Shown here: piece after piece, positions 1 to 64,000 of the stretch
Numbering within the stretch: position 1 is the first letter of the stretch
Layout of the letters: each line of letters opens with the position of its first letter
Origin: Lingula anatina
Lineage: Eukaryota; Animalia; Brachiopoda
Reading direction: 5' to 3'
Assembly: GCA_051362555.1 (NCBI GenBank)
Contig: JBPQGU010000016.1
Location: forward strand, 2,170,001-2,234,000
DNA: 64,000 nt
Notes under the pieces: generated by a model
The model's input: the letters and a program-made list of their open reading frames with translations, nothing else
Databases searched by the model: none
Told to the model about the DNA's origin: nothing
Program-made: the position numbers and the translations under genes

Positions 1-439
1 CAATGCTTGGCTCAAAGTCAATAGAGTTCACAGAAAATATCCCATTATTTCAGTAGATTGTCCTTTGCATAACGTATTGTAGTGGATATCGCTGTCACAT
101 CTGTTAATAATAACCTCATTAGTTCTGAGTCTTCCTCTCAACAATAACGTATTGGAGTTATAACTGTTCTGCCACTTCTCGTAACAACAGTGTCATTGAC
201 AGTTCTATCACTTTGTGGTTGGTCATCACCCATGTAAGTAGGAGTCACACATTTAGCTTTTGAGGGTTTAAGGGCCCCCTTCCCTTACAGGACTTTAAGT
301 GATCATGGTGCACCACCACAACTTTTCTTTTTGCTTTCATCTTATACAAAATTGGAGAAAGCACCTCAATAATTTTGAAGGGACCGAGCCATACAGGCTG
401 TAATATCTTTGAACGACAGGGTTTCGACGTGTTATTATA

Positions 440-2093
440 CAGACTTGAAAATTAATATGGAATTTTTTCCCAAATAATTTTTCATTAGTTTTTTCCTATT
501 TTGCTGACTGATAAATGAGAATAAGGATTGAAATCGTGTTTTAATAACTTTTGATTATCTCTTTGATGTCATTGTGACAGCAGTTCATTAATGGAATTCG
601 CCAGAGAAGCAAACAAAAACACATTGCCTTTTCTATGTCATATGACAACCATTAAAAGATTTATTTTGCATCTACATATTTTCCAAATTATTGTTAGTAA
701 AAGAGTTACACGCTCCACAAAGGACCCAGTGTCTAGTCATAGTAACGAGCGCTGTTAGGCCTGACCTCTTCTGGCTGCTACCAGCGCTCTCAAGTGACAA
801 GGCATTCCTTGGGATAGGTTTTTAGAGTTCAATCTGGAATAACATTCTAGGCATCGGTCAAAATCTGTCAAATTTGGCCCAGTTTTGTTGTAGGACATGT
901 AGGCCATTGATTCGGCGAGCAATGCCCTACCCACATATTGTCTTTGTGGTTCAAATATGGCGATTTTGATGACCAAGGTAGCTGCTCATTCCCTTGGATC
1001 GGTAAGCAATCTGCTATTAAAAGTACTCTGTGTGAACCGGCAATCTCACCGTGCATAGTAAAATTGTTCCTAAGTTGCCCCGTATCAAATGATAGTCAAG
1101 TGGTTGCCAGAATATCCCTTTATTTGATCTGTTCCAGGTATTCGTCGATGACTTCCATTGGTGTTTTGGCACCAATGTGGTATCCACCCCAAATACTGAC
1201 GCTGTTAATGACCTTAGTCACTTTAGACGCTGCGCCCGCTTCGTAATTGCCCTCATCTGGATGTCTGTGAACTCTGTTTTGACAAGTTGAGCACTACAGG
1301 TGAAATCTGACCTCAATAAAGAATGCAACGAGGTTTCAGTGTTCAAGCCAGAAACGGTCAAGGTCCCCAGTTTATTAGAGAAACATACAACGATGTTTTC
1401 TTCTGTTTACAGTGGGTTCCTCAGAGGTCGACTGGTATTCTAACCTGCTAAAACCAGTTTGGTGTTTGCTAAAGGCCTTGAAAATGCATTTTGGTGGCAA
1501 TTTACCCATCATTCTGAAGGTACTAGGTGGTTTTTGTTTAGTTGCAACAGCATGTCCAGAAAGACAGTGGGTCCTGTACCCTGGTGGTAAGATTTCAATA
1601 CATTGGGTGTGGTCTCTGTGTAGGTACATCAGTCTGGGTATTACTCTTTAAAACTGTGCGGACCGTTCCGTTTGGAGCAATTATCTGTCTGGCAATGTCT
1701 GTCTTTTTCTCGCCATTCTGCCACAGATTAACACATTTGTAAAGCACTGCATAGTTCATTTTACACACTGCAAAACCGACCACTTGTATGCAAAATTTCA
1801 AATTATTCTATGCAGTAGTTGCCGACATATGGATACTTTTTTGACAGAACCATGCTTTGCCAAAGCCAAGCTTTGACCTGCCCAAAGGAGCACTACCCAA
1901 TTAAAACACTGCATATTGCATAATGCAGCAGCGCAACAAACCCGGTATACCGTTAATTGGTAGCGACAGACCTGACTACACACTTCTCCATTCACATATC
2001 TTATAAGAGATCGGAGTTTTTATTAAAAAAGAACGCATTTTTACCTAGGCATACCTTCGAAACTGAAATATTCCATATTAAATGTCAAGTTTG
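440..2093 (-). mobile_element. Full-length but degenerate Tc1-type DNA transposon inserted in the Gypsy integrase
   Basis: TIRs CAGACTTGAAAATTAATATGGAAT / ATTCCATATTAAATGTCAAGTTTG flanked by TA at 438-439 and 2094-2095. Minus-strand transposase remnants: HTH-like at 1595-1801, SVSIWGG, and QLPWSSKSPYLNHKDNMW matching Tc1 WPxxSPDLNPIENxW. Confidence 0.88.
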
Positions 2094-2642
2094 TACCTAT
2101 ATACACTAGGTCGCCCTTACAATATTGTGTCTGCCTCGCGTTTGCGTCATAATATGCTTTTTGTGTCTTTAAATTCTCGCTGAGACATTTTCTTGCCAAC
2201 TCGTGAACGCTCTCTAGCTTTTCCTTTAATTGCATGGCATAGCTATTTGGTTAGATTGTAAACCAAACGTAAAATCAATGAACTGTCTAGTTTCCCTTCC
2301 AAACATCAACATGTTTGGGGTCAGATCTGTTTGTCTGTAAGGGACCGCCCTGATTGCGCTTGTAATAAAAGATAAATGCTCATCCCAACTGTTGTCCTGT
2401 CCTTCCAAATAACACCGTATACACTGCATGATAGTCCTATTCTGACGCTTCACAGCGCCATTTGAACACCACCTGTACGGACTAGTTTGGGTTGTGTTAA
2501 TAGACAGTAAACTGAAAACGTTACTTAACAATTCACTTGTTAAATTGGCACCCATGTCGGAATGTATGATGGTTGGACAACTAAACCTAGCAATGAAATT
2601 GTTCACCAATGTTTTTCTAACTGTATCTGCATTTTGATCCGG

Positions 2643-3545
2643 TGTAACAAGAAAATCTGACTCCCATGAAAATCTGACCCCCCCCCCCCCCCCATGAAAA
2701 TTTGACTCCCCCTCCACAAAACTTCATAAATCTTTTTTTATTTGAGTATATGACTGTGATCTTGTAGTATGTAAAATGGAGGATACATTGGCACTTTTTT
2801 TTAAGTTTGCAGGGGAACATTTTCATGAAAAATAAGAAAATTTTAAATGTGCATTTTATCACCCAGTGACTCCCCTGTGAAAAAGCTATCTATTTAATAT
2901 TTGATGATCATTTCAAAATCTTTCCTTTACTTTTACTTTATGAAGATTATATTGGAAATATTTGAAAGTTTGATGGTAAAATATTGGGTGAAAATACAAA
3001 AAGAAAAAAAAAACATGAAAATAAGAAAATTAAAAATGTGCATTTTATCACCCAATAACTCCCCTCTAAAAAAGCTATCTATTTAATATTTGATGATCAT
3101 TTCAACACCTTTCCTTAAGTTTTACTTTATGAAGATTATATTGGAAATAAATGAAAGACTAGGGAAGTCAAAATCCTACGGGTACAAGAATGCAATTTTA
3201 TTATCCTTTTAAAATCACCAATCCCCATTTTTCATTCAGCCTTGGGAAAAATGGGAAAAACAACAGCAAATGTAATGGGAGTCTATAGGAGTCCAAATCC
3301 CATGCATATGAAAATGAAGAATTTCATAAATTATTTTCATTTATTTTTACCTAGTATTTTACCATTCAAACTTTCATATATTTTCAATATATTCTTCATG
3401 AAGTATCCTAAAAGAAAAGATGTCAGAATGATCATCAAATATCAAATAAATAGCTTTTTATAGGGGAGTCATTGGGTGTTAGAATACAAATCCTTAATTT
3501 TCCTTTTTTTTCATGTTTTTTTTAACCCAATTTTTTACCATCAAA
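2643..3545. mobile_element. Non-autonomous TIR element (TGT terminus after CCGG; Ginger1-like), with a second copy at ~22735-23245
   Basis: Begins CCGG|TGTAACAAGAAAATCTGACTCCC with short GAAAATYTGACYCCC subterminal repeats. Colinear with 22735-23245. Interrupts the Gypsy integrase at the PDQ codons. Confidence 0.6.
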
Positions 3546-4611
3546 CGCACGTTTCAAGGTCCCACGTGAACAAGAGATTTCTGCAAGCCGGTTATTTTGC
3601 ACGAAGGCCAGTAGGGAAACCACTGGTAAAAGCAGGTCATATACAGCGACTTCTGCAAAGGGCTGGGGACCACGTGCCTTTGCAGCCAAAACACTGGAAT
3701 CACGTTGTTTTCAGTGATAAGGCCAGATAAGGATTTTTTAGGGTTGATCGTCGAATCCGTGTCCACCGACGTGTACGAGGGGCATAAAACAATGATTGTG
3801 TACTGTCTAGGGTGCAAACAGGGGATGGTAACGTCTCTGTTTGGGGAGCATTTCATGTCGGTGCCCAGAACCAGTTGGTTTTTCTAGGAGGCAACCTCAT
3901 CCAGGATTCTTACAGAGACATTCTACGGCAAACAATGCTTCGATTGGTAAGATTCATCTTCAAGAACAACTTTGTGTACCAAGTCGACTGCGCAACCCCA
4001 CATCGAGGCCGCAGAATCATTGTTTTTCTTCAAAACCAATGGGTTCAGCAACTGCCCTGGCCTGCAAACTCTCCAGATATGAACCCAATTGAAAATCTGT
4101 GGGCGGAAGTAACTCAGAATTAATAGCTATGGTCCTCGGCCGGTAAATAGTGATAAACTGCGACAGGCAAATATCACTGCGTGGAATGATGTCCCCACCC
4201 AAACTCTAAAAAACGTGTCACAGGGTATGCCATGTAGGATGTGGGCGCTGCAAGCGGCTGCTGGAGGTCATACCCACAATTACTGACTTTTCATGATTTA
4301 CTGTAGTGAGTTCTTTGACTGTGTAACATATCACTGTCCGGAGGCTATCATTTTCTTTAATATCTTATCTAAAATTTTATACTGACATCAAACTGTTGAT
4401 ATGGTTGATATGGTTTTCTGGGGGTGTTCCTTTCTTTTGAATGGCATCTTATGTCAGATTTAATATTATTGACCAAAATATCTCACAACAGAAGACTGGA
4501 TGTTATTATCACTCAGTGACATACATTTTTAATGACTCAAGCCAAAAAATATTTAATCAGCACTCAAAAATAACAGTGATAAAAAATATTCCATATTAAG
4601 TAGCAACCCTG
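3546..4611 (+). mobile_element. 5'-truncated Tc1 transposon (DD34E-type transposase remnant)
   Basis: Motifs WNHVVFSD, VSVWGAF, YQVDCATPH, WPANSPDMNPIENLW and GGHT. The right end ...TAGCAACCCTG is followed by TA. Confidence 0.9.
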
Positions 4612-4675
4612 TATGTGAACCCTCTCTAAAGGTGCACCGGTGTGGAAATTTTGCAATTCAGCTCTGAATTTCCTG

Positions 4676-4711
<36 letters not shown>

Positions 4712-7659
4712 GAGCTACACATGAATTGACATACAGTTTGCAGTCGGTAGTCATTCCATACTTATTTTTTAGGTCATGCCAAAAGAGGGTTAAAAGAGCC
4801 TTTATCAAACCTGTTGTAATATAAAACACCATCTTTCATGGACAGCAAATTGAAGTTTGTCCATACAAATTTCACAGCTGTCGAGCATAGATGCAACCCC
4901 TCTTGAGAAGGACTTACATTTTCCTCAATCCAACCTATCACCTTTAATAAGTGAGGATCTTTTAATTGCGCTTCTCTGAGTTGACTTACTGTATACTTGG
5001 CAAACAATTCAACATTCCCAGTATTTTCCTTGTGTGGGTTTACGACAGATGTAACAGTTTTCACGCTTCTTAGAGACAGGTGCCCTGTGTAATCGACATC
5101 TTTGTTAAATCTGTCCCACTCTTCATGAAGCCTGGTACAGTGGTGGCAGCCTCCACAAGGTAATTGTCACACCACAACCAGCTTCATAGTAATAACAGTC
5201 CTTGTGCTGAAGAGGAATGCCTGACAACGAATCAGCATTACTGTGTTTTTTACTCGATCTGTGCTGAATTTCTAAATCACACTGGGCCAATTCCTCCATC
5301 CACCTTGCTAAAACACCATTTAGCAATTTAAAACGCATGATCCAGGTCAAACTGCAATGATCTGTCCATATTACAAACTTTTTACCATAAGTGCCTGTAC
5401 TGCCGAGTAAATCGGACTACTGCTAAAAGCTCCTTTTTAGTCGTGCAATAACGTTGACTAGGAGTGAGAGCAAAACTACCATAACTAATGACCTTTTCAG
5501 CGTCATTTTGCATCTGTATGAGCTCAGCGCCAATACAAGTATCACTGGCGTCCGTGTCTAAAATAATTAAACAATCACTGTCTGGAAAACTTAGCACGGG
5601 ACTATGGACCAAAGCCTGTTTCAAGTCATTGAATGCAACTTCGTGTTCATGAGTCCAATTAAAAACACGTTTGTTTTTGGTCAAATCATTAAGTATATCA
5701 GCAAAACATTTTATGTGACTTCTATGGTAATTAACTAGACCAAGGAATCTTTCCACGTCTTTCTTACATTTCGGACGTGGCCAACGTTGAACTGCTTTCA
5801 CACTGTCAGGGTTCGGAGCAATGCCACTCTCATCTACCAATTTACCCAAATAGAGAACACTCCTTTTGAGTAATGAACACTTGGATGGTTTTAATTTCAA
5901 TCGATTTTCTTTGAATCTATCCAACACCAGTGCAATATTGGCTATAGAATCATCAAAACTGTTCCCAAGCACAACAGCATCGTCCAAGTAAGCGATCACT
6001 TGTCTCCACGTCAAACCACGCAGAACGGAATTGACTGCTCGCATGAAAGTAGAAGGGATGTTAGTCAAACCAAACGGTAGTCGTTTAAATTCAAACAAAC
6101 CGTACTTGGTCATAAAAGCGGTTTTAGGCCGGGAGCTTTCCTCAACTCCAACCTGATAATAAGCACAGATGATATCAAGAGTGCTGAAATACTGAGTGCC
6201 CGCTAAAACATCTAAGGATTCGTCTATCTGTGTAGTGGATACACATCCTTGACGGCCACTTTATTCAAAGCACGAAAATCTATGCAAAATCTCAAAGTGC
6301 CGTACAGGGTATTTCTTTCTCACTAAAACAGGAAGGGATGGCCATTCAAAACGAGAGGGTTGCACAATATCAGCGGCTAACATTTTATCTAATGTAGCCT
6401 TTTCCTCTTGTTCAAAACCCAGAGGTGTACGTCTCAGTCTTTGTTTAATAGGCTTTGTTTCGTTGATATCAGTTATATGTTTAATCTTGGTAAAATGACT
6501 GATATCAAATTCAGATTTCAAAAAAACATCGGTATATTTTATCAAACGATTGCCTAATTTGAGAGACTGCTCAGTGAACAGATTCTCACTAGATCGTTTC
6601 CACAAATCAATCACGTGTTCAGGAATATTATTATCCACATCGTTAGAGTTCACATCAAGAGTGTTCACATCGATTTTTCCGAAACATTTCATAAGGGTAT
6701 CTACAACACTGTACAGGTGCATCCTTTCGTTAGGTGATAGTTTTACAAACTCGTCAAGGGCTTTACCTTCTAGTGAATTGATCATAATTTCGTAGATTTC
6801 TTTGACTCCCCATCCCTTGCTCTTGGCAATGCAACATAATTTTAAGTAATATGAATGAAGTTAGTGCTTCCATCATAGGATTGGAAAAGGGTGGACGGCT
6901 GGGGGCAGATAATGTGTGACTCATTATATATGGGCGATGACCTACCTGTTGGAGGTGGTTGCCGATTTTTCGTCACTATACAGGGGAGTGTCCACTGGCC
7001 TCGACCTTTGCGTGGGGGTGAATCTGGGTACATCCTCAGAGAATTGTCGATGTGGCCCGCTCGGATCAGAATTCTGACACCCATAACGGTACGCTATCAC
7101 GTTTGGGTCAGTGACAACTGGCTGCCCAGGTCTGGTACAAAATCAGGACTTGAACTTATTCGCTCAGTTAAACCATAAGATGAAGACTCCGTTGAAGTAT
7201 CAGAGACAGGATGAGCATCGGCATCATGAGGATAATTTATCTCAATGTGTCCTTGCTGAGCATGAGTCAAGGGTGAAGCTAAATCTTCCAAATAGGGATG
7301 GATTGTCACGTCTCATATATGAGATAAATTCTGTTTGAAATTTCTGCAATCCTTCTGTCATTTTATTAACATTTTCACACAGTCCTTCAAATGTTGAGTT
7401 CAAGTGTCCAATTTCGTTTTCCATTCGTGTAATCCGTGTTTCCTCACAACTACTGTCAATTTCATTTGAGCATAAAGGCTCCACCTTGTTGAAAATCGTA
7501 AAATAATAATTATTCAACGTGATAAAATGTGACCATCCTTGTCGCCATTGTTGTGAGTTCTGCTTCATTACGTTCAAGATTCCCGCACCAAGTCACATGG
7601 TACCCGGTGTCATGCGACACCTGGCGTGACGAATAAACAATACATACACTGATACACTA

Positions 7660-7792
7660 CATCGCAACGGAATCGTAGAGCGTGTCGAATTAAATCAGAA
7701 AATTGGCAAAAGTTCACGAATCCTCGTGAATCCTGAAATTTGTCAATTCCTGGCGATTCGCGGGATTCGTGGTCTGTGTAAAATAGGGGCAT
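7660..7792. repeat. One end of the MITE family seen complete at 63368-63936
   Basis: GAATCCTGAAATTTGTCAATTCCTGGCGATTCG...TAGGGGCATTA is near-identical to 63870-63938. Confidence 0.8.
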
Positions 7793-9005
7793 TAGATAAA
7801 AAAGAAGAAACGTTTCTTAAGATTATTCATAGTATATGACCACTTCATATGATAAGCATTACTTCCTAATGACAGAAGGCGACTTCATTGATTAAATACA
7901 TTGTTCTTCTACCACTTATACACCATTAACCTTGTCTAGGACAGGCCTACCCAACTACCAGACTCGGCACATAAGGATCCTGAATTAACCGGTATATCGG
8001 ACCACACTACCCGTTTTCAAGGCGTGTGTCAGATCGCATTTCGGAGCATCTAACCCCAGAACAAATTTTGTAGGACGACCGCGGGTTCATCCACGCTCGG
8101 CTGTCACCTTGATTGGATAGTAAACGATTGTCGTAAAATCGCTATATGATTTTAAAACCGGTTGCATAAATTTGAAAACCACGTAGAACAACCTTAGACT
8201 TTACTCTAACTTTAGAGTCCTCTATTTCTCTATGGGGGTATGTGGGGACTTTACGACATTCGGTTTGAATGCTTTAACCACTTTTGATAGGGCTTTTTTG
8301 CATTGTATTAGATTAATGTGGCAGTCTAAGGTTGTTCTAGGTGGTTTTCAAGGTGTGACAAAACTGAAACCGAAACTCTTTCAATACGGAAATGCAAAGA
8401 GCATAGTGACAGAAGTATACTCATGATACCATCTGGACAGAATACAGACCATGAAAAACTTGACTGGCTGTTAAGTCAGAAAAGTGAAATATGCCTAACA
8501 CCCATTGTTATTATTATAGTGTGCTCTGCATCGAGGGTCGCATTGCGTATTTTCGTATCCCGTGAAAGTAATTTTTTATTTCTCGATTTGCCCAAAACGT
8601 TCACAAATGTATTATTTAACGTCATCTATGAAGCACCCTATTCTGGTGACTTGTAAATTGGCCTTGGAGAGGGGGGTTCGGGGCATAATGAAGGGCAGCG
8701 AAAAAAATTAGTATTTTAGGGGCCATTAAGAATAGATGCTTCGAGGGGAGGCAGGGAGGTCATCGGGAATCACTTTTGAAATGGGGTTGGCCATGTTTAG
8801 TGGGCGGCTTAGTTAGTCATCGGATCAGCTATTCTGAACGGCCCCTTAAAGGAAGAACCGTGCCATTTGGAACTTTGATTCAGCCAGTCAATATTCTAAT
8901 TTCAAGAAAGGCTCATTGGTGTGATTTTTTTTTTCATAAATCAAAGGGAGGGTCGCCCCCACTTGTCCCCCCCCCCCCCCCTCCAACCCAAATCCGCCAC
9001 TGCAT

Positions 9006-9046
<41 letters not shown>

Positions 9047-9168
9047 CGGGGGAGTAACATTAGTCACTCCCACTCTCGTTCGAGTATATTAAAGCTAGGT
9101 GAATAGAAACGGTCAGCTGACCAGATGTAGGGAGATCTAATTGGGATGCTAAACATCAAGTAACGGTC

Positions 9169-11706
9169 CAGGGTACGAAATAAGGACCGTCCGGCAGCCC
9201 GGGACGGCTCAATTATCACCCGGGCGGTCTCTTTCCAAAAGTTTTCCGTCCGTTTGTCTGGCTATTTTCTGGCCTTTAAAATAATTGTATGTCAGTATGC
9301 ACGTTCATATTAAGCAGATTAGGTTGAAATAAAACGAAAACAATGAAGCTCACCCTTCAAGAAATCGACACTCGAAACAAATGAACGAAAACCGAAAGTA
9401 GGTCATACATGCTTGTTTCACCTTTTTCTCCGTCATGCCTTGCGCAAAGACCCTTCACCGTGTTATGAAACGTATGATACAAAGTATCAAACGCGGCATA
9501 AATATGCTTGTTTACGAGACAAATAACGAACGACGTGTGGTCATTCAAGTTCAGAACAACACGATCTCGTCTAATTACGCAGTTTAAGTTTTGATTCTTC
9601 TTTAATCTGTAATTGTAATTGTACGATGTCTTTCTCATAAAAAAATTAAGTCACGACGCGCGTGGACTATACAAGATTCCGCAGTCAGGATTACCCCTGT
9701 CGCACTTTACCCTCTATAAGTATTTTAATAATGAATGTGATGCCCCAGCACGTAAGAAAAAGTTATCAGACAGTCAAATAAAGTGCATGATGACACCAAA
9801 GCAGGGCTCCACAGGTAAAAATTAAGTTCGGAAAAGTGAATTTGCAGGGTGGGCTGTCAGACAGACAGGTTATGTTTTATTAGAACTTAACAACAAAAAT
9901 CTTGAAAAAGAATTTTTTGTTGCATACTAACGTCTTCTCGTCTCTTCCTGGATGGCATTAAATAGAGTGACCTACATTGGTACAAAACACGTGGTCCCAA
10001 AACGAAGTCTAAGCAAACTTACCGTTAAATTATGAAAGTGAACACCTTCCAGAACTTCACAAGACAAAATTTATTTTCATAACAGGCTGACTACTTAATA
10101 TTCATTTGTTTTAAAATCTTCGTGCTCTAGTAATAAAGACCGTTCTTAAAATAGAAACTACACAAGTACTGGGTACAACAGCCAGATTGGACTGGATGAA
10201 CTGGATGTATCTAGTTTGTTGTCAAGGCAACATACTGCCTGTCAATCAAATGTGTTGCACACTATCCCCTCACAACCATTTGAAGTTGGAACGTTGGGAC
10301 TGAAGATCTTGTTGAAATGTTGTTTATTTGCATAACCTGAAATTTTGTAAGATGTTTTATTTAATGACTCTAGCACCACCTGTGTAAGGCTTCATTCACA
10401 TGCAATGTCTATTTTCTAAATTCTATTTTCTATTCGCGGTATGTCTTATGATCACGGTCTGTGCCCTGAATATCCCGTGGCGTAATTACTGGCAGCGCGA
10501 GCCAGTTACTATAAGTTACTATAAGTAACTGGTTCGCGCTGCCAGTAATTACGCACCTGTGTTATTTACAGTTCAAAATTTAGTGCTGGTATTTGATAAT
10601 CAGCAATGCTGTCAAAATTGTGATATTGATGTAAGGAAGAAAATTGATAAAAATATGAGAATTTAAATGAAAAATGGGAAATTTTGACTGATTTTATTTA
10701 ATTCATAAATTAAAAAAAAAACAAACACATGTTACCCCTAAAGAAAGCAAATTGTTAATATTAATATCAATTTAAAAACTTTAATATTAGTGATATTTAT
10801 ATAAGTAAACTATTATACAATGAATATTCTTCAATTTTTGATGACATTTATTTAAATATAATAAATTTTGAATATTTTAATAAAATAATATAACACTGCC
10901 CCCCCCCCCCCCCCACCTCCCGCTCATAGTTTTTTTTTTAGGACTTAGTTTATCTTCATGTGAATCTGTTATCAAATTTCAGATTTACAATAAGTGGACC
11001 CTGTACCCCAAACCCTAGGAAAAGCCCCGATCAAAACCATGTTAAATCAGACTTCTATGCAAGATTAAATATTCAGGAGTTCACAAGTATAAAAAAACGA
11101 CTTTATCTGTAAATAAATCCACTGCATTTTCCAGGCTCATTTGACTGAATATCTTGGTAATAAATACATTACATGTATGACTACACATATTTATGTTTAC
11201 AAAGTTCACCGAGAGGTATGAATGGAAAAAATTTGGTTTTGTTCGACAGATTGGATTCAAAATAGGACACGTCAAATTTATCCACCTGTCCAAAGGACAG
11301 GTGCTCATTAAAGTTAGTGTCTGGCCCTGCAAAAGGAAAAGATCAGTTGTGCCATCATGGAAAACTGAATTTTCCTGGTTAATTTGTGATGAGACTGATA
11401 GCAAAAACGTCATTTGTAACAAGTGGGTTATGCAACTAGACTCTGATTATGACAGTCGCATGTAGTGAATCAGACTTCTGATTTGGGTTCAGAGCTTAAC
11501 GTTTCAGATGCTGACAGCAAAGAATCTACTTGAATAAATTGACTTTGAGACTAAGAGTCCTTGTTTCAATATCTCTCTGCCTACAATTGGTTTAATCGGG
11601 TAATTTTTTTTAAATCAAGACTGGCTACTTTTGGTCAGGGCTGACTACATTTCAAAGTTGCCAGCCCTGCTGTCCGGCTTCAAATTTATACGAGTTTCAT
11701 ACCCTG
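9169..11706 (+). mobile_element. Probable non-autonomous hAT element with a TTF-zinc-finger remnant
   Basis: Termini CAGGGTACGAAA ... TTTCATACCCTG. The internal frame at ~11330-11430 reads KRSVVPSWKTEFSWLICDE..NVIC, resembling the ZnF_TTF of hAT transposases. No clean 8-bp TSD seen. Confidence 0.55.
10480..10554. repeat. Near-perfect 75-nt hairpin (31-bp arms)
   Basis: Arms GCGTAATTACTGGCAGCGCGAGCCAGTTACT and AGTAACTGGTTCGCGCTGCCAGTAATTACGC pair with one G:T mismatch around a 13-nt loop. Confidence 0.9.
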
Positions 11707-14700
11707 AGTAACCTCCCTCCCCAACGTCATATTTGCAGGTTTCCAAAAGCAGGCAACACCGCAGAAAATGTTTGGGCCAAAAAAGAGCCAGCCAAGGGCA
11801 CATTTCAGGAACACGTTTGATTACCGTCTACCATGGTAGAAATTAAAGAAAAAAAAATTAAAAAAGCAAAACAAAAGAAAAATAAACATATGGAAGCTAT
11901 TAAATCTGCCAGCGCAGATGACATTGCACCCGCCCAGAAGGGAGCTACTGCAGGAGAATCCTAAGTTATTTTCAATCTGAAGAAACAAGCTTTTCAAAAG
12001 GGGCCAAAAAAACAGCGATTAAAATCAGAGCAGTTAATCGCCTTGATTGATGTCAAGGACCTTGGCTTGGGCCTGTTATTAACAGTTAAGTTGCAGTGTC
12101 TGAGTAGTTATGCAAACAATTACCAGCGATGCAATCAGCTTTAAGATTTCATCACAGGATTACAGAGAATGAAATGACTGTCTATTTATCAAAATACATA
12201 TCTGTGAATAGCTTGTGAGAAATCCATCTGTCACCCTGGTAGAGGGTAACGTTTAACATGTCATGGTAATCATTCACAGGTGAAGTGCCAGAAGAGATGG
12301 AGCCTCTCCAAAATAATTTGACCGAATTTGATCTGAGAAAAATACAGCCGTAACAGTCCAGCAATTTGATGAAATTGTGTCTTTTACATACAAGCATCAA
12401 ATTTGGCAAATTGTAGAAAAAGAAATTTTAAGCAAATTTGGATATATGGGCATATACGAAAATACCATAATGGTCGTCAAATCCAATATGACCACCACAA
12501 ATACACTTTGAAATTAAAACTTCAACTATGTAGCTCTTGAATGGCTAAATGCATCATTGAATGGTTGGAAATAAGAAAACAACATGGTAAGAATACCATA
12601 TCAACACCTGCTTCTAAGATGTATAGTGAGTGGTAGTAATAATTATGCTTCCGTCTTACACCGGTTTACACGTTTGAAATGTTTTAATCACTATCCTGTG
12701 AGTAGAAGGGGGCGGCAAAAAATGGAGAACCGTATAAACCCCTCCAAAATTCAAACGCAAAAACACAGTAGCTTAGGTGGAATAACACAATACTTTAGAC
12801 GAGTGAGCCCCATGACGCCGGTTTTTGTGAGCCAGCACGAGCGCTGCAATCAACTGTAAGTAGGTGTAATCAACAGCAAGATACATCAGCCAGAAGGTCA
12901 CCATTGTTTGTTGTGGCGGTAGGATTATAGCTTTAAGAGGCTGGAACCCATGCTACCGCGTGCCACTAAACCGTCTCCCGTAGCAAACTGTCCGCTTGAA
13001 CAAAAGAATGGTTCGCTACCGGAGACCGTTTGTTTACATAAGTACCCTACCCAGGCGTGCCTACCCAGTGGATAAGGCTAGTCACTATGTGCCGTCAACA
13101 ATCGTCTAGCGACCGTATCATTATCCCACTCCCTCTATTGTATTTCCCATAGCTATAATCAACGTGTAATCTTCAAATGATATACGGGGTAAATATACAC
13201 AGACTTAATACTAAGACTGTATTTAGCAGAATAGTGAATTCATCACGCACTTTGGAAGTATACGCATGTTTGAAAAATTCCAACATGGCCTCCAAATCCA
13301 ATATGGCCGCCACGAATACCATTTCAAGAGAACCCTTTTTTGTTAGAAAACACTATGATATAAGTGAAATGTAAATATATGCTTCTTCAAGTGTATAGAA
13401 ATCTTAAATGACCTACAAAAGTAAAATGTAGCCCATTCACTCAAAACATGCAGCAGTATGGTGATTTCATTATGCACTTAAAACTTGACTACAAGCATGA
13501 AGACTTGCGCATTTGCAGAGAACAGGATTTTAGGCGATTTTGTATAGAAGGGCATGCCTAAAAATTCCAATATTACCACAAAAAACACCTTTTTAAAATC
13601 AAAATCCTGCTTCATAATTTATAATAACCTGATATGTTTTTGTATAAATAATATAAATGAATTTTTAAAAGCTTCTCCTTTAGTTACATTGAAATCCAAC
13701 ATTAACTGGATGTAGCTATTCTATATTTGCCAAGGGAAATGAAAAATGTCCACTAATTTTTTAACCAATGATATTTTGGTAAAGTAGGTACTGCACATTA
13801 CGGAAATATATGGTTGATTAACCTATTGCATTAAAAATTGATAATTTTACAAGAGAGGATAACAGCTAGCAAGACCAATTTCTTCTCATTTATTTGTATC
13901 CATTTTAATTAACAAGTGACTGGAATGCCACGCAATTACTTATTTCTTTAGATAATTCTCATTCATTTAAATTTGCATAGTTTTACTTTTGCTTCCCTCA
14001 GCTTTCTCAGAATTTGTGGAAAGCTATGCGCACTACATGTAATCCACTTCCCCCAAAAATACCAACAGAGGTTGGTCAAGTTTCAGGCCAAAAAGCATCA
14101 GTTTACATGAATGAATAACAACAGGATAATAGTGTGGTAGTGCATAGATGAAGGTTATAAATGTGAACCCACACAGATCCCGTCTTCTTAAGCTTCGCAA
14201 CTTATCAAACTACCGAGTACGCAAATGAAAACCAAAATTTGGTGCCTACTTCCTCTTGAGTGCACGACGTCTGAAGCCTACTATTCAGCCTTTGAAAAGA
14301 GCATGCATCAACAGTTGGCCTGTTTTTGGAATGTTCTTTTCACTGTATTTATAATCACCATTTCTCACCAACTTTTAATTCAATAACCTAAGCGTAAAAA
14401 AATTATTAGAAAACCTTGTTTACCTGACCCATTATCTTCAAATATTAGGCGCAGATATTGTAATGGTCCAGGGTTTGGATCCCCCTTTTCAACGCTGACC
14501 ATAACTTCCCATAAAAGCACCGTTTTTTTTTTTTTTTTTTTTTTTTTTTAGACAATTTAACCTGTATATGCCCGATTTTTTTAAACATACACCCAATAGT
14601 ACTTAAGTTGCAACAGAAATCCTATTCAGTCATACAAGTTTGTTAATATCATTAAAACGTACAGTTTACCTATGTTGGATAATATTTAGAGTACACATTA

Positions 14701-15392
14701 TTCAAAACGTAGGACCAACACTTTTTTACCATTATCGCACTAAGTCACAGGCCTTATCTTCTGTGGAGATGAAGTCGCATTTTTTTCTATCAGGTCGAAT
14801 TGTCAGTTAAATCAGGGCCATGAAGCGGTTATATACTATGAAGTATCTTAGCAAACGTATGTGTGGAATGTAGCAAAATCAAGTTACGTTACTGGAAGCC
14901 GGTCGAAGACATGGAGAAACTGCCATAGAAAAAGGCAAATATTCCCTGATATTTTGCAAATTACCTCATTTATAGCAAAACATACATGACATGAGTTCGT
15001 TGAAAAAAAACAAGCTGGGAAAGATACGCATCCAGTCCTGTTATACGTCTCTTTTTCAGGAATGATGATATACAGCAGTTCGCACGTTATAACCGCCTTA
15101 TCCAATGGTAATTTTTGCTTAAAATCAATACTGAATACAATGCAAGATATATACGATATATTTTGTGTCTTATTTTGGCTAATATTATATGTCCCCCTTT
15201 AATTAATGCATATGTCTTTTTTACGAACACTTAAACAACTTCTAAAAAGGTAATCAAGCAATATATATACGTAAAACGGCTAATAAAAGCATTTTCAAAT
15301 AAACATCCTGACGATCGGCATACCCAGAAGGTATGCCCGTGAAACTCGGGGTCGGGGTTATTGCATGTCTCTTGTTTATTTATTAATTTTAA

Positions 15393-15393
<1 letters not shown>

Positions 15394-15468
<75 letters not shown>
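15394..15468. repeat. (TA)n microsatellite
   Basis: Directly visible. Confidence 0.95.
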
Positions 15469-15470
<2 letters not shown>

Positions 15471-15489
15471 CGGAATAGGGGAACATTAC

Positions 15490-16179
15490 CGTTTCAGCAT
15501 CGGGAACTTTATACGGCACCGTTTCAACAGATTTTATCAGCTCTATCATCTCTTCTTGTTTCGTATCTCGGTCTTCCCGGTCACTGTTTTCTACACACCA
15601 TATTCGTTCGCCACATTCGTAATAAAGATTCAGAAATGGTTCTGGCGAATCGGTGATATATTCTCCGATGGAAGTGTATTCATGTTTTATGACATAAGCA
15701 AATGTAAAAAAATGATACTTTTCTTAGGGAAATTGTCTCCGAAAATCCCCCGTAACTGGTTTACTGCTTCTATTTGAGTATGTTTGATTCGGCCCATTTT
15801 AAACACAATCAATATAGAGTCCACTTGCTTCAGAGATCCAGCTTCCTTGTATATTCTGCGCAATATCTTATTGTCACTTTTGGACAGCGAGCCTAAACCA
15901 GGTGTGTCCATAAGATGGACAGTGCAAGAGCAAGGTTCGTTGAGCCTGAATTTCGTGTGTGCAATTTTGCCATCTTTTCCATTATACTCACGGTCATCGG
16001 ATAGTTTCTGTACAGTTTCAGATTTCCCTTGCCCCTTATAGCCAACGACTATTACGTTGTAGGTTTTAGTGGTCGCCCTGAAAAATGATTACACCATGAA
16101 TTATGAAAAACTGAACTATAAAAAAGCAGTAAAGAAAGTCAGAAAAATAAAATGAAAACCTTACTTACAGCAGAGACAT
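15490..16179 (-). pseudogene. AIG1/GIMAP-like GTPase gene 1 (spliced; 1-nt frameshift, either pseudogene or assembly error)
   Basis: Exon 1 at 16179-16169 (ATG TCT CTG CT|gtaagt). 91-nt intron ending tttttcag. Exon 2 at 16077-15490 reads ATTKTYNVIVVGYKGQGKS...LMDTPGLG...VDSILIVF. One extra T in the run at 15706-15712 restores IIFFTF...CGERIWCVENSD...YKVPDAET|gtaatg. Confidence 0.85.
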
Positions 16180-16320
16180 GCTTTTATTGGCAGAGATAAA
16201 GAAAATGATAAACAAGTCTGCTAGAAAGAGTTTGTCTGGTTTCAAATTAGGCTTTTTTATGATTTTCTCTCCGTCTCCTCCACGATTTTATGCTTTGTCT
16301 TCGTGACAATGAATATTTCA

Positions 16321-16357
<37 letters not shown>

Positions 16358-19300
16358 CAATATATATAATCAAGAATTCTAAAACACACCACATTAATGA
16401 TATTTAGACTAATGGTAAGGTATAAAGTATAGATGCAGTAATGACTATAGCCTTTTCTTGATAAATCGGCTTTAACGCTTTATTAATTTAACAGTTAAAC
16501 TGAAAGTATATTTATCCGTTTCTTTAGCCTCAAACAGAGTCCCCGTGCAACTTACTGTTTAATACCTACGTTTCATAAATGATTCACCATTACACGTGAA
16601 TATTTACTTACATTGCTGTTCCTATTCGGAGAGAACGGATGATCTAGCGAATGGCTATAAAAATCAAACTGCGCATGCACTGATAATTCGCGGGACCTTC
16701 ACAAAGGCGCATAATTTGACAATTGCAAGGGGAAATTGTAAACATGCATTATTTCATTATTTTGTTAATTACTTGCTGCTGGCACCTTCTTTTGATCTTC
16801 TTCTCTTTATATTGTATAGTTGCTATGTCCAAGTTGTTACTCGTACATGTATATGTATAAAACACGATGACTTCATTCAAGTTCAAACTGACATGAAACA
16901 AGGGGCAAACAGAGCGCTTCTTTTTCCCTTTTGCTTTAGGCAGCAAAATATTATAGTTGCAATGAGACGCTACCTGAGCTTTTGACCTCATAACAGCGTC
17001 ACTGAGCTCCTGACCTCATATATACGCCCACATAAGCGTGCACAGCACAGCCTCAAATGCTGCCAGTAAGGAAGTCTGCGTTACGTGTACCGAACACATA
17101 CTGAGCTAATTAACTATGTTCTGATAGTTCAAACAAGGTAAAGATTTAATATGTTCAAGTGAAAAAGTTACATTACACTCATCAGGGTTAATTTGTTATC
17201 AACAGATTTTGGAAGAAAGGGTAGGTGAGCTTGAATCCGAGCCACCCACACTGGATCAAATGCCACGCTGACTTGCAAATACGAGATGGATACAGCGTTA
17301 ATAACGTAAAAAAAACACATAATTGAAGGCACAGAAGAAAATAGTTTGGATTTTTCTAGACATCACCTCGCCATTTAGCCGGGCACTTAACCGGTCGCGA
17401 TTCTCAGTCCAGCGGCAGCGAGGGTTTTTTGAGGCTCAAGGCAAATTTTAATATACCTGGCAAATACGTAAGAAACAAGGCGGAGGCAAGAGCAAATGCT
17501 AGTTGAAAAGGAAATAGGGTGAACACAACAGAAGGTGACGTCACTACACTGCGCCCGTCTATTCGTCTGCAAACCGTGAGTTTTTATTTTCCTTTTATTT
17601 AATTAATTGGATGATATGTTTGTCTACTCGCCCCTTTATTTATTTTTATTAATTGACTGGTTAACTGATATAATTTTTATGCCAGAAAATACCAGCTCTG
17701 AAAAGGATAACCATCAAGGCTTTGTTAGCTGCATGCGTGCCTTCAACTTATGCTCGATGTACCCTGTCTGCTCCCATACCCTCTCCCAAAGTTATAACCT
17801 AGCTGACAGAATAAACTAAATATCCATCTTTATGACCTTGCGATACAGTTACATTTTGTTTATGTACTTTCTTAATATGTGTTACCATTGTGCCAACCAA
17901 AACCCAACACCTAGTACATCCAGTGTTTAAATTTTGTCCAATTGTATTGATGACTAAGTTGTCAGTGCTTTACAAAAGAACCGATGATTTTTGACAAAAT
18001 ATAATTTCGTAAACATTCTTTTTTTTATGTAAGTTGCCTACTTCACTTCAATTTTTCTCGCCAGCTCAAAGATTTCTCTGATATTTGAGCGGATTTAAAA
18101 GAAATGTAGTGTTTTATGTCCCCGTGAATTACACAGCGCCTGCACGGGGGAACCGATATGGCAAGAGGAGGGCGAGCCAAAGACGTCCATTCGTGTCCCT
18201 TTCGACCGACAAGCATCGCGTTTAAGTGTTCAACGTTACTTGAAAATTAATTAAAACGCAAATTAATCTAGACTTCAGATTTAGTAAGACAAAGAAATAT
18301 ATTATTAGAACTTAATTAAATCCCATTTAAGATGTGCGTAAAATCTGAGTAATTGCAGTTGGTATTTTCAACTTATACTATAAAAGCCGCTAAATGTCAT
18401 TTATTGTATTTTATTGTCAAGTTATTGTTTAAATATATTTTTTTAGATATATTATGTAAGACGCTATGAGAGTTCAATGGAGTGTACATGTACCTGAAGA
18501 AGAGGGGGAGGAAAAGAGAGGGAAAATTAAAATAAATAGCAAGTTACAGCTAGCGAGAAGATGGCAGGGAGGAAAATTTGAAAAAAATTCAAATCCATTA
18601 ACTCCCTCCATAAGCACACACACTGAACTTTTATTCGTGTACATAATCTCTTAAGAATGGTTAAATCGCATTATTCATCTCTGATCATTTATATGCCATT
18701 AGCTGAAACGAATATAAACACTGCCTGGAATGAATATTTGAGTAACTCGAACAAATTTCTGGCCCAGGCTTTTCCCAGTGAATCATAGTTCACAATGCAT
18801 GCAGGTACTGGACACCTGACAAAATTTGTTGAGAAAACACAGAGGAAAACGCCGCAATTTTTATTTTCAATTCTGTTACATGATTTTTTTTTTTTTTTTT
18901 TTTGAAGTATTAATAAAAAAGAAAATAAAGTAATTGGACAGTGCATATTACTAGAATCGTTAATGCAGAAACGTGAAAGTGATACAAAGCAGATAAATAC
19001 TGAAATTTATTGAAAGATCCATAGATTAAAGGCACTTCCATCTCATAAGGATTACAGAAAGCCAGTCTTCTTGTTTATCAAAGACACTGTTTATCAAAGA
19101 CATCACTTACTATACTATATATAGTATTAATTATTCTCTGGACCTACTAGTAAGTAATAAGCCAGTTGTAAAAAATAAAGAAGTATTGGCTTTTCTTTAT
19201 TGGAAAACACTAAATAATTACCTTCTGCATGCATTGTAAAACTGGTAAATATTCAAGACATTTAGTCCATTTTTGCTATAGTTTCAACAGGGCTAGGTAT

Positions 19301-19969
19301 GTTGCAAACATTTACAAAAACTGAAACAGCACCATTGAGCATTGGTCGGTAACGTCCCTATACTTCCCCGCACCGATACACTGTAAAAACACTGTTTAGC
19401 TCCTAAACACATTTCTAAGCGTCTCACTTTTTTTGCAACGCGCTTAGCTCCTTAGTACGTTTAGTTCCGAAACATGTTACACGCTTTTAGCCTGAGTGTA
19501 TTTAGTAGTACGACGCATGTAACAAGTTCAGATGTCCACCTTTTAGGTGTTAGCTGACCTTGCAAGGTAGTTTATAATAATGTTTTTCTGAAAAGCAAGT
19601 TTGGAAAATTCAATAGTTCACTTAAGACACGAAATAATTATCACTGCTTCTTAAAAACACCTTTTCCATATTTTGATAAAGTTTGTTAGGGTATTGATGT
19701 CTATTTTTCTATTTTATCTTTTCCGGAAATAATGAACAATAAAACATCTAGAGATGGTGGATTATTCATTATAAAAATAAATAATATTAATAATTTATTG
19801 AACACAGAGATGATTTCAAAGGTTCTCTAACTACTATATATATTGGAAAATAATAATAATATTAAATAAATTGAAAAAAGAATCGCACATATTTGATGTT
19901 ATACAATATACATTCTAAGTGGAATGGATGAAAACCTTAGCGTATTTCTAATTAATTGCGTTTTTTTTA

Positions 19970-20300
19970 AATCGCCTCCAACAAGGAGGTTATGTTTTCA
20001 CCCCTGTTTGTTTGTTTGTTTGTTTGTTTGTTTGTTTGTCATCAACATAACTCAAAAAGTAACGGAAAAATTTCGATGGAATTTTCAAGGTAGGTCAGAA
20101 CTTAGAAGAGATTAGTTTTTGGTGGTGATCTGGATCAATAATCAGTCAATAATCAATAATAAAAAAAACTAAGTTATGGACCGATTTTGATGAAATTTTA
20201 TGTAACTACCAGAAGTGGGCTAAGGAACAGGGGTGATCCGGTTCAATAATCAATAAATAATAAAAAATCAAAAATGTCAAAGCTCAAAGCTTCACTGGTT
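19970..20300 (+). mobile_element. Helentron-type non-autonomous element (HINE/DINE-like), partial
   Basis: CCTCC.CAAGGAGGTTATGTTTTCACCCCTG followed by (TTTG)n and ATCAACATAACTCAAAAAGT. Homologous to 27885-28376. Confidence 0.65.
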
Positions 20301-20554
20301 CTAATTTCGGATAAATCATAATATCCTTACCACTAATTCACTGCTTGTCAAATATCAAATGGTCGACAACAGTATATGTTCCCTTTGAAAAGGAACTGAA
20401 GAAACAACAGAGTATTTATTCTGGTATTGTGCGGTTACCCAAAAATTACTGACCAATTTGGTAGAATATATATTATTTAATACCCAATTTACTCTACATG
20501 TCTCAAAAAGGAATTATTAATCTCATTATGTTGCAATTAAGATTTTATATTTAT

Positions 20555-20556
<2 letters not shown>

Positions 20557-20605
<49 letters not shown>

Positions 20606-23600
20606 TGTATTTATTTGGAACTTAAAAAGTTGGATTTTATAATAAAAACAAATAGTGGTGAGATGCAAAAATGTACCTGTAAGTGTTTAAATGATTCGAT
20701 ACACATTAAAAGTTCATAGAAACCTCAGTTCTTAAAATTGATAAAGCCCATGGGATAAAGGTTTTTGACGATCGTACAGTCCCCAATTTTGACACAGTGT
20801 ACTTATAAACCAGGCGTAAATAGTCTAAAAGTGTAGGGACTTTCATTTATCTCTGGTAGCAAATGATGGATTTTATGTCCTTCAGAGTACATGTTATTTT
20901 TTTTATTTTTTTTTTTTTTTACAAAATTCACATATGTGAACTTCCCAGCTCAAATCACTACTGATCCTAACCCCTAAGAAGACAGCAGACCCCACTCTCT
21001 CAACTCTTTGATTATCTACTAGTAAGGGTGTATTTTTGTGTCCTTTATTGGAGAAATTAAATATGATCTCTTTAGTCTTGGTAGTATTTATTGTTAGTTT
21101 ATTAGCATGGGACCAGAGAATTAGTTCTGTTGTTGCATCAGGGAGATTGTCCTGCAGTTTGGTATTCCCGTAGCTTAGAATCGTGGTGTCATCTACATAT
21201 TTGAATGTGTCACATTTGGTGCTCAGATCTTTAATCATAAGGACAAATAAAACTGGACCAAGTTTTGTGCCTTGTGTTTCACCTGCATTAATGTGTTGCT
21301 AGTCTGATTTCACACTGCCTATCTTCACACTTTGTTTCCTCTCAGCTAGGAAGCTGTAAATCCAGTTTGAAATAATTCCTGGAAAACCTAATTCAGACAG
21401 TTTTTGATAAAGCAGGGCGTGGCCTATTCTATTCTATAGAATGCTTTAGTATAATCGACCAAAAACATTCTGGCATATTGTCCTAGAGTGTCAGTGTGCC
21501 TTGCAATACGGTCAAAAGCTTCTCTCAGTGCGTATGTCGTACAGCTCTCTTTTATGCTGCCGAACTGCATAAGGTCAAACTCATTGGTCACAATGTTACA
21601 AATCCATTTAACAATAAAACCCTCCAATAACTTAGAGAGCACCGCGGTGTCATGTACCAGAAGGTCCCCCATGACAGAAAGTACTAGGACCCCTGGTTTC
21701 TAAAATAACGGGTCTCGGACTCTGTACCATGGTAATTGGGTATAATATACAGGGTCCCCCGAACCCGGCATTTTACCGGACCCTACGTTGTTATGACAAC
21801 TATCACGAAACACCGAGTCCGCCCGTCATACAGAAAAACTGTATATCGCACAGGGTCGGAAAACTAGGGTCCTACTGTAGAACAGTAGATATTTAGTAAA
21901 AGCGCTTTATATTCACAATCTGGGCATAAAAGTATTATAATAAAGCAAACCTTTGATGCAAGTAAATATAATATAACAAACGGCGGTGGTTTGCACAGCG
22001 GCCTGGTGGTGTATTGGAGAGGGACACGGACGAAGAGCTTACTATTGAATGAAAATGACAGCCTACCAGACATTGGTTCGAGTCACACAATGGATTTGAA
22101 TTTCGTGTACCTACCATTTCTCATTCTTATTTTTCACTTATACTTAACTTAAAAGTAAAATGTTTAACTTATCGTAAACTCATTGTGTACCATGCCGCAG
22201 CAAAAATGTTTAAGACACACTGTTCATTACATTTCATGTTTTTTTTATTGGAGGTTTTTTACAGATATTGTATTGCCTTGTGATCGTTTGGACTAGGCCC
22301 ACCTATACGCGTGACTTATTTAACTATACCACTATAAATATGTGTAAGCTAGTCATACACAATGCAGCGATGCTTAGCTGTGCAAGACGTTTCTTTTCTT
22401 TAAACTATACGCGTGACTTACAATGACTACCACTCAAATGTGTGACAGCTTGCGTTATGCAGTGCATCAGTGTTAAGCTGTGCAAAATATGTTTTCTTTA
22501 AACGGACGGAATTCATTTATTATTAAAGTGTCATTGAATATATACTCATTTAATTTTGTTTTACAGTTTAAATAACTTATATATAAATTAAGTAAATGAC
22601 CTGTATATAAATGAATCAACCCAAAAGGAATGTGTTTCATGGTTCTCAAGGTATAAAATGGCTAGCTGCTCACGATGCCCTACACCGTCACCATAGATTT
22701 TCAAGCAATACGGCTTTATAAACAACATGGAGGGTGTACCATGAAAATTTGACTCCCCTAAGAGGTGATTCCCCATAATGAAAATCTGACTCCCCAGTCA
22801 AAGTTTCATGATGAAAATCAGACTACCCCAAGATAAATTTTGACCCCACCCCCACAAAACTCAAAAATTGTTATTTTATTTGAGTATAAGACTTTCATTT
22901 TGAAGTATGCATAATGGAGGGTATATTGACACTTTGTTAGTTTGCAGGTGCAATTTTTCATGAAAACAAAATTTTAGATACGTATTTTACCACCCAATGA
23001 CTCCCCTATGAAAAAGCTTTTCATTTGATATGTGGTGATCATTTCAACATATTTCCTTTTAGTATACTTTATGAATAATATATTGGAAATATTTGAAAGT
23101 TTGATGTTGAAATATTTGGATGGAAAGAATCAGGAGAAATATTCATTTTCATTCGAAACCAAGGGGAGTCAAAATCCCACGGGCACAAGAATGCAAAGTT
23201 ATTACCCTTTTTTCATTAAATTATCCCCACTTTTCATTTAGTTTTTAGGGTCCTAGGACTTTCCGTACTAAAATAGAGTGTCTAGGGGGACTCTACATTT
23301 CAGGACTTAAAGTCCGAGACCCGTTATTTCGAGACAGGGAGTCCGCCGGACTCTCAGATTTTAAAACACCGGGTCCGCCGGACCCTAGAGTGGTAGGACT
23401 CTGTGTTGCTTGACACCAGAGTTAGAGATATGGGTCTAATGTCTGTCTCTATGGTCTTTGGAGGAATGCACTTAGGTTGTGGTGACACATATGCATGTTT
23501 CCAGCGTGGTGGGACATATCCTTCACGAACTGAAGAGTTGAATATATCACGTACTGGGGCAGCTAGGTACCCTGCTAGGTCATGGAGGATCCAGTTGGGA

Positions 23601-23760
23601 ATTTCGTCGGGACCTGTGGACTGTGTACATTTACTTGGAGCAAGGTTTTTCGACATCTTGTTTTGAAATGATATATGTGCCTGGTAAAGGATCTGCTGCT
23701 TCCACATGTTTCGGTTCAAGAGGCACAAAGTAATTTGTGACAGACTGTATAAAACCGTTT
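20557..23760 (-). mobile_element. 5'-truncated CR1/L2-group LINE, split by an insertion at 21648-23415
   Basis: RT motifs GPDEIPNW, RPISLT, DYTKAF, QGTKLGP and KYVDDT. (ATT)n tail at 20557-20602. Confidence 0.88.
21648..23415. mobile_element. Ginger1-like TIR element (TGT...ACA, decayed CCGG target duplication) containing the 22735-23245 element
   Basis: Termini TGTCATG ... CTTGACA with flanks ccgcgg / ccag. Excision leaving CCGG restores the LINE peptide RPISLTPVLSK. Confidence 0.6.
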
Positions 23761-24049
23761 ATTTTCTGGGCTAATAAGCTGAAATCACCATATTGCACTC
23801 ACTGACGTTTCAAATTTAAGACGGTGTTCACAGAGTAAACCAACATTAGAAGGCTTGACCTCATCGCTTAGAAATCTGGTGAAAACAGATAAGTCACTCT
23901 GTCAGTACACTTCAAATATAATAAAGTTATTTTCAATTTGAATATTTAGCATGCGACGATGTAATTAATTGAAAAAGTGTCATAGTACAACAACTCTTAT
24001 GTGTGAGTGTGTGAGCGAGTGATTTTCCCTTGTTTGTTTTTGTATTGTC

Positions 24050-24403
24050 ATGTATTCGTGATGTATTGTGTCAATTAAAAAAATCATTATAAAACGAAAA
24101 ATTAGGGGTGAAACGGCATTGGATGGAGACTTTGCTGCCTTGTTTTCCTTACATAAATTCCTACTGCAGTTGGATTTAAAATTTATGTCAAGCTGTCTAG
24201 CCTTCTCTGTTAGATCCTGCAATTTTACCTCTGGTATGCGTTCAAACAGTATTTTTCTTTCAATTTCGTGGCGAGCGCATGCCAGGTAAAAATAATTTCA
24301 TCTTCCACCTTGTCACAGTGGGGGCATTTTCGGTCAGAAATTTGTGTTTTTGATTTTGTATGTCGCCCTCTTTCAATTTCTAGATGGTGGTCACTTATAA
24401 TAG
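24050..24403 (-). mobile_element. LINE ORF2 C-terminal fragment
   Basis: ISDHHLEIERGRH...RKCPHCDKVEDE is the same C-terminal Cys/His motif as in the LINE at 47340-47450. Confidence 0.7.
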
Positions 24404-24405
24404 TA

Positions 24406-25246
24406 CAGACTTGACATTTAATAAGGAATATTTCAGTTTCGAAAGTAGGCTTAGATAAAAATGCGTTCTTTTTTCAACAAATTCCGATTTCATATAAGAT
24501 ATGTGAGTGGAGAAGTGTGTAGTCAGGTGTGTCGCTACCAATTAACTGAATACCAGGTTTGTTGCGCTGCTGCATTATGTAATATGCAGTGATTTAATTG
24601 GTCAGTGCTCCTTTGAGCAGGTTAAAGCTTGGCTTTGACAAAGCATGGTAATGTCAAAAAAGTATCCATATGTCGGCAACTACTGCATAGAATAACTTGA
24701 TATTTTGCATGCAAGAGGTCGGTTTTGCAGTGTGTAAAATGAACTATGTACATCGTAGTGCTTTACAAATGTGTTAATCTGTGGCAGAATGGCGCGAAAA
24801 AGACAGGCATTGTGAGACAGATAATTGCGCCGAACGAAACGGTCCGCACGGTTTTATAGAGTAATGCCCAGACTGATGTACCTACACAGACGCCACACCC
24901 AATGTATTGAAATCTTACCACCAGAGTATAGGACCCACTGTCTTTCGGGATATGCTGTTGCAACCAAACAAAAAGCACCCAGTCCGTTCAGAATAGGGGT
25001 AAATTGCCACCAAAACTAGATACAAAATATATCTTTTAATGGTTGTCGTACGACATAGAATAGGCAATGTGTTTTTGTTTGCTTCTCTGGCGAATTCAAT
25101 TAATGAACTGATGTCACGATCAAAGAGATAATTAAAAGTTATTAAAACACGATTTTAATCCTCATTTCCATTAATCAGTCAGCAAAATAGGAAAAAAATG
25201 ATGAAAACTGATTTGGAAAAATATTCCATATTAAATGTCAAGTTTG
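24406..25246 (+). mobile_element. Internally deleted copy of the Tc1 element at 440-2093, inverted
   Basis: Same TIRs (CAGACTTGACATTTAAT... / ...TTAAATGTCAAGTTTG) with TA on both flanks. The interior is colinear with 1490-2093 and 440-660. Confidence 0.9.
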
Positions 25247-25364
25247 TATTTTTAGGCTTTCATCGTATGCTGGTTATTTTGGTAACAATAGTCCGAATAT
25301 TTAACAATTCGCACCGCTCTAATTGCTGACTAACCCCCAAGCCCAATAGGAGTTAACTGCTAAA

Positions 25365-25560
25365 TGTAGTTCAAACAGCGAAGGTAGTGTTTTGGTTATT
25401 TATAAGAAGGGTTTTCTAAACATTATATAATGTTTTTCCAGAATGTTATAAAACGCTGATAAAACTCCACAAAATAACGTTATCATAAAGTTTTGTAGAT
25501 ACTGTCTTCGAATCTTTCTACAAAACGTTCTGATGTTACTATAATGTTTTTTGTTAGCTG
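25365..25560. repeat. Dispersed repeat, inverted copy at ~41590-41790
   Basis: TTTGTAGAAAGATTCGAAGAC...TTATGATAACGTTATTTTGTGGAG is shared in opposite orientation. Confidence 0.8.
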
Positions 25561-26056
25561 TGACAACACTGTGCATAGAGTGAAAAGCCAAGTGCTTAGC
25601 CAAGTTGCTTAGCCTTGTGATAGACTTATAACAGAATCATATACCGGGGAAGCTAAGCACATAGCTAAACGTTTAACACTGTCAAACGTGTCTAGCATTT
25701 TCTTTTGTGAGCAGCTTGAAAAGCTATACGTGTTTAGCTTTTACACATATTTCTAAATGCGTTTAGGTGCTAAACGTGCGTTTTATGTGTTTAAATACTA
25801 AACACTGTTTATACAGTGTAAGTGAGTCGGTCATATATTTAGTTTGCGAATCAACTTGTTCTGAATGCGCTCAAAGTCTCTTTTTCAGCGGATATATATA
25901 TATATTTTTTTTTTTGTTATATTGGTTAAATTGATGTAGTCTGTTAAATTAAGTGTACAAATAATTGAAGTAAAGAATGACTGAAAAGAAAAAAGGCCAG
26001 GAATAAGAAATGATAAACAAGGCAGCATGAAAGAAAGAGTTAATACGGGTAGATAT

Positions 26057-26094
<38 letters not shown>

Positions 26095-27389
26095 AGAATA
26101 ATAATAACAATGATAATAATGAAAACGATAATAATTATATAAGTAATAATAAGAAGAAGAAGAATTCGTGTAGTATATTTCTATAATTATTATTTATTTT
26201 ATTATTCAAAATTATATAATAAAAATATTCTAAAACATACCAACTAAAATGAAAAGTGAACGATGGTGATTTCTTCAGACAATTGCCAAGACAGACAATG
26301 CGGTAATGAGCATAGCCTGTATTAGTTATAGAATGCCATAATCTTGATAACCATTGTCTGAAATCGAGCGCAGTTAACATTAACGTTTTCCTTGAACGGC
26401 TGAATCGAAACTACTTATCCTTTTCTTTCGCCTAACACTAACTCCACGCAAGTATTTGTAATTACATAGCTATTCCCGTTTGTGAGAGTACCGATGCTCT
26501 ATCGAAGCCTTCCAACCGGTGATCTGTGCTTTGAAGGGTTGGGGGGGGGGGGGCAAATGACTGTGCAAGCAAGTAACGAACTGGGCATGCTACAGGGGCC
26601 TTCAATAGACACATCATTTGACGATTGCAAAAGGAAATCATTATTAGTAACGTTCAGAACGGCTTGTGCATCTAGCTTTGAAAAGCTTAATTAAACTATT
26701 TGATTTAATTAAATTATTAAAATAGAAGACATAAAAAACGATAGTTAAATTTCAGTTATTTTATTTCTTATATTTTATTATTTTATTATTTTTCCGCTTT
26801 CATTCCCTTCTTTAGACCTTCTCGTCGTTACAGTTGTATTGTCTAATCTGGTTTTACTGTATTATATTAAACAGATGACAACATATAATTTTAAGATAAT
26901 TTCACATATATTTCATAATCTGTTCAATTTATTGATGGTATATGACTTACGTTTATACAGCGTTAGAGAATAGAATCAAGGGGTCCGCTGTCGCTTTGCT
27001 ACATCTCTCATAAGTACAACCTTTCTTATTTAATTTTGTTTTAGCCAACAAAAAAGGCATTGTTGCTGTGAGACGCTCCCTTAATCCTTGACCTTCCCTG
27101 CGTTACGTATAGGAATTTACTTATCAGCAGCACGAAGTAGCACGAGTGCATATACTTGCACAGCGTACAACCAGTTCTGCTGTCAGGGAGGAGGTCTTCG
27201 TCACCAAATACATATTAAGCTCATAAACTGCACTCTTATAGCCTAAACAAGGTAAACGATTTAATAAGATCTGTAACTAAGGTCATCAGGGTGTTATCAA
27301 AATACATTGGAAGGAAGGACAGAGTAGCATTTTAATCTGTCTGTTTACTACAACTCTATCCCCTGGAGATTTTATTGAAGACAGTATAT

Positions 27390-28684
27390 GGCCCGTATTC
27401 CAAGATGTTCCTTAAAATAGGGCTAAGGTCAACTTTTATAAAGGCTTCCTTTGATGAGGTGTTCCTTGGTAAAGGAAGGCCTAACAAAATGGTATTCTAA
27501 GACCACACTTTAGCCTCTCCTTTGATAAGGAATTACTTTGACAAAAGTCAGCCTTTAGGTAAGGGACACTGACATAAAGGAGCTCCTCATTAGTTAGAGT
27601 TGGCCTTTGTGACACTCTCCTCGTTAAAATGCCTAGGTAATGTTGTATAATTGGGGTCAACTGATCAGTTTCAGTCATGCAACAGCGCATATGGACATTA
27701 TAACTGCATGTGGATGTTTTGATCTAAGCCAAATTTAGTGAATAAAGCAAGTATGGAAAGAAGAGAAAAGAATGGTTTGGAGGATGAGAAAACCAAAGTC
27801 GTAGACCCTTTTCTGATATTGAGAAAGCAGCTACTGATGCAACTAGTCAACAGAGAAAAGCCTATCCTCGATCAAATGTATTACTTCCGCCAAGCAGGTT
27901 GTTTTCACCCCTGTTTGTTTGTCTGTCTTTTTGTTACCTCCACCAAGGAGGTTATGTTTTCATCCCTGTTTAATTGTCTGTCTGACTGTCTGTCTGTCTG
28001 TGTGTTTGTTTGTTTGTTTGTCATCAACATAACTCAAAAAGTTACAGGACGATTTTGATGAAATTTTCAGGGTAGGTCAGAAATGGGTTATACTAGAAGT
28101 GATTAATTTTTGGTGGTGATCAAGATCAATAATAAATCAATTATCAGTAATAAAAAACCCAAAACTTTATGGACCAATTTTTATGAAATCAAGTTCAATA
28201 ATCAATCAATAATCAATAATCACAAATAACTCAAATGTAATGTGTCGATTGTGATGAAATTTTTAATTGATTATTGATCCGGATCAATAATCAATTAATA
28301 ATCAAAAATCAAAAAACTATATCATTATAGAATGAAAATTGGGTGGAGACTTTGCCCTCAGAGTGCTTTTCTAGTTGAATTTAATGATTTTGAATTTAGG
28401 TAGGCATGTTTGTTTATATAGTCCATGGAGCTGATTTTCACAAGAGAAATGTACACGATGGCTGCTTAAGGCAGACCAACCTTACATTTTAAGGAATCCT
28501 CAGCTAAAAATAAAGGAAATCTTTAAGCAAAGGCAGATTCTAAAAACGACCGATTCATTTGCTAAGGATGATTGTAAAGTGATTCCTTTCAAGTGAGATA
28601 AAGAAATGTCTTGGAATACAAATTTTGTATAAGGTCGACTTTAAGTCTCCCTTAACACTAAAGGGAGATTCTGGAATATGGGTC
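27390..28684. mobile_element. PIF/Harbinger-like MITE with a nested HINE
   Basis: Imperfect TIRs GGCCCGTATTCCAAGA...AAGGTCAACTTTTATA / TATAAGGTCGACTTT...TCTGGAATATGGGTC. The superfamily call rests on terminus style only. Confidence 0.55.
27885..28376 (+). mobile_element. Helentron-type non-autonomous element (HINE/DINE-like)
   Basis: 5' CCTCCACCAAGGAGG sub-TIR, (GTCT/GTTT)n tract and 3' GGTGGAG...AGAGTGCTTTTCTAGTT end. Confidence 0.7.
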
Positions 28685-29301
28685 AATAATTTGCCTCAAT
28701 TTCACATTGCTTATTATCAGTATGAAATCCATTCTATGTGTACTCTGCCTTTAACTGTATATATTTTTGCATGAAGGCAGACAAAGTGTATCAATGTCAC
28801 ATCGCTTATTCTCAGTATGGTTTTCATTTCAGATGTCAAGGCAGGAGGATGACAAGGTAAATACTTTCGTCCTCCATAGCATCTCATTCTTTCTCTTACA
28901 CACACACACACACTCAAGCACATCGGTAAAGTCAGGTAAATATTATTCCCCTGAGCACAATACCACCTGACTACCCCCAAGGAAAAAAAACTACCTCAGG
29001 TAAGAAAACATACTGTATTCGAAATATCTATTTGAGAATTTTATAAATTACTTGAATATTTTGCGAAATATCAGATAGAGGGCAGTTGAGATATAAGAAA
29101 TGGTTATTTTAATATAAATTATAACTATAAATATTATAAGATATAATTAAGATTATAAAAATCAGAAAAATCTTTCACGGATGTCAATTTGCAAATTTGA
29201 CATTGCAGGACGCTTTTGATCAAGCAAATACTAAGTTCTAATTGGGATGTGGTCTTGGCCACTTAGGAAGTGGACTAGATTAGTACTGGGCCTGTGACAT
29301 A

Positions 29302-30015
29302 TACACTAATGCTCATAAGTTAAGCAACACCCCGATTTTTTCAAAAATGTCTTCTATCATGATCATTATTTTATTTGTTATTGGGATTATGCATTTTTCT
29401 TTCATACTTTATAAATAGCTTCTTCAATTTGAATATTTCTGTTAAAGAAATAAACCACATAGCTCATTGTAACAATTAAATTAATTAAATTACCCAAATG
29501 GTACCAAAATATGCTAAACCATATGTCTAAAAAGTATGCTCACACAGCAAAAAGTACGTGCTGAATAAACAGTTTATCATGAACAAAAATGGAGTTTTAT
29601 CGTCTAAGAATTAGTTTTAATAAAATCGGCACTAAATTCTGTCAATTTTGCTTTGGGAGCCGGTTCAATTCCTCAATTATTGCCTGCTGGAGCTCTTATG
29701 TTCCGACTGGAGGTTGTCTCTCATTTACTGCTATGTCATTCATATCCTAAGCATGTTCGATTACATTGAGAATTGGTAAATATGCAGGCCAATCCAAATG
29801 TGGGATACCGTGCTGTTGCAACGCGTCTTGCACGGACCGTGCTTTATGGATGGGCGAATTATCCTGCACCAAAATGATTTTTCCTGGGTTTGCTTGAATG
29901 CCTGACTGTAAGCGCCCCAATGGTGTTTCATCTCTGTATCGTTGACCAGTGTACCTCCCTGGAATGAAGTAAAGTGGTAATTGTTCAACATATGAGAAAC
30001 CGCACCATACCATGA
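29302..30015 (-). mobile_element. Tc1 transposon remnant
   Basis: MVWCGFSY...LVQDNSPIH...LDWPAYLPILNVIEHA. A TA|CACT... terminus lies near 29302. Confidence 0.85.
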
Positions 30016-31406
30016 CGGATGTTAAGCCTCTCTTTTGGTCCTCAAATCAAATTCGGTCCCTTAGTTCTAAACTGTTTACTAGAAGCTCTGTTCTGGTCCT
30101 ACACCTGTCAATGTCCATTATGACGTCTTCAAACGTGTTCCCCAAACGTGTCCTTGGCTGACTCTGTTATGTTCTCTAATTTTTTAGATTTAAAACTTTT
30201 AGAGGCTACCAAAAAACGTATGTAAACTGAATGTTAGAAAGAAATACATTACAATTATTTAAATTCGTATTGTATTTGCTATAATATATTCTCACATTTT
30301 TAAAGAACACAAAAGGTCTGCTGGATGCTTATACTACAGTATTTATATGGCGTGCTCTGCATCAAGTGTTCAAGAAATTATAATTATTATATCGTGGGTG
30401 ATTGTAAGGGTGTGTGTGTGGGGGGGGGGGGGGGGCTTACTCACTGGCATGATGGTGCGTCTCAAACCTGTTAACTTCCCGACCCTTTAAAACACCGCTA
30501 CATATGTAGACACTCTAACCCAAAATATTACGTTCAATGTTTAAAAACTTTTAACAAAAATTGAAAATGTGAGCCACGCAAATTAAGTTTAATATCGGCA
30601 TATACATATATTACATGTTCCATTATTTTCTCTGGTTTATGTTATTGTACATGTACCCTCTAACAGGGAAAGCAGCCAACAATTATTAAAAGTAATATGA
30701 AACACTAATAAAAACGTTATGTAAAACGTGAGCGTCGGTAACGTGACTCAAACGTTCACTTTCTTGAGGAATCATTCCCCGGAGTGCAGTTGAGATAAGT
30801 TAATTTACGCTCTCATATCTTTCATATTAAAGAAATGAATATTTATTACAAGAGGTCAGGTTGGGAGGGGGAGCATAAGAGAATAGCGAATTATAAGCAA
30901 TATACCAGGAAATACCCTGCAATTTATCTATTTATCTTTTTCAATTCATGCCGAGAAGTATCACCTTACCCGTCGATTTCGCGGATTCTTCACATGGCCC
31001 TTTAAACTAATAAATATTGGTTTTTACTAACCCACACCCAACCCACCGAACGTAATATATTAGCATGATTCTGAATAAAAACTATATACCAAAGAAAATA
31101 ATTTAGAGGTCAAAAGAGAGACAGCCAAGGGCACGTTTCGGTATGACTATAAAAAACTTTAGGTTTGGCTGGACCTTTCTTCTGATATACTTTATCATGT
31201 TTCGTGATTATCTAGCTTGGTCGGTTCAGAAGATATATACCCCCCCTGCCCACACTTATTTCAACCTGAAAGATTGGTAAGTCAGTAGCACAGCACAAAA
31301 AGTCAATTTTCAGCTCTTTTACTCTTCAGGAAATGGGTCTGAATATTCTCTTTACAAGCCTTTTCAACGGTGTAAAGCTCTACCGGAAAGGTCAGGGTCT
31401 ACGGGT

Positions 31407-31670
31407 TTACTACCCTTTTATGCCTAAGCTTAAAATTGTAGTTGCACTATTACTACGTCTTTCCGATCAAGTATAGGCGTCTAAAAACAACCTCTTTACA
31501 ACTCCTTTCCGATCAATTATAGGCGATTTTTGACACGTCTTTATAACCCTTTTCCGATGAAGTAAATGCCATATGAGATACGTCATTATAACCCTTTTCC
31601 GATCAAATAAAGGCGATTTTAGGTAAGTCTTTACTACCCTTATCTAATCAAATATGGACGATTATAGTTA
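31407..31670. repeat. Diverged ~45-bp minisatellite, about 6 units
   Basis: Units of consensus TTAYWACCCTTTTCCGATCAA...GGCG start at ~31407, 31450, 31496, 31541, 31586 and 31631. Confidence 0.85.
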
Positions 31671-34600
31671 TTTCAATTACTTATAGCACTGATAATGTTT
31701 CAAATTCATGTAGCATTTCATTTAATGAGAGGAAGGCTTGTGAATTTTCAATTATAGTAATTTATTGCAAAAAACAACAATAACCGTTACAATACAGTGG
31801 GAATTATATTTATAAAGCGCAATACAGCTACTATATTTCACAAGTGGAAAGTAATCTTTCACTAATGTATTGTTTTGTACACTCATTATACACACACCCT
31901 AAACAATAGCGAATACCATTAAAAAATTTACCTAGTAAAATAATTACGCAAATAAATACGAACCACATTTAAATACGACTTTCCAGAACAAAATCTAAGC
32001 AAAAGTACAATTATAGGAACGTCACAGGTTCATAAGTAGTCAGGCTTCTTCCATTATTTATCTGACATCTGGTAAACATATGATGAAAACGAAAACGACT
32101 ACTACTTATCCATCGACTTAAAGTATTTGCAGAGAGTGGCCGCTCGTTAAATAACATGCCAATTATGTGTGCCCTAATTGCCCGACCCCGTTTTAAAAAT
32201 TACACTGATTAGGTATTTTTGTTCACATTGAGTAAGGCGATGAAGCCTAGCTTCCAAGGAAAGATAAAATATTGTCACCAAAACCCCTTCAAAATGCGTA
32301 GGCTAAAGAAATAAAATAACATTAAAAATATGGGAAAATTAAAAACAAGAGAAACGTAACACATTATGTACCTGAAATATCCGACTAACTTAAAGTATTT
32401 AATCAAAATCAAATAAATGCTGCTCAAATTCTAAGAGAAAAATGTGCTTTCAGAATAAATCTGTAGAAAATACAGCTATTTATTTCTTGAGGTGTGTGAA
32501 ACGTTCATCTTATTTAGCGTGATTCGTGAAGCACCCCATTCACGCGACTTGTGAATGCAATTGTTTATTCTCCGCCCTTCGTGAAACGAAGACATTTTAC
32601 CCGGTGATGCGTGATTTTCAGGATATTTTTAAAATGCCTACTATCAGTGAGATAATAATACACTGTAATTTGTGTATTGATAATTTATCTTCCCGCGTAC
32701 TGTGGTCATTCCCCTCCCCAATTGGACTTTCAAGACTGGGCCTGAATTAAAACATATCAGTTTACTTGGGATCACAGCAAAATAATACACAAATATATGT
32801 TCAAATATAAGAAGTACTGATCTCATTGTAATAACAATATATATAAAAACAGTAAGTAAAAATCAATCACCGTAAGGGAGATATATTAACATTTTTCATG
32901 TTGAATACTGTGATATTATCTAATCTACAACTGTGGACTCTAATCGTCCTTGCGTGTAAATTATTTTCCACACATCAAATCGCCCTTGCGTGTAAATTAT
33001 TTTCCACACATCAATTTGAGCACCCCTTTAGCCTGGCAGACCCCCGCGTCAGATATTTCTGACGTTGCCCCTTTCAACGTCTTCCCCTTGTTCAGTGCTG
33101 CTATCGCCCTTTCCTTTTTTCCAGTGCGGTGTCCTTCTTAACGGTTTCTGTAAAAATATAACGAAATGATATCAAAATATAATGTGTAATAACGTATTAA
33201 ACATAACTGGGTAAAGGGAACAGCATGTCTGACTAAAAAAAATTCAGAGAAAGTATCAGGATTGAGAATTACAAGAATGCATGTAGCCTACCACTATAAC
33301 AGACATGGAGAATGTAATAAAATCAAAGACTTGGTAGTTTATCAACACACATTGATAATCAATTATTAAAAATGAAAATAATGAATATTATGAAAACAAC
33401 AAAAGGAATAAAACCACTTACTGTTTTCATCCTCTCGTTTTTCCTGTACATTTACTTTGTACTCTGTCTCTGTGGCTATCTTCACACCACACCACATCCT
33501 CCCCTTTGTAGTTGCGATTTAATATTCGTTGTTTAGGGTTGGTCGGCTCATGTCTTAGTTAAACTAACTCTTATCAAAATAACACGATACAGGGCTGGTT
33601 CCCTGGGGACGTGTGTTTTGACAGCGCCCCTGGTTAAAAGCTTTGAGATTGCTTTTGGGACGTTAGAGTTAAGATTGAAGTATAAAAGTCCCTTAGATGC
33701 GTTATCACGTGTTTGTGAAGAGATGACAACGGTGATAGAACGTGTCCGTCTTATAATTCTGATTCGAATTATGTTAGATAACTATTTATTGTCGTATTCA
33801 ATGTTATCGGCTGTTGTTTCACTTCGGTATGATGTGAGAGAGGTGTCTCGCCTCTGTATGTGTTTGACCTGAAGGGCCGACTGTACGAGATAAACACAGT
33901 GCGGCTGGGGAAACGAAAAAAAAGGGAGGTTGGACTGGTTGCAGAAAGCGCTTTTTGGTCAACAAGTGACCTTCATCAGCTGCAGAGTCCTGAAAAAAAG
34001 AGGGGGGGGGGGCTGTGCTTAAACAAAGAAGTGAGAAACCAAAACACTTGGTTTAAGCCTTCATCACCGCGGTTGGAGAGAGGTTACATAAAAGGTTAAA
34101 TAGCTTATTGGCCACCATGCTGCTTGTTATACTGACCTCAGCTCATGAGTCATCTCTCGACCATCGTGTTTCAATGGTACTTCATGTGAAAACTGTGTTA
34201 ATTACTGGTAGCAGTCCCCATACAAATACAACCGAATCCGGCTGTCATCTAAAGCAGGCTAGTCCTTCTCTGTCAAAGCCCATAACTTATAAACAAAATA
34301 ACCGTTTTTGACTTGCGGCGATTTACTTATTTTCATGTGAAAAATGAATTTCTATGAAGAAATCAGTATATTGCGATAAGATACATTTTCATTAGCAGAA
34401 ACCGTGTAAAAGTGACACACGATGCACGTTTAATGTGCATTGATTCTTCACTTACGGGGTTTAACCGCCCCCTTCTCTTCGTCACCCACTATGAGCAAGA
34501 TATCATCATCAATAGAAAAGTACTCCTGTTATATACGTATTACGGCACATCATACTGATAATGTTTGCTATATATCAACATATTTATCGCTGCTTAACCT

Positions 34601-36218
34601 TGCAAAATAACAATGGTCTTATAGTTATTCAGTTTTTCAAGCAAGGTTTTTTATGGCAGCTAGTTTAGAACTAATGGTTTACTAATGGTTCTAGACATGG
34701 TCTATCGAGCGAAATCTTATCGTGGGATGTACTACGATCAGTTGTGGGGCAATACTTATTCATCAAATAAAAAAATTTTCTAATGCATCTCCAGTCAACA
34801 TTGGTATTAAAATATTTTTGTTTTCGTCTTTTAGCTGGATGAAATATTGAAGGTGGTCGTGACGTACACTGTTGTTAGTCGGGCTTTGTTGAAATTTCCC
34901 CGGCCACCAGCGTCTCGAGTGACACATCTTTATCCTTTTTTGTTTGTTCTCCGCTCAGTGTTGATTAAATATTAGAACGTTTAACGGTCACCCGCTGGTT
35001 CTTCCAACTCCCTTATTAATTAAAGATTGGTTGCACCACTGCACACGATGATTCAGTGCATAAGCACTACGTCCATCAGTGTAATAAACTTAAGATCTAT
35101 TTAAACTGCCGCAGGCTAAATCGCGATCGTCTAAGGAATCTTTATAAATACACCTTATTAATTGAAAAAATAAAAAAATTAAAAATACACTGACTGTGTA
35201 TCATGATTTCAGTGAAATGATTTTTACTCCGGAGACACCTTATTATAACGTATCCTATAAAATCCAGATTGTAAGCGCAAGTGTGATTAACGATTTCTAT
35301 AGTACTAGCGACAAGTTAAATGCCAGTCAGTTATTTTGCTGCAACCAGAGTTGCATTATTCAAGGCCGCGGCCAAACTTTTAATAATCAAACAGCATGGC
35401 TTTTGACCAAGTCTTATTCATTATAATTCATTGCAATTTTATGGAAATAATGATCATGCTTTAAATATAGACTTTGATATCGCTTCCAAGCAATCTATAT
35501 TAATTTAAAATGGTTTTTGAGACGACTGTGAATTGGACTGGATTTGATAGATCAAATACAACTTTTAGGGATAAATCAGCAAAGAGAAATGAAATGATGA
35601 ATATCAAAATATGATAAGCCCTCGGGGGAAGCTTCCTCAGGAGAGATGTTCTTTCGACAGTATATACATGTAGCGCACCTATGATAATAAAATGAAATTT
35701 TGAAAGGAATTAACAATATAAATCTTTCAGTTCCATTGAAATCTCATGTTCTTAAATGTCAGTCACAATCTAATAACGACCGTCACATAATACCAAGGCA
35801 GGACCCCTGCGGAAAAACGTTGTTCAGTCGCGAAGAAAGACGAACGAGATTACGCGTGTTGAAAGGCCGTGTAAAAGAGAAAGGGGTACTCCTGCGCGGA
35901 AAAACGTCATTCAGTCGCGCGTTGTAAAGGCCAGCTTGCACTGTTCCGACGTCATTCCGCGGGGGCTGAAAAATCGGAAAGATTTGTTTTTGTGCTGTGT
36001 AGTCTGGCTTAGGCAATAAAAACTCACTATCTCCACATCTGGTTTCTATCAAGCTCGTTCAAGAGCTTAGGACAAGCATATAGCTCCTCGTGCCAGGAAA
36101 TCAGGAGATGAGGAGTAGAGTGCAACATGTCTTCTTAATATGGAAATCTATATATTTTTGGTAATGTCCTTTCAAACATTAACAAACACTGTTAAATACT
36201 CTTTCTCGAATTAATATC

Positions 36219-36254
36219 ATGTTCACACATTTCTGTAAATGTCCCGAACTAGAG
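36219..36254 (+). CDS. Candidate first coding exon of the AIG1-Hint gene (MFTHFCKCPELE)
   Basis: ATG at 36219, 12 codons, strong donor GAG|GTGAGT. Phase 0 matches the acceptor at 37247. An alternative candidate is 36140-36160 (MEIYIFL|gtaatg). Confidence 0.4.
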
Positions 36255-36566
36255 GTGAGTGCTATAAACTAACGGGCCCGTAGCCAGCAAAGTCAAAATG
36301 GGGGTTCTTTTTCTGAAAAAATGGACCTTTTATAATGAAACCTTTGTGTACTTAAATGTACCAAATTGTACCAGAATGGACCTTTTTCTGACAAAAAGGG
36401 TGGTTCTTTCGACCTGGGCCTGACTAAAAACATATTGGCAAACACCGGTATCCAGTTAGCCGGCAAAGTGATTTAGTTATTATGATTAACTTTTATAATA
36501 AAATAATAAAATATATAATAAAATACCACATTTAAAATATATTTTATATCTGACCTTGGACCCATC

Positions 36567-36630
<64 letters not shown>

Positions 36631-36634
36631 CAAA

Positions 36635-36992
36635 ACTTGGGTCAAAGTAAATAGAGTTCTAAGAAAATGCCACATTCTTTCAGTAAATTATTCTTGCTAT
36701 AACGTATTGTAGAATATATCGGTGAGTTCTCAAATAATATCAAGTTTATCAATTTTGTGTTAGCCTCTCAAAAATAAGGTATTGGAGGTATAATTGCTAG
36801 ACCATTTCTCGTAAAAAACAATGTATTGTCAGTTCTACCACCTATGCGGTTGGTAACCCACTTTAGAGAACGGTCAACTTTAGACCACCTCCTTCCCTTA
36901 CAGGGATTTAAGTGGCCATAATGTACCACCGCTGCTTTTCCTTTTATTTTTATCTTATATAAAATCGGAGAAATCAGCTCAATAACTTTGAA
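36635..36992 (-). mobile_element. Gypsy integrase C-terminal fragment related to 1-380, within the presumed intron
   Basis: Colinear similarity to window positions ~10-380 (CCCTTACAGGGA.TTAAGTG...TCTTATA.AAAAT.GGAGAAA). Confidence 0.75.
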
Positions 36993-37247
36993 CGGCGGGT
37001 TTTTGGAATGATATTATGCCTTAACACTATGTAACCCTTTGTGTCTTAGTACTTGTTTGTGGCTTTAAATTCTTGTTGGACATTATCTGCATTTTCATAT
37101 TAAAAAAAAACTTATTATTTTAATCATCAGTAAGATTATGTCGGTTATGTCCTGACATTAGTGAGGACAGTAGTTCCAGACACTGTGTTTTTCCTTGGGT
37201 ATTAACGAATTGTGAGAGATAAGTAATATTATGGGTATCTACTACAG

Positions 37248-38630
37248 GGCAAAGATGGTTACGAAGAAATACCGCCAGCTTATGCAAAGGGGGAGCACAC
37301 CAACATATTTGTCGTTGGGCAAACAGGAACTGGAAAGAGCTGTACGTGTAATATGATGGTGAACAAAGAAGGAGCTTTCAAAACAGGATTTGGCTCTAAA
37401 GGTGTTACGGACGACGTGTCATCTCACTGTGCCAACTTGGGTGGACGCAAGCTTCGCCTGATTGATACTCCCGGTCTTTTAGAAGCAGTTACGTATAGAC
37501 AGTTTGGATTTATGAAGAAGATCATGACGAAAAACATTAGTTTGCTCGGCGGCGAGGAAGGTATCGACGCGTTCTTGTTTGTCATTAACTGCAACGATAC
37601 GCCATCTCAAAATGAATTGAGCGCCTTAGTTAAGTTAATTTCGATGTTTTCGGAAGACATTTTTGAATATATGGTTGTTGTGGCTACTCACAAGGACGAA
37701 CTTGAGATGAACGAAAGGACAACAGAAAGTTTCAAAAGCAGTCTTCCCGGCAAAATGAAGACGATCCTTCAGAAGGCTGGTGGAAGGATAGTGTTTATCA
37801 ACAGTGTCACCAAAGACGGGAGAGAGCGTAGACACTACGTTAATTCTATCATCCGCCGTGTTGATGAGATTGCAAGAGCTCATCTAGGTAAGAAATTTTC
37901 CAATGAAGCCATCGAAAAAGCACGCAAGAAAAGACAAGAACTAGAAAAAAAATACCCTAACCTGAGTGAGACCGGTATACAAGAGGAATTAGAAAAGGTG
38001 ATCGAGCCATATTTAACATCAGAATACTGGTGTTTTGATGGCTCTTCCACTGTGCGTCTTAGCGATGGGTCAGTCACACCAATGGCCAAACTAACATCCG
38101 GTGACAGGGTGCTTTGTGTTAGGGATGATGGCTCCGTTGGCTTCGAGGAAATCTTCTGCTTCAGCCATGCAGATGAAAATTGTCAAACTATATATGTCCA
38201 CCTGCAGACCGCAACCGGGAAACACCTTCTCCTTTCTCACGGTCATTATATCCACGCTCTCTCAAATTCTACATCATTCCCATTTTCCATTAAAGCCGCC
38301 CGTGATATCCACGTTGGAGATGTGGTGTTCACTTATCACCCTGCCACCAACGCCATATTTGTGGATGAAATTGCGGCAACAGGCAGTAAGAAGGTCACCG
38401 GTGCCTTTTGTCCTCACACCATGAGCGGCACCATCATCGTCAATGATATTTTGGCGTCCTGTTACACCGACGCCGTAGAGCCCCTGGTGGCGAGAAAATT
38501 GCTTATGCCAGCCTGGTGTATGTACAAGTTGCTTCCGCTGCCTGTGTCTGCGCCCTTGTTGAAAGATGGCGTCTCAAATACCTGTAAACTTTTGTGCGCG
38601 ACGAAGCAATATTTAAAAAGTCTTTACTAG
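37248..38630 (+). CDS. AIG1/GIMAP-family GTPase fused to a Hedgehog-type Hint (Hog) autoprocessing domain; main coding exon, 460 codons
   Basis: Acceptor ctacag| at 37247 with an in-frame stop at 37224, so an upstream exon is needed. GTPase motifs: G1 GQTGTGKS, G2 SKGVT, G3 DTPG, GIDAFLFVI, G4 THKD, then FINS. A charged helical linker follows. Hint starts at Cys codon 38031 (CFDGSSTV...GDRVL...LLLSHGH...VGD...GAFCPHTMSGTIIVNDILASCY) and is followed by a ~54-aa tail. The frame is uninterrupted. Confidence 0.95.
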   Translation, partial: GKDGYEEIPPAYAKGEHTNIFVVGQTGTGKSCTCNMMVNKEGAFKTGFGSKGVTDDVSSHCANLGGRKLRLIDTPGLLEAVTYRQFGFMKKIMTKNISLLGGEEGIDAFLFVINCNDTPSQNELSALVKLISMFSEDIFEYMVVVATHKDELEMNERTTESFKSSLPGKMKTILQKAGGRIVFINSVTKDGRERRHYVNSIIRRVDEIARAHLGKKFSNEAIEKARKKRQELEKKYPNLSETGIQEELEKVIEPYLTSEYWCFDGSSTVRLSDGSVTPMAKLTSGDRVLCVRDDGSVGFEEIFCFSHADENCQTIYVHLQTATGKHLLLSHGHYIHALSNSTSFPFSIKAARDIHVGDVVFTYHPATNAIFVDEIAATGSKKVTGAFCPHTMSGTIIVNDILASCYTDAVEPLVARKLLMPAWCMYKLLPLPVSAPLLKDGVSNTCKLLCATKQYLKSLY

Positions 38631-39549
38631 AGTGGCGTGTGCGCAAACCACTGTCAATGACTTAAGTGTCTGTTGCAGGGAGCAGGATTCAATTGATAAC
38701 TTGGAGTAAGAAGATGTCATATCTGTGTACACATGAATGCTTCCCTGCAACTAATGTCATGCTGGTACAATTCGCTGTGGCATGGAAGTATTTTTATGTG
38801 TTTATCATGTGAAATTTGAACATTGCGATTGGGGACATTACTGCAGGTGGTGCAATTCTACTATTTGATTATGTGTTAGTGTTGTAATTCTGAAACACTC
38901 ATTAGTTTACGTTTTAGAAAAATATCAAGCACAAAAAGACCCGATTCTTTTTCTATGTCTTGCTTCCTTCTAATGTTTGTGACCGAATTTATTTTTAGAA
39001 TTTGTATTTATATACTTACGTATTTTATCATCGAAAACGGCGAACACGTTTTACCAATTCTTTACAAGGCATAATCAAATTTTGAAATTCCAGTGTATGC
39101 CAAACTATAGTTTAGTTAGAATTATGTATTTGTTTTGAAACTAAAAGATCAAACAAGGCATTTTCCTTTGATGTTATGATGGTGCGATCCTTTCATCTAA
39201 GCAAGTCGTTTTCCCTGAGACCAAAATTTGGTGCGGCTCAATATACATGATTTTCGCACCAATCTTATATTCTCCAGAATATAGCAAATTTATGTATGAA
39301 CAAATTATTACTCGGCCCAGTTGATTTGCCCTTTTGTACTTTTTTTGGTGTGTGTGATTGTGTGTTTGTGTGTGTGAACCCTTAAATTTGTAACCGAATG
39401 CAGATGATCTTCTAGCAGTAACAGTTAACTTATCTCAAATAGTAGTAAGGATTTCATTTGGGTTAACGGGGTTATTGGGGTATTGCTCGTTTTAATATTT
39501 GGCCTATGTTTCAGAGCCAGTTGGCATATATAGTGACTTGACTAAGAAT

Positions 39550-39790
39550 GCCTGGATGGCTTAAATGGTAGGGTGCTCGCCTCCGGTGCAGTAGGTTGTG
39601 GGTTCAATCCCCGGCCGGGTCATGCCAAAGACCATCATAAAAATGGTACCTACTGTGTCCTTGCTTAGCACTCAGCATATAAAGGTTAAAGTAGGGAACA
39701 AAGCCAGTATTGTAGAATGACTGGTGACAGAGGCCCATGTGGAAGATAAGCTTACGCTTAACATGTTTAACCTCTTTCAATAAAGTTTAA
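39550..39790 (+). mobile_element. tRNA-derived SINE (conserved core resembles the Meta-SINE type)
   Basis: Pol III A box TGGCTTAAATGG and B box GGTTCAATCCC, then the core GGTCATGCCAAAGAC...AAAAATGGTACC...GCTTAGCACTCAGCAT and an AATAAA-containing tail. Confidence 0.85.
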
Positions 39791-41789
39791 ATAGTACATG
39801 ACAACGGGTTAATGTTTGCTGTACCATAGTGATTACAAGATGTCACAACAAAAACAAACACGTGTAATAAGTCACAGACACAGGCACTAGACACATGTAT
39901 CAAAGCATAACTCCAAATTGAATTTAAAATTATTCTGTATTGAGTGCAAAATTATTTGAACGGAGTATAGAAAAGTGCAATTGGATGAGTAGGTTCAATA
40001 TGCGAAAAAAAGCTAAAGACAATCGTTATTGAGCGTCTAGATATTGTGCATATTGATATATATATATCCTGTTTCCTTTTTTCTTTCAAAGAGAACCGAG
40101 TTTTCAGATGAAGGCTTCATCTGATTTGGTAAATAGATTAATTTTATTAAAATTTTATGGAAGGTTTAATTTTTTTAATTTGACTTCATGTATAAGCTGC
40201 ATCAAACACCATTGCATGTTGACAAATGTATTGCTTATGTTGTATATTATGCATGGAGTTAATTGTGTTATTACTGCGAAGGTAGAATGTTGCTGTTAAG
40301 CTTAATAATGAATTATCAACGAATTAAACAAAATGTACTCGCTTTGGACGATGTTTACTTAAAATAATGAGAAATGGAAGCAGTTTCGATTTTAATATGG
40401 TAAATTGACATGTCCTATTTGTAAATACATTTAACAAGAAGGCGTTGGTTTATGTAATGCAGCTGTTTCCACATAGAAATAACATGAGCTATCTTTGTGA
40501 TTTATGCATTTTATGTTGTTTAATATTGCTTTGCCTTAAATAACGAAAAAGGAGTGTTTCTTGTGAAAGTTGAGAATTCGAATATTAATTCCCTTGAAGA
40601 AAAGTAGTTGAGTTTATGTCTTACAATTTTACCAGTTTCAATTTATAATTTAAAATGAATCAAATAAGGTAAAGGATAGGGACTTATTGAGTGTAAGTTT
40701 TATTTCAAATAATGTGCAATATGATTTTGAGTTAGAAAAAGATGAAAATGCTAAAGTCACGTTTTATTTGGTTGGTTAATATTAAGATCAAATTGTAATA
40801 TGTACAACGTGCATAACACTTACTTAGTTTTCGATATGATCCAAGTATGACTAATTCAAACAATACTTTTCATTTTCTTAATTGAAAACAAGTCACTTAG
40901 AAATATCCTAATGGGGAAATAGTAAATGGTTTAATGCAACATGAGAATGAAAAATCACTGCTTATCACGTAAAATAAACTGGAAAAGCGAAAAAGAGAAC
41001 AAATATTTGTGTATTTGAATAAAATATAAATTAGTGAATAAATGTTTGAAAGCTCCAAATCGTCTTAGTCGTATCTGTAACTTTCCTTATTCTTTTATTA
41101 TATGTTGTTTTTACTCTGTAAAATTAGTTGTACAAATCCAATAAATCAGATTCCTCTTGGTAATAAAAACAATTTGGCAACACGGTGCTTTCCATAATGC
41201 TGATCAATTACAACAACTAATTTTACAAGATTAAGCAATGAAGATCTTATATATATATATGGGGCAGAAAAGTAGGTCACATAAGTAGGTTAAATTTTGA
41301 CCAAAAACTTTAAGACCAGTCTAAAGCTCTTTTATGGCTGATGGAGTGATTTATTCAGTTTGTCCCTTGGCATGTCGACGACTTTATATGAGTCTTTTAA
41401 GAATCTAGTAGACGTACGTTATATGTGTTACTGGCAACCCACGCTCCACCGATGCTCGGTTCATATGTAGGCCTATCCTTAAGTAATAATTCAAATAATA
41501 AAAACGTTTTCACGACGTTATCAGATGGTTACATGATGGTAATGGTATAGAAGAAGATTATGGTCACGTTATGGGTGTTTTTTACTCCATGCAAATTAAT
41601 GTAGAGTAACGTTCTAATTTGTAGAAAGATTCGAAGACCGTTTCTACAAAATTTTATGATAACGTTATTTTGTGGAGTATTATCAACGTTTATATAACAT
41701 TCCGGGAAAAAAACATTATATAATGTGTTGAAAAACTTTTTAAATAAACAACCATAACACGCCTTATGCTCATTGAACTACTTTTTCCT

Positions 41790-42403
41790 CATGTGCCATC
41801 ACCGATTCGGTGTTTGACGAACGATGATATTCTGCCAAAGGGTTCTATTTCTCGCCCATGACCAAAGGTGTCTTGTTGGTAATTCAAAATTGTCAAGAAA
41901 GGATTTTCGATGTCTGCCTCGGGCACTTTTGCCAGGTATTCTTCCGCTCAGGCTAAGACCTTCTAATCCCTCTTTTCTGATGCAATGTCCTAAGAACTTC
42001 AATTGTCTTTCTCTGACAGTGTTGAGAAGCTGTCTTTTTTATCAATCTGTTTAAGGGCCTCTTCATTTGTAACATGCTCAATGTAGGAGATTCGGAGCAT
42101 TCGCCTGTAGAACCACATTTCAGCTGCTTCAATGTTACGTTGAGTTTCTGCTGTCAAAGTCCAAGACTCACAGCCATACAGAAGAGTAGACCAGACATAG
42201 GTTTTAAGGAGGCGATCCTTGAAGATTGGGCCGAGTCAGGTGAATGCATTTTTCGCTTGGCCAATTCTTCTTTGGATTTCTGTCTTGCAATAGGCGTAGG
42301 ATGTCACAAGTGCCCCGAGATAGTTGAATGAGGAGACCTGGTCGATGGGAGTGTTCCCATGAAGCAATGTGCAATGTGGTGTGACCTCTGACTTTGAAAC
42401 CAC

Positions 42404-42434
<31 letters not shown>

Positions 42435-44575
42435 ACATGTAGTCCAAGCTTTGTGCTGAAGGCAACAGCGGCATCAAAGAGATTATGGAGATCCTCCCTT
42501 GATGTAGCTAAAAGAACTCTATCATCGGCATAGCGGAGATTGTTTATCCTGACACCATTGACTGTAGACGATCCTCCAAATCTCTCAAGATCATTTCAGA
42601 GTATAAGTTCAAAAGGTCTGGAGACATGACACAGCCCTGACACACTCCTCTTTTGATGGGAAACCAGTTGGCCATGCCTTCAGGAAGGCGGACTGATGCA
42701 AGCTGATCACAGTAGACTAATCTTATAACCCGCATGTCTTTGTCATCGATTTGAATTTTTGCAAGCATTTTGAAGAGCTCCTCATGTCGGATCTTGTCAA
42801 AGGCTTTCTGATAGTCAATGAAGACCATGTACAGGTCTTATTGATGTTGTAAGGTTCTCTTGCTGAGCATTCTGAGAACAAATATGGCATTTCTGGTGCC
42901 TCTGTCTTTCATGAAACCAAACTGGTAGGGTGGAATTTCTGGCAGAATTTTGCGTCTAATTCTTTGTAAGATGATTTTCAATAGGATTTTGAGAATGTGG
43001 GGCATCAGGCTTATTGTGGGATGACTTGAACAATCAAGTGTCCCTGGGACTTTGGGTAGAGTGATGAAGATGGATTTGAGTATGTCCTTTGGAAACTTTC
43101 CAGTCTCATAGATTTCACTGACTAGACTCCAAATCATATCAGTACCTTCTTTTCCAAAAGCTTTGAGCATCTCTGTGTATACCTCATCTGGTCCAGCTGC
43201 CTTTCCGACTTTTATATTTCCCAGTGCCCACTTCACCTCTGACTTTAGAATTGGTGGACCGGTTTTTGCAGTTTCCAGAACAATGCCCTCTGATTCTTGG
43301 TCGTCATCGAAGAGATCTTGAATGTATTCTTCCCAGCGAGCTGGGATATCTTTAAATTCCTGTAAGACATGACCATCGGCAGCTTTAATGCATTTGGAAG
43401 GAGGGGAAGATCGTTTACCTACTATCTGGTTGATCTTTTGAAACATTTTCTTGGCATTGAAACTAAGGTTCTCAACTTCTTGGCATTTTTCCTCTAACCA
43501 AACTTCTTTTGATTTGCGGCGTTTCTTGATGTATTCTTGGTTTATTTGTTTGTATTGCACAGGGTTGTATTTGCAGATTCTTCTTTTCTGTGAGAGATCT
43601 TTGAGTTCAGAACTGAACCAGTAGGATGATGGTTTCTTGGCTTCCATTTTGGGAATGTTGTTCTCAGCTGCCTCTTGAATAGTTTGCGTGATTTGGTGGT
43701 AGTGTTTTTCTATATTATTGTTTTTCTTATATTGGCAGACTTTTTAGAACTTCCCTTTAAAATTTGTTGCATATCTCTGGGTCACGTTGCATGGCTGTGA
43801 AGTCGAACTTTGGTTTGACTTTGGATTTTTGGATGCGCTTGAGTGATAATTTGAATTTGGCTATCACTGGATTGTGATCTGAAACAACATCTGCTCCTGG
43901 GAATGCATGGGAATTCTTAATAGCATTTTGGGATCTTGAATTGATTGCAATAAAGTCAATCTGATTCCTGGCTTGGTCACCAGGACTGATCCATGTGTAG
44001 CGTATTCTTGGATGTACTTTGAACCAGATATTGGTGATGAATAGGTTCTTATCTCTGCACCAGTCTACAAATCGGTCCCCCTGTTCATTCCTTTCACCTA
44101 AACCAAACTGTCCCTTTGTCTTTCCGTCACCTCCCTCACCTACATTGGCGTTGAAATCGCCCATAACTATATTGATATCATCAGACTTGCAGGAAGACAT
44201 CAATTCATAGAGAGATTGGTAAAAATCATTGATCTCAAAGGACTAGCTTTAAGTTTAACTAGCATCATTCGGTCGTTTTTGGGCCAAAAAGAAAGAACCG
44301 AGTTGGCAAAGCTCTTGTTAAGAATCAAAGCAACGCCATGAACATGTTGGTTCCATCCAGAAAAGAGAATACGTTTCCTGTCTTTTGTAAAATCACCCGA
44401 CTTAGGCCACCGTATCTCGCACAAACCTAAACAATGGATGTTCATTCTGTCCATTTCTACAAGGACATTGTCCAGTGTCCCTGTTTAATACAGTGTTCTG
44501 ACGTTCCATGTACCGATCTATTTGAACTACAGTTGGCTGTTAATTCCAAAATGGGCTTGGGGTTAGTCGACGACT
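41790..44575 (-). mobile_element. Near full-length degenerate RTE-clade LINE (APE endonuclease + RT)
   Basis: Motifs GTWNVRT, LCEIRW, VMGDFNA, QIDFI, SDHNPV, GKAAGPD, FIDYQKAFD, GVCQGC, LRYADD and GKSARGR. Multiple frameshifts. Confidence 0.93.
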
Positions 44576-45001
44576 AGAGCGGTGCGAATGGTAGAATATT
44601 CGGTTTATCGGTACCGAAAAAAACAGGATGTGAGGAAAGCTTAAATAAACTATTATAATGAATACCTACCATCATCCTGATGTTCTTTTGTCCATTACTT
44701 CCTGGAAAATAAATAGACATCAATACCGTAACGCATTTTATCAAAATATGAAAAAAAGGTGTATAAAATAAAAGTGATTGTTGTTTCGTGTCTTAAGTGA
44801 ACTATTTTTTTTTCAGAAATACATTCCAATAAACTTCCTCGCACGGTCAGCTAACACAAGGATGAATAAGTCCAGCTGTAAATGTGATGGTGTGAAGTCA
44901 ACGATGTTGACAGTTCAAGGTACCCTGTTATAGTTAGAGATAGCTATAGCAGTTAAAGGTGACCGTGACTGTGCGCGCGCGCGCGCGTGTGTGTGTGTGA
45001 G

Positions 45002-45040
<39 letters not shown>

Positions 45041-45632
45041 AAAACAGTTGAATGCCTCAGCACCTAAAAGTTAAACAAATACACCTTACCTTTATTGGGC
45101 ATCAAACGCGTCATACTGCTAAACACATTCGGTCTTAAACCGTGTAACATGTTAAGGAGCTAAACGTGCTTAGGAGCTAAACGCGTTGAGGAATAATAAA
45201 AATGAAAACGACTTTTTTGTAGATTATATTTCAAATCTTTATACCCAATAAAATGTACAGTGAAAATTCAAAAATAATCAGCAGACAAGTGAAACCAAAT
45301 AAAAGTGGATAGGCTTGAGAAAAGTGAAAACATTAAACAAAACTGACAAAATTTGTTTAAAACTTCTTCATTAGACCCTTGAGAACAACAGGGGACGAAA
45401 TTGAGTTATTCATATTTTGATACAAAAAACATAAAATGAAAGGACTGTAGCAAACTTTAATTCCAGAATGCAAGATGATCATGTTTTTTAAATTAAAAAA
45501 AAATTTTTTTGAGTCCCTTAAAAATAAGGGGCGGCAAAACTGAAACAATTACATTTATAGGGAAAGAAACAATTTGAAATAATTGTAGCAAACATAATAT
45601 TCAGTATGCACTGATTTGCTTGTTCACGCAAA

Positions 45633-48600
45633 ATGCGGCAAAATAAGTTGAAAAGTAAAACAAGTGTATTTAAATAATAATTGTTATTATTATTATTATT
45701 TGTTGTTGTAATTAGAATATTTATAAGTATTTATCATTGTTTGTTTCATTTAGAGAACAGTAGTGTATAAGTTTTGAGATTATATTACCAGTGACCCATT
45801 GTTACGGGTCAATTATTTTTGAGAGTAATGAGCAGATCATACTGGGCTGGAGACCACTCGTGATTTAGCAGCAGATGCGCATGGGGGCTAGCCCATCGTA
45901 TGATTTTGTCACAGATACGCATGGGGCAAGCCCACCGTATATGTATACATTTTTTTATTTGAACAACAGGATTATCTCCAAGTTTATGTAGCTGAAATTC
46001 GAGTAAGTTATTATTATTTTATTATTTATTTGTTCATTATACATGTAGTATCATAAATTATGCGTTTACTTTGCTCATGTTCACCATTAATTGTACTCCA
46101 TTATCATGTTAGTATTATCATTTTTATTTTTATTCATTGCGTTTATTTTTATTATTTTTTTAGTTTCACCATTTGTCTTATGTATGATGTGATGATGTGA
46201 AATAAAAGCTACTGAGATAGGAATCCTGAGTTGTTCAACAGTGAAATCGAATGCAGAGTCCCTGTCGGTGATATTCGAATACCGAGTCCTACCCAGTGAG
46301 CCACCTGTCTGTGTCTTTGTGTCCAACGCCTGGTCCCCTCTTCGTGTTACAGAGGAGGGTGAACGTTCCACCGCGCCGACAATATGAGTGAACCAGAGAA
46401 AATGGAGGATCTACGCCGGGCGAGAAGAGCGCGTAAGGGCGTGGTCACTAGATGTATTGGGGCAGTGGAAAGAGCCGTAGCTGAGGAGGACTCTAAACTA
46501 GTAGGGAGTAAGCTAGATAAGCTTAAAGACACTTTCTCGTCTTTTGGATCATTTCATGACCAATTTCATAGTTTACTTGTTGATGATGAAGTAGAATCAA
46601 GCGAAGCATGGTTTCGCGAAGTAAAAAACAATTTTATTGAATTCAATTCAATTCAATTTATTTCTGTACTAGTACATAGATTGTCATTACCTTGTACAAT
46701 ATGATATACTGATGACGATGTAATACAATCAGTGCATTACCATTTCTCTAGTTGGTATTATGTTGCCTAGCCATTTGTGAATGAAAAAATAATCTTTATA
46801 TAATGAACATAATACTACTAAATTACTCATAAAATAGTCTATGCAATGAGATATTCTAAGCAATGAGATAAATCTTGGTGTGATTATAAATTTACCATAA
46901 ACACACTGTAAACATGTTACACAAAGGGATATGTTTAAACTTAAAACCACAGTTACATATCTGCTTACATGGCTGTTTAAAGCCAGTTTGATGACAAAGA
47001 TAATTACGATTAATGACAATTACATAAGACAGATACTCATAGGTAAATACGTTACACAGATATAAATATTGTGCCATGTTCAGTCCCACTGCCGAGTCAC
47101 TTCTCACAACAGTGGGACCATACACTGACATATGCTAGGAGTTACCAAGCAGAGCAACCATTTCACTTCTTTTCTTGAATGATTTGATTTGAAGTTGGAG
47201 AGGGACACATCTTTGTTGGCACTGTTAAATACACGACATAATTGACTGTCTGGTGACCTTGTATCAGCTTTAAGGATTGAGGTTTTACTAAAAAATGTGA
47301 CTCGGTCTGCTTTGTACATTGGGCATTGGAATATAAAATGGTATTCATGTTCAATTACCTCTTGGGTGCACAGGTGACAGATTCTGTCGCACCTGGTGTG
47401 CCGCCCAGTTTCGATGTGGAGTTTATGGTCACTGAGACGTAGTTTAGCAAGGGTTCACAAGGTGTCGTAATTTGTTATTTTATCAACATAAGTTGCCCTT
47501 TCACACTTTTGGTTAAGTATACGGAAGAGAGACAATTTACTGTTGGCTTGAAGTTTCCTATTGCATATTTGGGAAAAGTGGTCATTTTGTCTTTGTTTGA
47601 AAATTGTGATGAAGTTTTTTGGAGGTGACTGGCTAAGCCACACATCTCCAAGGCCAAATTTTGAAAAGGATTTTTCGGATCCCCTCAGACTATGACATAT
47701 AAGCTGGTCTGAGTGTGTGGACTGCGGGAGGAACATAGGGTGTCAGCTTGTAACTATTTATCTCTTGTATGTATGCTTGCTTCATTAGTGTATCATCAGA
47801 CATTTGAATTATTTTACACCATAGTTTGACAGATGCAAACTGTATTTTGGTATAGAGGGGAAGGCGGCCAAGTTCAGTGTATACACCATAGTTTGATACA
47901 TTTTGATGGAGGCCAAGGATTTGTTCGCAAAATGTTAAGTGTAACTTTTCTGTAGGGCAGTTATCCATTGACACAGAGTAGCCCCATATCTCTGAGCAAT
48001 ATGTAAGGATTGGGGAAATGAGGGTATCAAATAATTTCTCTTTTAAGGATGTGTTAACATTACTCTGAAGCGGAAGAGACTTGGACAGACTGAAGATTGC
48101 CTTTGTAGCACGTTGGAGGAGATTACTTTGGGTTTCGATTTAGAAGGAGACCTAGATACATGTATTTGTTGACCTCTTGGATTGGTTTTCCATAGAGAAA
48201 AAAATTTCACTGTGGGATTTTGATTTTGAGTTGAAAATAACTATTTTAGTTTTGGTGACATTTACAGTCAGTCTCCACTTGTTACAGAAATTTTCTACAA
48301 TTTCCAAACTTTGCCTTAGCCCCTTGGGGGTCTTGGACATAAGGATGAGGTCATCAGCATAGAGTAAACCTTGTATTGGTATTCCATTTATATCTGGACT
48401 TGCAGCACTTTCGCCATCAATTGATCTAAGAAGGTCATCAATAAAAATATTAAAAAGAAGTGGGCTCAATATGTCACCTTGTTTTACACCTAGTCTTGTA
48501 TTAAAGGCCGGGGATTTACCACTACTTGTCTTAACACATGCTTGGGAGTTTTCGTACATGCTCTTAATGTTTTTGTACATAAGCCCTCTTATTCCTAGAG

Positions 48601-49530
48601 TACTTAGCTTGAACAGTAGTCCATTGCTCCAAACACTATCGAATGCTTTTGAGAAGTCAATGGAACATGTGTATAATTTTTCTTTCCTTTTATACATTTT
48701 GTAATAATGGACTTAAGTATAAAGATGTTATCTGAAGTACCATGACCATGTTTAAACCCAGTTTGATGAGGTAGGGGTACCCCTTGTTGTGATGCGTGTT
48801 CAACAGGACCGAGTTGTACAGCTTTCCGAGGCAGCTTGTAATAGATATTCCCCTGTAGTTGTTAACATTTGATTCGTCACCAGATTTGTGGATAGGGACT
48901 ACATGTATATATGCCTTGTTCCATATTGATGGGTACTTAGCACTTTTGAATATGATATTGAACAATTTTACAATTACATCTATAAGATAATCCTTCCCTG
49001 ATTTTATCATTTCGTTTGTTACCTTGTCTTCCCCTGTTGATTTGCCATTTTTCAATTTTTTGATATTGTTCATGATCTCATCAGCACTAATGTCATGGTC
49101 AAGTGCAGTTCTGTCTGAAGAATTCATTTCACTTTGCCTTAGTTTATTTTCTATTTTAAGCTTGAAATCTTTATCAAAGTTATGTTTACTTGATTCAGTT
49201 TCCTCACAAAGACTTTTAAAATACTCATAAAATTCACTTGGTTCAATAAATTCAGTTTGTGTAGACTCCATATTTAAATCTTTAACCGCTTTCCAGAATA
49301 TTTGGGATTTGCATTTTCCATGGATTGCAACTTTTGAAGAAGGCCTTTTTTATATTCTTTTTTTTTTTTTTTTTGCTTTCTTACATCCTTTCTTATAACG
49401 ATTGAATGTTTGGTAATATGATGCATTGACTGAATTGTCAAAGGATTTCTTGCTCCTAAGTTTTGCTAAGTTTTTTAAGTGGGACCTCAGGGATTTTAAG
49501 TCATTGCTGTACCATGTTGCCCTTTTCTTG

Positions 49531-49561
<31 letters not shown>

Positions 49562-51155
49562 TGGACTGAGGTGTATTTTCTTGATTTAAGAGCCTTTTCA
49601 GCTGCAGTTGTGAATATTTAATTTACTAAGGGTAATGCCTCTTCAGGGGAGAGAGCTTGTGACATAAAGTAATCAACCTTTTGTTTTGTTTCCATGTTAC
49701 CCAGGGCCTCGACAAATTTAATATGAGAATCATTTTCCCAAATGAATTTAGTTGGCTTTGGCATCAGCTGAATTGATTTTGTATGTATGTTGTAAGTAGT
49801 TTTGCAGTACAGTTCAAGTTCAAGTAGGGCGTGGTCAGAAAATATTGACAGATCATTGACGTGAAAGTTTGGGATGCTGCTGTACAAAGTGGCGCTACAG
49901 ATGACGTGATCAACAACGCTGTTACCAGCTGGTTGTTAACAAGTATATTTGCCAAGTAGATCACCTAGTTTACGGCCATTTAAAATTCTTATATTGCAGT
50001 CTTTGCATAAGTCTAGCCTCCTATCTTACCAAAGAATCACCCTGTGTCCCGTTTGATTATTCAAGATTGTCACAATGATGTGCATTTGCGATGTGAGTGG
50101 ACATTGAGTCGAGTTCGGAAGAAATATTGGATAGTGGGTGCGAGGAATTCGATAAAGCATGTTGCACGGATGTGTGTAGTTTGCAAGCGATTATATGCGC
50201 CGACAATTGGCCAAAGAATTGCTGATTTGCCACCAGAACGTTGTCAAGCAGGAGGTCCCCCTTTTGATATAGTGGGAATTGATCTCTTTGGTACCCTTAT
50301 GGTCAAGGTTGGTCGATCTCAAGTAAAACGCTATGGTTATGTTTTTACTTGTTTTAAGACTCGGGCAATTCACCTTGAAGTTTTAGAAAGTCTAGAGACG
50401 GGCACATTTCTCAACGGATTTATTCGTTTTGTTTCTAGACGAGGGTGTCCAAGTAAAATATTTAGTGACAATGGTACAAATTTAGTGGGTGCTGCAGCTG
50501 AAATCTCACGTTGTTTGAGTCAGATTGACAAAAACAAAATTGTGTATCATGCCAGAAGCAAGGGAATAGAGTGGGTTTTTAATCCTCCTTATGCATCCCA
50601 TTTCGGTGGTGTGTGGGATAGAATGGTGAGAACTATCAGAAAAATTCTGATGAGTTTGGGGTCGTCAAGATCAATGTACGACTGGTCTTTACAAACTCTT
50701 CTATGTGAAGTTGAGTGTATTGTGAATGGACGTCCCATAACCAAAGTCAGTGAAAGTGTTCAGGATTTAGATGCTCTCACACCCAATCACTTACTCGCAT
50801 TGAGAGCTGTACCGTCACTTCCTTAGGGAAAGTTTGACACGGCTGATACGTACAGAAGGTTATGGAAGCATATCCAAGTCATTACGACTTAGTTTTGGAA
50901 AAGATGGTCCAGCGAGTATCTTGTATTGCTTCAGAGCCGTTCAAAGTGGCATAAAATTTGAGAGAATTTAAAACCGGGCGATCTAGTTCTTATGGTAGAT
51001 CAAGACTTGCCGTGTGGCTATTGGCCCTTAGCTATCGTGGAATCAACCAAAACTAGTCGCGACGGTCTATAGAGTGCCACCGTACGCACACGCAGCGGTA
51101 AATACATTAGACCAGTTAATAAGTTGTATATTAAAGAAGGAGACTTATAATTGTC

Positions 51156-51186
<31 letters not shown>

Positions 51187-51810
51187 AGACGAGTGTTGCC
51201 GACCCATGCGGCAAAATAAGTTGAAAAGTAAAACAAGTGTATTTAAATAATAATATTAATTATTATTATTATTATTTGTAATTAGGATATTTATCAGTAT
51301 TTATCATTGTTTGTTTCATTTTGAGAACAGTAGTGTATAAGTTTTGATATTATATTACCAGTGACCCATTGTTACGGGTCAATTATTTTTGAGAGTAATG
51401 AGCAGATCATACTGGGCTGGAGACCACTCGTGATTAAGCAGCAGATGCGCGATGGGGCTAGCCCATCGTATGATTTTGTCACAGATACGCATGGGGGCAA
51501 GCCCATCGTATATGTATACATTTTTTTTTATTTGAACAACAGGATTATCTCCAAGTTTATGTAGCTGAAATTCGAGTAAGTTATTATTATTTTATTATTT
51601 ATTTGTTCATTATAGTATCATAAATTATGCGTTTACTTTGCTCATGTTCACCATTAATTTTACTCCATTATCATGTTAGTATTATCATTTTTATTTTTAT
51701 TCATTGCGTTTATTTTCATTATTTTTTTTTTAGTTTCACCATTTGTCTTATGTATGATGTGATGATTTGAAATAAAGGCTACTGAGATAGGAATCCTGAG
51801 TTGTTCAACA
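45633..51810 (+). mobile_element. BEL/Pao LTR retrotransposon, internally deleted and LINE-interrupted
   Basis: Near-identical ~610-bp LTRs at 45633-46240 and 51194-51810 (TGTTG...CAACA). Gag N-terminus at 46384-46640. Integrase at 50017-51150 (DLFG, FTC..TRAIHLE, SDNGTN, GGVWDRMVR, LTPNHLL, GDLVL, RPVNKL). Confidence 0.93.
46636..50016 (-). mobile_element. LINE (RTE-X/L2-like) nested in the BEL element
   Basis: APE end (RILNGR, SDHA), RT (NYRGIS, IDFSKAFD, GVKQGD, LLYADD), ELGRLPL, C-terminal Cys motif. 3' AATAAA plus (TTGAA)n tail at ~46636-46662. Confidence 0.92.
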
Positions 51811-54800
51811 CGGACCATTGCTCACAATTCTCAAAAACAAATGGCATCTGATCGGGCAAGAAGAGCACGAGCCAGAGCCGCCCCCTTTTGACCGAAAAGC
51901 ATATTGCTTAAGTATTCAATGTTATCTGAAAAGTAAAAAAAATGAATTTATTTAGATCACAGCTTTGAAATGATATTCATTGGATATTGATTTTGTAAGT
52001 GATAAAAATCACACCAACAACAAAAAAGTTGATGTGCTATGCTCGTAAAACAAAATGTTTTCGAAATATTGGTTAACAGTATGAGATAAACAAAATGTGT
52101 TTACCGGAACTGTACACAGTGAATCTTATCTCGCTAATCAATTACACGATTTTTTTTGGCGATCCGCAGTTAGACAAAGAAATGCATTTACTTTAAAAAA
52201 ACTTTACTTGCAATACACTGTCATTAAAATCTGAGAAATTGTAGTAATAATTTAGACTTTTGGAAGATGTTCAATTCAGTTTTATTGAATTTTAATGTCA
52301 TGTTATTGTTTTAATGTAAGATTGTAGAATGAATTTCAAGTAGTGAGAGAAGGGGTATTATTAAAATAAACAAATGAGTCGCCGTCATCAACACGCCATT
52401 GGAGAGAGGAGGGTGTTGAGAATATTGAATGAATCAATCCCTTCTGGCGGCTTCTCAAATTTCTCTTTTACCTGTTCACCACAATCACCGTTTTTACGTC
52501 AATTAAATGACATCATTTGGCTCTCCAAAACCCTGCCAGCGATTTCCCCTAAAAGTCATAGTTCAGATTTTATCGTTGGTTAAGCTGAATTATACCTGTA
52601 TTAAATGAAAATCCGTAATTAGGATCTCATTATTCTGTAACAAAATCATTTAAAGCAAACCGATGACACAGGTTTGTTGTTCATACGTTTTGGTCAAATC
52701 AATTTTCGAGATAAAGTCTTGTTTAGAGATCAACTTACCCCCATACCAATTGCTACTTCACCTCAAAAAAGAAAAGTGTTAAATTGACAATTAAAGCTTT
52801 GAGTTACCTATGATTATACATTGGAACGAGCAATATCAACCCCGATATTTTATATATTTCGTAGGGTTTTTATTGTTTATGATAGATGCATCATTAAGTA
52901 ATTAGAAAAAATCATTTTCGATATCTGGATGGTAATTTTAAAGGGGTACAATATCCTTAACCTTTCGTTTCACTTATTTATTTATTTTTCTCTGTCGTGG
53001 GCCTCTATTTTCACAGATCGTACCTAGCACAGTTCACATTACTGTGGTCGTCATCTGGGGCTGTATCAGTAATCATTTAATACGTTAACATATGTGTGTA
53101 CGGTGTGTACCCTAGGTTCTAGATTCCTGTATTTCCAGCTCGATCTTGATTTCATATATAACCCTATCAGCAACACCAGGCTCTAGCGAACACCGTCAAT
53201 TCGTGGGCGTTCTTCTTCAAATTTTTGCCTGGAGCGCTTCCATATTTGGAAGTCATGTCTCGTACGTCACAGCTTTGCCCGCCTGGAGCTGCCTTTCCCG
53301 CCTTGCACTGATGTTATATCGTGCAGACGAGACAAGAAGCAAAGTGGCTGACGTGGAGTTGGAGGTTTTAACTAAGAATATCTTGCAGTCGAAGGTCAGT
53401 GCCACAACACAAGCAATATTCTGCTTTAAAAACTAATTTTGGTGTAGCCATTGCACAGCCCTTATAGAGGTATCGAGCATACAGTGCAGCTGTAAGTGTA
53501 TAAATATCTTCAGGAGCTAATGTTCTTTGATAAGCAAAAAAATGCAAAAACATTGGATATACTATTTTTCTTTTTGAAACATATTATTTAATTTTCACTT
53601 TACATATCTTAAATACAGTAAATAAAATTAAATACAACAGGATTAAATCTGCTTTACGTTTCATTTTGGTCTGATGACATTCAACTGCAGATTCACTGCG
53701 AAGCCGTTCTGTTTGCTTGAACATGGCTGCTGTTCGTCAGAGCTGGTAAAAGCGATCGCATCACAAGATTTTCAACAAGCTAGCTTTTACTGTGCTCTGA
53801 CACTCAGGGTAACGATGTGTGAAGTTGTATAAATACGAGTCTTTAAGTATTTGTGTACGTGTATTTGAATGAATATTTTGTTGAAATATTTTTGTTCGTG
53901 CGTGCGTGTGCTTAAGTGAATGTACAAAGCATACTCAATATGCTGAAACGTGTCTTTATACATGTATAGGCCTATGATTAACGTTTTAAATTTGTACTTA
54001 ATTTGCTTTGGTCAATTTTTCTCGTTTTGGTCATTTTTTTATTTATTTACTAGCTTTCTATTATTTATTCTCCTTATAAATGTACTGGACAAAATTCTCT
54101 TTTAAAGTCAAAATAACCAGAACGATAATTTTCCTTTTCATGTTCCAATCATTGCTAGTTTATAACTATTGTGTGTGTATGCGCACACGCACAATAAAGT
54201 GTGTTTGTATTTCTCATTGTAACAACAAGGTTTCAATAAAGCGAAGATGGCATTCAAGTATTACCTAGGAGAAGAATACAACAACACAGTTAACAAGAAC
54301 TTTAACACATAGATGGCGCATATGTAATGCATATGTAATGTAAAACGGTCGGCCATATCTGTTCCGCATGACTGTCGAGTAGAATCGAAGGATTATACAC
54401 TGATAGAGGACATCCAGTTAAGCACTCTTCCTCGACTCCAGCTACTATCATAGGCTGATGGTATACAGACGGGCTATCTGACAAGTCTTCATATTAATTG
54501 TACTCAATAGAAATCACGTGTTTTCACATGTCACATGTCATGCGTCTCCCAACACTTCGTGTATGACTATCAGATCATATACTACAGTACTACTCACTAG
54601 TTTTATGGCCTAGTGGACAGGAGGTGAAAGTCAGGACACCTTCACTTGTGAGTTGGGAATCGATCTGTGTAGGCTCGACAGCTGAACAGTAAAGGAGGAG
54701 TTTGCTAGCATGGCGCAGCCTCCTCTTGTGGCCACACAGTCAAGTTGAGTATTGAGCTAAGGCAGCATTACCCTACAGTTGAGTTTTTATCTGGACAGCT

Positions 54801-55017
54801 AGTGCATATAGTGACACACAAGTATGTAACAGTGTTGATGACAAGTATGATAAAAATAATGGGTCTGCAGTGTGAACTACAGGTATAAGTTGGCCTATGG
54901 ACCAGTGCCTGAATAAATGTATATACAGTGACAGTTGTGTTTGTCTGAGAAACTGTGAGAAACTATTAAGAAGCTGTGAGAAGTTAGATAAAATCACAGG
55001 TAGCTTTAACGAACAGA

Positions 55018-55620
55018 ATGGCGGGTCAAAAGATGGAGGAAACCAGCGTTGTATGCCACAGCCTGCAAAACTACAACGTGTTCATAGTGGGGTACAAGGG
55101 ACACGGCAAGTCAGCCACTATGATGAACATTATACGAGAAGTAAATTATAAGGGAGCCGCAGGTTACAAAATAGAGGAGAGAACACACGGGAAATGTACA
55201 TTCTATGATACCCCGGGTTTCGGCTCACTGGACACAACCGACCCGAAATTGTTGCGCGTGATAAACGCAAAAGCCCATGCGGTCGGTGAAGTGCACGCTG
55301 TGTTATTCGTGCTGCGTTATTGGCGCATCACAAGTTCCGTGATTACTTTAATACACCAACTTAAGGACGCTTTCGGTTCAGACTACCACAGACGCACCAT
55401 CGTAGTCTTCACTTTTTCAAAGAATGAAACCGTAATGAGGTTAAGAGACTATTTGGAAGACGGTGCGTTGGAATTTAAGGAATTTGTCAATTTTTGTGAG
55501 GACAGAGTGATCATGTTGGAGAATTCTGACTTCCAGACTGGGGAATCTGCTGCCTCCCAAATTGAGGACATGATAACCAACAGTATGCACTCAGAGCCGT
55601 TGGTAGTCCCATGGTCTACA
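55018..55620 (+). CDS. AIG1/GIMAP-like GTPase gene 3 (main exon; ORF reads through to a stop at 55674)
   Basis: YNVFIVGYKGHGKS, FYDTPGFG, VHAVLFVL, RRTIVVFTF, CEDRVIMLENSD. Donor ACA|gtaagt at 55620/55621 lies at the same position as the donor in gene 1. Confidence 0.88.
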
Positions 55621-56632
55621 GTAAGTAACCTAGCTTTCTATAGTCACTTTCTTATATGTTTATCGTTAAGATAAATAGAAAAGTAAGAATGGTTATGTGT
55701 GAAAAACAGATTGAAGAATGCATAAGTGAAAAATATGTAAATAAATGAATACACTCAGCTTTGTGTGTTTGTGCGTGTTTGTGCGTGTATCTGTTTTTGT
55801 GTAAGAGAGAAAAAAGAAATGCTTTTGGGTGAGTGGCCGTATGAATAAAACGAATTAATACAATATGGCGAATTGTACATTTTACAGCTGCTTTCATTTG
55901 TATTTGAGAATAAAGGTAAATGCTTATAAAAATCAAAGTATTTGCAATTTAAAATATATTCATATTTTATTGTTTTTATTGCTCTGTTTCGTTCCAATGT
56001 AGGGTGTATTTGTGGGCTTGTCTGGACCTCATGGTGTTCGTGATTTCCAGTGTATGGCAGGGCCTGTGTTACCTGCACATAAAAGAATTAATTATTCAGA
56101 AAATAAAACAACAGTCCATATATTTCACATTGTATATTTAATCATATGAATGAAACCGTATTTCTTTAACATTGCTTTAGATCTACTACTTCAACAATTA
56201 TTGGACACAAATGGGCACCAATCGCACACACCACCTTTAAATCAATCAAAAATATGTTTTACAATGCATAATCATTTCTTTATTAGTTCTTTAAATAAGG
56301 GGATTATTTGATAATATAGCAATCAATACAAATCTTCATACTGGAAAATACTTATAACCAATAACTTAAAGAAATACAGCAGTGGAAGCGATTTTTATGT
56401 AGTCCGATAAAGTATACTAAACAAAAATATAAACGCACGAAAGTATATGTTGATTTATTTTCATGTATGGAACTAGAGTATATGGCCAACATTAACAGCA
56501 TATTTTCCTCAACAAATAGACATCACTTTGAGAGCATTACAGGAAGTTTAAATGCATAGTCCAAGAGTTAGGGCATCAACTACACCATGGGGGTCAACAT
56601 CCTGAGTTCACATCAGACACTAATAACAAGTA

Positions 56633-59600
56633 TAGTTAGGCGGCTAAGCCAAAAAATTGTGCAAAAGTTGATAAAAGCATGAAACTTTCCACGATGAATG
56701 GCCATTGTCAATGGCGTAACTAGGCATACGCACGGATGCACTGTGCGTACAATTTTTTTGCGCCAATCATGATATTATTCTCTATAAATTTAGTGTATTT
56801 TCACGAAAAATCCTCTTCGATTACAAGTTAGAGTCACCTGAATGTACAAATCTTCTGTATGAATCGTATACGCACCATTGTTCTGACGCCCCCCGTCTCG
56901 TTTGCTTTCACAGAACTGAGGTAAATAAACAATACTAGCTACCTCCAGAAGTCCTATCTTAATCGTCCATCTAGCTGGAACTTCCTTTACCTCTTAATTG
57001 GAAGTTTGAATGCCCTTCAACTCTCAGGTAGCCTTTGTCTTAAGTGTGTCGAATGCACACTCGCTGGCGATATTTATCTCAGATAAAAATCTACCTGTGT
57101 TATTTTCAAAGAGCAGCTCCAGCAGACCTGAGGACACTAGATAAAATCTGGACAACGGGCTTTATAAGGAGCCAGAGAAACAAAAAAAATATTTCCTGCA
57201 AAACTGTAAAGAATTTTGACACGGACTTGACCCAGCTTAACCCTCTAAACTAACAGGGTGATATGGGCAATTTTCACAAACAAACAGAGCTTTATCCTGT
57301 AATATAATTGGTTGATTTTGGATGATACCATATATAAGTTAATCTTTTAGAAGATTCATCATTAAGCTGACCATGGACATGACGAATAATATAGCAAGAA
57401 GGTGTAAGAATCCTACAACGATCAACTGTTCTTAAGATTATTTTCTGACAACTCGGGATAACCGCAACAAACCACATCGAACAAAGGTGCCTCACCGTTA
57501 TTTAGAATTTAGCTTGATACAAGCGGGCATAATTTGCATATGTTTTCATAGTTTGTGTCAGTAAGCCCCTAGTTCAATAAATATACCATTCTAAGCAAGG
57601 CTTTTTTCAGCGAGTCCTCCAGCTGCCAATTGGACGGCAGCTGATTAAAAAAGTCTTAACTTGTCGGGGCAGCTGTGGACGTCGTATGAAAATCCATTGC
57701 AGTAATTTGACGTATGAATATTAAACTTCTTTCTAGTGCACGGTGTTTTTCAGTCACGACGTAACTACTACCTAAAGCTTACAAAACACAATAAAATGTT
57801 TCCATTAACTTTAAAATACATAATGCAGAAGTGACAAGAATGATTTACATTCGGTACAAAACACGTGTAGGCCCTAAATGAAATATGACCCAACTTGCCG
57901 CCAAATTATGAAAGGGGACACCTTTCGGATCTTTATACGTATGGCATCTGACAAAGCTAATACATAAGAAAGGCAATTTTTATATCTTCGGCGAGAGATT
58001 CTTCGCAATCCGAAACAGACTAGAAGGCAATTTTCATATTTTTTCGAGAAACTTCGTTAACCGAGGATCGGGAACAAGAGATAGTTACCGACCGCAGCGA
58101 GACAAGAAGCCAATTTTCGTATCTTCAGCGGGAGATCGAGCGTGATCTGAGCGAAAAGAGAAAGCGATTTTCACATTCGTTAAATGGACTTCGTTCGCAG
58201 AAGATTGTCAGCCAGAGATCGTTCGCGATCCGAGCGAGACGAGAAGGCAATTTTTATATTCATACAAGGGCGGTCTTTCGTGGAAGAGCGTGAAGGGAGA
58301 TCGGTATCAATTATTTTCAACCCTCTTTCCCAATGAAATTTATTATTAAAAAAAGACTCCATTAATTTGCACCCCACCCCACCCCCGCTCACGGCTTTTG
58401 GAAAAGTTTGAGGCCCTGAAATTTTGAAGTAAGATACAGATGGCAATTATGGACGGCCTGCACCCCAATGCCGGAAAAAGCGTTGGTTCTGGGTGAAATA
58501 ATTTACTGGAACTTAATTATACTGTGGGAATATTTTAAAGTTTAAGTAATGATTTTATAAACGGTGAAAACTTAGCTATTATATTTGGCACATATAATTT
58601 AAACTGCCCTTCATCTTTTGCGTAAGTCGATCTACATTTAGCTATACCTGGGAATTTTGAAATTCTGTGCGTACAATTTTAAAAGGTCTGGTTACGCCCC
58701 TGATTGAGTGTTCGTCTATTTTGTATCGGGGGGCAACTCCAAAATTCTCAAGTACCCGGATGAGAGGCTTTCTTAATTATGCTGATTCAGCATTTTAGGT
58801 ACATTCAGAATTCACGTAAATGAGCACTACCGGCGGTTATTATGATAATATGAATAAATTTGAGAAACATACACTTTGAGTGCACATCAATTACAGCAAT
58901 GATGAGGTCATGATGGCGTCACTGGGTGATATTGCACAATACCAAATGACGAATATCCACTCACTCCTATATGCCAAATAGTCGAACCCTGCAATGATCT
59001 TTCCTGTAAACATTCACTACACAAATGCATCGTTTAGGGCTAGAAAGGTTAAGTTAGCTTGGTTTCTTCTTCCGAGACTTTGAGCATTTTCAATATGGCC
59101 GTCAATTTTTGAGGGTATAATCAACAGTCGACAGATATACTTTATTTGTGGCTCTTGTGAATGTATTTCCTGTGGGAAGAACACAGTAGGATAATTAACT
59201 GCATACGAGCACGATTCTGTTATTGAAAAATCAAAATGGCCACCAACGCATACAGCATATGATGAAGTATAGCAGTAAAATCAGTCTATCAGTGGTGTAA
59301 TTAGTGGTATATTTTACGCCTTCGATTTTTCTCTTCATTTTGATTTCTAATTAGCCATGATCCTTACCTATCATTATCAACTTGTTTTACATTCAAAAAT
59401 AAAAGAAATGAAATGAAACAAAATTAAGAAAATTTTCAAAGGAGGGGGATGTGAATAAAAATATAAAAAAAAACAACGTGAAAATATATTATTGCATTAT
59501 ATGCATTTCTGTAATAAAAAATGACGGGAAAGAAACATTGTAGGGTTCACCTATTGTTCCTATGGGGGAAAGTGGATATTCGTCATTCTATATTGTGCAA

Positions 59601-59920
59601 TATCACCCAGTGACGTCATCGTGGTGTCACCATTGCTCTCATAGAAGTGCTCAGTAAGCGTACGTTTTTAAAATCTATTTATGATATCATAATTAGTGCT
59701 GGTAGTGCTCGTTTTATTGAAATCTGAATGTACATAAAATGCTGAGTCAGCATATTTCAGAGAGCCACTCATCCGAGTACTTGTGAATATTGGAGTTGCC
59801 CCCCCCCCTCCAAAATTGACAAACAGACAAACACCCAATGGTCATTCATACTGGAAAGTTTCATGCTTTTATCAACTTTTGCACAATTCTGGATATAATT
59901 TGGACTTAACCGCCTGACTA
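56633..59920. mobile_element. Academ-like non-autonomous element with ~340-bp TIRs
   Basis: TAG...CTA termini and a 3-bp TSD GTA (56630-32, 59921-23). The left arm (56633-56708 plus 58703-58975) is the reverse complement of 59560-59920. Confidence 0.75.
56709..58702. mobile_element. hAT-like TIR element nested in the left Academ arm
   Basis: Termini CAATGGCGTAACTAG ... CTGGTTACGCCCCTG with flanks ATTGT/ATTGA. Subterminal CTGTGCGTACAATTTT on both sides. Internal imperfect tandem repeats at 57965-58270. Confidence 0.7.
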
Positions 59921-61133
59921 GTATAGCCACCATCAGCTTCGCACAGAGCAGTACACTAGCAGCGCATGGGCATCACTAAGTTGTCAATAGTGGCTTGAGG
60001 GACATTATCCAATTCCTTCTGAAGTGCTACTCGTAGTTGGCGAACATTTTCGGGAGCCCGAACATGATGGCAAAAACGCTGATCCAGAACATCCCACAGG
60101 TGTTCGATGGGCAACATATCGGGTGTGGTAACACATGGTCGGTGGATATGTGGGCGGTTCCTAATGCTACCAGTGTCTCTGAAGCGTGTTCTCAGACGGC
60201 TGACAGTGGAATGATGCACATTCAGGCATGATGCAACTTCTGTTACCAAGAAGCTAGCATTGAGCATGCCGATGGCACGCTCCCTCATGATTTAAGACAT
60301 CTGTGGCATGTTGACAAGTGACAGAAATGCACATTTGGTGTGTCCTTTTATTGCCTAGACTGTAAGGAGTGTCTGTGTATTGGTCATGCAGATTGACCTC
60401 TGTTCAGTCATGCTCCGTTAGTCTTATGGGTGGAAAAACTAAACCTTTAAGTTAACTCACAGGGAGCATCCAAGTGAAGCCAAACCACTATACTTGATCA
60501 ATACAAATCCATCAATTCACAAATAAACCATCAATTTGGCATATTTCATAATTATCCATTTTAAAGGTCCATTTTAGTTTTGAGCGTTTATATTTTTGTT
60601 CAGTATATTTTCCTAAATACGACTCGCCGAAAGCGCGACTTCAATACGTACACTAGTGACCTATGTATAGCGCATTGATTGCACAGGTTCTCACCTGTGA
60701 AAACAGCTCGTTTAGAGGAAGGCTGGAAATAGTCGAGATCGAAGTCACTCTGAAGTGACGTCACGATATTGGACAACAATGTCTGCGACTGAGTTGGATA
60801 TTGAGATTCACGTGTCGGACTATGAATTGGACAACGTAGATGTTGAAAGTTGAAGGGGATAGCATGACAAGCGTTCGAAGCTTGACACAGTCGGTAATTC
60901 TGTACCAGCAAGACTTGTGAAGACCAGAGATACGGCGGTAGCACTCGCGTCAATCCTACAAGTTCTAGATTTAACTTCCTTAGAGTGGTAAGTAATGTAA
61001 TATTAGAAGGATTATACAAGATACTTCAGGAACAGGAGCTAAATCGTCACATTATGTGTTAGATGAGTAATGTAAATAATATCTGCACGTCATATATATA
61101 TTTATATGCCATATGCTACCTTATTTACCGGTT

Positions 61134-61134
<1 letters not shown>

Positions 61135-61215
<81 letters not shown>
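61135..61215. repeat. (TA)n(GA)n compound microsatellite
   Basis: Directly visible. Confidence 0.95.
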
Positions 61216-61216
<1 letters not shown>

Positions 61217-62204
61217 GTAGAGTTGATCTTATATAAAGAAATGATTCATCATCAAAGACAATATCAATGCACATTTATCACAAGTGTCAAATAAAATCTT
61301 CATTCTAAAATTTTGTCTAGCTTTTCCATTATATTAATTCGAAACCTACATCAAAGCACTTATAAACCATTTTTTTCGCTCTAATGTTAAATGATAAGAA
61401 AAAATAATCTGAAATTGAATTTATATATGTTTTACTGTGCAGTATATTATATACACATTTCACTTGCATGTTTATTGTACAATGGTTTTAGACTACATGA
61501 AATATGAACTTAGATATGATCTTGGCTTTTCACATAGTATAAATGCATATAAAATACTCATTTCTTGTAAAATGTTTTCATGCTTTGCTAACATATATTG
61601 AAGTGTCTGTCAAAATTAATTATGAACATAATATCTCCATTTGGTTTCCTGTGGAACCTATAACATTTTGCTTCAACGTCAATACCAACTGACCTAGTAC
61701 TGTCCTGATTACATACAAAGCTTCCGACTGAAAGTTGCCCTTTAATTGTTAAATTGCGACATAGTCTGAATCTCAGAAAGCCGCGGTCTCTTGTACAGTG
61801 CTGTCAAAGGGGGTGGGGCTATTCCTGCCAGAGATTTGGCACTGGATTTTTCTTCAACGACCTTGTCTAGACACTCCAGCAGAAGGTGGGCATAATCCAT
61901 AAAGATATATTTTAAAGTAATTAAAATATGAGTGTAAATGTTATAATGAACTCAATTATTGACAGCACAACCAAGTTTATGAGTAACTTTTAAAAGCACA
62001 ATTAGTGAGTTCAGTAGGTGCGCCCACTACATGTATTATAAATATATATTTATTAAACCCTCTAAACTTTTTTCAGATTTAGCACACAAGTGTCACTAAC
62101 CCTACACACAGATTTCTTCCTAAAAGCAGTCCTACTAGTAGGCCTACTGGCAATTTTCTCTCCAGCCTCAACTGAATGAGTTAATGATAATTCAGTCGCC
62201 ATAT

Positions 62205-62485
62205 GCAGGTGGATGGTAGGAAAGATTTACATTTTATTTCCTATCCTTTTCCCATATTTTTCAATAGTTGGCACTTCAGCGGGTAACACGAAGCCTCAAC
62301 ATGTTTCTCACATAGCTGCATCGTCTTCGACGGCTGATCAAAATCTTTACGTGCCACGCGAACAAAATTGATCCTTTGCCTTCTCAATGATTTTTCACCA
62401 GAAAGCGATGGAAAGAAACTTCGTCAACAGAGCTCCTTTTGCATCCATACGCCACACAATAGCGTCTTTTGCCTCTCTTCAACAT
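62205..62485 (-). pseudogene. THAP zinc-finger relic, probably from a DNA transposon
   Basis: MLKRGKRRYCVAYGCKRSSVDEVSFHRF, then a frameshift, then GEKSLRRQRINFVRVARKDFDQPSKTMQLCEKHVEASCY. This is the C2CH THAP signature. It is missed by the ORF track. Confidence 0.8.
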
Positions 62486-63367
62486 GTTTCACTTAGAATG
62501 ATGAGAAATACAACCCGCTTCAAGCTCACAAACTATTCAGCAGCATGGCGGTGAAACGAGTGAAACGAGTCTACCAAATACATTACGTCATTTCCGTTTC
62601 AGCGCCGGTTTTTTTTTTTTTTTTTTTTTTTTGCAGTCGCGTTTAGGTGCGATGTTTGGCATTATCGTCAGTTACAAGCTATCGTTCGGATCCGCAATAT
62701 CCGGGAGAGGAATATTTAAAAAATACCTCGTCGGACTACATAAAAAATACGTTTCCACTGCTGTATTTCTTTAATAAATGGGTGGAAGACATTGTAACCG
62801 CATTTAAGAATACTCCTGTCGCCTTTAATGGAATAACACGCTGCAACCAGTCCACCATCCCCCCTCCCTCGAAAGGCGAGACGCCTCTATCGTGCCAATC
62901 ACGAAATGCCCTTTTCAGGGCACCCTATGTAGACCGGTATCTACTAATCTGATATTATGTAGGTGAGACACCTACCTTCCTATCAGAGACGATCTTTCCT
63001 CATAATAAAGGCGAGAAGCCTTACACACTCAAAAAGTCGCTCTCAACTATGCAAGGGGCGCTGTCAAAATACACGTCCTCAGAGGCCCAGCTCTGAATCG
63101 TGTTATTTTGGTAAAGTGGAATCTAACTAGGGCATGAGCCGACCACCCCCAACAAGTTTTGACTCGAGATTTAAGTGCATGTTAAAAAACACTTGATTTT
63201 CATTGCACAGACACATCAAAGCAATACAAATTTACATTATCCTACTAACTGATTTCCTTTCAGAGGCGGATTAAATTCGTCGACCCCCCACTATATATAC
63301 AAAGATACACTTAAACCCACTTAGTGATATGTCACAAGAAAACTAAAATGTACTTATTCATTACTTA

Positions 63368-63936
63368 ATGCCCCTATTTCACACAGACCACAAATCCCAC
63401 GAATCGCCAGGAATTGACAAATTTCAGGATTCGTGAGATTTTGCAAATTTTCTGGTCTAATTCGACACGCTGTACGATTCAGTTACGATACAGGTGCGAT
63501 AGTGTTACGAATATTCGTGGGATTCGGCTGGAATCGCACAAATATTGTCTCGAAATTTACAACGATTTTTTGGAATCGAGAATTCGTGGCCAAAATTTTG
63601 AATAGCTCAAAAACTTGCCACGAATTCACGATTGATCAAGAATTGCAAGAACTGACTACGATAATATACGAATCTGTTAAGAACTTCACGAACTGATTAC
63701 GATTCAACCACGAATCCTGAAATTTGTCAATTCCTGGCGATTCGTGGTCTGTGTGAAATAGGGGTATCAAAGTTTTTGCCACGAATTCCTGTTGGTCAAG
63801 AATTGCAAGAACTGACTACGATTAAATACGAATCTGTCAAGAACTTCACGAACTGATTACGATTCAACCATGAATCCTGAAATTTGTCAATTCATGGCGA
63901 TTCGTGGAATTCGTGGTCTGTGTGAAATAGGGGCAT
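63368..63936. mobile_element. MITE with ~65-bp TIRs and an internal ~160-bp tandem duplication
   Basis: TA|ATGCCCCTATTTCACACAGACCAC ... GTGGTCTGTGTGAAATAGGGGCAT|TA. 63615-63765 is repeated at 63777-63935. Confidence 0.88.
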
Positions 63937-64000
63937 TACTGGAAGAAAGTAGTCCTATCTAGAGGTACGCTGGCATAGAAAATTAGTAATTTAGCTTTGA

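Follow-up and report, generated by a model that had tools for sequence, protein, structure and literature searches.

The window analyzed here, a stretch of 64,000 nucleotides from the brachiopod Lingula anatina, holds a real, spliced gene of the AIG1-Hog type, in which a GTPase domain of the AIG1/GIMAP family is followed by a Hedgehog-type Hint (Hog) domain. Our main finding is that this gene is most likely an offshoot, devoid of its MACPF domain, of a three-domain MACPF-AIG1-Hog family that occurs in brachiopods and molluscs, escapes standard Pfam annotation and seems to be undescribed. In the reading that we favor, and to which we give an even chance, the Hog domain would cut between Trp and Cys262 and so free a GTPase of the scaffold type, cholesterol transfer as in Hedgehog being no part of the process; the gene itself would be a former MACPF-AIG1-Hog gene that likely lost its predicted pore-forming exons.

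Passing mentions of the AIG1-Hog pairing go back to 2002. The present locus offers a compact test case for the role of Hog in it, with two clear contrasts to Hedgehog: His occupies the general-base position throughout the family, and the residue that precedes the cut is free to vary. It would also illustrate, in a single place, the loss of an N-terminal module through duplication of a 5' end, decay of a MACPF exon and gain of a new exon of eight codons.

Known AIG1-Hog proteins

The pairing itself is not new, because it has been described in fungi, coral, snails and lancelets, and the doubt about novelty voiced in the first-pass annotation of this DNA was well placed. GmGIN1 of Glomus mosseae consists of an AIG1 GTPase followed by Hog on one chain, with no signal peptide, and the window's protein has the same composition by which the GIN1 type is defined (PMC2362128). 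AIG1+Hint proteins, which like GmGIN1 belong to MEROPS C46, have expanded in Glomeromycotina (PMC8778642). In animals the combination is reported for four Acropora transcripts, where protein splicing was inferred (PMC3723955), for Biomphalaria (PMC7053062; PMC10075465) and, as CARD-AIG1-HINT, for lancelets (PMC12373286). The proteins of Acropora, Biomphalaria and Branchiostoma share the two-domain core of the window's protein and lie in expanded, variable immune gene families. In the accessible parts of these invertebrate reports the partners named are death/CARD, kinase, ARM and Hint domains, MACPF not being among them, and the architectures are given without residue-level or biochemical analysis. 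A MACPF-AIG1-Hint fusion was not found in the literature covered, including PMC7053062 with its supplements, PMC9334734 and PMC10075465; subscription papers and some supplements may bear on this point.

Judged by features, the closest Atlas cluster (score 0.93) is from Mucoromycota, with Hint and AIG1 in 100% of its 59 members. The fungal homologue P0149, from Rhizophagus, keeps the Gly before the catalytic Cys, the conserved-box Arg of the GTPase and an H-P-Y motif in the second helix of the tail, whereas all three are lost in the window's protein; a profile of the MACPF-type N-terminus finds no such domain on P0149. Work by Requena in 2002 and Heupel in 2010 reportedly demonstrated in vitro self-processing of fungal GIN1, so that the earlier remark that no biochemical characterization was known may be wrong.

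Gene structure and predicted product

The first-pass annotation had described one open exon encoding both domains, and this was borne out: the main exon (Table 1) reads open through 460 codons to its stop, a CAG acceptor with 37247 as its last base lies directly before it, and both Pfam families score far over their cut-offs. Residue numbers (C262, H307, C405 and so on) take the first codon of the main exon as 1. Loose read ends at 37246 led to the first coding exon: in run X14 six RNA reads, and in run X2 one contig, continue there into a sequence that matches one site only in the window. In X14 the eight letters 5' of this mini-exon correspond to 27244-27251, where an exon ends at a GT donor. 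Donor sites of this kind number two in the upstream sequence, versus 0.25 expected. For the first exon, 27245 was preferred to a donor at 17131, which agrees with the read end at seven of eight letters, versus eight of eight at 27245. First-exon candidates in 36650-37230 were discarded as well, this segment having zero depth in all seven bins in all four runs.

Table 1. Positions of the features of the AIG1-Hog locus in the window
Feature	Positions	Strand	Basis and remarks
Diverged duplicate of the 26595-27337 promoter/first-exon region	16692..17237	+	Collinear blastn pieces, 72-80% identity
Broken exon, MACPF-type domain (aa 1-123 of P0157)	17206..17575	+	Four in-frame stops, deletions; AG/GT ends retained
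Probable promoter region and first exon (non-coding)	27023..27251	+	Donor GTAAAC at end; start provisional
First coding mini-exon, MSRQEDDK	28833..28856	+	AG/GT ends, phase 0; eight codons, polar
Main coding exon	37248..38630	+	AIG1 G-domain, helical linker, Hint domain, SRR/ARR-like tail, stop; ORF, Pfam, AlphaFold2, Foldseek
AIG1/GIMAP G-domain, aa 19-234	37302..37949	+	Pfam; has G1-G4, with Thr118 in place of the conserved-box Arg
Hint domain, Cys262 to SCY	38031..38465	+	C262, H307 (D46 position), S330/H333 (T-x-x-H position), C405
Helical SRR/ARR-like tail	38466..38630	+	Without Hedgehog H374/F377/R381 and HWY residues
3' untranslated region	38631..39110	+	Minimum extent; unbroken X2 contig cover

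The spliced product has 468 amino acids, 269 of which precede Cys262. No signal peptide is found in it, the N-terminus being polar, in keeping with the earlier remark that neither candidate first exon looks like one. No segment of transmembrane grade is found in the N-terminal fragment or in the tail, the best 19-residue hydropathy of the fragment being 1.34. As judged from these features, the protein is probably cytosolic with an N-terminal part of about 270 residues, as had been proposed. The AlphaFold2 model of the main-exon product, built from 49 sequences, has a mean pLDDT of 89.7 and a pTM of 0.72.

The GTPase domain

Motifs, Pfam profile and fold agree that the AIG1 domain is complete with G1 to G4 intact, as first noted. 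The Pfam AIG1 match reaches 131.8 bits (E 2.8e-38) against a cut-off of 27, a Foldseek search with the AlphaFold2 model retrieves GIMAP7 (3zjc, E 9.8e-17), and the motifs are G1 GQTGTGKS (G24, G29, K30, S31), G2 Thr54, G3 DTPG (D73-G76) and G4 THKD (T147-D150). The protein is thus like human GIMAP7 and GIMAP2 (PDB 3zjc, 2xtm) in its AIG1 fold and G1-G4, but differs from them in a replaced Arg, in having no transmembrane anchor and in its C-terminal Hog domain.

The replaced residue is the conserved-box Arg, here Thr118; 33 of the 38 aligned rows with a letter in this column have Arg or Lys, and the two closest relatives, P0157 and P0003, likewise lack the Arg. In GIMAPs this residue is the dimer or catalytic Arg (the catalytic finger). 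Only some GIMAPs hydrolyze GTP, the rest being thought to act as GTP-bound scaffolds (PMC8857920), and Thr118 would accordingly mark a non-catalytic subtype rather than exclude the protein from the AIG1/GIMAP family.

The Hog domain and its tail

Pfam places the Hint domain at aa 259-453 (E 5.5e-31, far over cut-off), so that both families named in the HMMER check proposed earlier are recovered. Codon 38031 encodes Cys262 in the context EYW/CF, SCY lies at aa 404-406, and Foldseek matches the Hint domain of Hedgehog (6tyy) with a TM score of 0.94 by target and an rmsd of 1.4; the full Hint domain that had been read from Cys 38031 to ASCY 38465 is therefore upheld by profile, residues and fold. 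The active site of Hedgehog consists of C1, D46, T69, H72 and C143, and its D46H mutant autoprocesses in cells (PMC12054796). The equivalents here are C262, H307, S330, H333 and C405. In the 49-row alignment (A2), all 49 rows have C1, H72 and a His where Hedgehog has D46, and 46 have C143. Since the catalytic set C262, S330, H333 and C405 is present together with His307, the first step of Hint chemistry (thioester formation) and self-cleavage are likely, and the earlier proposal of a thioester-competent active site gains in plausibility.

Compared with the Hog domain of Hedgehog (PDB 1at0, 6tyy), the Hint fold (TM 0.94, rmsd 1.4-1.5), C1, T/S-x-x-H and C143 are alike, while the window's protein has His for Asp46, Trp for the Gly before Cys, no signal peptide, and an AIG1 instead of a Hedge domain. 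In Hedgehog, Gly precedes the Cys and processing takes place in the ER (PMC9163320). The residue before the catalytic Cys takes 14 different letters among the 49 rows, Gly being found in six of them. For a Trp at this position (Trp261 here) no test was found in the literature drawn on, which counts against the reading that we favor.

An intein has a C-terminal His-Asn, followed by a C-extein. The window's Hint domain ends in ASCY with no His-Asn or C-extein, and no intein family was matched at E up to 0.01; protein splicing is thus unsupported by the window's sequence.

After SCY the tail is modeled by AlphaFold2 as four helices (412-418, 420-428, 431-439 and 442-459; pLDDT 68-92). The SRR/ARR-like tail of the first-pass annotation therefore stands as a helical region, but not in its Hedgehog sterol-transfer residues. 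In human SHH, H374, F377, R381, H433 and Y435 are each required for cholesterol transfer in vitro, and mutants of the first SRR helix still cleave in 50 mM DTT (PMC7242414). At the corresponding positions the window's copy has R416, L419, W423, S443 and T445, and because all five are replaced, Hedgehog-type cholesterol anchoring by this copy is doubtful. Most rows of the family have Pro-x-Trp-like motifs in place of HWY. At the H374 position 40 of 49 rows have His, and at the R381 position 37 of 49 have Arg, family members such as P0037 and P0149 being among those with the His/Arg residues; since most rows keep these residues, the family may transfer a sterol and the window's copy may merely be degenerate, a second point against the reading that we favor.

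These data bear on an alternative close to the original proposal, according to which Hog would join Trp269 (468-aa numbering) to a lipid alcohol, such as a sterol, providing a membrane anchor in place of the transmembrane helix of GIMAP1/2/5. The D46H mutant of Hedgehog reportedly accepts more sterols than the wild type. A His at the D46 position sustains processing in Hedgehog (PMC12054796), the tail is still modeled as a helix-loop-helix with the conserved Pro421, several vertebrate GIMAPs are anchored to membranes through their C-termini (PMC8201404), and the N-terminal fragment has no transmembrane segment of its own. The replacement of the five SRR residues and a Trp before Cys without a signal peptide, as opposed to the Gly and ER processing of Hedgehog, argue the other way, and we regard lipid anchoring as unlikely. 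The idea that sterol ligation replaces a transmembrane anchor is thereby weakened, even though its premise, the absence of such an anchor, held.

Transcripts and expression

An X2 contig of 1120 bases covers AIG1 and Hint with 13 differences and no gap, and its reading frame is unbroken; the first-pass annotation had made its proposal depend on a transcript spanning both domains, and this contig would be one. X2 has zero depth in all seven intron bins, and all 23 bins from the acceptor on are covered. The run bears the label 'DNA?', which is a guess, and is small (58 million letters, versus 354 million for X1). Because of this size, the empty intron bins, the full exon cover and the gapless two-domain contig, we read X2 as spliced mRNA of the window's gene, the alternative being a processed DNA copy.

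In the RNA runs of 2026 (X14-X16), 9 of 234 reads are at least 95% alike to the window's exon; the reads on 37248-38630 are mostly 88-95% alike and locally resemble LOC106179620. One or more related copies are therefore expressed in X14-X16, and one of them also splices in the exon of eight codons; the X14 mini-exon reads, which differ at several places, may come from such a copy. RNA runs X8, X9 and X11 have hardly any depth over the exon, and three runs with the same species label contain next to none of the window's words. The RNA alignment over 19 kb is dominated by repeats, in which all splice joints among those listed are situated.

All nine coding differences of X2 that were classified are non-synonymous (from 40 rows, with 157 further rows outside the sample). 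A neutral non-synonymous share of 0.78 per site gives P of about 0.11 for nine of nine, and relaxed constraint fits this observation as well as diversifying selection. These nine differences, the small share of closely matching reads in X14-X16 and the near-zero depth in X8, X9 and X11 all speak against the reading that we favor.

Relatives with a MACPF-type domain

The two closest relatives are Lingula anatina proteins recorded as 'uncharacterized': LOC106179620 (P0157, 859 aa) and LOC106154465 (P0003, XP_013384271.1, 841 aa), which are 70% and 65% identical, respectively, over the whole main exon. Their Hint domains group with that of the window at 100/100 support, and they have the Trp-Cys site, the lost Arg and the altered tail of the window's protein. 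They differ from it in about 390 additional N-terminal residues, predicted to form a stonustoxin-type MACPF fold and a helical part, where the window's gene has its 8-residue exon.

Several lines of evidence bear on this prediction. By features, aa 1-390 of P0157 fall with MACPF_SNTX/MACPF clusters of the Atlas (0.90-0.95); among Atlas predicted structures, the same part is stonustoxin-like (TM 0.71-0.72 over about 350 residues), with 6 of 10 rows being MACPF_SNTX. In an abalone homologue, P0037, the corresponding N-terminal part retrieves stonustoxin alpha (PDB 4wvm_A, E 4.9e-6) and stonustoxin beta (E 2e-4) from the PDB, and P0003 aligns with this part of P0037 at E 1.5e-11. P0003, P0015 and P0037 contain TH-Y-x6-GG, which we take to be the MACPF motif. 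Pfam MACPF gives 19.1 bits for P0037 and 17.6 for P0015, both under the 21.5 cut-off, which tells against the favored reading, and P0157 and P0003 have no match. The AlphaFold2 model that we built for P0157 from 10 sequences (pLDDT 61, pTM 0.36) is of low quality over the N-terminal part, and the matches listed from fold searches with it are GTPases and Hint/inteins only. From sequence and the Atlas structure matches, P0157, P0003, P0037 and P0015 are thus predicted to carry a stonustoxin-type MACPF domain. The N-terminal domain of the relatives matches the MACPF/CDC domain of stonustoxin (PDB 4wvm), by sequence in P0037 and by predicted structure in P0157; the window's protein lacks it. In the relatives AIG1 and Hog come after this domain, where stonustoxin has thioredoxin-like and PRY/SPRY domains.

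Among 170 proteins that had been chosen by likeness to AIG1/Hint, a profile of four MACPF-type N-termini matched 11 (its four seeds plus seven) at E up to 0.01, and all 11 also have AIG1 and Hint. The 11 come from Lingula, Haliotis, Potamilus, Physella, Bulinus and Plakobranchus, with one further record. On a JGI/IMG contig of 4272 bases, P0043 is a 998-aa protein with MACPF-like, AIG1 and Hint parts, and as it was called on one short contig, it suggests that the three-domain form is an uninterrupted, transcript-like ORF. The first-pass annotation had the core domains right and missed both the MACPF-type domain of the relatives and the broken exon upstream.

The wider family set came from a HMMER scan, word-index searches having given one match near length, three longer ones and three with alignment A1. 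Among 48 matches picked from the best 150 of the scan, 42 carry both AIG1 and Hint, and the named sources include a brachiopod, molluscs, echinoderms, lancelets and Rhizophagus. As separate observations, a 36-chain structure, PDB 9uj0 ('Aeg-L'), matches positions 1-192 of the A1 profile (E 4.2e-4), and the AIG1-Hog homologue P0006 (Potamilus) has a strongly hydrophobic, signal-peptide-like N-terminus, in which it differs from the other 12 checked.

History of the locus

A remnant of the MACPF domain persists upstream of the gene. The broken exon matches P0157 at 52% identity (E 1e-27, tblastn with aa 1-410) and represents about a third of the N-terminal part; neither tblastn nor a six-frame profile found further MACPF exon pieces (P0157 aa 124-392) in the window, and the MACPF domain is absent from the gene's own product. 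In front of the broken exon lies the diverged duplicate of the gene's own promoter/first-exon region, whose local alignment score is 157, compared with a mean of 27 (sd 7, maximum 112) for random windows. In the 27 kb copy, the likeness stops just inside the expected start of the MACPF exon.

The simplest reading of the locus is that a MACPF-AIG1-Hog gene, or its 5' end, was duplicated, that the MACPF exons would then have been lost, and that a short new first coding exon took their place. Locally, the direction of change (loss) is supported by the presence of the broken MACPF remnant. Across phyla, the Hint tree (46 rows, four near-copies left out) does not unite the MACPF-bearing proteins in one clade; at least two changes are required, 28 of 500 shuffles are as low, and either gain or loss may apply.

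These events raise the question of whether the copy is decaying under relaxed selection after MACPF loss, or does not cleave, the uncut protein then using its tail as a membrane-binding module. Decay would be consistent with the broken MACPF exon and with the frameshift in a neighboring AIG1 gene, as well as with the nine classified X2 differences, all non-synonymous, the loss of the conserved-box Arg and SRR residues, and the scarcity of own-copy reads in the 2026 runs. Against it, the 460-codon frame is open despite a 30-35% residue difference from the paralogues and is gap-free in X2 contigs, and the mini-exon is also spliced into transcripts of a related copy. Moreover, the Arg and SRR changes are common to both MACPF-bearing paralogues and are therefore older than the MACPF loss. 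We judge a decaying or non-cleaving copy to be improbable, roughly on a par with lipid anchoring.

Proposed mechanism

In the favored reading, Cys262 would form the thioester with the aid of S330 and H333, and this would then be passed to C405, H307 serving as general base as in the active D46H mutant of Hedgehog. The amphipathic tail would dock the precursor at a membrane and gate the final step, in which the 269-residue GTPase would be released by hydrolysis or by a nucleophile other than cholesterol. The freed GTPase, having no conserved-box Arg, would remain mostly GTP-bound and may act as a scaffold or as a partner of the MACPF-bearing paralogues in cell-autonomous defense, the immune and partner roles being suggested by analogy.

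Ligation is a known alternative to hydrolysis. A ciliate BIL domain reportedly performs protein ligation, and the thioester might here be resolved by a protein side chain, joining the GTPase or MACPF-GTPase covalently to a target protein or microbial surface. The presumed cytosolic location, the unconstrained residue before Cys and the exchangeable N-terminal modules of the family (CARD, DED, MACPF-like) would suit such a reaction, and non-splicing Hint domains can have either hydrolysis or ligation as their outcome (PMC7242414). With neither the C-terminal His-Asn and extein of true splicing nor a target in view, we hold protein ligation to be the least probable of the outcomes considered, and a distinctly remote one.

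A bolder reading concerns the long forms. Brachiopods and molluscs might possess a one-chain cytosolic defense machine combining a stonustoxin-type pore domain, a GIMAP GTPase and Hog as the trigger of an immune pore, which is a speculative proposal that we consider rather unlikely. Hog would keep the thioester until the target membrane is reached, where a lipid or other nucleophile would fix or free the MACPF-GTPase; GTP-driven assembly of the latter would build the pore, and the window's gene would be a pore-less short form, the partner or restrainer of the long ones. If true, Hedgehog chemistry would work in the cytosol as an immune-pore trigger, and, should the long forms prove to self-cleave at membranes, this chemistry would trigger cell-autonomous immunity in invertebrates, which would also matter for the snail hosts of schistosomes, given the Bulinus homologues.

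Other elements in the window

Two further AIG1 sequences are present in the window. An open, single-exon AIG1 frame without Hint lies at 54988-55674 on the forward strand (Pfam AIG1 E 1.7e-20, G1 GYKGHGKS) and is 34% identical to the AIG1 copy at 15.7 kb. The latter, at 15450-16088 on the reverse strand, is of the same subtype and is arranged head to head with the promoter copy at 17 kb. Near 15700 an A/T run changes its reading frame, which indicates either a pseudogene or an assembly slip. Retroelement pieces (reverse transcriptase, RNase H, endonuclease, integrase) are found around the GTPase cluster at 2226-6860, 20903-21298, 42838-44242, 47690-49349 and 50017-50826.

What the first reader, a model, noticed from the sequence alone, without database searches (positions are those of the whole stretch)
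38022..38630. Non-canonical Hog active site suggests chemistry other than Hedgehog cholesterolysis
Seen versus the Hedgehog consensus: the junction is EYW|CF rather than GG|CF. Block B is SxxH (LSHGH) rather than TxxH. The position of the Asp needed for cholesterol transfer reads FSHAD (His, as in many non-Hedgehog Hog proteins). YAPLT is FCPHT. The terminal ASCY Cys is kept and there is no intein-type His-Asn. The tail retains the first SRR-like helix (VARKLLMPAWCMYKLL), but GIHWY aligns by eye to GVSNT. Inference: the N-S shift is probably retained, with a different acceptor (non-cholesterol lipid, water or protein) or slower, regulated cleavage because of the bulky Trp at -1.
Basis: partly seen in the sequence, partly recalled or inferred. 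Interest (0 to 1): 0.7.

Follow-up and report, generated by a model that had tools for sequence, protein, structure and literature searches.

The report
GIMAP GTPase fused to Hedgehog-type domain
This stretch is the Hedgehog-type tail of an immunity-family (GIMAP) GTPase; its supposedly odd catalytic residues are common in such tails, which likely cut themselves off and probably leave a sterol anchor on the GTPase, and two close paralogues also carry a predicted pore-former-like front end that is broken in this copy.

Summary
The motifs are real and correctly placed, but mostly not unusual. 38022-38630 is the Hog (Hint plus tail) end of a 467-codon open frame whose first half is an AIG1/GIMAP GTPase. 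The model fits Hedgehog D46H (6TYY) at 1.4 A. Among 45 AIG1-Hog relatives, His46 is in 45, SxxH in 36, Gly(-1) in 6, Trp(-1) in 4 and HWY in none. His46 also occurs in 7 of 26 published Hedgehogs, and the engineered swap stays active. Only the missing HWY argues for another acceptor. Two Lingula paralogues (65-70%) keep all these motifs, so they are not decay. The fusion is in print (GmGIN1, coral, snail, amphioxus). New here: those paralogues carry a stonustoxin/MACPF-like N-terminus. In this window it is a broken exon 20 kb upstream, and RNA support is almost nil. Most likely the family self-cleaves and sterol-anchors the GTPase (0.5); this copy may be truncated or dead.

The parts
37227..38630 (+). 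Stop-to-stop open frame, 467 codons: AIG1/GIMAP GTPase, helical linker and Hog domain in one exon. It has no in-frame ATG before the P-loop, so it needs an upstream exon; a phase-0 AG at 37246-37247 is the likely acceptor (inferred).
   Evidence: 65% and 70% identical to two Lingula anatina proteins
37302..37949 (+). AIG1/GIMAP GTPase domain (residues 26-241) with intact P-loop GQTGTGKS (37317), DTPG (37464) and THKD (37686)
   Evidence: Pfam AIG1 E 2.9e-38; best Foldseek match is human GIMAP7, E 1.5e-16; motif coordinates
37950..38030 (+). Helical linker ending in Trp(-1); predicted new C-terminus after cleavage. No transmembrane helix.
   Evidence: model helix H248-264; the sequence is charged, not hydrophobic
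38031..38465 (+). Hint domain: Cys1 (38031), His46 (38166), Ser69 (38235), His72 (38244), FCPHT (38406), Cys144 (38460)
38466..38630 (+). Adduct-recognition-type tail: Pro-kinked first helix, a short helix, then a predicted amphipathic last helix that starts at GVSNT and lacks HWY; then the stop codon
   Evidence: helices 419-425, 427-435, 438-446 and 449-466, pLDDT 64-90; P428 nearly invariant; best 19-residue hydropathy 1.04, so no transmembrane helix
17231..17575 (+). Broken relic of the family's first coding exon (start of the MACPF/stonustoxin-like domain), followed by a GT donor; two frame shifts and one stop. Whether it belongs to this gene or to a dead neighbour is not shown.
   Evidence: tblastn E 2e-22 and 4e-27 with P0002 and P0167; break counts; donor seen

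Best explanation
The stretch is the C-terminal Hog domain of a GIMAP/AIG1 GTPase fusion protein, with the common His-type Hog active site; it likely cuts the chain between Trp268 and Cys269 and probably esterifies a membrane sterol to the freed GTPase, which would give it a lipid anchor. Shown: the fusion, the fold, the position of each catalytic residue and their conservation in paralogues. Inferred from Hedgehog chemistry: Cys1 makes the thioester, helped by Ser69 and His72; it moves to Cys144; His46 acts as the base for the incoming hydroxyl; the amphipathic tail brings the domain to a membrane. The protein is probably cytosolic. The anchor would do the job of the C-terminal membrane segment of GIMAP1/3/5, letting GTP-driven oligomers form on membranes. 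In the intact paralogues it would also tether a MACPF-like N-terminal domain. This window's copy has lost most of that N-terminal part and is either a shortened gene or a recently silenced one.
For: Domain calls and fold. Catalytic set in 45 AIG1-Hog relatives: Cys1 43, His46 45, S/T69 45, His72 45, Cys144 41. His46 and Cys144 matter for the transfer step, not only the first shift (PMC9163320 section 9; PMC12054796 abstract and Discussion), so their retention fits a transfer reaction. D46H is active and takes more sterols. Seven of 26 Hedgehog-labelled rows have His there (by-eye count). The tail keeps the Pro-kinked first helix and a second helix. Selection: the 42 differences from P0002 avoid family-conserved Hog columns (4 of 55 conserved versus 38 of 115 others, Fisher p 2e-4). 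110 of 145 Hint columns are identical in all three paralogues, against 110 of 217 in the GTPase. The exon has 0 breaks over about 1390 nt against 3 in the 345-nt relic (p about 0.008 by hand if decay were equal). A crude scan found a hydrophobic N-terminus in 2 of 46 relatives, and no snail AIG has a signal peptide. GIMAP1/3/5 use C-terminal anchors (PMC8201404 passages).
Against: No activity was measured, and my 10 paper searches returned no acceptor for any AIG1-Hog protein. HWY is absent here and in 45 of 45 relatives, whereas 24 of 26 Hedgehog rows have it (by-eye count). In SHH, H433A and Y435A abolish cholesterolysis. The window protein and P0002 also lack the family's G[MI]PxW replacement. 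Hedgehog processing happens in the ER, not the cytosol. Two of 45 relatives have no Cys in the Cys1 column, one of them an alignment gap, and four lack Cys144. For this copy: the first exon is broken, the counterpart of P0002 residues 114-368 is not found in the window, and there is no ATG before the P-loop. Of three RNA runs (6-25% of each read), two gave no depth over the frame and one gave 0.26-0.5 in two of three bins. The relatives were picked by similarity to the query, which inflates motif sharing.
Confidence: 0.5

Rival explanations
1. The Hog domain cleaves but transfers to water or a non-sterol nucleophile, simply releasing the GTPase.
For: HWY is missing in the window protein and in 45 of 45 relatives. 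SHH lacking the second helix cleaves without cholesterol transfer. All 22 nematode Hh-related rows also lack HWY (by-eye count), and their acceptor is stated to be unclear (PMC2362128).
Against: His46 and Cys144 are kept in 45 and 41 of 45 relatives, and a helical tail is kept; plain hydrolysis would not need them all.
Confidence: 0.3
2. This particular copy is a non-functional fragment: a duplicated last exon or a recently dead gene. This rival concerns the locus and is compatible with either chemistry for the family.
For: Broken first exon, missing middle part, no start codon before the P-loop, and almost no RNA reads. Lineage-specific changes are slightly more numerous than in P0002 (61 versus 49).
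Against: The 467-codon frame has no break. The 61 versus 49 excess is not significant (p 0.29). Pfam scores are as high as P0002's (Hint 108 versus 104 bits, AIG1 132 versus 124). The relic exon is further from the paralogues (60-66%) than they are from each other (83%), whereas the last exon is about equidistant (66-72%).
Confidence: 0.3
3. The thioester is held as a latent reactive group and couples the GTPase (and MACPF-like domain) covalently to a protein or pathogen surface after a trigger.
For: Immune-type partners: AIG1, CARD in 5 of 48 proteins scanned, MACPF-like N-termini. The SHH sterol motif is lost.
Against: No direct evidence. The likely cytosolic location, with abundant thiols (general knowledge), disfavours a long-lived thioester. 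The -1 residue is not conserved.
Confidence: 0.1
4. The domain splices like an intein, as suggested for coral AIG1-Hint proteins (PMC3723955).
For: Hint fold and intein matches in Foldseek; Cys144 is equivalent to the intein C+1.
Against: The residue before Cys144 is Ser in 52 of 52 aligned Hog domains, never Asn or Gln, so the final cyclisation step is missing.
Confidence: 0.03

Closest known systems
GmGIN1 of Glomus mosseae and the glomeromycete AIG1+Hint (MEROPS C46) expansion
   Same: AIG1 GTPase followed by a Hog domain, no signal peptide, His at position 46 (PMC2362128 passages and Additional file 14; PMC8778642). The best Atlas cluster has this architecture, score 0.93.
   Different: GmGIN1 has Gly(-1), TxxH and an HPY tail; the window protein has Trp, SxxH and no HxY.
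Animal AIG1-Hint proteins noted in Acropora, Biomphalaria and amphioxus
   Same: Same two-domain core. Named relatives found here come from a brachiopod, gastropods, bivalves, a sea cucumber and amphioxus.
   Different: The passages read report domain labels only, with no active-site analysis or assay. The amphioxus paper calls the CARD/HINT architectures unique to amphioxus among animals, which a sea cucumber CARD-AIG1-Hint (P0009, P0053) contradicts. No MACPF-like N-terminus is mentioned in the passages read.
Lingula anatina XP_013384271.1 (P0002) and LOC106179620 (P0167), uncharacterised
   Same: 65% and 70% identity; W|CF, His46, SxGH, FCPHT, ASCY and G[VL]S tail shared; one clade at 100/100.
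   Different: They carry about 370-390 extra N-terminal residues, which in this window are broken or missing.
Hedgehog autoprocessing domain (1AT0) and its D46H variant (6TYY)
   Same: Same fold (rmsd 1.4-1.5 A), with Cys1, His72 and Cys143/144; His46 as in 6TYY.
   Different: No Hedge signalling domain, no Gly(-1), Ser for Thr69, no HWY; probably not secreted.
Stonustoxin (4WVM) MACPF-like domain, for the N-terminus of the intact paralogues
   Same: A profile of 5 relatives matches chains A and B over about 290 positions at E 2e-9 and 6e-9; P0036 alone gives E 7.7e-6.
   Different: Distant. A broader 11-sequence profile missed it at E 0.001, and Pfam MACPF stays below its cut-off. The domain is fused to a GTPase and Hog rather than to the toxin's other domains. 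Pore formation is untested.

Membership tests
Hog domain (Hint + SRR/ARR; Pfam PF01079) | Hint fold | tested here: met
   Pfam 108 bits against a cut-off of 29.7; TM 0.94-0.95 by target length to 6TYY and 1AT0
Hog domain (Hint + SRR/ARR; Pfam PF01079) | Cys1, block-B [TS]xxH, acid/His at 46, terminal SC[YF] | tested here: met
Hog domain (Hint + SRR/ARR; Pfam PF01079) | Helical adduct-recognition tail after the Hint | tested here: met
   Pfam match runs to model position 208 of 213; helices predicted, pLDDT 64-90
Hog domain (Hint + SRR/ARR; Pfam PF01079) | Autoproteolysis at Cys1 | not testable with these tools
   needs an assay
Hedgehog proper | N-terminal Hedge signalling domain with signal peptide | tested here: not met
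   the upstream domain is AIG1 and Pfam finds no Hedge domain
Hedgehog proper | HWY motif in the second SRR helix | tested here: not met
   GVSNT in that column
Hedgehog proper | Cholesterol ligation | not testable with these tools
   needs an assay
Intein | C-terminal (His)-Asn/Gln before the +1 nucleophile | tested here: not met
   ASCY; Ser precedes the Cys
GIN1-like AIG1-Hog fusion proteins | AIG1 GTPase N-terminal to a Hog domain in one reading frame | tested here: met
   a 462-base contig of DNA run X1 spans the junction with 1 other letter, but X1 may be the source of the window
GIN1-like AIG1-Hog fusion proteins | Intact GTP-binding motifs | tested here: met
   GxxGxGKS, DTPG and THKD present
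GIN1-like AIG1-Hog fusion proteins | Expressed, complete gene | tested here: inconclusive
   5' coding exon not identified and near-zero RNA depth
Stonustoxin-like MACPF (N-terminus of paralogues) | Sequence match to the MACPF/CDC domain | tested here: inconclusive
   met with the 5-sequence profile and P0036; missed with the 11-sequence profile; Pfam below cut-off
Stonustoxin-like MACPF (N-terminus of paralogues) | MACPF fold with membrane-inserting hairpins | not tested

The most novel reading that the evidence does not exclude
Invertebrates have a widespread family of intracellular immune effectors built as [MACPF-like pore-former or CARD]-GIMAP GTPase-Hog. The Hog domain clips itself off and attaches a sterol in the cytosol, so that a GTP-controlled pore-former or death-signalling scaffold anchors itself on membranes. 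This would be a cytosolic protein-sterol modification outside Hedgehog signalling, with a tail motif other than HWY.
Probability: 0.3. Interest if true: 0.8.

Novelty: new variant of a known kind. Interest (0 to 1): 0.42.

Why it matters
As posed, the finding is ordinary: the His/Ser-type site is the majority state of the Hog domains examined, and Hedgehog's Asp/Thr/Gly set is the narrower case. What matters is the family. What non-Hedgehog Hog domains attach has been open since at least 2008 (PMC2362128). AIG1-Hog proteins are single-chain, probably cytosolic, and give a direct mass-spectrometry test of that question. If the MACPF-like N-terminus holds up, it adds a self-lipidating, GTPase-gated pore-former architecture to invertebrate immunity. 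Two searches for that combination found no description: one search returned one paper whose read section does not describe it, and one search returned none.

Tried and rejected
No genome is held for the window. The search for homologous proteins with the window protein was blank twice: the close relatives are longer than its length window. The metagenome scan gave 52 pattern matches and no relative. The single-sequence fold of the Hog part was useless (pLDDT 37). Pfam found nothing at E 0.001 in 69 of 69 upstream + strand frames of 48 aa or more, so no CARD or death exon was found. Searches for the counterpart of P0002 residues 114-368 gave only noise (one search tested only the first 90 residues of that part of P0167). 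No RNA holder was listed. dN/dS could not be computed, because no DNA of the paralogues was on hand, and allelic variation over the Hint was not measured. The 11-sequence profile did not find stonustoxin. Zhao 2019 (PMC7106946) and a DOI recalled for a GIN1-related fungal GTPase paper were not held. PMC3417536 (passages) added nothing. Rejected readings: intein splicing (no Asn), a transmembrane tail (hydropathy at most 1.04), and Trp(-1) as a conserved regulatory device (the position is variable). No complex prediction was run, as no binding is claimed.

Full report
What is there. The finding's coordinates are the last 203 codons of a 467-codon stop-to-stop frame, 37227-38630 (+). Pfam gives AIG1 (residues 26-241, E 2.9e-38) and Hint (266-460, E 5.7e-31). 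The sequence is real: 7 public DNA runs from 2 studies hold it or part of it, one of which may be the source of the window. Alignment to solved Hedgehog domains puts His on D46, Ser on T69, His on H72 and Cys on C143. A model from a 49-sequence alignment has mean pLDDT 89. Its best matches are human GIMAP7 for the front half and Hedgehog D46H (6TYY, 1.4 A) and wild type (1AT0, 1.5 A) for the Hint.

Are the residues unusual? Relatives came from one HMMER search of 1.84 billion representatives; the best 150 of 7106 hits were listed. In these plus the query, 52 Hog domains were aligned, leaving out three near-identical cluster members. Dropping the query and six rows without AIG1 (one of them a true Sonic hedgehog) leaves 45 AIG1-Hog relatives. 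Of these 45: His46 45, His72 45, Ser69 36 and Thr69 9, Cys1 43, Cys144 41, PHT 11, HWY 0. The -1 residue takes 14 values among the 43 with Cys1, with Gly in 6 and Trp in 4. This set is ranked by likeness to the query, so I checked published alignments, counting by eye. In Additional file 14 of PMC2362128 (35 mostly non-animal rows, read whole): His in 30 of 30 rows with a letter there, SxxH in 12 of 30, non-Gly at -1 in 18 of 24, none aromatic. In Additional file 1 (50 animal rows, read whole): His in 22 of 22 nematode Hh-related rows and in 7 of 26 rows labelled hedgehog (two sea urchins, Capitella, Trichinella, a Nematostella gene, zebrafish dhh, fugu fhh); SxxH in 2 of those 26; Tyr at -1 in four wrt rows. 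The engineered D46H enzyme keeps its activity and accepts more sterols (review PMC9163320, passages and section 9; the primary paper was not held). So His46, Ser69, PHT and a non-Gly junction do not point to other chemistry.

What does differ. HWY is in 24 of 26 Hedgehog rows and is needed for SHH cholesterolysis; loss of the second helix leaves cleavage without transfer (PMC7242414, passages). It is absent from the window protein and from all 45 relatives. Of the 52 aligned tails, a pattern count gave 27 G-x-P-x-[WLIV], 5 [VI]PxW, 6 HxY-type and 14 other, the last group including the window protein and P0002. A second helix is still predicted there (449-466, pLDDT 64-76, hydrophobic moment 0.36).

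Decay? The two closest proteins are from the brachiopod Lingula anatina (65% and 70%). They share W|CF, His46, SxGH, FCPHT and ASCY. The three form one clade, 100/100, on a long branch; Trp(-1) occurs in three other places in the tree, once with a Leu sister. Differences from P0002 avoid conserved Hog columns (4 of 55 versus 38 of 115, p 2e-4), and the Hint is better kept than the GTPase. The host species of the window was not determined.

The rest of the gene. P0002 and P0167 have about 370-390 more N-terminal residues. P0002's N-terminus matches a profile built without it from seven other relatives (E 1.7e-12); 10 of the 45 relatives have this domain. A profile of five of these proteins matches stonustoxin alpha and beta at E 2e-9 and 6e-9 over about 290 positions, and P0036 alone at 7.7e-6. 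An 11-sequence profile missed it, and Pfam MACPF is below cut-off, E 0.0015 and 0.0046 in 2 of 6 proteins. I therefore call it MACPF-like, predicted. Five of 48 proteins scanned have CARD instead. In the window, 17231-17575 matches the first 113-123 residues of the paralogues but has two frame shifts and a stop. The middle part was not found, while the last exon has no break. Three breaks all falling in the short exon has p about 0.008 if both decayed alike (computed by hand), so the GTPase-Hog exon has probably stayed under selection longer. But it has no ATG before the P-loop. RNA depth over it was zero in two of three runs and at most 0.5 in the third, with 6-25% of each run read and no listed joint near the frame. 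Whether this copy is alive is open.

How it likely works. By analogy with Hedgehog (PMC13738340 passages; PMC12054796 abstract and Discussion): an N-S shift at Trp268-Cys269, transfer to Cys412, then attack by a hydroxyl activated by His314. The product would be a GTPase with a C-terminal ester. Vertebrate GIMAP1/3/5 are anchored by C-terminal hydrophobic segments, and membrane-bound GIMAPs are proposed to form GTP-dependent scaffolds (PMC8201404 passages). The released fragment here has no such segment, so a lipid adduct would supply one. All chemical steps are inferred. I put sterol anchoring at 0.5, cleavage with another nucleophile at 0.3, a latent cross-linking thioester at 0.1 and splicing at 0.03.

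What is known. AIG1+Hint is described for GmGIN1 (PMC2362128 passages), glomeromycetes (PMC8778642 passages), Acropora (PMC3723955 passage and Additional file 4), Biomphalaria (PMC7053062 passages) and amphioxus (PMC12373286 section 10). An earlier unchecked note of this scan reports it in a diatom. None of my 10 paper searches returned a biochemical test of such a protein or the MACPF-like architecture. The library lacks most subscription papers, including the original GmGIN1 paper, and supplements of the snail and amphioxus papers were not read, so either could be in print.

Verdict. Observation confirmed, interpretation partly supported. The active site is ordinary for a Hog domain. The protein belongs to a known but, as far as my searches show, untested GTPase-Hog family, in a variant with a predicted pore-former-like N-terminus that is broken in this copy. 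Interest 0.42.

Noticed in passing
window 15379-16088 (-): A second AIG1 GTPase gene piece in two reading frames (Pfam AIG1 E 4.2e-13 and 5.4e-4); probably frame-shifted, with an acceptor-like AG near 16078. No Hog match follows it in the tblastn.
   Followed up: partly
window 54988-55671 (+): A third AIG1 GTPase frame with an ATG at about 55019 (Pfam E 1.7e-20). The window thus holds a loose cluster of three divergent AIG1 genes.
   Followed up: partly
P0167 versus P0001 and P0002, Hint residues 269-413: P0167 has no unique change in the Hint (0, against 14 and 16 for the other two) but 22 in the GTPase; this suggests gene conversion or mosaicism among paralogues.
   Followed up: no
PMC2362128 Additional file 1: Several natural Hedgehogs (sea urchin, Capitella, zebrafish dhh, fugu fhh) have His at the general-base position, so the engineered D46H state exists in nature.
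   Followed up: no
P0009, P0053 (Apostichopus japonicus): CARD-AIG1-Hint proteins occur in a sea cucumber, so the architecture is not confined to amphioxus among animals.
   Followed up: partly
window 4777-6860 (-), 20906-23758 (-), 42239-44484 (-), 47107-49935 (-), 46363-50823 (+): Fragmented frames that look by eye like LTR and LINE retroelement relics, and a 94.6% direct repeat at 45633-46240 / 51206-51810 that may be an LTR pair; not scanned against Pfam.
   Followed up: no
window 31284-35999: A contig of DNA run X1 skips these 4.7 kb, and depth inside is repeat-like: possibly a polymorphic mobile-element insertion just upstream of the GTPase-Hog exon.
   Followed up: no
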